This document shows positions 1-32,000 of a DNA stretch of 32,000 nt, in pieces. The DNA lies in assembly GCF_009734345.1 (NCBI RefSeq), contig NZ_CP032551.1, positions 270,001 to 302,000 on the forward strand, given 5' to 3'. The position numbers and the translations under genes are program-made. Position 1 is the stretch's first letter. Each line of letters begins with the position of its first letter. The notes under the pieces are model-generated. The model was not told where the DNA came from. It did not search any database and saw only the letters and a list, made by a program, of their open reading frames with translations. Origin of the DNA: Pseudidiomarina andamanensis. GTDB lineage: Bacteria; Pseudomonadota; Gammaproteobacteria; Enterobacterales; Alteromonadaceae.

Positions 1-224
1 GAAAAGCGTTCAACCGCACCCAGTGGAATTTGCGCAATCACTAACATCGCTGTGAAAGCGAGGCCAATACGAATCACTTGGCGTTCAGTCATGGCTAAAT
101 CTTGCCCACTGGCAGAATAAACCGTGGCTAAACTTAATACGGCCAAAGTGAGTAGCCCAAGGAATAGGGGGCCGTCAATATGAAAACGCTGCAGCCACTT
201 ATTGCTTTCATTATTGCTGCGCAT
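1..224 (-). CDS. rodA: Peptidoglycan glycosyltransferase RodA (SEDS family). N-terminal part only; the gene runs off the left edge.
   Basis: My minus-strand translation from the ATG at 224 gives MRSNNESNKWLQRFHIDGPLFLGLLTLAVLSLATVYSASGQDLAMTERQVIRIGLAF..., a typical RodA N-terminus (HIDxxL...YSAS). It overlaps the mrdA stop by 14 nt and sits immediately downstream of mrdA, as in E. coli. Confidence 0.85.
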   Translation of the reverse strand, partial: MRSNNESNKWLQRFHIDGPLFLGLLTLAVLSLATVYSASGQDLAMTERQVIRIGLAFTAMLVIAQIPLGAVERF

Positions 225-2085
225 ATCGTTGTTCCTGTTCAAAATAGAAGTCGAGCAACTTTCTCGCCATTGGTGCGGCAACGCTACCACCACCACCGAG
301 GGTATTCTCAACTGCAATCACAACAACGAGCTCGGGATTATCAGCTGGTGCATAACCAACATACATGGCGTTATCACGGTAGCGCTCGTCAATTTCTTCG
401 GCGTTATATTCTTCTTCCTGTCCGATACTGCGAACTTGTGCGGTTCCGGTTTTACCGCCACTGGTAAATGTTGCGTCTTTAAACGCGCTGTGTGCCGTGC
501 CTTTGATTGAGCTGACCGTTAAATTGAGTGCACGCAATACAACATCCCAATTTCGGGGATTTTTCAAGGTAACCGGTTCACGTGTTTCAACAACGGCCGG
601 AAGCACAACTTCGCCTTCTTGGATAGCGTGTAATAATCTTGGTACCGGTCGCTCTCCACGATTAACAACTACCGCCGTACCGACAGCAAGTTGTATCGGT
701 GTTGTGGTCCAATAACTCTGACCAATGCCAATTGATACAGTTTCACCAGCGTACCAAGGTTGATTGAAACGGGCGCGCTTCCAGCCTCGTGACGGCATAA
801 CTGCGGATGATTCTTCAGCGATATCGATTCCGGTTCGAGCGCCGAAGCCATAGCGAACCATGTCGTCATGAATACTATCAATACCTAATTTCAACGCTAA
901 GTCGTAATAAAACGTATCACAACTCTCAACAATAGCATCGGTAACATTAACCCAACCATGTCCCCAGGCTAGCCAGTCTCGATAGCGGTGGTCGACGCCT
1001 TCAATTTGAAACCAACCTGGGTCCCAAACTTTTGTGGTAGGTGTGATAATGCCTTGTTCGAGACCAAGTACAGCAAGCTGTGGCTTAACCGTTGAAGCAG
1101 GGGGATAACCACCCTGCGTTGAGCGATTCAACAAAGGTGAATGGCGTGAGCTGAGTAAGCTCTGATATTGCGCGTATGAGATTCCTTGGGCAAACCAGTT
1201 AGGGTCATAGCTTGGTTTACTTACCATCGCACGTATAGCGCCATCGCTAGGATCCATTAAAATAATCGAGCCGCGTTCATCCCCAAGAAGGTCATACGCA
1301 AACTGTTGGAGCTCGATATCGAGTTCAAGATGAAGATCTTGTCCTGGAATTGGGGGCTCTACCGAGAGCGTTCGAATATTGCGGCCATGAATATCAACTT
1401 CAACTTGCTGATAGCCGATGGTACCGTGCAACAACTCTTCGTAATAGCGTTCAACGCCAAGTTTTCCGATGACGCGAGTGGCCGCATAATTGGCGTGCTT
1501 ATTCTGTTCGCGCAAGGTGTTTAAGTCATTCCGGTTTATTTTGGCAACATAACCAAGCGCATGCGTAATGGCTTCACCGTATGGGTAATGGCGAACGAGA
1601 CGTGCTTCAATGCTAACACCGGGGAATTCATGCTGACGGACTGCGAACTTCGCCGCCTGTTGCTCCGTTAAACCGTCTAATAAAATAATTTGGTTAAAGC
1701 GTCTTTCACGTCGTCTGTTTTCATGAAATTCTGCAATGGTTTCATCATCAATGGCGAGCAATTGCTGCAATTCGGTTAACGTTTGAGTTAAATCTTGAAC
1801 TTTCTCGGGGGTCACTTCAAGACTCATGACCGGTCGGTTTTCAGCTAATAAACGCCCTCGACGATCATAAATCAAACCACGATTGGGCGCTAACGGCACA
1901 ACCTTAATTCGATTATCATTTGAGCGAGTTTGAAAGCTTTGGTGGTCAACGACCTGCAAGTGATACATGTTGGTAAACAACACGCCGAAAGCGAGTACAA
2001 CAATAATTAAACTAACAAAAACACGGCGCCCAAACAGCGCAGATTCAGCATGATGATCTCGAATGGTGACGCGTTTATGCTTCAT
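211..2085 (-). CDS. mrdA: Penicillin-binding protein 2 (elongasome peptidoglycan D,D-transpeptidase)
   Basis: 624-aa ORF with an N-terminal TM anchor, the SxxK motif (ASTVKP) and a KTG motif (GGKTGTAQ). Lies in mrdA-rodA synteny. Confidence 0.95.
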   Translation of the reverse strand: MKHKRVTIRDHHAESALFGRRVFVSLIIVVLAFGVLFTNMYHLQVVDHQSFQTRSNDNRIKVVPLAPNRGLIYDRRGRLLAENRPVMSLEVTPEKVQDLTQTLTELQQLLAIDDETIAEFHENRRRERRFNQIILLDGLTEQQAAKFAVRQHEFPGVSIEARLVRHYPYGEAITHALGYVAKINRNDLNTLREQNKHANYAATRVIGKLGVERYYEELLHGTIGYQQVEVDIHGRNIRTLSVEPPIPGQDLHLELDIELQQFAYDLLGDERGSIILMDPSDGAIRAMVSKPSYDPNWFAQGISYAQYQSLLSSRHSPLLNRSTQGGYPPASTVKPQLAVLGLEQGIITPTTKVWDPGWFQIEGVDHRYRDWLAWGHGWVNVTDAIVESCDTFYYDLALKLGIDSIHDDMVRYGFGARTGIDIAEESSAVMPSRGWKRARFNQPWYAGETVSIGIGQSYWTTTPIQLAVGTAVVVNRGERPVPRLLHAIQEGEVVLPAVVETREPVTLKNPRNWDVVLRALNLTVSSIKGTAHSAFKDATFTSGGKTGTAQVRSIGQEEEYNAEEIDERYRDNAMYVGYAPADNPELVVVIAVENTLGGGGSVAAPMARKLLDFYFEQEQRYAQQ

Positions 2086-2086
2086 G

Positions 2087-2557
2087 TTACTCGCGATGAT
2101 AAGGGTGGTTAGCTGTCACACTCCATGCTCGGTACAAGCTCTCGGCAATCAGCACACGTACCAGTGGGTGCGGTAGGGTAAGAGCCGACAATGACCAGCG
2201 TTCGTCGGCGGCAGCGATACATTCTGGCGCCAGACCTTCAGGCCCACCAACCAGTAAACTGACATCGCGTCCATCCATGAGCCAATTCTCAAGCCGCTGT
2301 GCAAGTTGTGGTGTGGTCCAGCTTTTGCCAGTAACTTCTAAGGTGACAATGCGGTCACCTTTACCAACTGCGGCGAGCATGGCTTCGCCTTCTTGTCGGA
2401 GGATACGGGGTATATCCGCGTTTTTCCCGCGCTTGCCAGCACTAATTTCAATAAGCTCGAGTTGGCAATCGGCGGGAAAACGTTTCGCGTAGGTTTGGTA
2501 ACCGGTGCTGACCCAATCAGGCATTTTTTGCCCAACGGCAATCAGCCGAATACGCAT
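2087..2557 (-). CDS. rlmH: 23S rRNA (pseudouridine1915-N3)-methyltransferase RlmH (SPOUT)
   Basis: [15 protein letters not shown]...LLVGGPEGL...[18 protein letters not shown] prefer the ATG at 2557, which gives 156 aa like E. coli RlmH and forms a TAATG overlap with the rsfS stop. The ORF track starts 15 nt further upstream, at 2572. Confidence 0.9.
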
Positions 2558-2889
2558 TACTTGCGCCCCCAAAGCTTCTCTAGCTCGTAAAAGTCGCGAA
2601 TAGATTCCTGCATGATATGGACGACCACATCACCGAGATCAACGAGTACCCATTCTGAATGCTCATGACCTTCAATACCTAATGGCGCAACGCCATGGTG
2701 TTTCGCTTCAGTTGCAACGTAGTTAGCAATACTACGTACATGTGTTTTTGAGTTACCTGAACAAATGATCATGTATTCGGCAACATCAGTTTGATCGTGA
2801 ACATCAAGTACTTTAATGTCACGACCTTTGAGGTCTTCGACTTTGTCTACTACGAAATCGCGTAATTGTTCTGCTTGCAAGAGTTCCAC
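2557..2889 (-). CDS. rsfS: Ribosomal silencing factor RsfS (YbeB/IojAP)
   Basis: 110 aa with [18 protein letters not shown] and [14 protein letters not shown] motifs. Lies in nadD-rsfS-rlmH synteny. Confidence 0.92.
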
Positions 2890-2963
2890 ACTCCAATAAT
2901 TCGGCTAATAAAATAATCGCATAAAACGGGCGTAGTTTACCACGAAGCGATAGTAAAAATCAG

Positions 2964-3593
2964 CTAACGATAGAGTTGATGTGTTTGGATATAGTTAGCG
3001 ACTGAGTTAGGAACGTAGTGTGTCCAAGATTGTTCGGTTTGAATGGCATTACGAATGGCAGTTGCCGATATATCAAACGCTGGCGTTTCAGCAAGATAAA
3101 CACAGCCGCTCGCATGTTGATGAAGTTGTTCTGGTTGTTTCGTTTGTACGTTAGCTAACCACTGTTGAAGGGTTTCGCTAAACACATTATGTGAATGAGG
3201 ACGACGCATCACCACTAAATGCGCATGATCAAGCAAATGCTCCCATTTATACCAGCTTTCCAATCCAGCAAAGGCATCCTCGCCAACAATGAATACCAGA
3301 GTATCTTGCGGCCAACGCTGATGAAATTGCTCTAAAGTCAACTGAGTATAAGACTTTCGTGATTGCAATAACTCCCAATTATCGGCGGTGCAGTTGGGAA
3401 TGTCAGAGGCGGCAAGCGTTGCCATCGCGAAACGCTGTTCGGCTGTCGCACCAGGATAACTGCGATGTGGCGGTTGTGCACTCGGCAATAAAACTAAATG
3501 ATCGGATTGAATTTGTTCACAGACACTGGAGGCGGCATTTAAATGTCCCCAATGAATCGGATCAAAGGTGCCACCTAAAATTGCGCGCATCAT
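2964..3593 (-). CDS. nadD: Nicotinate-nucleotide adenylyltransferase
   Basis: GGTFDPIHWGH nucleotidyltransferase motif. 209 aa. ATGA overlap with the holA stop. Confidence 0.92.
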   Translation of the reverse strand: MMRAILGGTFDPIHWGHLNAASSVCEQIQSDHLVLLPSAQPPHRSYPGATAEQRFAMATLAASDIPNCTADNWELLQSRKSYTQLTLEQFHQRWPQDTLVFIVGEDAFAGLESWYKWEHLLDHAHLVVMRRPHSHNVFSETLQQWLANVQTKQPEQLHQHASGCVYLAETPAFDISATAIRNAIQTEQSWTHYVPNSVANYIQTHQLYR

Positions 3594-4609
3594 TGTGGTA
3601 ATCGACTCACTAATTCCGGTTGACAGTAGAGCGTGACCAAGTGCGTTGCCAGGGTTCCGTAATCTTCACCGGAATCACGTTTGAAAGCATATTCAAGTCG
3701 TGCGAGTAACTCTGCAGCTTTACTGACCGCCTGAGGCGACATACGTTGACAGAAGTTCCGATAGGGTGCCTCTTGATTACGCCATACGCCATTCTTGCGA
3801 CACGCGTCTGCAAAATTATCCGCTTGTTGTAACGTGCAAACCACCTGCCATTCACGCTGCAACATCCAATTCAGAATGGCTTCTTCAACCTCATCTTCAA
3901 GCAGTCGCGCAAGGCGGTGCAGGGCATTGCTAAGGTCGGCATGCAATATTGCTTCTTGCAACGCAAAGACATTGAAGCGGCTCTGATCTTGAGCAGCTTG
4001 CTGAATGGATTCAGCTGAGATTGGTTGCGGCAAATCAGTTAATGCAAGCTTCTGCAACTCTTGATCGAGCGCCAACAAGTTCCCCTCAAACCAATTGGCA
4101 AGCAGTTGGTTAGCTTCAGGGGTTAGTTGCAAGTTGTAACGCTGTGCCCGTTGTTGCACGAAGCGAGGTAAGCCGGCGCGATCAGGACTATTCGCATTAA
4201 CGATCGGGCCAGCCGAAGCTAAATCCTGATACCATTTTGATTTGAGTTGCTCTTGTTTTAGCTTTGGCCCAATGACAATAAGTATTTGATCATCTAGTGG
4301 CGCCTTTGCATATTGTCGCAAGGCATCGGCACCTTCACGACCGGGTTTTCCCTCTGGCAGCTCAAGCTCAATTACTTTCTGACTTGAGAAGAGGCTGAGG
4401 CTGGCGCTTTGGTCGGTGAGCAGACGCCAGTCGAACTGACTATCTTGCACATGTCGCTGGCGCTCATCAATACCATGCTGGCGAGCTATTTTGCGGAGTT
4501 GCTGTAAAGCGTCGTCAATCAATAAAGGTGCATCACCGAACACACTGATGACTGCCGGTAACCCTTGTTGAGAAAATTGGTCATGCAGTTGTGCAGGTGC
4601 GAGTTGCAT
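3590..4609 (-). CDS. holA: DNA polymerase III subunit delta
   Basis: 339 aa, the size of HolA. Sits in the lptE-holA-nadD order seen in E. coli. The N-terminal part (VFGDAPLLIDDALQQLR) resembles the clamp-loader delta N-domain. Confidence 0.85.
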   Translation of the reverse strand: MQLAPAQLHDQFSQQGLPAVISVFGDAPLLIDDALQQLRKIARQHGIDERQRHVQDSQFDWRLLTDQSASLSLFSSQKVIELELPEGKPGREGADALRQYAKAPLDDQILIVIGPKLKQEQLKSKWYQDLASAGPIVNANSPDRAGLPRFVQQRAQRYNLQLTPEANQLLANWFEGNLLALDQELQKLALTDLPQPISAESIQQAAQDQSRFNVFALQEAILHADLSNALHRLARLLEDEVEEAILNWMLQREWQVVCTLQQADNFADACRKNGVWRNQEAPYRNFCQRMSPQAVSKAAELLARLEYAFKRDSGEDYGTLATHLVTLYCQPELVSRLPQ

Positions 4610-4614
4610 CGAAG

Positions 4615-5103
4615 CTACTCCGAGAGATGTGCAATGGTCTGACGTAACAGCAACCGGGCGGCTTCTTCGCGCATTTCTTGAACAAGGACTTCTCGTTCAC
4701 GCGTTTTGGCCAAGGCAAAGTTTGGGTCATCTTGATAGTCACGATACACCTCAACTTGTTGCAGGGCAGAAATTTCACCTTGTTCAATGAGTTGATAGTA
4801 AACCGTGTAAATCATCTCGTATTCAGCTACTTGCCCTGACTGCGATAACGAGAGCGTTCGACGGTCTAGCGTATCGTCAAGAATTTCAATGACCAGACGC
4901 GTTTGCTGTGCTGACTCAATTTTTGCGCCGGCAAGGCTTAAACGGCGCTCCAAAACTTGTCCAAACTCGCTAAATGCAGGGGCTTCGATACTAACCGTTT
5001 GCATTGCTGCTGGTAGCTGATAATTATCACGCAGTTGAAAGCCACAGCCGGTTAGGGCTGTGGCAACTATTATAACGGTTAATTTCAGTATCAAATGCCG
5101 CAT
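4615..5103 (-). CDS. lptE: LPS-assembly lipoprotein LptE (RlpB)
   Basis: Lipoprotein signal with lipobox LTGC followed by GFQLR. 162 aa. Lies directly downstream of leuS. Confidence 0.88.
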   Translation of the reverse strand: MRHLILKLTVIIVATALTGCGFQLRDNYQLPAAMQTVSIEAPAFSEFGQVLERRLSLAGAKIESAQQTRLVIEILDDTLDRRTLSLSQSGQVAEYEMIYTVYYQLIEQGEISALQQVEVYRDYQDDPNFALAKTREREVLVQEMREEAARLLLRQTIAHLSE

Positions 5104-5106
5104 GGT

Positions 5107-7716
5107 TTAATTTGCCACAATGTTGAACAGTTTGCCTGGAACGTAAATTTGTTTACGGATGGTTTTGCCATCGATAAATTTTTGTACGTTTTCATCGGCA
5201 AGGGCAACTTCGGTAACTTGCTCTTGGCTGGCATCAGCTGGAACTGTAATTTTGCTACGAACTTTGCCGTTTACCTGCACAACCACAAGAACTGAGGTTT
5301 CAACTAACGCGTCTTCGTCAAATTGTGGCCATGCGGCAAAGTTAACGTCGTCGTTGTGTCCAAGCGCTTGCCATAATGCTTCACTCAGGTGCGGTGTGAC
5401 TGGCGCGAGCATCAGTACCATAGCGTCTAGAGCTTCGGCCATAATGCCGCGGTCGAGTGCGCTATCAAGCGGCGCTTTTTGCAAGCGATTCAATAGCTCC
5501 ATCACAGCAGCAATTGCGGTATTGAAGTGTTGGCGACGCCCCATGTCATCGGTGACTTTGGCAATGGTGCGATGAACTTCGCGACGAACCTCTTGTTGCG
5601 CCTCGGTAAGTTCGCTCCAAGCCTGGCTGCGTGGCTGCTCAGCAACCTCAACAAAATCGGCGACCAAACGCCAGACACGACGTAGGAATCGTTGCGCGCC
5701 TTCAACCCCTGAATCAGCCCACTCAAGTGTGGCTTCTGGTGGTGCTGCGAACATCATAAACAAGCGAACCGTATCGGCACCGTACTTGTCGATCATGACC
5801 TGAGGATCAATGCCGTTGTTCTTTGATTTTGACATTTTCGTCATGCCGCCGTGCTGCACCGGCTGGCCATCAGTTTTCAAAATTGCTGTGGCGATACGAC
5901 CTTTCTCGTCGCGACTAATTTCGACATCCAGTGGCGAGTACCAGGTGATTTTTCCTGATGAATCTTCACGGAAGTAGCTGTCGGCTAGCACCATACCTTG
6001 GGTTAATAACCGCTTGAACGGCTCATCGGAGCTAACCAAACCGGTATCACGCAGCAGTTTGTGGAAGAAGCGTGCGTACAATAGGTGAAGAATTGCGTGT
6101 TCGATACCACCAATGTATTGATCGACTGGTAACCAGTAATTCGCTTGTTCAGGGTTAAGCATGCCATCATGGAAATTGGCACTACAATAACGTGCGTAGT
6201 ACCACGACGATTCCATGAACGTATCGAAGGTATCTGTTTCATGCTCGGCTGGCGCACCGTTATAGGTTGTTTTTCGCCAGTTCTCATCGGCTTTAATTGG
6301 TGACGTGGTGCCATCCATAACCACATCTTCAGGCAAACGTACCGGCAGTTGGTCTTCTGGAACCGGCACCGATTCGCCGTTTGGCAAATTCAGCATCGGA
6401 ATTGGAGCGCCCCAATAACGCTGACGTGATACACCCCAATCGCGTAGGCGATAATTCACCTGACGACGGCCAATACCACGTTGTTCTAGATGCTCAGCGA
6501 TAGCGTTAAATGCATCGTCGCTCGATAAACCATTGTAATCGCCCGAGTTTATTGTGGTGCCTTTGGTTGTAATGGCACTCGAGTTGATATCTTCGTCACC
6601 AGATGCAGGGTTGATCACAACTTGAATAGGTAGATTGTAAGCGGTCGCAAATTCCCAATCGCGTTGATCGTGAGCAGGTACCGCCATGACTGCGCCTGAA
6701 CCGTAATCCATGAGAACAAAGTTAGCGACCCAAACAGGAATTTCTTCACCGGTCATTGGGTGAACCGCACGAACGCCGGTATCCATGCCTTTCTTATCAA
6801 TGGTCGCCAGTTCAGCTTCAGCCATCTTGGTGTTTTTGATGGTTTCGATAAATGCTGCGAGCTCTGGATTATTCGCTGCTGCTTCTTGTGCTAGCGGATG
6901 TTGCGCCGCTACCGCCATATAAGTGACACCGTAAAGCGTATCTGGGCGCGTGGTGTAAACGGTTAACTGACGTTCGCTATTGGCAATAGAGAAATCGATT
7001 TCTACGCCTTCAGAGCGACCAATCCAGTTCCGTTGCATGGTTTTAACTTGCTCTGGCCAACCTTCAAGTTGGTCAAGATCTGCGAGCAACTCATCGGCAT
7101 AATCAGTGATTTTGATAAACCACTGTGGAATTTCTTTTTGCTCGACAATCGCTCCTGAACGCCAGCCGCGGCCATCAATAACCTGCTCGTTAGCTAGTAC
7201 TGTTTGGTCAATTGGATCCCAGTTGACAGTCGCGTTCTTTTTGTACACCAAGCCTTTCTCAAATAGCTTCGTGAAAAACCATTGCTCCCAACGATAATAT
7301 TCAGGTGTGCAGGTGGCAATTTCACGCGACCAATCATAACCAAAGCCTAATGACTTTAATTGGTTACGCATGTAATCAATATTTTGATAGGTCCACTTAG
7401 CAGGCGCGGTTTGGTTCTGGATAGCAGCATTTTCTGCAGGTAAGCCAAACGCATCCCAACCCATCGGTTGCAATACATTTTTGCCTTGCATGCGTTGATA
7501 GCGGGCAACGACGTCGCCAAGCGTGTAGTTACGCACGTGACCCATGTGGAGCTTACCGCTTGGATAAGGAAACATCGATAAGCAATAAAACTTTTCTTTG
7601 TTTGGGTCTTCGGTAACGTTAAATACTTGGTCGTGTTCCCAACGTTGTTGAACCGCTGGTTCAACAACGGCCGGATCATATTGTTCCGCTATTTTTTTTG
7701 ACATCTGACTATCCAT
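5107..7716 (-). CDS. leuS: Leucine--tRNA ligase
   Basis: 869 aa with the HIGH-type motif (HMGHVRNY) and KMSKS. The start could instead be the second ATG, 4 codons downstream. Confidence 0.97.
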
Positions 7717-7735
7717 TCAACTGCTTATTTTTAGA

Positions 7736-7927
7736 TTAAAGTGCGTACCACATCATCAGCATTACAACGACACCAAAGATGCCAAAAAATGCATATTCGA
7801 GGCGCTCACGCTGTTGTGCATCCCGATCTTCGTTGCGGTGAAAAGCAAACATGCCTAGGCTAGTTACACCAAGTGAACCAGCGCCGACCAAAACAGCAAA
7901 TAATATAGCAGCAATAACGTTTTCCAT
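7736..7927 (-). CDS. Small hypothetical membrane protein (two predicted TM helices with a charged loop)
   Basis: 63-aa ORF with hydrophobic segments AAILFAVLVGAGSLGV and FFGIFGVVVMLMMWY flanking HRNEDRDAQQRERLE. A GGAG Shine-Dalgarno lies 8 nt upstream of the ATG. It fills the lnt-leuS gap on the same strand. Confidence 0.55.
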   Translation of the reverse strand: MENVIAAILFAVLVGAGSLGVTSLGMFAFHRNEDRDAQQRERLEYAFFGIFGVVVMLMMWYAL

Positions 7928-7981
7928 GGCGATTCTCCATGCTGAGATTAATGAATGTTTTATACAGTAGCTTGAGTAAGC

Positions 7982-9508
7982 TTAGTTTACTGATTTTGAG
8001 CGTGCTTGACTACGACGAAGTGCTATCAAAGTACTGACCAATGCCGTTAAAACAGCAATTAACCAAGCTCCTAACGAACCGAATAATTGATACAAAGTTT
8101 GTCCTCGAACTATCGGTACTTCAGCGCTTAACGCCGTTGACGTAAATTGAGGTGCTCGGGCTAATTCATTCCCATAGGCATCCACGACGGCAGTTATACC
8201 ATTATTAGTGGCGCGCAACAGTGGTCGGCCTAGCTCGAGTGCTCGCATACGAGCAATTTGCATATGTTGTGCGGGGCCATGCGATGCGCCAAACCAGGTA
8301 TCGTTACTTACCGTCAAAATATAATCTGTATTAGCTGAAACATTCGCGCGAACTTGCGCTGGAAATGCAATTTCATAGCATATCGCACCCGCCAAATGAA
8401 AGCCTTTCGCTCGTAAGTTTGGCTGTTCGAAGTCACCCCGGGTGAACGAGCTCATTGGTAAATCAAACAACGGCGCCAATGGACGAAGCAAATCTTCAAA
8501 GGGAACAAACTCACCAATAGGCAATAATTGATGTTTTTGATAGCGATTAGTGTGACCGTGCGCGTAGGGTTCTACCGGTTGAAATGGGGCATCGAGTCCC
8601 AACACAATCATCGTATTAAAGTACTCACTGTTTTGGTAATCAATGATACCGGTAATCAATGTGGTGTCAGTGTCTACCAAAGCTTTGTGAATATTCTTCA
8701 GAACATCGTCGGTGTATGGCTCAGGCATTGTAACGGCGGATTCTGGCCAAACAATGATGTCATGGGTTGGATAATGCGGGCGACTCAAATCCAAATATGT
8801 CATGAGCGATTGCCAATGCTGGTCAGGATTCCATTTAATAGACTGCTCTATGTTGCCTTGTACCAAGAGCACGCGAGCTTCTTCGCCGGTTGCTTTTATC
8901 GGGCTAATCCATGGCAAAGCAAATGGGATAATCAGTAAGCCAAAAGCGACCAGTCCGAATTCTTTGCGTTGGTGTTCAAACCAACAGAACAATGAAATGG
9001 CAATCGACCATAAAATAACCGTTACGCCAACACCACCTAACCAAGGTGCGTAATTGCCAAGCCAGCTATCGGTTTGTGTGTAGCCGAGTTCTAACCATGG
9101 AAATCCGGTAAGAAACCAGCCGCGAATCGATTCACTGATAAGCCAAGTAAGCGGCAGAATGCCGATTGCGAAAGCACCGAACTTGCGCTCGAAATATTTC
9201 CAAAGGAATAAGGCGAGAGCTGGGAAGATACTTAGATATATAAATAAAGCGGCGAGAACCGCAATTGACGCAAGTACGGGTAGGCCACCGAATTGATCGA
9301 TACTGACGTAGATCCAGCTCAATCCAGCGCTAAACCAGCCTAGTCCGAAATAGAAACCGATGCGCCACGCCATATATGGCGTAGCATGGCGGGTGGTGAA
9401 TAATAATCCGAATAATACAGGAAGTACTAACCATGCTTGCGAGAACGGTGCGTAACTGAAAACAAGGCTGCCACCGAGTAGCAACGCAATAATGCGGCGA
9501 ATGTTCAT
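7982..9508 (-). CDS. lnt: Apolipoprotein N-acyltransferase
   Basis: 508 aa with a multi-TM N-terminal half and a C-terminal CN-hydrolase domain (WPE, ICYE motifs). Its start abuts the corC stop. Confidence 0.93.
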   Translation of the reverse strand: MNIRRIIALLLGGSLVFSYAPFSQAWLVLPVLFGLLFTTRHATPYMAWRIGFYFGLGWFSAGLSWIYVSIDQFGGLPVLASIAVLAALFIYLSIFPALALFLWKYFERKFGAFAIGILPLTWLISESIRGWFLTGFPWLELGYTQTDSWLGNYAPWLGGVGVTVILWSIAISLFCWFEHQRKEFGLVAFGLLIIPFALPWISPIKATGEEARVLLVQGNIEQSIKWNPDQHWQSLMTYLDLSRPHYPTHDIIVWPESAVTMPEPYTDDVLKNIHKALVDTDTTLITGIIDYQNSEYFNTMIVLGLDAPFQPVEPYAHGHTNRYQKHQLLPIGEFVPFEDLLRPLAPLFDLPMSSFTRGDFEQPNLRAKGFHLAGAICYEIAFPAQVRANVSANTDYILTVSNDTWFGASHGPAQHMQIARMRALELGRPLLRATNNGITAVVDAYGNELARAPQFTSTALSAEVPIVRGQTLYQLFGSLGAWLIAVLTALVSTLIALRRSQARSKSVN

Positions 9509-10387
9509 TTAGTCCGCATCTACAACGTTATTGGCATCCGTCATGGTTACCTGAAGTTGCTGAATCCGACGCTTATCAGCACCGGTAACTTTAAACAAAA
9601 TACCACCGAGAGTTAACTCTTCACCAACTTGCGGCAAATGACCGAAGCCGTGGGCAACCATCCCACCAATGGTGTCATATTCTTCATCACCAAATGTCGT
9701 GTTAAAGTAGTCATTGAAATCTTCAATGGTGGTCAGAGCCTTCACGGAATAGCGTGATTTATTGATACGTCGAATATCCGCTTTGTTGTCTTCGTTGTAG
9801 TCAGTTTCGTCTTCAATTTCGCCAACAATTTCTTCTAAGATGTCTTCAATAGTGACAAGACCTGAAACACCGCCGTATTCATCTACAACAATGGCCATGT
9901 GATAGCGCTGTGAGCGAAATTCTTTCAACAACACATCAACACGTTTGCTTTCAGGAACAATCACCGCTGGGCGGATCACTTCAGATAAGGCAAACTCATG
10001 GTCGGTCATGCCAAAACCATAAGCGAGTAAATCCTTCGCGAGTAATATCCCTTCAATGTGATCTTTGTTTTCACTAACCACGGGGTAGCGGCTGTGCTGT
10101 GAGTCAATCACAATTGGTAAAAACGATTCGACGCTCTGGTTGATATCAATGGTTACCATTTGCGAACGAGGCACCATAATGTCGCGAACTTTAAGTTCGG
10201 CAACGTCTAGCACACCTTCGATCATTTCCTTGGTGTCATTATCAATTAAGTCGCGTTCTTCGGCGTCTTGGATTAAATCAACTAACTCTTCGCGGCTGTT
10301 CGGCTCTCCGGTAAAAAGTTGCAACAGTTTGGTTGCCCACGTTTTACGCGCAGAACCGTTGGTAGAGTGTGGATTATCATCGCTCAT
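9509..10387 (-). CDS. corC: Magnesium/cobalt efflux-associated protein CorC (YbeX; CBS pair plus CorC_HlyC domain)
   Basis: 292 aa with a tandem CBS region (MVPRSQMV..., [29 protein letters not shown]). Lies in ybeY-corC-lnt synteny. Confidence 0.9.
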
Positions 10388-10405
10388 GTGCTGTTTTTAC
10401 TCCGT

Positions 10406-10888
10406 TTAGTGCTGGTCATCAGCGTAGTCATCAGCATAGGGGTCAGCATACCCCAGTGCTGCTAGAATGTCTCTTTCGAGCTGTTCCATATGCTCGGCTT
10501 CGTCGTCTTCAATATGGTCATAACCTAGCAAATGCAAGGTTCCGTGTACAACCATATGCGCCCAATGCGCAATCAACGGCTTATTCTGTTCATTTGCTTC
10601 GTTGGCAACAACCTCAGCACAAATCACCAAATCACCGAGTAAATTAATCGGCAACGGTATCGGAGACTCGAACGGGAACGATAGCACGTTAGTGGCATAC
10701 GCTTTATTTCGATATTGCTGATTAAGCGCTAAACCTTCTTCAGGATCAACAATGCGTAGGGTTAATTCTGTTTCTGTGATGCTGTTCAGGTGGTGTAGCA
10801 CCGCTTCAACCCAGGCTTCAAAAGAAGCTTCTGACGGCAAATCAGCTGCATCACAGGCAATCTGCACGTCGATAGTTACGTGGTTCAT
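10406..10888 (-). CDS. ybeY: Endoribonuclease YbeY (16S rRNA 3' maturation)
   Basis: [11 protein letters not shown] zinc-binding motif. 160 aa. TAATG overlap with the phoH-like stop. Confidence 0.93.
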
Positions 10889-11874
10889 TAGTTTTCGTCA
10901 AACGCCTCATAAGCCTGAACGATGCGTTGCACCACAGGGTGGCGCACGACATCAGAAGCTTGGAAGAAAGTGAAACTGACATCATCGACATCTTTCAGTA
11001 CTTCGATGACGTGGCGTAGTCCAGATTTTTGGCCTCGCGGCAAGTCAACCTGAGTGATATCACCTGTGATAACGGCACGAGAATTAAAGCCGATACGGGT
11101 AAGGAACATTTTCATCTGTTCGCACGTCGTGTTTTGACTTTCATCGAGAATAATAAACGCGTCGTTTAATGTGCGACCACGCATATAGGCAAGTGGTGCA
11201 ACTTCTATGACATTGCGTTCAATGAGCTTTTCAACTCTTTCAAACCCGAGCATTTCAAATAATGCGTCGTATAACGGACGTAAGTACGGGTCGACCTTTT
11301 GTGCGAGATCGCCAGGTAAAAAGCCAAGTTTTTCACCGGCTTCAACCGCTGGACGCGTTAACAAAATACGGCGAATCTCTTGGCGTTCCAATGCGTCTAC
11401 AGCACAAGCCACCGCCAAATACGTTTTACCAGTACCGGCAGGGCCAACGCCAAAGTTAACGTCATGAGTCAAAATAGCGCGTACATATTCAGACTGGTTA
11501 TGATTGCGCGGCTTAATTAACCCACGTTTGGTTTTGATGTGGGTCATTTTTTCTGCCGCCGGATCATTCTCCGGTGACTGCTCGAGCACTTTGGCTTGTT
11601 GCACCGCTAAGTGCACCATTTGCGGTGTTACTTTGCCTTCTTCGCCTTTAACCGTTGCGGTTTCGACATAAAGATCACGCAGAATTTTGGCGCCTGCTTG
11701 CACCGTATGGTTCGGACCAATCAAACGGAATTCATTATGGCGATAGCTAATTTCAATGCCTAAACGACGTTCGATATGCTTTAAATTTTCATCTAAAGCG
11801 CCGCAAAGATCAGCGATGCGGCGATTATCGGCTGGTTCTAAATCGATGTCCAACGTACTAACAGTTTGACTCAA
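10888..11874 (-). CDS. ybeZ: PhoH-like ATPase (YbeZ)
   Basis: Walker A motif [11 protein letters not shown] and Walker B motif FIILDESQN. 328 aa. Lies in miaB-ybeZ-ybeY synteny. Confidence 0.92.
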
Positions 11875-11889
11875 GGTTACCTCGTTACT

Positions 11890-13332
11890 TTAATTGGCTT
11901 GTGGCGGCACAAAGGTGGCGACACCCAATTCATCAGGCTGTGTTTTTGCCTGACGTGCGAGAATGGCTTGTGGCGATGTATCGACTCGTAAGCCCATATC
12001 GGATTCCACGCGCAAGACTTCGCCACGCAGTGAGTTGACAAAGACATCGGTGACTTTCACATCAACAAATTTACCGATCATATCTGGCGTACCCATAAAG
12101 TTCACAACACGGTTGTTCTCAGTACGCCCGCTTAACTCCATTGGGTCTTTTTTCGATGGTCCAGTAACCAAAATACGTTGTTCAGTACCTAACATACGGC
12201 GAGCATGAGCGTGCGCCTGCTGATTCAAGCGTTGCTGCAATAGTTGCAGGCGCTGCTTTTTGGTATCTTCGCTAACGTCATCAGGTAAATCGGCAGCTGG
12301 TGTACCAGGGCGCGCACTATAGATGAAACTGAAGCTCATGTCATAGTCAACGGCTTGAATCAAATCCATAGTTGCTTCGAAATCAGCATCGGTTTCACCC
12401 GGGAAGCCAATGATAAAGTCGGAGCTCATCGCGATGTCTGGGCGAATTTTTTTCAGCTTACGGATCTGAGATTTGTACTCAAGCGCCGTATGGCCGCGTT
12501 TCATCAATGTCAGAATGCGGTCAGAACCACTTTGCACAGGTAAATGCAAATGGCTCACCAGCTCAGGAATGGTCGCGTAGGCTTCAATAATATCGTCAGT
12601 AAACTCGACCGGATGAGAGGTGGTGTAACGGATACGGTCAATGCCATCAATGGCTGCTACCAAATGCAGTAATTCAGCAAAACGACAAACGGTGCCGTCA
12701 TGATGCTCACCACGGAACGCGTTCACATTCTGCCCAAGTAAATTCACTTCGCGAACGCCTTGTTCAGCAAGCTGAGCGATTTCAAATAACACGTCATCAA
12801 CTGGACGACTAACTTCTTCGCCGCGGGTATAAGGCACAACGCAGAAGGTACAGTATTTGCTGCACCCTTCCATAATTGAAACAAACGCGCTTGGACCATC
12901 AGCTTTTGGTTCTGGTAAGCGGTCAAATTTTTCAATTTCCGGAAACGAAATATCAACCATTGGTGTGTGGTTGGTCTGAACTTGTTTGACCATTTCTGGC
13001 AAGCGATGCAGTGTTTGCGGACCGAAGACGATATCAACATATGGCGCGCGTTGACGAATATGATCACCTTCTTGCGATGCCACACAGCCGCCCACACCAA
13101 TAACGAGATCAGGATTTTTATCTTTAAGAGTTTTCCAGCGCCCTAATTGATGGAACACTTTCTCTTGCGCCTTTTCGCGAATAGAGCAGGTGTTGAGCAG
13201 GATTAAGTCAGCCTCTTCTGGCTCTGCAGCGACATCATAACCGTGCGTTGCTTTGAGTAGATCAGCCATTTTCGCTGAATCGTACTCGTTCATCTGACAA
13301 CCCCACGTTTTAATATATAACTTCTTACTCAT
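11890..13332 (-). CDS. miaB: tRNA-2-methylthio-N6-dimethylallyladenosine synthase (radical SAM methylthiotransferase)
   Basis: N-terminal UPF0004 cysteines (WGCQMN...NTCSIR...GGCVA), a radical-SAM CSKYCTFC motif and a C-terminal TRAM domain. 480 aa. Confidence 0.95.
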
Positions 13333-13435
13333 AAACCTCTGCGCTCATCTACTTCGTTGTGTCGCTTATCACATTGATACGACCACAATCGGACACCACA
13401 TCATAAAAGGGTAGCTATTTTAGCTTGAACCAAGC

Positions 13436-14320
13436 CTAACTGCCAACTTTGTGACCAGTTTCTGCCTTGCGACGTGTACGAATTGCTAAATATCCCGCAA
13501 CCGTAATAATCGAGGCGCCTAAAATCATACTCACGGTAATGGGTTCATCCCAAAACCAATACCCCATAAGCGCCGCAAATATCACCGAGCTGTAGGTGAA
13601 TACACCCACTCGAGCCGCCGGTGCTAGCGCAAAAGCCTTGGTCATGCCGAGCTGTCCTGCAACGGCTAAGCCACCCATGGCAATAATACCCAACCAATGT
13701 TCACTAGCAATTGACTCACCACGCCAAATTAACGGAATGGCTGAAATCACGGTTGCTAATGTCGAAAAATAAAAGACAATTTTACTTGATGACTCTGTTG
13801 CTGACATCTGTCGGATCAAGGTTTTGGTAAATGCAGCTAAACAAGCCGCAATAAAAGCGATACCGATAATCGGTGATAAATGCGTCTCGGCAGGGTTTAA
13901 GAAAACAAATACCCCAATAAAACCAATACCAATCGCAATCCAAGTTTGCGCGAGCACGCGTTCTTTTAACCAAACCCGACCGATAATTGGAATAATAAAT
14001 GGCGATAACAGTAACACCAAGGTCGCTTGCGCGAGTGGCAGATTTGCGATGGCGTAAAAGAAAAGATACATCGCGGCAAGCCCAGCTAAACCGCGTGTTA
14101 AATGAAAACGCCATGCTTTGGTTTTGAATGCATCAGGGCCTTTACGCCATAACCATGGTAGCAATACGACAAACGCCATTAAGTTTCTGAAAAACACTAA
14201 TTGTTCAGAAGGCAAATCGGTGCTCAAATACTTTACTAACGCACTGACGCCAGCAAAACAAAGCTCGGCGCCAAGTACCAAAGCAGAAGCAATCACCACC
14301 GTTCGTTGTGGGGTGTCCAT
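13436..14320 (-). CDS. EamA/DMT-family permease
   Basis: 294 aa and about 10 hydrophobic helices, consistent with two EamA repeats. Substrate unknown. Confidence 0.8.
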   Translation of the reverse strand: MDTPQRTVVIASALVLGAELCFAGVSALVKYLSTDLPSEQLVFFRNLMAFVVLLPWLWRKGPDAFKTKAWRFHLTRGLAGLAAMYLFFYAIANLPLAQATLVLLLSPFIIPIIGRVWLKERVLAQTWIAIGIGFIGVFVFLNPAETHLSPIIGIAFIAACLAAFTKTLIRQMSATESSSKIVFYFSTLATVISAIPLIWRGESIASEHWLGIIAMGGLAVAGQLGMTKAFALAPAARVGVFTYSSVIFAALMGYWFWDEPITVSMILGASIITVAGYLAIRTRRKAETGHKVGS

Positions 14321-14364
14321 AATGTCCTTACGCGGTGTTTTAACCGCACCCAGAGAGAAGAATA

Positions 14365-14718
14365 ATGAACCGTTATCTTATCACGATCACTTTACTTACG
14401 TTGAGCAATGTTTTTATGACCTTTGCGTGGTACGCGCATTTAAAAAACATGGCCGACAAACCTTGGATTATTGCTGCATTTGCGAGTTGGGGTATCGCTC
14501 TTATTGAATATTTGCTGCAAGTTCCCGCGAACCGAATTGGTTACGAGGTAATGAATCTTGGACAATTAAAAATTCTACAAGAAGTGATCACACTCTCAGT
14601 TTTTGTGCCATTTGCCTTGTTTTACATGAAAGAAAAATTAACTTGGGATTATTTATGGGCTGGGCTGTGTATTTGTGGCGCAGTATTTTTTATTATGCGA
14701 AGTAAGTTAACTGGGTAA
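14365..14718 (+). CDS. Small DMT-superfamily membrane protein (DUF486-like)
   Basis: 117 aa with four hydrophobic helices. The N-terminus SNVFMTFAWYAHLK is typical, from memory, of the DUF486/DMT small-protein family. Confidence 0.7.
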   Translation: MNRYLITITLLTLSNVFMTFAWYAHLKNMADKPWIIAAFASWGIALIEYLLQVPANRIGYEVMNLGQLKILQEVITLSVFVPFALFYMKEKLTWDYLWAGLCICGAVFFIMRSKLTG

Positions 14719-14732
14719 ATAGGTATAAATAT

Positions 14733-15857
14733 ATGAATGTGGTCGTTGTCGGCGGTGGTATGGTGGGCGCTAGTGCGGCTGTTTCCATAGCGAAACTGGG
14801 GCATCACGTAACCGTTATAGAAGCGGGCAAGACTGTTCTAAGTGAAGGTGATTGGGATTTACGTATTTCATCCATTCATTTGCGAAATGTTGAGTGGCTG
14901 AAAGAGTTAGGCACTTGGTCAAACATTCGCGCTGAGCGCAAATTCATGTATACCGATTTGGCGGTGCAGACTCTTGATGGTTACCGGTTGAATTTTTCTA
15001 ATAATGACGTTGATGCGTTAGCTCTTGGCGCGATGGTTGAAAATAATGCATTGCAAGAAGCGTTATGGGAGCAATTCTCAGAGCACAATATTTCGGTATA
15101 CAGTGAAACACGCGTAGAACACTTTGATTTAACTGATCGTCGTGTGAGGTTAAGCAACGGCGAAATACTCACCTATGATTTGTTGCTTGGTGCCGATGGC
15201 GCACAGTCACAAGTGGCAAAGGCCGCGCAAATTGGCCAACGTGGGTGGGATTATGATATGCGTTGTATGCTTGCCATAGCCGATGTTGAGAAGCCATTAC
15301 CTGCGGCCACCTGGGAAATTTTTCGTAGTGAAGGGCCATTTGCGCTGCTGCCATTAAACGATCATCTAGCTTGTTTAATCGACTATCGTTCAGAACAACA
15401 ATGGCAAGAATTTACTGGAAAGAATGAAGCAGTACAGCAAAGTTTGAACAATGTTTTCGAACCTCATATTGGCAAACATACCATCACTCAATTCGCGAGC
15501 TTCCCATTACGTCGACAACGTGCATTGCGATATATCAGCCACGATTCGATTGCCTTGATTGGTGACGCGGCGCATAGCATTCATCCGCTAGCGGGGCAGG
15601 GTGTGAACTTAGGCTTTGCTGATGTACAAGAATTAACGCGGCAACTTGTTGAGCAGCCCCTTCCAGAGGCATTAGCCAAATATGAGCGGATTCGTATGCA
15701 AGAGAATCAACAGATGATGCGCGCGATGGATGCGATTCACGTTGGTTTCCGCTCACAACATTTGCTACCGCGAGGTTTGTTAGCGCTTGGATTGGCATTA
15801 GTTGATAAGGTTGCACCACTGAAACGTGAGCTTGTGCGCAAAGCCATCGGCTTCTGA
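14733..15857 (+). CDS. ubiF: FAD-dependent ubiquinone-biosynthesis hydroxylase, UbiH/UbiF/VisC family (UbiF-like by synteny)
   Basis: Rossmann motif VVVVGGGMVGAS and GDAAHSIHPLAGQGVNLG motif. Its position between miaB and the Met/Leu/Gln tRNA operon mirrors E. coli miaB-ubiF-tRNA. The paralog assignment rests on synteny only. Confidence 0.7.
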   Translation: MNVVVVGGGMVGASAAVSIAKLGHHVTVIEAGKTVLSEGDWDLRISSIHLRNVEWLKELGTWSNIRAERKFMYTDLAVQTLDGYRLNFSNNDVDALALGAMVENNALQEALWEQFSEHNISVYSETRVEHFDLTDRRVRLSNGEILTYDLLLGADGAQSQVAKAAQIGQRGWDYDMRCMLAIADVEKPLPAATWEIFRSEGPFALLPLNDHLACLIDYRSEQQWQEFTGKNEAVQQSLNNVFEPHIGKHTITQFASFPLRRQRALRYISHDSIALIGDAAHSIHPLAGQGVNLGFADVQELTRQLVEQPLPEALAKYERIRMQENQQMMRAMDAIHVGFRSQHLLPRGLLALGLALVDKVAPLKRELVRKAIGF

Positions 15858-15859
15858 AC

Positions 15860-15985
15860 CGTTATTGGCTATTCGTTATTGGTTACTCGAAGGGGAAATT
15901 CGGGAAACAAAAAAGCGTCATTGGTTAATCGTAATTTGATGTTATTAGCTTTTACCAATAACGAATAACGACTAACCAATAACGC
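15860..15985. repeat. MITE-like inverted pair of heptad-array repeats, with arms of 4 x 7 nt (consensus SANTAAC)
   Basis: The left arm 15861-15888 reads on the minus strand GAGTAAC CAATAAC GAATAGC CAATAAC. The right arm 15956-15983 reads on the plus strand CAATAAC GAATAAC GACTAAC CAATAAC. The arms are about 23/26 complementary and are separated by about 67 nt. The element lies between convergent ubiF-like and tRNA-Leu. Confidence 0.7.
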
Positions 15986-16018
15986 TTTCAGTCTGTTCAT
16001 TGCGGTTCACCACCGAGG

Positions 16019-16105
16019 TGGTGCGGAGGGGGGGACTTGAACCCCCACGAGCGTTAGCTCACTAGCACCTGAAGCTAGCGCGTCTACCAATTCCGCCACC
16101 CCCGC
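16019..16105 (-). tRNA. tRNA-Leu (anticodon CAG)
   Basis: The reverse complement reads GCGGGGGTGGCGGAATTGGTAGACGCGCTAGCTTCAGGTGCTAGT...GGTTCAAGTCCCCCCCTCCGCACCA. It has a long variable arm and encoded CCA, and is near-identical in its conserved parts to E. coli tRNA-Leu(CAG). Confidence 0.93.
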
Positions 16106-16123
16106 AATACACAGGGGAAAAAG

Positions 16124-16198
16124 TGGCTGGGGTATCAGGATTTGAACCTGAGAATGGCGGGATCAAAACCCGCTGCCTTACCGCTTGGCTATACCCCA
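16124..16198 (-). tRNA. tRNA-Gln (anticodon UUG), copy 1
   Basis: The reverse complement reads TGGGGTATAGCCAAGCGGTAAGGCAGCGGGTTTTGATCCCGCCATTCTCAGGTTCAAATCCTGATACCCCAGCCA. 75 nt with a cloverleaf and encoded CCA. Confidence 0.93.
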
Positions 16199-16228
16199 AC
16201 ACTGGGTGCATCAAGAAGAGAGTGGCGA

Positions 16229-16303
16229 TGGCTGGGGTACCAGGATTTGAACCTGGGAATGGCGGGATCAAAACCCGCTGCCTTACCGCTTGGCTATACC
16301 CCA
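16229..16303 (-). tRNA. tRNA-Gln (anticodon UUG), copy 2
   Basis: Same sequence as copy 1 except for a compensatory pair in the T-stem (CCAGG/CCTGG versus TCAGG/CCTGA). Confidence 0.93.
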
Positions 16304-16331
16304 ACAGAATATACCGCCTGACAGTTTGAGT

Positions 16332-16416
16332 TGGTGCGGACGGAGAGACTTGAACTCTCACGCCGTGAGGCACTGGAACCTAAATCCAGCGTGTCTACCA
16401 ATTCCACCACGTCCGC
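16332..16416 (-). tRNA. tRNA-Leu (anticodon UAG)
   Basis: The reverse complement reads GCGGACGTGGTGGAATTGGTAGACACGCTGGATTTAGGTTCCAGTGCCTCACGGCGTGAGAGTTCAAGTCTCTCCGTCCGCACCA. It resembles E. coli leuW. Confidence 0.92.
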
Positions 16417-16433
16417 CCAAAAGGGAATTTGAT

Positions 16434-16510
16434 TGGTGGCTACGGCGAGATTCGAACTTGCGACCCCAGCATTATGAGTGCTGTGCTCTAACCAGCTGAG
16501 CTACGTAGCC
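16434..16510 (-). tRNA. Elongator tRNA-Met (anticodon CAU)
   Basis: The reverse complement reads GGCTACGTAGCTCAGCTGGTTAGAGCACAGCACTCATAATGCTGGGGTCGCAAGTTCGAATCTCGCCGTAGCCACCA. It is nearly identical to E. coli metT/metU elongator tRNA. Confidence 0.93.
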
Positions 16511-16554
16511 AACATCAAATTTTAATCAAACTGCACTCGTTGAGTGCGGCGCGT

Positions 16555-16583
16555 ATTATGCAAATCAGGGGCGAAAGCGTCAA
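16555..16583 (-). promoter_or_regulatory. Sigma70 promoter of the tRNA operon, with a GC-rich discriminator (stringent type) and an A/T-rich upstream region
   Basis: On the minus strand: TTGACG (16583-16578), a 17-nt spacer, CATAAT (16560-16555), then ACGCGCCGC. An A/T-rich tract (GGATTTTTTGAGAAAAAGAG) lies just upstream of the -35. The -10 lies about 45 nt upstream of tRNA-Met. Confidence 0.7.
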
Positions 16584-16717
16584 CCTCTTTTTCTCAAAAA
16601 ATCCATGATTTCTGCGCGATTGCTTAAAAAACGGATAGTTTGCTTATTTATTCGGCGACTAATTCACTGATTGATACGAAACTGTCGATAATACGCGCAC
16701 TATTTTTAATTAGGGTG

Positions 16718-17383
16718 TTACCACGGTAGTGAGTCACCGTTGCTATGCTTAAATTGACCGGTGGTTGCAATGGATAGTTCGTCGATACGTTGAATTAATC
16801 GTTCGGCTGCCGTTTCTGCACTGATATCGCCGGCGTTATTCACCATCTCGGTTTGTACGAAGCCGGGATGTAGCATGGCGACAGCAATGCCATCGTCTTT
16901 CAGGTCATTCGCTAATGAAACGCCTGCCGCGTTTAAGGCGGCTTTACTCATGCGGTAGCCATAGTAGGCACCGGAACCATTATCAGCCATTGAGCCCATG
17001 CGGCTGGTGATCATGATAACTTTGCTACCTTTGTGAAGATTGTCTCGAAGGGCATCCGTCACTAACAGTGGTCCCATCGCATTCACTTTGAATTGCGCTT
17101 CAATGGTTGACGTTGAGAGACTGCCAAGTTGTTCACGCTCAAGCAAGCCGGCATTATTAATTAATATGTCGATGGCTTTGCCGTGCAGCTGTTGGCTCAA
17201 TTGAGTAATACTCTCAAGGTTCGTCACATCGATGTTCTCAATAATCGAAACCCCGAGCGCTTTGAGTTCGTTGGAAGCTTTACGACAGACTGCGGTGACG
17301 GAGTCGCCGCGTTGCTTAAATTGTGTCGCGAGAGCCAATCCAATGCCGCGGTTAGCACCGGTAATTACAATATGTTGTGACAT
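16718..17383 (-). CDS. Short-chain dehydrogenase/reductase (classical SDR, CsgA/C-factor-like subgroup)
   Basis: TGANRGIG cofactor motif, NNAG motif and YRMSK catalytic Tyr/Lys. 221 aa. Confidence 0.85.
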   Translation of the reverse strand: MSQHIVITGANRGIGLALATQFKQRGDSVTAVCRKASNELKALGVSIIENIDVTNLESITQLSQQLHGKAIDILINNAGLLEREQLGSLSTSTIEAQFKVNAMGPLLVTDALRDNLHKGSKVIMITSRMGSMADNGSGAYYGYRMSKAALNAAGVSLANDLKDDGIAVAMLHPGFVQTEMVNNAGDISAETAAERLIQRIDELSIATTGQFKHSNGDSLPW

Positions 17384-17392
17384 TTCTACTCC

Positions 17393-18778
17393 TTAAATTA
17401 AGTTTTTCGGATTGAGCAGTTGTTCGAGTTTATCGCGAGGAATATCGGTCATCTCTACAGCGACCTCGAGAATAGGGCGCTGCTGCTGGTAGGCTTGTTT
17501 GGCAATTTCAGCGGCTTTGTTGTAGCCAATCTCCCGATTCAATGCGGTTACCAAGATCGGATTTTTTGCCAAGGCCTCATTTAAGCGATCGTGATTGACC
17601 GTGAAGTCAGCGATCGCTTTATCAGCAAGCGCATGTGCAGCGTTGCTGAGTAGCTCGATACTTTGCAATTGATTAAAAGCTATCACTGGTAGCATCACGT
17701 TCAATTGAAAATTGCCTTGCTGGGCGGCGATAGAAACCGTGTGGTGGTTGCCAGCAACTTGTGCGCAAACCATCGTAACAGCTTCAGGAATAACCGGATT
17801 TACTTTGCCTGGCATGATGCTGCTACCCGGTTGCAAGGCTTTTAGACTAATTTCGCCAAGCCCTGCCAGCGGACCGCTATTCATCCACCGTAAGTCATTA
17901 CTTATTTTCAGCAACACAGCACTTAAAGCGTTTAACTGACCACTTAGTGCCAAGTTGACCTCTTGGCCCGCAATACCGGCGAACGGATTTGAGCTTGCTT
18001 CAAATTTGGTTGCGGTGCGTTGACTTAGGAAATGGCAAAAGCGCTCGCCAAATTTTTCTGGTGCATTAATTCCCGATCCTATTGCAGTGCCACCTTGTGG
18101 CAAACTGCTGGCTAGCGACAATGCATGGTTTAAACCACTTTCAACATGTTCAAGTTGCGTGCCCCACGCTCGTAACTCTTGCGCCATGCTTAATGGCATA
18201 GCATCCATCAAATGAGTGCGACCGGTTTTAATGGTTTCAGTGAGCGTCTTAGCTTTCTGTTCAATCGTATGTCTGAGATGCGTTAATGCCGGTATTAAGT
18301 TCGTTCGCAGACTCAGCACGCTACTAACCAAAATTGCGGTAGGAATCACATCGTTACTGCTCTGGCTGGCATTCACATGATCGTTTGGATGTATTTGCAC
18401 ACCACAGAGCTTGTCGGCCAGTGACGCAATCACTTCGTTCATATTCATGTTGGTACTGGTGCCAGAGCCCGTTTGGAATATATCAAGCGGGAATGCCTCA
18501 TCAGCTTGCCCAGCTATAATAGCTTCAACTGCTTTATGAACCGCATCAGCTTGCTGCTTGGAAATAACGTCGGCCTCACAATTGGCATCGGCTGCTGCAG
18601 CCTTAATATGTGCAAGCGTATAGATAAATTCGATGGGGAACACCAGTTTGCTCAACTGAAAATTTTGCCTAGCACGCTCGGTTTGAGCGCGCCACAGGGC
18701 ATTCTGGGGCACTTCAACTTGACCCATGCTATCTTTTTCAACGCGTGTATCAGTCTTCTCGTTGTTTCCTTTTTGCAT
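17393..18778 (-). CDS. Class II fumarate hydratase / aspartase-superfamily lyase (FumC-like)
   Basis: GSSIMPGKVNP signature loop. N-terminal EKDSMGQVEVPQNALWRAQTER and QTGSGTSTNMNMNEV are FumC-like, but the residues after the SS loop (PVIPEAV) are AspA-like. 461 aa. Confidence 0.8.
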   Translation of the reverse strand: MQKGNNEKTDTRVEKDSMGQVEVPQNALWRAQTERARQNFQLSKLVFPIEFIYTLAHIKAAAADANCEADVISKQQADAVHKAVEAIIAGQADEAFPLDIFQTGSGTSTNMNMNEVIASLADKLCGVQIHPNDHVNASQSSNDVIPTAILVSSVLSLRTNLIPALTHLRHTIEQKAKTLTETIKTGRTHLMDAMPLSMAQELRAWGTQLEHVESGLNHALSLASSLPQGGTAIGSGINAPEKFGERFCHFLSQRTATKFEASSNPFAGIAGQEVNLALSGQLNALSAVLLKISNDLRWMNSGPLAGLGEISLKALQPGSSIMPGKVNPVIPEAVTMVCAQVAGNHHTVSIAAQQGNFQLNVMLPVIAFNQLQSIELLSNAAHALADKAIADFTVNHDRLNEALAKNPILVTALNREIGYNKAAEIAKQAYQQQRPILEVAVEMTDIPRDKLEQLLNPKNLI

Positions 18779-18897
18779 GTTCTACCCCTATGGGTTAACA
18801 AATGTAGTGCATTTGTTGTAGCCGATCAGTTAAGCTGATCTCAATTGATTATATTCAGTATTTATTAAATAACTTCACCCTTAAGCATGGGGTCACA

Positions 18898-19572
18898 ATG
18901 ACCAAGTTTCAAATTGTTTTCCTAATGACATTATGGTTCACGCAGGGTTTTTCGGCAGTTTCCGCTCAGGAAACGACGTCTGTAGACGCATTGACCGTGA
19001 CAGTACTCGATAGCAATCAGCAGCCGTTGGCGCTTGCGGTTGTGAGTGTCAATGGTGTTGAGTTGGCAACATCTGAACAACCTACTGCAATTATGGATCA
19101 AGTAGATCGATTGTTTGTGCCCTATATTTTAGCCGTTCGTGAAAACGCGCAAGTGGCATTTCCGAACCGCGATAACATTCGTCATCAAGTGTATTCATTT
19201 TCAGAAGTTAAACCGTTCGAACTCCCTTTATATAGCAATCGTGAAGCTCCAGAGATTCAATTCGAGAATTCGGGCATTGTGGTGTTAGGCTGCAATATCC
19301 ATGATCATATGCAGGCTTATATTTATGTTAGCCCGCACGATTTATCTCGCCAAACAAACGCGCAGGGAACAGTAACGTTGCCGTTAGGCGCAACGCAAGT
19401 GCACGTTTGGTATCCGTCATTAACTGACGTGGTAACAGAAGAAATGGTGGTACCGATAGTGGCTGGACAAAAGCAATTGACGGTGACGTTACCGGTACAA
19501 GCACAACACCAAAGTCCGCCGCCCGCATCAGCATTGCAACAACGTTTTAATCGTCGGAAAAATAATAATTAA
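18898..19572 (+). CDS. Secreted cupredoxin-like protein, of the family I recall being annotated 'methylamine utilization protein'
   Basis: Signal peptide MTKFQIVFLMTLWFTQGFSAVSA|QE. Core segment VAFPNRDNIRHQVYSF...GIVVLGCNIHDHM carries His...Cys-x2-His-x2-Met in amicyanin-like spacing. GGGG lies 5 nt upstream of the ATG. The stop abuts the next gene's start (TAAATG). Confidence 0.7.
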   Translation: MTKFQIVFLMTLWFTQGFSAVSAQETTSVDALTVTVLDSNQQPLALAVVSVNGVELATSEQPTAIMDQVDRLFVPYILAVRENAQVAFPNRDNIRHQVYSFSEVKPFELPLYSNREAPEIQFENSGIVVLGCNIHDHMQAYIYVSPHDLSRQTNAQGTVTLPLGATQVHVWYPSLTDVVTEEMVVPIVAGQKQLTVTLPVQAQHQSPPPASALQQRFNRRKNNN

Positions 19573-21879
19573 ATGAAGATTAAAAGTTTTCGGTCACGAT
19601 TGTTATTGGTATTTACCGCACTTGCAGGTGCGGTTTTGCTGTTTGCGCTAATTGCTATTTGGTTAGCCACGTCACAACAATCTGAGCGAACGCTAGAACG
19701 CGAACTTGAAGTGAGTGAACGTGTTTTTGCTGAGCTTGTTGATGTGCGAGCTCAGCAATTACAACAAGCCGCCGAAGTTTTAACGACAGATTTCGGGTTT
19801 CGCGAGGCGATTGCCAGCAGTGATGAGAACACCATTATTTCAGCGCTAGTCAATCACGGTCAGCGTATTGGTACTGATCTGATTGTCGTTCAATCTCCGC
19901 AGGGCGAGGAAATTGCCGCAACACACGCAACACAGTTATTGCCACCTTTAGCGACGCTAACTAATGCCCCCGTTCAAGCTCAATTCGTTACCGTTAATGA
20001 AGAGATTTTTCAGATAGTGACGGTGCCGGTTCGCGCGCCGAATTTAATCGCATGGGCAACACTCGGGTTTGCTATTGATGATGATTTTGCGGTTTTAATG
20101 CGACAGCTGACCCATGCCGATATTACCTTTTTGAATCAACTTACCGGGACGATCTATGCAACCAGTTTAGATTCAGAACAGCGCGAGATGATGGCGGAGA
20201 ATGCAAGTAACTTGCAGCAACGCTTAGCTGCCAATGATATTGCAGCTCATGTTTCGCAATACAACCGTGATAGCGCTTCCATTAATACTGAAGCAAACTT
20301 GATGATTATTTTCAGTACCGACAAGCTTGAAGCAACTCAGGAGTTTTTAACACTGCAACGTCAGTATATTGGTATTGCACTGGCAACGTTGATCTTTGCC
20401 GGACTACTTGCGACCTTTACCGCCCGAAAAATAAGCCAACCAATCACAGCGCTTACTGACGCTGCTAAAAAACTGGGTGCCGGTGACTATCGAGAGCCAG
20501 TTTCGATTCATCGCGCCGATGAGTTTGGTGCGTTGAGTGATGCTTTTGAAGGAATGCGTCAGGGAATAGCAGAGCGCGAGCAACAAATTATATTTCAATT
20601 AGAACATGATTTACTGACCGGATTACCGAATCGAGTTTCCATTCGAGCTTTGTTGAAAAGTGCTATCGAGTCGCAACAGAGTGGCTATGTTGTCCTGATG
20701 AATGTTGCTCGCTTTGGCGAAGTGAATGACCGCTTTGGGCAGCAAGTTGGCGATGAGTTGTTGCGTATGATTGCAGAACGCCTACGCGCGGCGGTTCCGA
20801 AGAATTGGTCTGTGGGGCACCTCGGTGGCGATGAATTTGTGCTGGTCGGTAAGCGACAGAGTGAACCACAGGTGAATGCTCTCATTGTCTCGCTAAAAAC
20901 TGAATTGAGCTTGCCCTGGTGGTTAGAAGAAACCAGTTATATGTTGGATTTTCATGCTGGTTATTTGGCATATCCTCATGCTGCCGATGATGCCGATAGC
21001 ATACTTCGGCGAGCTCAACTTTGTGCGCGCCAAGCGAAACGCGCAAGTGTTTTTGCGGTTGCGTACAGTCAAGGGATGGACGAGCAATATCTACGGCGTT
21101 TACAGATTGTTCAATCACTACCAAGTGCGGTTCGAGAACAGCGCTTGCAATTGCACTTTCAACCGAAGCTGTCGTGTCAAACCGGGCAGGTACTCGGTGT
21201 TGAGGCATTATTAAGGTGGCGTGATGAACAACTTGGTGTGGTTCGGCCCGATGAATTTATTCCGTTGGCGGAGCAAACGGGGGAAATTCAGCGTTTAACG
21301 CGATGGGTTTGTGGCGCCGCGTTGGACCAATTGCAACTGTGGCACGAGCAGGGGTTGCAATTGAGCTTAGCAATTAACTTGTCGGCACTTGATTTGCAAT
21401 GGTCTGAATTAGTTGCGTTTGTCACTGACTCGGCGAAGCAGCGAGGTTTGTCGCCGGCATGGATTACTTTAGAAGTAACCGAAAGTGCAGTGATGGTAGA
21501 CCCTGAACAGGCTATTTCGCGTTTGCAGGAGTTACGTGAAGTAGGATTCAAAATTGCGATTGACGATTATGGCACCGGATATGCGTCGCTGGCGCAACTC
21601 AAACGTCTACCAGCCGATGAGCTGAAGCTCGATCGATCGTTCATTCAACACATTGCATCGATACCTGAAGATGAAACTATTGTGCGCTCAACGATTTTGC
21701 TCGCACATGAATTGAAGTTAACCACTGTAGCCGAGGGTATTGAGGAAGATTCCGCTTGGCAAGTTTTAAAACAGTTGGGCTGTGATACGGTGCAAGGTTA
21801 TTACTTCAGTCGACCGCTCGCAGCGGCGCAGTTCGAAGAATGGTTGGATAATTACCAAAGAGAGAGTAGGCATGGGTAA
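19573..21879 (+). CDS. Inner-membrane signalling protein: TM, periplasmic sensor domain of about 230 aa, TM, HAMP, GGDEF, EAL (probable c-di-GMP phosphodiesterase)
   Basis: 768 aa. TM helices at about aa 11-32 and 266-284. HAMP at about 285-338. GGDEF motif at 418-422, preceded by LTGLPNR. EAL at 544-546 with the full catalytic set (LLRW, INLS, EVTES, DDYGTGY, KLDRSF, AEGIE, QGYYFSRP). Confidence 0.9.
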   Translation: MKIKSFRSRLLLVFTALAGAVLLFALIAIWLATSQQSERTLERELEVSERVFAELVDVRAQQLQQAAEVLTTDFGFREAIASSDENTIISALVNHGQRIGTDLIVVQSPQGEEIAATHATQLLPPLATLTNAPVQAQFVTVNEEIFQIVTVPVRAPNLIAWATLGFAIDDDFAVLMRQLTHADITFLNQLTGTIYATSLDSEQREMMAENASNLQQRLAANDIAAHVSQYNRDSASINTEANLMIIFSTDKLEATQEFLTLQRQYIGIALATLIFAGLLATFTARKISQPITALTDAAKKLGAGDYREPVSIHRADEFGALSDAFEGMRQGIAEREQQIIFQLEHDLLTGLPNRVSIRALLKSAIESQQSGYVVLMNVARFGEVNDRFGQQVGDELLRMIAERLRAAVPKNWSVGHLGGDEFVLVGKRQSEPQVNALIVSLKTELSLPWWLEETSYMLDFHAGYLAYPHAADDADSILRRAQLCARQAKRASVFAVAYSQGMDEQYLRRLQIVQSLPSAVREQRLQLHFQPKLSCQTGQVLGVEALLRWRDEQLGVVRPDEFIPLAEQTGEIQRLTRWVCGAALDQLQLWHEQGLQLSLAINLSALDLQWSELVAFVTDSAKQRGLSPAWITLEVTESAVMVDPEQAISRLQELREVGFKIAIDDYGTGYASLAQLKRLPADELKLDRSFIQHIASIPEDETIVRSTILLAHELKLTTVAEGIEEDSAWQVLKQLGCDTVQGYYFSRPLAAAQFEEWLDNYQRESRHG

Positions 21880-22723
21880 ATTAACTGGGCTTGTTATGCC
21901 AGCTTTGGCGGTTGCAACACTGTTTGTAAGCCAGAGTGCGATGGCTGATTTTGGCCGAATTATTGCAACGGGCGGTTTAACAACAGTCGAAGGCAGCGGC
22001 GGTGGCGGCCTAGTCCCATGGGCAACACTCTCGAGCTATGCCGAAGAAGGGCAGTGGGGCGGAACTGTCGCCTATAATCAAGCGGATGTGGATGACTATA
22101 AATTGACGGTAAAAGCTGCCACGCTGTCTTTTGATAATCGTTGGGAATTTAGTGTCGCCAAACAACAATTTGATTTACTAAGTCTTGGTGGAAGCCTGAA
22201 GCAGGATATTTATGGGATTAAATATCGAATTGCTGGTGATATTTTGTATGGTGATCTGCCGCAATTTACGGTTGGCATCCAGCATAAACGAAATCAGTCT
22301 TTGGACTTACCGCAGGCGGTTGGTGCACAAGATGATACAGGAACAGATTTCTATATAAGCGGCGCCAAAGTTTGGCTTGATGGTCTCTGGCATCGCACGT
22401 GGTTGGCGAACCTAACATTGCGAGCCACTAAGGCTAACGAAATGGGGTTACTTGGTTTCGGTGGTGATGCGAATAACAGTTATGAGCTACAGAGCGAGCT
22501 TGCCGTCGGTATGTTCATTAATCGGCATTGGGTGATTGGTGTGGAATATCGACAGAAACCCAATAACTTAGGCTTCGCGAAAGAGCATGACTGGCATGAC
22601 GTTTTCGTGGGATGGTTTCCGCATAAGCGTGTTGCAGTCGCGTTGGCATACACGCAATTGCAATCAATAGCCGGTGCTGATGGTCAAGATGGCATCTATG
22701 GTTCACTTCAGGTTACGTTTTAA
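21872..22723 (+). CDS. Secreted beta-barrel-like protein, probably outer membrane (DUF3034-like, assigned from memory)
   Basis: Signal peptide MGKLTGLVMPALAVATLFVSQSAMA|DF, a Gly-rich GGLTTVEGSGGGGLVPWATL segment, alternating-hydrophobicity strands and the C-terminus YGSLQVTF (terminal Phe). The ATG at 21872 overlaps the upstream stop by 8 nt (ATGGGTAA) and follows GAGAGTAGG. The ORF-track start at 21782 is an in-gene extension. Confidence 0.7.
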   Translation: MGKLTGLVMPALAVATLFVSQSAMADFGRIIATGGLTTVEGSGGGGLVPWATLSSYAEEGQWGGTVAYNQADVDDYKLTVKAATLSFDNRWEFSVAKQQFDLLSLGGSLKQDIYGIKYRIAGDILYGDLPQFTVGIQHKRNQSLDLPQAVGAQDDTGTDFYISGAKVWLDGLWHRTWLANLTLRATKANEMGLLGFGGDANNSYELQSELAVGMFINRHWVIGVEYRQKPNNLGFAKEHDWHDVFVGWFPHKRVAVALAYTQLQSIAGADGQDGIYGSLQVTF

Positions 22724-22734
22724 GGAGATTCACA

Positions 22735-23151
22735 ATGATTCGAGCATACTTGCTTGGCTTCATTATCATGTTGGCGTTGCCGGCGAACGCGACCGAACGA
22801 ACGTTATATGACGAGCTTGGTCAGCAGCAGGGTATAAGCCAGCTCATGGAAGCCTTTATTCTCGAAATTGCTGAAGATGAGCGTGTTATTCATCACTTTG
22901 AAAATGTCGATATCGACCGTTTTCACCGCATGCTGTCGGAGCATATTTGTGATCTCTCTGGTGGCCCTTGCGATTATTCTGGCGAATCGATGGTGACGGT
23001 GCATACCGGAATGGATATTTCGCGTGCTGAATTTAATGCGATTGTCGAGCACTTGATGACCGCCATGGATCAGCAAAAGCTGCCGGTTAGTACACAAAAC
23101 CGATTACTTGCTATACTCGCTTCATTCCATAAGGAAGTGATTCACCAATAA
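22735..23151 (+). CDS. Group 1 truncated hemoglobin (trHbN-like) with an N-terminal Sec-type signal peptide
   Basis: Aligns without gaps to Synechocystis GlbN as I recall it, from TLYDELG through GGPCDYSGESMVTVHTG. The proximal His is conserved. The leader MIRAYLLGFIIMLALPANA|TE precedes the globin core. AGGAG lies 7 nt upstream of the ATG. Confidence 0.8.
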   Translation: MIRAYLLGFIIMLALPANATERTLYDELGQQQGISQLMEAFILEIAEDERVIHHFENVDIDRFHRMLSEHICDLSGGPCDYSGESMVTVHTGMDISRAEFNAIVEHLMTAMDQQKLPVSTQNRLLAILASFHKEVIHQ

Positions 23152-23172
23152 CGAGAGCAGGTTTTCCCCGCC

Positions 23173-24549
23173 ATGATAAAAATAAAAATACCGCACACCT
23201 TAGTGCTGATGTTGTACATGATGATTGCAGCATTGATTCTTACCTGGGTTATTCCAGCTGGCGAATTTCAACGTACGGTTAATGATATTGGACAAACCGT
23301 TGTTCAGCCAGGCACTTACAGTGTTCTTGAAAAACAACCATTGCTGAGTCCGTTGACGTTACTTACGGTTATTCCGCAAGCGTTAGGCGATGCCCAGGCG
23401 GTTATCTTCTTTGTGCTATTAATTGGTGGCGTCATGGGTATTTTGCGCGCTACCGGTATGTTAGATGCGTTAATTGGCTTATTGCTTAAGAAGTTTGCCG
23501 ATAAGACCGGCTTGTTAATTCTCGGTGGCATGCTGACCTTCGGTATTTTCTCTGCCTTAATTGGTGTGGCTGAAGAGTATTTGATTTTTGTCGCCATGCT
23601 GGTGGCGCTCTGTCGAGCATTGAAACTTGATGGCATAACAGCAATGGGTATTTTGATAGTGGGTTATGGTATTGGCTATGGCTTATCTCTATTTAATCCA
23701 TTTACGTTACTGATTGCCCAAGCCGTTGCCGAAGTACCGCCGGCATCGGGATTATGGTACCGACTCGTTTTATGGCCAATATTGTTTGGCATCGCATTTC
23801 ATCATGTCTATGGCTATGCCAAACGCGTTGCTGCTGATCCTGCCGCCTCATTGCTTGCGGATATAACGCCGGCAAAAACCAATGAACAAGATGACTACCC
23901 AGCACTAAATGGCCGTCATAAAATCATTCTACTTGGCTTTGTCGCCGTACTTGGCGTGCTGATTTGGGGCATTAAAGTTCATGGTTGGTATTTGGTTGAG
24001 CTGAGTGCGTTATTTTTAGGTTTCGGTTTGTTTGCCGCTCTGGTTGCTAAAATGGGTGCTAGCGACGCAGCGAACAAGTTTATTGAAGGCGCTGCTGAAT
24101 TAACGGCAACGGCATTGCTCATTGGCTTTGCTCGATCGATTGCTATGATTATGGAACAGGGGCAGGTACTCGACACGGTTATTTATTACCTAGCGATGCC
24201 GGTTGAAGCTTTTGGGGCGCATTTTGGTGCGGTTAGTATGCTCATCATTCAAAGTATACTGAATTTGTTTATTCCTTCAGGAAGCGGACAAGCCTTTGTC
24301 ACCATGCCGATTATGGTCCCGATTGCCGATACAGCTGGTATTGGTCGTCAAATTGCGGTGTTGGCGTTCCAAATGGGCGATGGCTTGATGAACATGATTG
24401 TGCCGACTAATCCTGTATTAATGGGAATTTTAGGTTTAGCAGGTGTGCCCTACGAGCGTTGGTTTAAGTTCGTTGCCCCGTTGATGTTGAAGTTGTTATT
24501 TGCCTGTGCGATAGCAATGATTGTTGCTGTCGCGATAGGTTATCAATAA
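23173..24549 (+). CDS. YfcC-family (DcuC/C4-dicarboxylate-anaerobic-carrier-like) membrane transporter
   Basis: 458 aa with 10 or more TM helices. The N-terminus IPHTLVLMLYMMIAALILTWVIPAGEFQR resembles E. coli YfcC. It starts 21 nt after the globin stop with no intervening hairpin. Confidence 0.8.
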   Translation: MIKIKIPHTLVLMLYMMIAALILTWVIPAGEFQRTVNDIGQTVVQPGTYSVLEKQPLLSPLTLLTVIPQALGDAQAVIFFVLLIGGVMGILRATGMLDALIGLLLKKFADKTGLLILGGMLTFGIFSALIGVAEEYLIFVAMLVALCRALKLDGITAMGILIVGYGIGYGLSLFNPFTLLIAQAVAEVPPASGLWYRLVLWPILFGIAFHHVYGYAKRVAADPAASLLADITPAKTNEQDDYPALNGRHKIILLGFVAVLGVLIWGIKVHGWYLVELSALFLGFGLFAALVAKMGASDAANKFIEGAAELTATALLIGFARSIAMIMEQGQVLDTVIYYLAMPVEAFGAHFGAVSMLIIQSILNLFIPSGSGQAFVTMPIMVPIADTAGIGRQIAVLAFQMGDGLMNMIVPTNPVLMGILGLAGVPYERWFKFVAPLMLKLLFACAIAMIVAVAIGYQ

Positions 24550-24574
24550 TTAGAAAACGGACATAATTTGCGAT

Positions 24575-25489
24575 ATGGATAGTGCAACATTGAACGAAGG
24601 TACGAAGACTGCGGCGGTACAAGAAGCTGTGCCGCCCTGTTTGGTATCGACACGTTGGCTGGCTGCGAACATTAAAAAAAGCCATGTTCATGTGTTGGAT
24701 GCGAGCATGACAAAGGTTGTTGGGCGCACGCCACTGGAATACAACGAACTCACAGTTATTCCCAATTCAATTTATTTAGACTTAGAGCAGCGGTTAACAG
24801 ATACCTCGTCGGCGCTACCCAATACCTTTCCGACCGCTGAGCAAGTGACACTAGCGCTACAAGAACTGGGTGTTAATAAAACCGATACGGTGGTTGTGTA
24901 TGACAACCAAGGCATTTACTCATCGCCACGAGCTTGGGTGATACTAAAAGCCATGGGGTTTGATAAGGTTTGTATTCTTGATGGTGGTTTGCCACAGTGG
25001 TTAGCCGATAACTATCCTGCCGCAACTGAATACGCGTTGCCGCGAGCAGCACGCGGCAACTTTGTCGCAAAGTTCAATAAAAGCTGGCTGGTGTCGTCAA
25101 AAGAAGTGCTCAAAGCAACCCAAAGTGGTTCAAGTAGTATTATCGATGCACGCTCACCAGACCGCTTCAATGGCACGAAACCAGAGCCAAGAGAAGGGAT
25201 GCGCAGTGGCCATATTCGCAGCTCTTTTAATTTGCCATTTCTCGAAGTTCTCGATGATAACCGTTATAGAAAACCTGATGACCTCGAAGAAATGTTTATT
25301 TCGTTGGTGGGCCCCAAATCACCCCATTTAATTTTGACCTGTGGTTCAGGTATCACGGCATGTATTTTATTAGTTGCGGCAAGAATCGCCGGTTTTACTG
25401 AAGTGCAACTCTATGATGGGTCATGGTCCGAATGGGGCGCCAATCCACAGCTCCCCATCGAACCAATCTCTTCTTCGAATAACCAATAA
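24575..25489 (+). CDS. sseA: Two-domain rhodanese, 3-mercaptopyruvate/thiosulfate sulfurtransferase (SseA-like)
   Basis: Tandem rhodanese domains with active-site loop CGSGITAC. 304 aa. The last codons and the stop lie inside the heptad repeat. Confidence 0.82.
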   Translation: MDSATLNEGTKTAAVQEAVPPCLVSTRWLAANIKKSHVHVLDASMTKVVGRTPLEYNELTVIPNSIYLDLEQRLTDTSSALPNTFPTAEQVTLALQELGVNKTDTVVVYDNQGIYSSPRAWVILKAMGFDKVCILDGGLPQWLADNYPAATEYALPRAARGNFVAKFNKSWLVSSKEVLKATQSGSSSIIDARSPDRFNGTKPEPREGMRSGHIRSSFNLPFLEVLDDNRYRKPDDLEEMFISLVGPKSPHLILTCGSGITACILLVAARIAGFTEVQLYDGSWSEWGANPQLPIEPISSSNNQ

Positions 25490-25505
25490 CGAGTAACCAA
25501 TAACG
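25477..25505 (+). repeat. Solo copy of the heptad-array repeat (GAATAAC CAATAAC GAGTAAC CAATAAC G)
   Basis: It has the same 4 x 7-nt architecture as the arms at 15861-15888 and 15956-15983, and shares CAATAACGCTTT with the right arm. It fills most of the 19-nt gap between the convergent sseA-like stop (25489) and ychF stop (25509). Confidence 0.65.
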
Positions 25506-25508
25506 CTT

Positions 25509-26600
25509 TTACACGTTAAACCGGAACAAGATCACATCGCCATCTTTCACAATATACTCTTTACCTTCTTCACGACGCTTACCAGCTTCCTTCGCACCTT
25601 GTTCACCCTTGAATTCAATATAGTCGTCAAAGCCAACAACAACGGCACGGATAAAGCCTTTTTCAAAATCGGTGTGAATTTTACCAGCAGCTTGTGGCGC
25701 CGTTGCACCTACTGGAATAGTCCAAGCGCGAACTTCCTTCACACCTGCAGTGAAATAGGTTTGTAAGTTTAATAGCTGATAGCCGCCACGAATAACACGG
25801 TTTAAACCTGGTTCAGTTAAACCAAGGTCAGCCATGAACTCGGCCTTTTCCTCGTCATCAAGCTCGGCAATTTCTGATTCGATTTTAGCACACACAGGAA
25901 CAACAATCGCATTCTCTTTGCTGGCGATTTCGCGCACTTTATCGAGGTATGGATTATTCTCAAAACCATCGTCATTCACGTTAGCGATGTACATGGTTGG
26001 CTTCATGGTGAGTAAGTTGTAGCTACGAATCGTTGCCTTTTCGTCGTCCGATAGCGCTACTGAACGCGCCATTTCGCCGCTTTCTAGAGCAGGTAAAAGC
26101 TTTTGTAACACGGCAATTTCAGCGGCTGCTTGCTTATCACCACCTTTCGCTTTTTTACCCTGACGGTGTATCGCTTTTTCGACGCTGTCTAAGTCAGCAA
26201 GAGCAAGCTCAGTATTGATGACTTCGATGTCTTCGGCTGGGTCAACCTTACCAGCAACGTGAACAATGTTGTCGTTTTCAAAACAACGAACCACATGGCC
26301 AATCGCATCTGTCTCACGAATGTTCGCTAAGAACTGATTACCAAGGCCTTCGCCTTTTGAGGCGCCTTTTACGAGACCGGCGATATCCACAAACTCCATG
26401 GTGGTCGGAACCACACGTTGTGGATTCACAATTTTAGCGAGTTCATCAAGACGCGGATCAGGAACCGCGACCACACCCGTATTTGGCTCGATGGTACAGA
26501 AAGGGAAGTTTGCAGCTTCAATACCTGCTTTGGTCAGCGCGTTAAACAGCGTTGATTTACCTACGTTCGGCAAGCCGACGATACCACACTTGAATCCCAT
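25509..26600 (-). CDS. ychF: Redox-regulated ribosome-binding ATPase YchF (Obg-family)
   Basis: G1 motif GLPNVGKST. 363 aa with a TGS-like C-terminus. Lies in pth-ychF synteny. Confidence 0.96.
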
Positions 26601-26602
26601 GC

Positions 26603-27196
26603 TTATTTCTCTCTCTGTGCTTTGAAACTATGTAAATGCTGCGTTGCCGCGCGCAGGTCTTGCTGCATTAGTATATCAATGCTGCGGCATGCTTCCGTAA
26701 TGGTATCGTCCATCAATAGTTGATCAGCTTGAGGCGCTTTACCAAGCACCCAGCCGGTAACTTTGCTCTTGTCACCTGGATGACCGATACCGATACGTAA
26801 GCGATGAAAATCAGGCGTTCCCAGTCGCGCTACAATGTCTTTGATGCCGTTATGCCCGCCAGTGCCGCCTCCGGTTTTAAACTTCGCCACACCGGGTGGG
26901 AGATCAAGCTCGTCGTAAGCGACTAAAATTTCATGCGGCTCAATTTTGTAGAAGTTTGCGAGGGTAGCGACGGCATTGCCGCTTCGATTCATAAATTGCA
27001 TTGGCAGCAACAGACGTAAATCCGTGGCGCCTTTTTGAATACGTGCGGTATGACCGAAGAATTTGGTTTCAGGCTGAAGTGTTTGGCCGTGCATGCGAGC
27101 ATATTGCTCGACTAACCAGAAGCCTGCATTGTGTCGTGTTTGGGAGTATTCGGGGCCTGGATTACCCAGGCCCACGAGTAAGCGAATGGTCGACAT
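26603..27196 (-). CDS. pth: Peptidyl-tRNA hydrolase
   Basis: [20 protein letters not shown] and [11 protein letters not shown] motifs. 197 aa. Confidence 0.95.
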
Positions 27197-27202
27197 AAGA
27201 CC

Positions 27203-27877
27203 TTATTCAGCGTCTTTATCTTCTTCTTTCGCTTCTTTAGCGGTAGGAACTTCAGCAGATACTTCTTCTTCAGTTTCTTCCACTTCTTTTTCGACACGCG
27301 GTGCAGTAATTGAAACAACTGCTTGGTCGTGGTCTTCACCTTTAGTCAATTCAACCAACTCAACACCTTTAGGCATGTTCAAGTCAGTTAAGTGCAAGGT
27401 TTCGCCCAGTTTCAAGTTCGCGATATCTACTTCAACGTACTCAGGCAGATCTTTTGGTAAGCAAGAAACTTCTAGGTCTGCAATGTGGTGAACCACAACG
27501 CCGCCTTCTTGTTTCACGCCAACTGCTGATGCTTCATTGATGAAGTGAACTGGTACGTGAGTATGAAGTTTTTGACCTTTAACAACACGTTGGAAATCCA
27601 AGTGAGTTAATTTTGGCTTGTACGGGTGACGTTGAACGTCTTTCAAGATCGCTTCGTGCTTCTTGCCGTCGATAACCAAAGTCAAAATGTGCGAGTAGAA
27701 AGCTTCGTGGTCAGCCATGTTGTTCACTTTGTTGTGATCCAACGTGATTGAAACTGCTTCTTTATCGGCACCGTACAAAATTGCAGGCACTTTTTCCGCA
27801 CGACGCAGGCGGCGGCTCGCACCTTTCCCTGTATCCGTACGGAGTTCTGCTTGAATAGTAAAATCGATTGTTGACAT
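27203..27877 (-). CDS. rplY: 50S ribosomal protein L25, long Ctc form
   Basis: 224 aa with an L25/Ctc N-domain (RRLRRAEKVPAILYG), a beta-barrel C-domain and an acidic tail. Confidence 0.9.
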   Translation of the reverse strand: MSTIDFTIQAELRTDTGKGASRRLRRAEKVPAILYGADKEAVSITLDHNKVNNMADHEAFYSHILTLVIDGKKHEAILKDVQRHPYKPKLTHLDFQRVVKGQKLHTHVPVHFINEASAVGVKQEGGVVVHHIADLEVSCLPKDLPEYVEVDIANLKLGETLHLTDLNMPKGVELVELTKGEDHDQAVVSITAPRVEKEVEETEEEVSAEVPTAKEAKEEDKDAE

Positions 27878-27960
27878 GTGGAGTGTCTCCGTTAAATAAA
27901 AATAAGCCGGATATTCGCGACCAAATACCCGACGTGTTCCTCAAAAATTTGTTTTGCTTA

Positions 27961-27997
27961 TTTGAGGGCGCGAAATATTACCACTGGCGCCCTCAAA
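27961..27997 (-). terminator. Hairpin immediately downstream of prs (possible terminator or attenuator before rplY)
   Basis: TTTGAGGGCGC (27961-27971) pairs perfectly with GCGCCCTCAAA (27987-27997) around a 15-nt loop. It starts 7 nt after the prs stop. The large loop and the lack of a clean U-run on the minus transcript lower my confidence. Confidence 0.4.
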
Positions 27998-28003
27998 TTT
28001 CAA

Positions 28004-28951
28004 TCAATACTCGAACATTGCTGAGATTGATTCTTCGTTGCTGACGCGGCGTAGCGCTTCAGACAACATTCCGCTCAAGGTTAGCTGATGCACCTTGTCT
28101 AAGGCTTTCATTTCAGCACTTAATGGAATGCTATCGGTAACAATCACGCGGTCGATATGCGAATCGCGAATATTCTCAAAAGCGTTGCCTGAGAAGACTG
28201 GGTGAGTGGCATAAGCGAATACACGACGTGCGCCGTTTTTCTTGAGCGCTTCAGCAGCTTTGCACAAAGTGCCGCCGGTATCGATCATGTCGTCAACAAT
28301 AATGCAGTCGCGGTCTTGAATGTCACCGATGATGTGCATGACCTGTGACTCGTTGGCACGTGGACGACGTTTATCGATAATAGCGAGGTCGATATCGTTA
28401 AGTAATTTTGCAATAGCGCGAGCTCGAACCACACCACCGATGTCAGGTGAAACTACAACAGGGTTGTGGAAGTCTTGTTGACGTAGGTGTTCCATCAATA
28501 CCGGGCTTCCGAACACGTTATCGACCGGCACATCGAAAAAGCCTTGAATTTGTTCAGCGTGCAAGTCAACCGTTAACACACGGTCAACCCCAACACTTGA
28601 TAAGAAGTCAGCGACAACTTTCGCGGTGATTGGTACACGAGCCGAACGCACTCGACGGTCTTGGCGTGCATAACCAAAATATGGCATGACCGCAGTAATA
28701 CGACCTGCAGAAGCACGACGCAACGCATCAACCATCACGATAAGTTCCATGAGATTGTCGTTGGTTGGTGCACACGTTGATTGGATGATGAAAACGTCAG
28801 AACCACGAACATTTTCATTGATCATGACGCTGATTTCACCGTCACTAAAACGGCCAACTTCAGCATCACCGAGTTTGATATATAAGCGGTCGGCAATTTT
28901 TTGGGCGAGTTCTGGCGTCGCATTGCCAGCAAAGAGCTTCATGTCAGGCAC
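28004..28951 (-). CDS. prs: Ribose-phosphate pyrophosphokinase
   Basis: [17 protein letters not shown] and the PRPP-binding loop [11 protein letters not shown]. 315 aa. Confidence 0.97.
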
Positions 28952-28952
28952 A

Positions 28953-29831
28953 CTAAACCTCAGTCTTGTTGGTTAGGTTCACAGTTGAAGCCTGCCGCAG
29001 TTGCTGGCAGACCGGGTTTTCATTGAGACCTCGCGCGACAAACCCTGTCCATTGTGCAGGCATCCTTTGCAATGCAGCACGGGCATCTGTCTCGTTATCA
29101 AATCGACCGAAGATGCATGCACCCGTGCCAGTCAATCGAGACGGCGCGTATTCTACCAACCAGTCGAGGGCCTTGGCAACTTCTGGATAGAGTCGACGGA
29201 CCAGCGCTTCGCAGTCGTTACTGGTATTTTCCCAGCTCCAATGTGGCCATTCGAGCGGTGGATGCTGACGCGGTAGGTCAGGGTGTTTGAAAATACTTGG
29301 CGTACTAATTTGTACACCAGGGTGGATAACCAAATACCAAGGGCAGGGCGGTTGTGCCGGCTGTAAATGCTCACCTACACCTTCAGCAAAGGCTGCTTGT
29401 CCATGCACAAAAACAGGCACATCAGCACCGAGCTGTAAGCCTATTGTGGCTAATTCATTATCGTTTAATGGCAACTGCCAAAGATGGCGTAGTGCGAGCA
29501 ATGTTGTTGCTGCATCAGACGAACCGCCGCCCAAGCCGCCACCAAAGGGTAAGTTCTTATGAATATGGATATGAATGCCAGGTAAACTTTGCTGAGATTG
29601 TTCGGTGAGTAGCTTCGCAGCCTTCAATACGAGGTTGTCATCGGTTTCGAGAGCTGGTTCAGTACAACTCAAGGTGATTTCCGAGTCTTTACGCAATGCG
29701 AAAGATAATTCGTCACCGAAATCAATAAATTGAAATAGCGTTTGCAAATTATGGTAACCATCGGCGCGTTGGCCGACAATATGCAAAAATAGATTTAATT
29801 TAGCGACCGCTGGTAAAGTTAAAAGCGCCAT
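28953..29831 (-). CDS. ispE: 4-diphosphocytidyl-2-C-methyl-D-erythritol kinase
   Basis: [21 protein letters not shown] and GHMP motif [15 protein letters not shown] prefer the ATG at 29831 because it has AGG 7-8 nt upstream and matches the E. coli N-terminus length. The ORF track extends to 29858, which has no SD. Confidence 0.9.
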
Positions 29832-30451
29832 TGCGATACCTGCAGTTTTAACCGCCATGCGTCGGTCGTTAAGTTAATGCTATGAGGTAAAAAAGTGCCT
29901 TGTATGAGTTCATACTCTCCGAGTTGTGCGCGCCAAACTTGATCAGCAGCCAGCATGACAAAATTTGACAATAGCGCATAAGATTGTTGCTGGTGCTGCT
30001 GCAATTGATATTGTTTCTCGACCATACTCGGTAGTTCCTGACCGATGACAATGGCGCTAATCTGATTCATCGGTAAATCCAATCGGAAATATTGCCACAG
30101 TAATTCCTGAGCGGTTGTGGCACGATACTCCTTGCCATCTTCATCGATTAACACAGCTTGACCATTTGATTGTTCAAGCTTGGCGAGCGTGCCGCGCAAT
30201 GGGTGTGAGAAGCGCATGGTTAACTGAACAGCACTTGAGTACCAATCTACATAAAGCCCGTGGCGATCATCCGCACGTAAGTCGAATAAGGCCATTTGAC
30301 CGCGCAAGCGCCAGTTATCCAGTTGCTTAAGTTGTTGCTGCTGCGCGAGCACCGCCTCGGCATCAACATCACGCATACTTGGTGGCTCAGGAACACTGCT
30401 GCAAGCAGTCAACCAAGCACTTGTGAGTACTACTAAAAGGAGACGTTTCAT
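29819..30451 (-). CDS. lolB: Outer-membrane lipoprotein receptor LolB
   Basis: From the ATG at 30451 the protein begins MKRLLLVVLTSAWLTACSS (lipobox LTAC) and is 210 aa, against 207 for E. coli LolB. Lies in lolB-ispE-prs synteny. The ORF-track start at 30583 would overlap hemA. Confidence 0.85.
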   Translation of the reverse strand: MKRLLLVVLTSAWLTACSSVPEPPSMRDVDAEAVLAQQQQLKQLDNWRLRGQMALFDLRADDRHGLYVDWYSSAVQLTMRFSHPLRGTLAKLEQSNGQAVLIDEDGKEYRATTAQELLWQYFRLDLPMNQISAIVIGQELPSMVEKQYQLQQHQQQSYALLSNFVMLAADQVWRAQLGEYELIQGTFLPHSINLTTDAWRLKLQVSQWRF

Positions 30452-30551
30452 TGGTTTTGCTATCCCTGTTCGTGCGCTTTTCATCATGCGGGCTTTCACG
30501 TACAATTGCCAGCGTTTCGCAGTAGTTAGAGGCTCGCAATTTTTTGCTATT

Positions 30552-31802
30552 ATGACCATTTTCGCGCTAGGTGTTAACCACAAAACCGCTTCCGTGTCGT
30601 TACGGGAGCAAGTCGCCTTCTCGCCAGAGCAGCTGCATCAAGCGTTGCCAGCTTTGCGTGAACAAACTGGCGTGGCTGAAGCCGTTATCTTATCTACCTG
30701 TAACCGCACCGAGTTATATTGTCATGGTGTGGCATCCACCGATATGTTGATTGGTTGGCTTGCAGGCTATCACCGTATTCCGTTGGAACAGTTGCGCGAG
30801 CATTGTTATGCCTACGAAGATGGCGCAGCTATCGAGCACCTAATGGCTGTGGCTAGTGGCCTCGATTCTTTGGTTCTCGGTGAGCCACAAATTCTTGGAC
30901 AAGTGAAGCAAGCCTATCAATTCGCACGTAACCAAGCGAGCGTGGGAACGGTACTTGAGCGACTATTCCAGAGCACCTTTCGGGTAGCAAAAACCGTGCG
31001 CAGCGAAACCAAAGTCGGCGAAAATGCGGTATCGGTGGCGTTTGCGGCAGTCAACTTGGCGCGCCAAATCTTTGCGGAGCTGCCAGAGTCGCGGGTATTG
31101 TTGGTTGGAGCAGGCGATACAGCTGAACTCGTTGCGCAGCATCTCACTGAGCATGGTGTTAAACAATTAATGGTAGCCAATCGTACGTTGGCACGTGCGA
31201 GTGCAGTGGCTGAGCGCTTCCAAGGTCAAGCGCATACGCTGGGTGAGTTACCTGAGTTATTACCGCAAGCTGATATTGTGATTAGTTCAACGGCCAGTCC
31301 GTTACCCATTATCGGTAAGGGTTTGGTCGAGAAAGCGTTGAAGGCGCGTAAACGGCAACCAATTCTACTGATTGATTTGGCCGTGCCGCGTGATATTGAA
31401 GAACAAGTGAATGAATTAGATGATGCCTTCTTGTACACGGTTGATGACTTACAAGGCATCATTACAGAAAACCTTCGCAACCGCGAGGAAGCAGCCGCTG
31501 ATGCAAAAGTCATTATTGCTGAGCATTCCGAAGCTTTTACGGCTTGGATACGCCAGCTTGATCATGTTGACGTGATTCGTGATTTTCGCCAGCGCACTGA
31601 ACAGATGGCTGAAGAACAATTACAACGCGCTCGCAATCAGTTAGCTGCGGGCAAAAGTGCCGATGACGTGCTGGGTGAGTTCGCCCAACGTTTAACCAAA
31701 CAATTTCTCCATCAGCCGACGCGAATGATGCGTGAAGCTGGCGCCGCGGGTGATTTCGAAACCTTAGCGGTATTTCAAAAATTAATAGCAGATGACGAGT
31801 AA
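30552..31802 (+). CDS. hemA: Glutamyl-tRNA reductase
   Basis: From the ATG at 30552 the protein begins MTIFALGVNHKTASVSLREQVAF, matching E. coli [23 protein letters not shown]. Contains the active-site motif STCNRTELY. 416 aa. Confidence 0.93.
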   Translation: MTIFALGVNHKTASVSLREQVAFSPEQLHQALPALREQTGVAEAVILSTCNRTELYCHGVASTDMLIGWLAGYHRIPLEQLREHCYAYEDGAAIEHLMAVASGLDSLVLGEPQILGQVKQAYQFARNQASVGTVLERLFQSTFRVAKTVRSETKVGENAVSVAFAAVNLARQIFAELPESRVLLVGAGDTAELVAQHLTEHGVKQLMVANRTLARASAVAERFQGQAHTLGELPELLPQADIVISSTASPLPIIGKGLVEKALKARKRQPILLIDLAVPRDIEEQVNELDDAFLYTVDDLQGIITENLRNREEAAADAKVIIAEHSEAFTAWIRQLDHVDVIRDFRQRTEQMAEEQLQRARNQLAAGKSADDVLGEFAQRLTKQFLHQPTRMMREAGAAGDFETLAVFQKLIADDE

Positions 31803-31814
31803 GGTCCTCACCGC

Positions 31815-32000
31815 ATGATGAATCCTTCGATTATTCGAAAATTAGAAGCGCTACTTGAGCGTTATGAAGAAGTACAACACTTGTTAAGTGACCCAGGCAT
31901 TATTGCGGACCAAGATAAGTTTCGGGGCTTGTCGCGTGAGTATTCTCAGCTGGAAGAGTTGGTGAAATGTTTTACCAGTTACCAGCAAGCGCAAGCTGAT
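31815..32000 (+). CDS. prfA: Peptide chain release factor 1 (N-terminal part; continues past the right edge)
   Basis: My translation gives [50 protein letters not shown]. This closely parallels E. coli RF1, [25 protein letters not shown]...RFRALSREYAQL. Lies in hemA-prfA synteny. Confidence 0.93.

Follow-up and report, generated by a model that had tools for sequence, protein, structure and literature searches.

A conserved four-gene cluster in Pseudidiomarina andamanensis encodes a cupredoxin-like protein, a dCache_3-HAMP-GGDEF-EAL sensor, a DUF3034 barrel and an exported truncated hemoglobin

The locus lies in the genome of Pseudidiomarina andamanensis (assembly GCF_009734345.1, contig NZ_CP032551.1); the window is the whole 32,000-nt stretch that was analysed, and all coordinates count within it. 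Four open reading frames follow one another on the + strand at 18898-19572, 19573-21879, 21872-22723 (ATG start) and 22735-23151, encoding proteins 1 to 4. The initial annotation had described four same-strand genes, and both the positions and the family assignments hold. At junction 1 (19570-19575), the TAA stop of the first gene abuts the ATG of the second. At junction 2 (21872-21879), the start of the DUF3034 gene lies within the end of the GGDEF-EAL gene, forming an 8-nt start/stop overlap, ATGGGTAA, that was read directly from the sequence. At junction 3 (22721-22737), TAA and ATG are separated by an 11-nt spacer (22724-22734), and AGGAG at 22723-22727 places GGAG inside the spacer ahead of the globin gene. 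All three junctions read exactly as first annotated. Over the orthologous clusters (54 for junction 1, 52 for each of the others), the median spacings were -4, 0.5 and 2 nt, respectively.

The cluster is followed on the same strand by genes for a DcuC/YfcC-like transporter (23173-24549), after a 21-nt gap from 23151, and a 3-mercaptopyruvate-sulfurtransferase-like rhodanese (24575-25489), after a further 25 nt, both identified by Pfam and NCBIfam. No terminator-like site was found between the globin, transporter and rhodanese genes in this genome, and the latter two may be co-transcribed with the cluster here. They are kept with it only in Pseudidiomarina, the rhodanese also occurring ≈3 kb downstream in two Pseudoalteromonas loci. 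These two genes are lineage-specific and lie outside the conserved unit.

Protein 1 (224 aa; 18898-19572) is predicted to be a secreted two-domain protein of the blue-copper type. Its signal peptide (aa 1-23; 18898-18966, ending VSA/Q), like those of proteins 3 and 4, was recognized heuristically from the N-terminal n-h-c regions, and the three signal peptides originally claimed are supported on this basis. In the AF2 model (pLDDT 88), a CarboxypepD_reg-like β-sandwich encloses a cupredoxin core at about aa 60-145 (19075-19332), and the chain ends in a basic helix; weak Pfam CarboxypepD_reg matches were seen for aa 32-52 and for the C-terminal half of one ortholog. The best Foldseek matches were amicyanin, pseudoazurin, plastocyanin and the cupredoxin domain of NirK, and the modelled fold is that of an amicyanin-like cupredoxin. 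None of the Pfam cupredoxin models reached protein 1. Its description as a secreted cupredoxin-like protein rests instead on the model, the Foldseek matches and an invariant set of predicted type-1 copper ligands (19183-19311), comprising His96 (19183-19185) and the loop Cys132-Asn-Ile-His135-Asp-His-Met138 (19291-19311), with the spacing C-x2-H-x2-M. His96, Cys132, His135 and Met138 are invariant in 24 diverse homologs, in 81 family sequences from all genomic contexts (a sample biased by a motif-seeded scan) and in 58/58 complete sequences of an independent set reached via DUF3034. Copper binding is inferred from these residues and has not been measured. The family comprises 2454 database clusters, named at source as plastocyanin, cupredoxin or “methylamine utilization protein”; the last is a misnomer, because methylamine dehydrogenase genes are not conserved alongside.

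Protein 2 (768 aa; 19573-21879) is the inner-membrane sensor enzyme. Two hydrophobic segments identified by hydropathy, TM1 (aa 11-29; 19603-19659) and TM2 (aa 266-284; 20368-20424), flank a periplasmic domain of ≈236 aa matched by Pfam dCache_3 (19660-20367), in good agreement with the ≈230 aa first proposed. Pfam also placed the HAMP (20416-20568), GGDEF (20605-21045) and EAL (21112-21816) domains as annotated. The EAL motifs (QPK, ExLxRW, N, ExTE, DDxGTG, KxD, EGxE and QG) are invariant in 55 orthologs. The GGDEF signature is degraded in most of them, and the protein in the window has N377, A379 and G382 in place of the D-x-D and K of active cyclases. Of the two activities implied by a GGDEF-EAL enzyme, only one is therefore likely to remain: judged from its motifs, protein 2 probably acts as a c-di-GMP phosphodiesterase and not as a cyclase. 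The best-conserved part of the periplasmic domain, aa 60-100 (19750-19872), matches the EAL domain in per-block conservation and includes L63, L70, D73, F76, A79, D84, T87, S90, L92, N94 and R98. We regard this region, by inference only, as a candidate partner-binding surface.

Protein 3 (283 aa; 21872-22723) matches DUF3034 (Pfam PF11231, E = 4e-101) over a sequence that begins with a predicted signal peptide (21872-21946, ending AMA/D). A glycine-rich N-terminal segment (aa 26-58; 21947-22045) contains invariant G, P and W residues and was modelled with a pLDDT below 50. The AF2 model (pLDDT 70) has 12 long strands (≈22055-22717), and Foldseek matched it to FapF, at the top, and to OmpG, NanC, KdgM and the COG4313 channel. 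The chain ends in Phe, and the C-terminal residue is aromatic in 50/55 orthologs. The protein thus models as a 12-stranded outer-membrane-type barrel, as the initial annotation had suspected. We found no function for DUF3034 in the literature.

Protein 4 (138 aa; 22735-23151) is a group-1 truncated hemoglobin (Bac_globin E = 7e-15; 55.8 bits against a cut-off of 21) with a predicted signal peptide (22735-22791, ending ANA/T). Its best PDB matches are group 1 truncated hemoglobins, aligned without gaps (E = 6e-15). The proximal His90 (23002-23004) is invariant, as are Cys72 (22948-22950) and Cys79 (22969-22971), in 55 orthologs and in 76 independent ones; the CD1 Phe and G-helix residues are also conserved. 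The cysteine pair would fit an oxidising compartment. The distal positions, Ile42 (B10), Phe63 (E7) and Leu67 (E11) in the window, are almost always aliphatic or Phe in both ortholog sets. Heme binding is predicted from these residues and no measurement exists. A lipobox was found in 44/55 orthologs and in 61/76 of the independent set, and is absent from the globin of the window organism. The globin fold and export signal were thus described correctly, but in most lineages the protein is predicted to be an outer-membrane lipoprotein and not the soluble secreted form.

The cluster is present in well over a hundred loci and more than 20 genera. All four genes occur together in 54 of 80 loci centred on the cupredoxin-like gene, in the same order in 52; these 54 belong to Alteromonadales, Pseudomonadales, Oceanospirillales, Cellvibrionales, Methylophaga, Lysobacterales, Steroidobacterales and Burkholderiales. 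An independent search centred on DUF3034 recovered, among evaluable loci, the globin in 77/77, the GGDEF-EAL protein in 70/73 and the cupredoxin-like protein in 59/62. The co-occurrence anticipated for these genes is borne out, and the arrangement is far beyond chance. No fifth gene was kept with the cluster across the loci. DUF3034 and the globin form an obligate pair, also found where the other two genes are missing, and showed the strongest excess co-evolution in a mirror-tree analysis (partial r = 0.57, p = 0.001). The cupredoxin-like protein co-varied with DUF3034 and the globin (partial r = 0.30 and 0.28, p = 0.001), and no significant signal was detected between it and the periplasmic domain (partial r = 0.02), which is very divergent, with near-saturated distances.

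The cupredoxin-like gene adjoins a dCache_3-HAMP protein in 67/80 loci. In five of these 67 (from Myxococcota, Nitrospiria, Spirochaetales, Rokubacteria and Aliikangiella) the output domain is a class III cyclase (Guanylate_cyc), and in two metagenome loci, with DUF3034 and the globin, it is a Ser/Thr kinase (Pkinase). The periplasmic domains are mutually recognizable (phmmer E 1e-15 to 1e-23). The adjacency tracks the sensor domain whatever the output, as is usual for a cognate input partner, and this lends comparative support to the periplasmic-partner logic proposed in the initial annotation. That the cupredoxin-like protein touches the sensor directly remains an unproven inference.

We propose that the four genes form one envelope-spanning signalling device in which metalloproteins provide the input to a transmembrane receptor, our preferred reading, which we consider evenly poised between right and wrong, its ligand and contacts being inferred. 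The receptor would be the inner-membrane protein with its dCache_3, HAMP, non-catalytic GGDEF and active EAL domains, and its output would be c-di-GMP breakdown. Its input would be delivered by the three extracytoplasmic accessory proteins and not by a free small molecule. The heme globin, exported and in most lineages predicted to be lipid-anchored in the outer membrane, would work paired with the DUF3034 barrel, and the periplasmic type-1-copper cupredoxin would bridge this pair and the receptor. Most likely, the device would sense redox conditions or gases (O2, NO or another oxidant) at the cell periphery: the heme would capture the signal in its apolar pocket, one-electron transfer to or from the copper centre would follow, and the receptor would respond to the Cu(I)/Cu(II) state of the cupredoxin or to its occupancy. 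That electrons are transferred, what the signal is and whether it raises or lowers the output are all inferred. Counting against such a device, its parts are separable: there is no detectable dCache_3 neighbour of the cupredoxin-like gene in 13/80 loci, DUF3034 and the globin occur alone in Granulosicoccus, and in three loci no cupredoxin-like gene lies near those for the sensor, DUF3034 and the globin. Type-1 copper sites change little in structure upon redox change, so redox-dependent binding of the cupredoxin would be non-trivial. Their potentials usually lie above those of globin hemes, which leaves the direction of electron transfer unclear. Nor does the proposal explain by what route an exported globin would acquire heme b.

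Alternatively, the three exported proteins could serve periplasmic electron transfer in a metabolic or protective role, such as detoxifying NO or peroxide or reducing O2 at the globin with electrons carried by the cupredoxin. The phosphodiesterase would then only be co-regulated with them or sense their product, without any of them contacting the receptor. We consider this unlikely, though it cannot be set aside. Cupredoxins and truncated hemoglobins are classical electron-transfer, NO-dioxygenase or oxidase-type proteins. DUF3034 and the globin are found without any sensor, as are the cupredoxin-like and putative outer-membrane protein genes, at some loci beside NDH-2, and the missing mirror-tree signal between cupredoxin and sensor also fits. 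The only extracytoplasmic truncated hemoglobins in the literature searched, multiheme fusions of cable bacteria, have exported domains proposed to be periplasmic O2 reductases (PMC11976967), a further point in its favour. On the other hand, conserved genes for a reductase, oxidase or cytochrome are lacking around the cluster across the loci, and a purely metabolic role leaves unexplained why the cupredoxin adjoins one dCache_3-HAMP family in four phyla outside the Proteobacteria and with three types of output.

The invariant ligand set could also point to copper sensing or handling, with the receptor reading the apo or holo state of the cupredoxin or a copper hand-off and the barrel acting as a copper or metal channel. 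The cupredoxin-like gene does adjoin a putative outer-membrane protein, from one of three unrelated families, in 72/78 evaluable loci. We nevertheless find this improbable: it leaves the strictly co-occurring heme globin without a role, no cop, cus or pco genes are conserved near the cluster, and the Foldseek matches of the barrel show no special likeness to copper channels. Moreover, type-1 sites bind copper tightly, which is a poor fit for reversible sensing.

A role in heme or iron traffic appears more doubtful still. The barrel and lipoprotein globin would then form a capture or export device, with the barrel moving globin or heme across the outer membrane by Slam/FapF-type secretion and the sensor reporting heme or iron status. 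Barrel-lipoprotein pairs in the outer membrane are a typical feature of nutrient-capture systems and of surface-lipoprotein export; a lipoprotein is what most globin orthologs are predicted to be, and FapF is the top structural match of DUF3034. However, that likeness is generic for 12-strand barrels (TM about 0.5), the globin of the window organism lacks the lipobox, the cupredoxin is left without a role, and the cluster has no conserved gene for a TonB-dependent receptor, ABC importer or heme oxygenase beside it. Finally, fortuitous adjacency or shared ancestry of functionally unrelated genes, which has nothing in its favour beyond the lack of experimental data, is effectively refuted by conservation of the cluster in different orders and classes, whichever of the two genes the search starts from, by the retention of all four genes where their order is rearranged (loci L065 and L075), by the overlapping junctions and by the swapped domains.

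As a signalling device, the cluster looks like a new way to feed an envelope redox or gas signal into the control of bacterial behaviour. Literature searches found no characterised system of this composition, as the initial annotation had stated, and likenesses are limited to its parts and general logic. Protein 1 shares the fold and the short C-x2-H-x2-M loop with amicyanin (MauC) and other type-1 cupredoxins at only about 16-20% identity and, unlike amicyanin, has its cupredoxin domain nested within an extra β-sandwich. The DUF3034 barrel resembles FapF, NanC, KdgM and COG4313 in predicted strand number, size and aromatic C-terminal residue, but is only 9-13% identical to them and has its own highly conserved glycine-rich N-terminal segment. 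The globin can be aligned over its full length with group 1 truncated hemoglobins (Mycobacterium HbN, Tetrahymena, Chlamydomonas), keeping the proximal His, CD1 Phe and GGP hinge; unlike them, it carries an export signal and an invariant cysteine pair, and the Tyr B10 and Gln E7/E11 of that group are replaced by Ile/Leu/Val, Phe/Leu and Leu.

In the systems of H-NOX- and NosP-associated c-di-GMP enzymes and of DosC/DosP, too, the gas sensor is a separate hemoprotein whose gene shares an operon with that of a GGDEF/EAL enzyme. An apolar heme pocket, which in H-NOX sensors disfavours O2 and favours NO, may likewise serve as a selectivity device here. Those sensors are cytoplasmic, with H-NOX, NosP, PAS or sensor-globin folds and no copper or barrel companions, whereas the cluster has an exported 2-on-2 globin, in the periplasm or outer membrane, with both. 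In NspS-MbaA of Vibrio cholerae, LuxP-LuxQ and TorT-TorS, a periplasmic protein encoded adjacently binds the periplasmic domain of the receptor (tandem-PAS or Cache-like) and sets its output, and MbaA, like protein 2, is a GGDEF-EAL protein. These partners are solute-binding proteins with small-molecule ligands, while the partner here has a predicted redox-active copper site and no solute-binding fold. The Cyc2-rusticyanin chain of Acidithiobacillus, with a heme-carrying outer-membrane barrel beside a periplasmic cupredoxin, and the TorC-TorS feedback of E. coli, where an electron-transfer protein contacts the periplasmic domain of a sensor, may serve as analogies only; homology is not expected, and the heme of the cluster would sit in a globin separate from the barrel. 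YfiB-YfiR-YfiN (TpbB) of Pseudomonas and E. coli combines a c-di-GMP enzyme of the inner membrane, equipped with HAMP and a periplasmic sensor domain, with a small, redox-sensitive periplasmic partner encoded adjacently and an outer-membrane lipoprotein. This three-compartment logic is common to both systems without homology to YfiN (NCBIfam DgcN/YfiN scored 96.5 bits against a cut-off of 325). Where Yfi uses YfiR, the Pal-like YfiB and a cyclase, the cluster has a cupredoxin, a heme globin and a β-barrel, with predicted metal cofactors and a probable phosphodiesterase as output.

The ORF listing of the window reproduced exactly the four co-directional genes that had been proposed in the initial annotation, at 18898–19572, 19573–21879, 21872–22723 (counted from its ATG) and 22735–23151, all on the + strand. 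The three junctions, also on the + strand, likewise read as had been described: the TAA of the first gene is followed directly by the ATG of the second (19570–19575), the second and third genes share an 8-nt ATGGGTAA start/stop overlap (21872–21879), and the third gene ends in a TAA separated from the ATG at 22735 by an 11-nt spacer that contains GGAG. The longest frame reported by the ORF lister for the third gene begins at a GTG at 21782, inside the second gene; we took the ATG at 21872 as the start because it yields a normal signal peptide and agrees with where the DUF3034 model begins. In the databases, the products have their closest relatives in Idiomarina and Pseudidiomarina. In about 52 clusters, the median junction distances are -4, 0.5 and 2 nt.

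The ends of the operon could not be defined by scans for sigma-70 promoters and intrinsic terminators, in which the signals were at chance level, and Rfam matched nothing 5' of the cluster, only the tRNA genes. There are five of these on the - strand at 16019–16510 (Leu-CAG, Gln-TTG, Gln-TTG, Leu-TAG and Met-CAT), and the spurious ORFs listed at 16062–16499 are translations of them. Same-strand packing runs on past 23151, where the initial annotation had ended the cluster, to 25489 (+), with a DcuC/YfcC-like transporter after a 21-nt gap, a 3-mercaptopyruvate-sulfurtransferase-like rhodanese after a 25-nt gap and no terminator-like site in between. We considered these two genes as members of the system and rejected them, since they are kept only among close relatives: Pseudidiomarina alone keeps them downstream of the cluster. 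Two Pseudoalteromonas loci from the genome scan (L057 and L068) have a rhodanese gene as well, at a distance of about 3 kb on the downstream side. A link to sulfur is possible but has no support.

The first gene (18898–19572) encodes a 224-residue secreted protein without any cupredoxin match in Pfam or NCBIfam, so its fold had to be derived from an AF2 model and a Foldseek search. (A Marinobacter ortholog matched Cupredoxin_1 with E = 7.8e-4 and 19.9 bits, below the cut-off of 27.) The model (pLDDT 88) has the Greek-key beta-sandwich of the cupredoxins, and the top 50 Foldseek matches were to amicyanin, pseudoazurin, plastocyanin, a NirK domain and CuA domains, with a probability of 1.00. The cupredoxin core is inserted in a CarboxypepD_reg-like sandwich, after its first hairpin and before the rest of it. 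Four residues, H96, C132, H135 and M138, with the spacing C-x2-H-x2-M, are invariant across the family. Because the genome scan for this protein had been seeded on two conserved motifs from the ligand region, the ligands were re-tested in an independent sample reached through DUF3034, where the full set was present in 58/58 complete sequences. Fold and ligand set are thus those of an amicyanin-like type-1 copper cupredoxin; copper binding, a blue spectrum (about 600 nm) and reversible one-electron redox activity are inferred from the model and the alignment. In cupredoxins with a short amicyanin-type loop, a pH near neutral is enough for the exposed His ligand to take up a proton and flip when the copper is Cu(I). 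Such a flip would alter the surface in a redox-dependent way where partners usually dock.

The family comprises 2454 clusters, whose source names are “methylamine utilization protein”, plastocyanin or cupredoxin. No methylamine dehydrogenase genes are conserved with the protein, and its only conserved neighbors are the sensor, DUF3034 and the globin. The first of these names is a widespread misannotation, which the model developed here, if it holds, would correct. The C-terminal tails of the family (19510–19569 in the window) are basic; in the window protein the chain ends in RFNRRKNNN, modeled as a helix, and at many non-canonical loci the tails finish in Tyr-containing motifs (GYR, GYP, DAY or DDY).

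The second gene (19573–21879) encodes a 768-residue protein in which Pfam identifies dCache_3, HAMP, GGDEF and EAL domains. The dCache_3 domain (PF14827; 39 bits against a cut-off of 25.7) spans residues 40–219 and is flanked by transmembrane segments, called from hydropathy, at residues 11–29 and 266–284, which would leave about 236 residues on the periplasmic side. A sequence search of the PDB returned no solved homolog of this periplasmic domain. The EAL domain (Pfam E = 5e-75) aligns to active EAL structures and carries the complete set of motifs (QPK, EAL-xR, N, ExTE, a DDFGTGYSS-like loop 6, KxD, EGVE and QG), and the catalytic motif residues are all invariant in an alignment of 55 orthologs. 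In the GGDEF domain of the window protein, the “GGDEF” signature is retained, but alignment to a solved GGDEF-EAL structure places N377, A379 and G382 where active cyclases have D-x-D and K. The signature itself is degenerate in most orthologs, with the first Gly present in 9/55 and the upstream metal-binding Asp in 4/55. By sequence criteria the protein therefore fails as an active GGDEF diguanylate cyclase. Given the invariant EAL motifs and the degenerate GGDEF domain, its output is most likely c-di-GMP hydrolysis, an activity that we infer from the motifs.

Two Pseudomonas loci (L015 at 8530–10903 and L036 at 8669–11014, in coordinates of the respective locus) have a GGDEF-EAL gene broken into two ORFs, which could reflect a frameshift, pseudogene formation or a sequencing error; their other three genes are intact. 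Six loci from several lineages (L074 at 12205–13650 (-), L009, L014, L024, L039 and L048) have a second gene with GGDEF and/or EAL domains, convergent with the globin gene and immediately 3' of it. In Methylophaga, the second GGDEF/EAL gene bears a related dCache_3-type periplasmic domain.

The product of the third gene (21872–22723, 283 residues) matches DUF3034 (PF11231) over its full length (E = 3.9e-101, model positions 1–255 of 255). An AF2 model built from 24 homologs has 12 long antiparallel strands at moderate confidence (pLDDT 70), and its best PDB matches in Foldseek are FapF, OmpG, NanC, KdgM and the COG4313 channel. An aromatic C-terminal residue (F, W or Y) is present in 50/55 orthologs, and a signal peptide is predicted heuristically to end between AMA and D. 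The protein thus has the features of an outer-membrane beta-barrel, an assignment that carries the moderate confidence of the model. A Gly-rich N-terminal segment (residues 26–58; 21947–22045 in the window), with the consensus ATGGxTTIEGSAGGGLVPWATLSSY, ranks with the best-conserved regions of the protein, has pLDDT values below 50 and might serve as a plug or bind a partner. (The “DUF3034” of a retron paper occurs in a DUF3037 context and is not relevant here.)

The product of the fourth gene (22735–23151, 138 residues) matches Bac_globin with 55.8 bits and trHbN structures in the PDB at E = 6e-15. The proximal His F8 (H90) is invariant, and Phe CD1 (F55) and the GGP hinge (G77 and P78) are conserved, as expected for a group-1 truncated hemoglobin (trHbN); binding of heme b is inferred from these residues. 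In characterized trHbNs, Tyr B10, Gln E7 and Gln E11 stabilize bound O2 in a hydrogen-bond network that also serves NO dioxygenation. This network is absent from 55 genome and 76 metagenome orthologs, in which B10 is I, L or V, E7 is F, L or V and E11 is mostly L, F or I; the window protein has Ile42, Phe63 and Leu67 at these positions. NO-selective H-NOX proteins exclude O2 by a strategy that resembles such an apolar distal pocket. Two cysteines on either side of the GGP hinge, Cys72 and Cys79, are invariant in the orthologs.

Proteins 1, 3 and 4 all have presequences of the n-h-c type, which are signal-like in most orthologs despite uncertain start codons. A lipobox ends the presequence of the globin in 44/55 genome orthologs and 61/76 metagenome orthologs, and none of the listed sequences has Asp at position +2, which predicts an outer-membrane lipoprotein. 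In the window and in its Pseudidiomarina relatives, the globin has an ordinary signal peptide in place of the lipobox type. (Signal-peptide, lipobox and transmembrane calls are heuristic throughout.)

Co-occurrence of the genes in other genomes had been set beforehand as a test of the proposed system, and it was upheld from two independent starting points. A scan of 185,579 genomes, one per species, with the profile of the cupredoxin-like protein gave at least 600 matches, all confirmed, and the best 80 were analyzed. All four genes were present in the same order in 52 of these 80 loci and rearranged in another 2. The cupredoxin-like gene was found with a GGDEF-EAL gene at contig ends in 2 loci, with the GGDEF-EAL gene only in 2, with a divergent GGDEF-EAL gene in 4 and with a dCache_3-HAMP-Guanylate_cyc gene in 5; in the remaining 13, no such sensor was detected. 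More than 20 genera carry the cluster, including Pseudidiomarina, Alteromonas, Paraglaciecola, Pseudoalteromonas, Colwellia, many Pseudomonas, Stutzerimonas, Halomonas, Marinobacter, Marinimicrobium, Saccharospirillum, Methylophaga and Steroidobacter, as well as a member of the Lysobacterales and one of the Comamonadaceae. In the reverse search, starting from DUF3034 in metagenomes (best 80 of 549 confirmed loci), the globin was present in 77/77 evaluable loci, the GGDEF-EAL sensor lay directly 5' in 70/73 (four apparent exceptions were ORF-calling artefacts) and the cupredoxin-like gene was found in 59/62. No fifth gene was conserved with the cluster beyond genus-level synteny. Chance adjacency of the four genes can be set aside in the face of these counts.

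Two Marinobacter loci (L082/L083, 2286–2936) encode an extra, unannotated protein of 216–229 residues directly 5' of the cupredoxin-like gene. This protein (in L082) and small proteins found 5' of the sensor in two other loci (L132 and L152) were considered as cupredoxin-like, but were unrelated by hhalign.

The cupredoxin-like gene adjoins dCache_3-HAMP proteins with three kinds of output: GGDEF-EAL, Guanylate_cyc and Pkinase. The class III nucleotide cyclase form occurs in Myxococcota, Nitrospiria, Spirochaetales, Rokubacteria and Aliikangiella, and in two metagenome loci (L139 at 834–5725 and L149 at 6971–11864) DUF3034, the globin and the cupredoxin-like gene are followed by a dCache_3-HAMP-Ser/Thr kinase. 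(This kinase variant adjoins ruvA, and in L149 a Porin_5-like protein is next.) When the periplasmic domain was used by itself as the query of an exhaustive search, 1375 representatives were found at 50% clustering, the majority of GGDEF-EAL length and some with GGDEF-only, histidine-kinase, hybrid-kinase or cyclase outputs. The periplasmic-partner logic of the initial annotation is thereby supported and sharpened: adjacency follows the sensor domain across different outputs. Physical binding of the partner to the periplasmic domain, with a change in output, is presumed. Locus L013 (3321–7760) may be another signaling context of the cupredoxin-like gene, which there precedes genes for a sigma-54 activator, a hybrid histidine kinase (weakly matched by HNOBA) and a response regulator.

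At loci without DUF3034, two other families take up positions next to the cupredoxin-like gene, one of about 300 residues directly 5' in 10 loci and one of about 420 residues directly 3' in 7. Both have signal-like N-termini and mostly aromatic C-termini, and no homology of either to DUF3034 or to entries of the PDB or Pfam could be detected. We label them putative outer-membrane proteins on the basis of these termini, their composition and very weak OMP_b-brl/Porin matches; a beta-amphipathicity heuristic was uninformative for both, as it failed to separate its own positive control. With this label, a putative outer-membrane protein adjoins the cupredoxin-like gene in 72/78 evaluable loci, the barrel nature of the non-DUF3034 families not being established. 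The shorter family was found in L033 (6191–7786), L049 (6992–8630), L051 (7036–8594), L062, L073, L077, L032, L040, L078 and L080, preceded in L033 and L049 by an NDH-2-type oxidoreductase. The longer one was found in L022 (8563–9876), L046 (8536–9840), L064 (8639–9883), L041, L059, L061 and L067; four of these loci have a divergent dCache_3-HAMP-GGDEF-EAL gene on the other side of the cupredoxin-like gene.

The model that we favor, with moderate confidence, is one of partner-assisted redox or gas sensing. It builds on the observed anatomy of the cluster, the predicted locations of its products, the cofactor-ligand residues, an EAL domain that is intact next to a degenerate GGDEF domain, the strict pairing of DUF3034 with the globin and the adjacency of cupredoxin and sensor across outputs. 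To these it adds the inferences that the dCache_3 receptor would have the cupredoxin-like protein as its cognate partner in the periplasm, that this protein would also communicate with a globin–barrel complex at the outer membrane, probably via electron transfer, and that what is sensed would be redox or gas status, turned by the receptor into c-di-GMP hydrolysis. By the background given above, the apolar distal pocket and the amicyanin-type loop lend this inference chemical plausibility. A bolder form of the model, which we put forward only tentatively, is that the outer-membrane heme globin, the DUF3034 barrel and the periplasmic blue-copper protein form an unrecognized electron-relay input, in which O2, NO or an oxidant at the surface would set the redox state of the cupredoxin and the cupredoxin in turn would act directly as ligand of a dedicated dCache_3 receptor family, with c-di-GMP, cAMP/cGMP, Ser/Thr-phosphorylation and His-kinase outputs.

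The favored model has several weak points, the first being the absence of direct evidence for contact. When mirror-tree correlations were corrected for the cytoplasmic domains, the partial r was 0.57 for DUF3034 and the globin, and 0.30 and 0.28 for the cupredoxin-like protein with DUF3034 and the globin, respectively. Between the cupredoxin-like protein and the periplasmic sensor domain it was 0.02, with no excess; since this domain is highly divergent, we did not count the null result as a refutation. The parts are also separable in some genomes: in Granulosicoccus, the genes for DUF3034 and the globin form a pair on their own; one locus lacks a sensor and has the other three genes; and in three loci the sensor, DUF3034 and the globin stand without a nearby cupredoxin-like gene. 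Occurrence of DUF3034 and the globin without a sensor would also suit an electron-transfer module, metabolic or detoxifying, whose only tie to the enzyme is co-regulation, an explanation that we consider unlikely but still in contention; it would have to accommodate an adjacency that persists when the enzyme is replaced by a cyclase or a kinase. The rigidity of type-1 copper sites is a further weak point of partner-assisted sensing. Copper sensing or handling, for which the conserved ligand set speaks and in which the heme protein has no evident part, appears improbable to us. Relative copper and heme potentials do not settle which way electrons would pass, and the route by which heme b would reach an exported globin is unexplained. 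Capture or export of heme or iron would give the globin and the barrel a common task and leaves the copper site aside; we give it little credence.

The input signals of most of the many bacterial c-di-GMP enzymes are unknown. With the cluster, which occurs in Pseudomonas, Marinobacter, Halomonas, Alteromonas and Pseudoalteromonas, there is now a concrete input pathway that is widely distributed and open to testing. If partner-assisted sensing holds, a blue-copper protein gains a signaling role beyond bioenergetics, DUF3034 gains a function, globin-based sensing reaches the periplasm and the outer membrane, and one input module feeds at least three or four second-messenger or phosphorylation outputs. 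The electron relay, if true, would be the first case in which a cupredoxin acts as a signaling ligand; DUF3034 would have its first function, and the globins would be a new class of sensors outside the cytoplasm.

The initial annotation had known of no characterized system of this composition, and our literature searches agree with it: those on DUF3034, cupredoxin with c-di-GMP/GGDEF, “methylamine utilization protein” with GGDEF, trHb with EAL, and PSHAa0458 found nothing describing the cluster, which does not exclude an existing description, and a look-up of P0205 had nothing on record. The only precedent that we found for exported truncated-hemoglobin domains is in cable bacteria, where they are fused to multiheme cytochromes and proposed to be periplasmic O2 reductases (PMC11976967). 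Closest in logic is YfiBNR, to which there is no homology: the DgcN/YfiN model scored 96.5 bits against a cut-off of 325, and no product matched a YfiR or YfiB model. The partner-assisted receptors NspS-MbaA, LuxPQ and TorTS are also close in logic, and no solute-binding-protein fold was found among the cluster products. H-NOX and NosP, operon-encoded heme sensors of c-di-GMP enzymes, are similarly close, and both families are absent from the cluster. Its products belong to known superfamilies (cupredoxin, trHbN, EAL, dCache_3 and outer-membrane barrel), and each departs from its characterized relatives. The cluster is a widespread, uncharacterized four-gene signaling cluster and, by inference, a case of accessory-protein-assisted transmembrane signaling with predicted metalloprotein partners.

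Follow-up and report, generated by a model that had tools for sequence, protein, structure and literature searches.

A leader-bearing truncated haemoglobin encoded in a conserved cassette with a cupredoxin-like protein, a dCache_3 receptor and a predicted outer-membrane barrel

Bacterial globins have been studied almost wholly as cytoplasmic proteins, namely NO dioxygenases, O2 carriers and fused sensor globins. The window analysed here, a stretch of 32,000 nucleotides from Pseudidiomarina andamanensis, encodes a truncated haemoglobin that begins with a hydrophobic leader. What kind of globin is this, is it likely to leave the cytoplasm, and with which partners, and to what end, would it work in the cell envelope?

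The globin, its pocket and its leader

The open reading frame at 22735-23151 (plus strand) is a real one of 138 codons for amino acids; it starts with ATG, and inspection of the sequence reveals no in-frame start further upstream. Its features are:

22722..22727, plus strand: Shine-Dalgarno sequence AAGGAG, 7 nt 5' of the globin ATG, read directly from the sequence
22735..22791, plus strand: predicted Sec/SPase I-type signal peptide of 19 codons, ending ...PANA before TE, with a leader kept in orthologues
22792..23151, plus strand: mature truncated haemoglobin N domain and stop codon, from Pfam, alignments, AlphaFold and Foldseek
22858-60, plus strand: Ile42 (B10), from alignment to trHbN structures
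22921-23, plus strand: Phe63 (E7), from alignment to trHbN structures
22933-35, plus strand: Leu67 (E11), from alignment to trHbN structures
22948-50, plus strand: Cys72 (E16), codon tgt
22969-71, plus strand: Cys79 (EF loop), codon tgc
23002-04, plus strand: His90 (F8), from alignment to His F8 of 3aq5 and HbN

The protein matches the Pfam family Bac_globin (PF01152) with 55.8 bits (cut-off 21; E 6.6e-15) over profile positions 1-119 of 121. Its computed AlphaFold model (pLDDT 90.2) was superposed by Foldseek on 3aq8 (rmsd 1.0 Å over 117 residues, TM 0.96, target-normalised), 1idr (0.9 Å over 114 residues) and 8ugz (1.0 Å over 116 residues). As modelled, the globin has the 2-on-2 trHbN fold and superposes on solved structures; with the Pfam match above its cut-off, this upholds an earlier, sequence-only reading of the gene as a truncated haemoglobin. 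Gapless alignments to Tetrahymena 3aq5, M. tuberculosis HbN and S. benthica HbN all return the residues that this reading had assigned: Ile at B10, Phe at E7, Met66 at E10 and Leu at E11, together with the retained proximal His90 at F8, which all 100 of the family members compared share. A Tyr or Gln in the distal pocket, which would have refuted the assignment, is not seen in the trHbN alignments, where Ile, Phe and Leu stand instead. The gapless alignment to cyanobacterial GlbN that had been claimed did not hold up, being weak and gapped (106 query residues against 110, E about 3e-5).

With Ile at G8, the distal pocket of the window globin is apolar throughout. Across the 100 family members, B10 is I/V/L (100%), E7 is F (94%) or L (6%), E11 is L/M/I/F/V (100%), G8 is I/V/L (100%) and CD1 is F (78%) or Y (21%), while E10 is Met in 67% and Gly, Lys or Gln in about a third. 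Of the two Gly-Gly hinge motifs (AB and EF) expected of group-N globins, the EF motif is present as G76-G77-P78, with G77 invariant, and the AB region reads LGQQQG, in which G29 alone is invariant and for which many orthologues have LGG. The fully apolar pocket is confirmed but is no peculiarity of this protein, since it is the known consensus of TrHbN-2, with hydrophobic B10, E7, E11 and G8 and Phe preferred at CD1 (PMC11904497), and likewise of the low-affinity N clades (PMC4720485). The globin family meets this pocket criterion and does not meet that of TrHbN-1, a hydrogen-bond network of Tyr B10 with Gln E7 and/or Gln E11. The TrHbN-1 NO dioxygenases (M. tuberculosis HbN, Tetrahymena trHb) resemble the window globin in fold and in aligning without gaps; they are cytoplasmic, and the Tyr B10/Gln E7/Gln E11 network is replaced here by Ile/Phe/Leu. 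Identity is 30-31% to S. benthica HbN (SbHbN) versus 24-26% to TrHbN-1 structures, and no tree lies behind the subgroup placement. Judged by its sequence, the protein is a group-N truncated haemoglobin of the apolar-pocket, TrHbN-2-like type. Haem binding is inferred from the invariant His F8 and the globin fold, and stable O2 binding is disfavoured because the distal pocket is apolar.

The closest characterised relative is SbHbN (8UGZ), which shares the 2-on-2 fold, the hydrophobic B10/E7/E11/G8 set, Met E10 and Cys E16; with O2 it gives no stable complex, and it reacts with peroxide (PMC11904497). Unlike the window globin, SbHbN has no leader, is treated as cytoplasmic, lacks the EF-loop Cys and has no reported cassette (PMC11904497), and it carries Tyr CD1 and His B13 in place of Phe55 and Ile45.

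The leader, MIRAYLLGFIIMLALPANA followed by TE, contains a single basic residue and a hydrophobic core of 12 residues, with Ala at -3 and -1. By inspection it satisfies the Sec criteria (n-region MIR, h-region AYLLGFIIMLAL, cleavage site PANA before T) and not the Tat criterion (S/T-R-R-x-F-L-K), its single Arg leaving no RR motif; this composition bears out the proposal of a 19-residue Sec-type leader without a twin-arginine motif. An RR pair occurs in a few orthologues, outside the Tat consensus context. Export of a haem-b protein through Sec had been thought unusual; there is a precedent in cytochrome b562, a haem-b protein exported via Sec to the periplasm.

All globin orthologues carry a leader, again judged by inspection. 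In about 60 of 82 loci a lipobox (L-x-[GAS]-C), never with Asp at +2, replaces the AxA site, and the remaining orthologues have AxA-type leaders; in the wider globin family, 82 of 90 single-domain representatives have a leader. The earlier claim of export is supported because orthologues keep their leaders and the three neighbouring gene products are envelope proteins. Sequence evidence of this kind supports export as a family trait of these globins; export itself is inferred, not shown.

The two cysteines had been suggested to form a periplasmic disulfide. Both were found in 100 of 100 family members, with no other Cys present, and in a wider set the counts are 133 globins with both, 170 with neither, 11 with Cys72 only and 0 with Cys79 only. 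A leader is present in 102 of the 108 pair-bearing globins. Because the pair is invariant, occurs jointly and is nearly confined to leader-bearing proteins, a periplasmic disulfide is favoured; Cys72-Cys79 appears to behave like a structural bond of this type, although the bond is inferred and not shown.

A conserved cassette

Three genes upstream of the globin belong to the conserved cassette, and two downstream neighbours lie outside it:

18898..19572, plus strand: gene 1, 'X224', predicted exported amicyanin-like blue-copper protein (cupredoxin) of 224 aa, from ligands, profile and leader
19573..21879, plus strand: gene 2, inner-membrane receptor TM1-dCache_3-TM2-HAMP-GGDEF-EAL of 768 aa, from Pfam domains
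21872..22723, plus strand: gene 3, DUF3034 protein, predicted 12-stranded outer-membrane beta-barrel, from Pfam, AlphaFold and Foldseek
23173..24549, plus strand: DcuC/YfcC-like transporter, from Pfam and NCBIfam, co-directional, lineage-specific and outside the conserved cassette
24575..25489, plus strand: 3-mercaptopyruvate sulfurtransferase-like tandem rhodanese, from Pfam and NCBIfam, a lineage-specific neighbour

The operon is inferred solely from the common direction of the genes and gaps of -8 to 25 nt; promoter and terminator counts over 18700-25700 did not exceed those of shuffled sequence and are uninformative on operon limits.

X224 has the signal peptide MTKFQIVFLMTLWFTQGFSA and beta-sandwich parts flanking the cupredoxin portion. 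All 80 orthologues compared keep its ligands His96, Cys132, His135 and Met138 (C-x2-H-x2-M), and in comparisons of the family profile these ligands align with those of the NirK cupredoxin domain (1.3e-3) and amicyanin (0.06). The putative copper site thus meets the type-1 ligand-set criterion (His...Cys-x(2-4)-His-x(2-4)-Met), with E-values that are marginal (1.3e-3 to 0.25). Relatives of X224 are named 'methylamine utilization protein' by NCBI, and NCBIfam models gave no match for the globin, the DUF3034 protein or the cupredoxin.

The receptor has a periplasmic dCache_3 domain, hydrophobic segments at residues 8-30 and 264-285, and GGDEF, EAL and DDYGTG motifs at positions 418, 544 and 664. 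The EAL motifs are intact in all 52 receptor orthologues, GGDEF in only 6. A periplasmic DFGFREA motif is common to the GGDEF-EAL and cyclase versions of the receptor.

The start of gene 3 overlaps the receptor gene by 8 nt. Its product matches DUF3034 (PF11231) with 338 bits (cut-off 25; E 3.9e-101) and has a signal peptide, MGKLTGLVMPALAVATLFVSQSAMA, a conserved Gly-rich N-terminal segment and the C-terminus ...LQVTF. The AlphaFold model, of moderate confidence (pLDDT 70), contains 12 strands; Foldseek relates it to FapF, NanC, the COG4313 channel, KdgM and OmpG, the matches to 12- to 14-stranded barrels reaching a TM of only about 0.45-0.55. A search of PDB sequences with the DUF3034 profile gave no match. 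One DUF3034 homologue bears the source name 'MetA-pathway of phenol degradation'.

The gene order, cupredoxin, TM-dCache_3-HAMP receptor, DUF3034 and finally globin, is conserved, and the cassette was found in many marine and soil bacteria and recovered from three query starts: globin (80 loci), DUF3034 and cupredoxin. A homologous TM-dCache_3-TM-HAMP receptor adjoins it in 62 of 76 evaluable loci, with GGDEF-EAL as the output in 48 loci and a class III cyclase in 14. A Ser/Thr kinase version of the receptor lies downstream of a natural fusion of two globins and a cupredoxin, and a His kinase version lies downstream of DUF3034-globin-cupredoxin; the periplasmic part of the latter is not detectably dCache_3, BLAST against the window dCache_3 region aligning TM2-HAMP only. 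In 14 loci an upstream TonB-dependent receptor takes the place of the signalling protein, and in Granulosicoccus the DUF3034-globin pair stands alone, so the signalling partner is frequent, not obligatory. We found no description of the cassette in the searchable literature, where the cable-bacteria case is the only periplasmic or leader-bearing truncated haemoglobin that we encountered.

The DcuC/YfcC-like gene occurs only in Pseudidiomarina-type loci and is absent from Idiomarina ramblicola, in which the synteny is otherwise the same. The transporter and the sulfurtransferase had been considered as partners in connection with sulfide, an idea that was rejected, as they are adjacent only in Pseudidiomarina-type loci.

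A proposed sensing role and the competing explanations

We think it somewhat probable that the exported globin, the cupredoxin and the barrel form an extracytoplasmic haem/copper sensing module that feeds the periplasmic domain of the receptor. The periplasmic sensor role that had been argued for from the sequence is favoured because the link to a periplasmic dCache_3 receptor is conserved while the output domain is observed to swap between genomes; a redox enzyme is not excluded. The broader proposal, that this is an undescribed, widespread Gram-negative module of exported disulfide globins, an amicyanin-like protein and usually DUF3034, with swappable receptor outputs, is more tentative, and we regard it as nearly as apt to be right as wrong.

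If the locus encodes a sensor, the Sec pathway would export the globin, with cleavage after Ala19, haem b would be loaded in the periplasm through His90, and the Cys72(E16)-Cys79(EF-loop) disulfide would staple the protein. In most species the globin would be a lipoprotein, probably anchored in the outer membrane beside the barrel. Its haem would bind a small ligand or shift its redox state (NO, CO, O2, peroxide and sulfide are candidates), and the cupredoxin and the globin haem would exchange electrons. The periplasmic domain of the receptor may then read the state of the globin/cupredoxin pair, and the response would alter c-di-GMP turnover, here through a GGDEF-EAL output whose phosphodiesterase part is conserved. 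Haem loading, electron transfer, receptor contact and the identity of the signal are inferred only. Against the sensor model, there is no experiment on any family member, and the outer-membrane barrel has no explained part in sensing. Moreover, the typical cupredoxin potential is higher than the typical globin haem potential, so electron flow from the cupredoxin to the haem would be energetically unfavourable, except where the haem has a high potential or serves as the oxidant.

Were the sensor reading true, haem-based sensing of gases and redox state would gain a branch in the periplasm, with the signal sensed outside the cytoplasm. The reading would also provide a candidate input for the common but orphan receptor domain dCache_3, give roles to the DUF3034 and 'methylamine utilization protein' annotations, and pose the problem of how apoproteins in the periplasm acquire haem b. 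Several genera that carry the cassette can be cultured (Marinobacter, Halomonas, Alteromonas, Cellvibrio, Pseudidiomarina), which makes it directly testable.

The globin could instead be a periplasmic redox enzyme (a peroxidase, an NO- or nitrite-converting enzyme or an O2 reductase) fed by the cupredoxin, with the receptor a co-regulated neighbour or an independent stress sensor. Bacterial cytochrome c peroxidases and nitrite reductases take electrons from pseudoazurin or azurin; the invariant type-1 copper ligands argue for electron transfer, the observed globin-cupredoxin fusion suits a donor-acceptor pair, and the 14 loci without an adjacent signalling gene point the same way. SbHbN reacts not only with peroxide but also with nitrite, and it forms haem d (PMC11904497); periplasmic fusions of trHb and multihaem cytochromes in cable bacteria have been proposed as O2 reductases (PMC11976967, PMC12093952). 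The cable-bacteria trHb domains are, like the window globin, predicted to be periplasmic and paired with an electron-transfer partner (PMC11976967, PMC12093952), but they are fused to pentahaem c-type cytochromes, whereas the window-type globin is stand-alone, as a lipoprotein or soluble protein, with a cupredoxin, a barrel and a receptor. We nevertheless consider an enzyme unlikely: the cassette encodes neither a reductase nor a quinol-linked protein that could feed the cupredoxin, the distal pocket offers no acid-base or hydrogen-bonding catalytic residue, and a sensor domain that is kept while its output is exchanged four ways is typically seen with sensory inputs rather than in detoxification operons.

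Haem or metal trafficking, with the lipoprotein globin as a haem shuttle or hemophore working with the barrel, and sometimes a TonB receptor, while the cupredoxin handles copper or iron redox, is very unlikely. The barrel and the globin are indeed the tightest pair in the cassette, the barrel has similarities to channels, among them FapF and COG4313, and 14 loci have a TonB-dependent receptor gene immediately upstream; this receptor of the type-C loci, however, matches no haem-, copper- or siderophore-receptor family, the cassette has no ABC importer, haem oxygenase or TonB/ExbBD genes, and most loci have a signalling receptor instead. Tight burial of the haem by an invariant His F8 would also be the opposite of what a transfer protein needs.

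About as unlikely is a globin fold without haem-ligand chemistry, whose apolar cavity takes up a hydrophobic small molecule delivered through a COG4313-like barrel, or which purely carries electrons with six-coordinate His-Met E10 ligation like cytochrome b562. The fully apolar pocket, the prevalence of Met E10 and the relation of the barrel to channels proposed for hydrophobic compounds are compatible with this, but His F8 does not vary, Met E10 is replaced in about a third of members, and Met E10 of SbHbN is not an iron ligand (PMC11904497). Finally, a cytoplasmic globin made from a downstream start, which has nothing in its favour except the general possibility, is highly improbable, given the strong Shine-Dalgarno sequence before the first ATG, the loss of part of the leader or of the A and B helices if Met codon 12 or 38 were used, and the functional (not sequence-wise) conservation of leaders or lipoboxes across more than 80 orthologues.

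Relation to known systems

The sensing module that we favour has parallels among characterised systems. In the haem-NO sensor systems H-NOX/HaCE and NosP, a separate haem protein with an apolar pocket modulates a c-di-GMP enzyme or kinase encoded next to it, as may be the case here; those proteins have unrelated folds, are cytoplasmic and work without a copper protein or a partner in the outer membrane. Globin-coupled sensors (HemAT, DosC/DgcO) also use a globin as the input for signalling outputs including GGDEF. They are 3-on-3, fused to the output and cytoplasmic, and the criterion for this class is not met by a separate, 138-aa 2-on-2 globin with a predicted export leader and a receptor whose input is dCache_3 and includes no globin.

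NspS-MbaA, YfiBNR and LuxP-LuxQ follow the same logic: an accessory protein in the periplasm controls a membrane receptor, either a GGDEF/EAL protein or a kinase, by way of the receptor's periplasmic domain. Among the components of YfiBNR are a lipoprotein of the outer membrane and a protein with a redox-sensitive disulfide. The proteins are non-homologous, and those systems have no metal cofactors. As a presumed periplasmic haem protein, the globin can also be compared with cytochrome b562 and with cytochrome c', which has an apolar distal pocket and binds NO and CO, not O2. Both cytochromes are four-helix bundles rather than globins, and neither has such a cassette.

The idea that every exported trHbN belongs to the module was rejected, as a tandem-globin lipoprotein (P0490) is encoded without the cassette. 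Lipoprotein or secreted truncated haemoglobins with dedicated partners appear to make up a large clade, accounting for 108 of the best 150 representatives at 50% identity.

Pocket, predicted export and cysteine pair of the globin

The cassette consists of four tightly packed genes in the same direction (18898-23151), whose junctions are, in order, adjacent, an 8-nt overlap and an 11-nt gap:

18898-19572 (+), gene 1, cupredoxin with a signal peptide and the motif FPNxDxxRHxVYSFS ... LGCNIHDxM
19573-21879 (+), gene 2, receptor with the layout TM - dCache_3 - TM - HAMP - GGDEF - EAL
21872-22723 (+), gene 3, DUF3034 barrel (3.9e-101) with a signal peptide and a C-terminal Phe
22735-23151 (+), globin, 138 aa

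The globin matches Pfam Bac_globin (E 6.6e-15, 55.8 bits, cut-off 21), and its best matches among solved structures belong to the group-1 truncated haemoglobins (Tetrahymena, Shewanella benthica, Mycobacterium tuberculosis), with all three of which it aligns without gaps. The register of these alignments places Ile42 at B10, Phe63 at E7, Met66 at E10, Leu67 at E11 and His90 at F8, the same residues as in the sequence-only reading of this ORF, whose overall observation we confirm; the gapless fit to cyanobacterial GlbN that it had claimed is instead a weak alignment (E ~3e-5) containing gaps. An AlphaFold model computed with 100 homologues (mean pLDDT 90.2, low confidence being confined to the first ~20 residues) superposes on 3aq8 (1.0 Å, 117 residues) and on S. 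benthica HbN (8ugz; 1.0 Å, 116 residues). Among 100 globin homologues, B10 and G8 are I, V or L in 100%, E11 is L, M, I, F or V in 100%, E7 is Phe (94%) or Leu (6%), and CD1 is mostly Phe (78%) or Tyr (21%).

Lecomte and co-workers divide the group-N truncated haemoglobins (trHbN) into TrHbN-1 and the little-studied TrHbN-2, with a consensus of hydrophobic residues at B10, E7, E11 and G8; S. benthica HbN, which they assign to TrHbN-2, has Met E10 and Cys E16, lacks a stable oxy complex and is peroxide-reactive (PMC11904497). Bustamante et al. also described sub-clades of group N that have low affinity and in which E7, E11 and G8 are hydrophobic (PMC4720485). Judged by residue pattern, without a tree, the globin is a group-N truncated haemoglobin of the TrHbN-2 type that lacks the Tyr/Gln hallmark of TrHbN-1. 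The apolar distal pocket is present as first proposed but is not what is unusual about the protein, as it matches the published TrHbN-2/low-affinity N pattern. Signal peptides, periplasmic location and lipoproteins go unmentioned in both papers (PMC11904497, PMC4720485).

The leader MIRAYLLGFIIMLALPANA, followed by TE, and the two cysteines (C72 and C79) were found as described earlier. An N-terminal hydrophobic extension is present in all 34 aligned globin homologues. Reconstruction of the N-termini for 82 non-redundant globin loci identified a lipobox (L-x-[GAS]-C) in 60, never with Asp at +2, atypical Cys motifs in three, and AxA-type leaders without a lipobox in 19, comprising the Pseudidiomarina/Idiomarina lineage (the window's own) and three others; no consistent twin-arginine motif was found among these N-termini. 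In E. coli, lipoproteins without Asp at +2 are sent to the outer membrane, and under this rule the lipobox globins are predicted to be outer-membrane lipoproteins. Searched exhaustively, 1.84 billion cluster representatives yielded 2958 globin relatives, of which 1072 reach E <= 1e-10; among the best 150, a lipobox or hydrophobic leader precedes 82 of 90 single-domain proteins, and the exceptions are mostly fragments. Export, as predicted from leaders and lipoboxes, is a trait of the whole globin family.

C72 and C79 are invariant in 100/100 family members, and the mature part has no other Cys. The 314 trHbN domains of the best 150 representatives contain both cysteines in 133 cases, neither in 170, C72 alone in 11 and C79 alone in none. 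In the same set, a leader accompanies the pair in 102 of 108 proteins (most of the other six are truncated), the pair is missing in all 26 leaderless proteins, and B10, E7 and E11 are apolar in every domain with the pair. C72 occupies E16, equivalent to Cys51 of S. benthica HbN, and C79 sits in the GGP-x EF loop; the EF loop of S. benthica HbN crystals is flexible and poorly ordered (PMC11904497). We infer that the pair behaves as would a disulfide with a structural role in an exported protein, and that it would staple the EF loop; no Cys-Cys distance was measured.

Proteins with 2 to 11 tandem trHbN domains are numerous (P0221-P0251). Some are lipoproteins or secreted (P0221, P0227, P0229, P0233), with the Cys pair in some and not in others; other tandem proteins are leaderless and eukaryotic-looking, such as P0222 (1882 aa, 11 domains). 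The cassette is not adjacent to the tandem lipoprotein P0490 (locus L100).

Conservation of the cassette and its receptor

The cassette was reached from three independent starts. The globin gave 80 genome loci (Idiomarinaceae, Cellvibrionaceae, Pseudohongiellaceae, Halieaceae, Saccharospirillaceae, Bermanella, Gilvimarinus, Dokdonella and Lysobacterales); DUF3034 lies directly upstream in 80/80, and the cupredoxin gene is present in every locus with enough upstream sequence. From DUF3034, a Bac_globin gene adjoins in loci of Marinobacter, Granulosicoccus and Idiomarina ramblicola, and from the cupredoxin, all four genes recur in unchanged order in Halomonas, Alteromonas and Paraglaciecola. One Granulosicoccus genome holds the barrel-globin pair only. 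Four metagenome bins labelled 'Klebsiella' (L026, L027, L028, L030) carry the cassette with a TonB-dependent receptor; the labels are probably wrong, the other neighbours being unlike Enterobacteriaceae. Two further genes follow the cassette in the window:

23173-25489 (+), DcuC/YfcC-like transporter and 3-mercaptopyruvate sulfurtransferase, between the cassette and ychF

Both are found only in Pseudidiomarina-type loci, are absent in I. ramblicola (L092) despite otherwise identical synteny, and were excluded from the cassette as lineage-limited; they might represent a sulfur link in the Pseudidiomarina lineage or a simple insertion.

In gene 1, His96, Cys132, His135 and Met138 are invariant in 80/80 orthologues, and these four copper ligands are aligned in the family profile's matches to the copper nitrite reductase cupredoxin domain (1.3e-3), amicyanin (0.06) and pseudoazurin; relatives are named 'methylamine utilization protein', 'plastocyanin' or 'cupredoxin' in their sources. 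Gene 3 is modelled as a 12-stranded barrel (pLDDT 70), most similar, with modest TM-scores, to FapF, NanC/KdgM, the COG4313 channel and OmpG. Its most conserved part, a Gly-rich N-terminal segment (residues 26-56, GRxxATGGxTTxEGSxGGGLVPWATLSSYAE), is left unplaced by AlphaFold (pLDDT ~35) and could be a plug, as in FapF/COG4313 channels, or a partner-binding segment.

The EAL and DD(F/Y)GTG motifs of gene 2 are intact in 52/52 orthologues, while GGDEF is intact in six (the window's own gene 2 has an intact motif), GSDEF in 22 and unrecognisable in 24. The conserved output is therefore phosphodiesterase activity, and, judging by these motifs, the family probably consists of phosphodiesterases that keep a pseudo-cyclase domain for regulation. 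Across 82 non-redundant loci, a GGDEF-EAL receptor lies between cupredoxin and barrel in 48. In 14 (Pseudohongiella type) it is replaced by a divergently transcribed class III adenylate/guanylate cyclase receptor, which aligns to residues 1-338 of the window receptor (TM-dCache_3-TM-HAMP) and shares with the GGDEF-EAL receptors the periplasmic DFGFREA motif and other residues. A TonB-dependent receptor lies upstream in another 14 and some other gene in three, and contig ends cut off the remaining three. One representative, P0228 (541 aa), naturally combines a leader and two globin domains bearing the Cys pair with a fused cupredoxin that is homologous to gene 1 (BLASTP 4e-19, ligand motifs retained); the fusion gene and the start of a dCache_3-HAMP-Ser/Thr protein kinase gene overlap (locus L098, 6001-9848), and DUF3034 is not present in that locus. 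The gene of a distant single-domain globin from activated sludge has DUF3034 before it and, after it, a 117-aa cupredoxin followed by a HAMP/PAS histidine kinase. As far as such comparisons go, the conserved partner is the sensor domain and not the output. Four different outputs beside one set of accessory proteins is what would be expected if that set feeds the receptor's input.

Proposed mechanism and alternatives

The functional parts of all four products are inferred to be periplasmic or to lie in the outer membrane. The globin would be tethered to the outer membrane beside the DUF3034 barrel in most species and soluble in Pseudidiomarina; its haem would bind a small ligand or change oxidation state, the cupredoxin would exchange electrons with it, and the dCache_3 domain would read the globin-cupredoxin state and adjust c-di-GMP hydrolysis. 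A pocket without a hydrogen-bond donor disfavours stable O2 binding and would favour NO or CO, as it does in H-NOX and in cytochrome c'. The poor O2 binding expected of an apolar pocket is consistent with how S. benthica HbN behaves (PMC11904497). We lean only modestly towards this mechanism as a whole; taken alone, the identity, export and membership of the cassette are far more secure. Comparative evidence, though no experiment, supports the earlier suggestion of an exported, disulfide-bonded, sensor-like protein and not a cytoplasmic NO dioxygenase.

The sensor mechanism has weak points. The barrel's role is unexplained, 14 loci have a TonB receptor in place of a signalling protein, the Granulosicoccus pair lacks one as well, and a typical cupredoxin would have to work thermodynamically uphill to reduce a typical globin haem. 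The serious alternative, if an unlikely one, is a cupredoxin-fed periplasmic redox enzyme (a peroxidase, NO/nitrite converter or O2 reductase), much as has been proposed for cable bacteria and their periplasmic trHb-cytochrome fusions (PMC11976967, PMC12093952). The swapped receptor outputs oppose this reading, but a dual role is not excluded. Haem or metal trafficking seems improbable, and a globin that binds no ligand or is a pure electron carrier marginally more so. A mis-called globin start can be practically set aside; no in-frame start lies between the preceding stop and the one at which the ORF opens, and AAGGAG can be read 7 nt 5' of the latter.

Known systems and genomic surroundings

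Functionally, the sensor mechanism most resembles H-NOX/HaCE and NosP, in which a separate haem sensor stands beside a c-di-GMP enzyme, although these have no homology to the globin. In NspS-MbaA and YfiBNR, also without homology, periplasmic or outer-membrane accessory proteins control a receptor, as proposed here. In the searchable literature we found no exported or lipoprotein trHbNs described except the cable-bacteria fusions, and neither a DUF3034 function nor this cassette; the cassette may be new as a system.

Core housekeeping genes fill the window at 1-18778 and 25509-31802 (PBP2, rlmH, nadD, holA, lptE, leuS, lnt, corC, ybeY, phoH, miaB, fumarase, ychF, pth, L25, prs, ispE, lolB and hemA). 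Given these surroundings, the cassette is chromosomal, with no obvious mobile element; that hemA, lolB and lnt lie nearby reflects the usual gene order of gammaproteobacteria. The window also contains:

16019-16510 (-), five-tRNA cluster: Leu-CAG, Gln-TTG, Gln-TTG, Leu-TAG, Met-CAT
16062-16373, 103-aa ORF overlying the tRNA cluster, probably spurious
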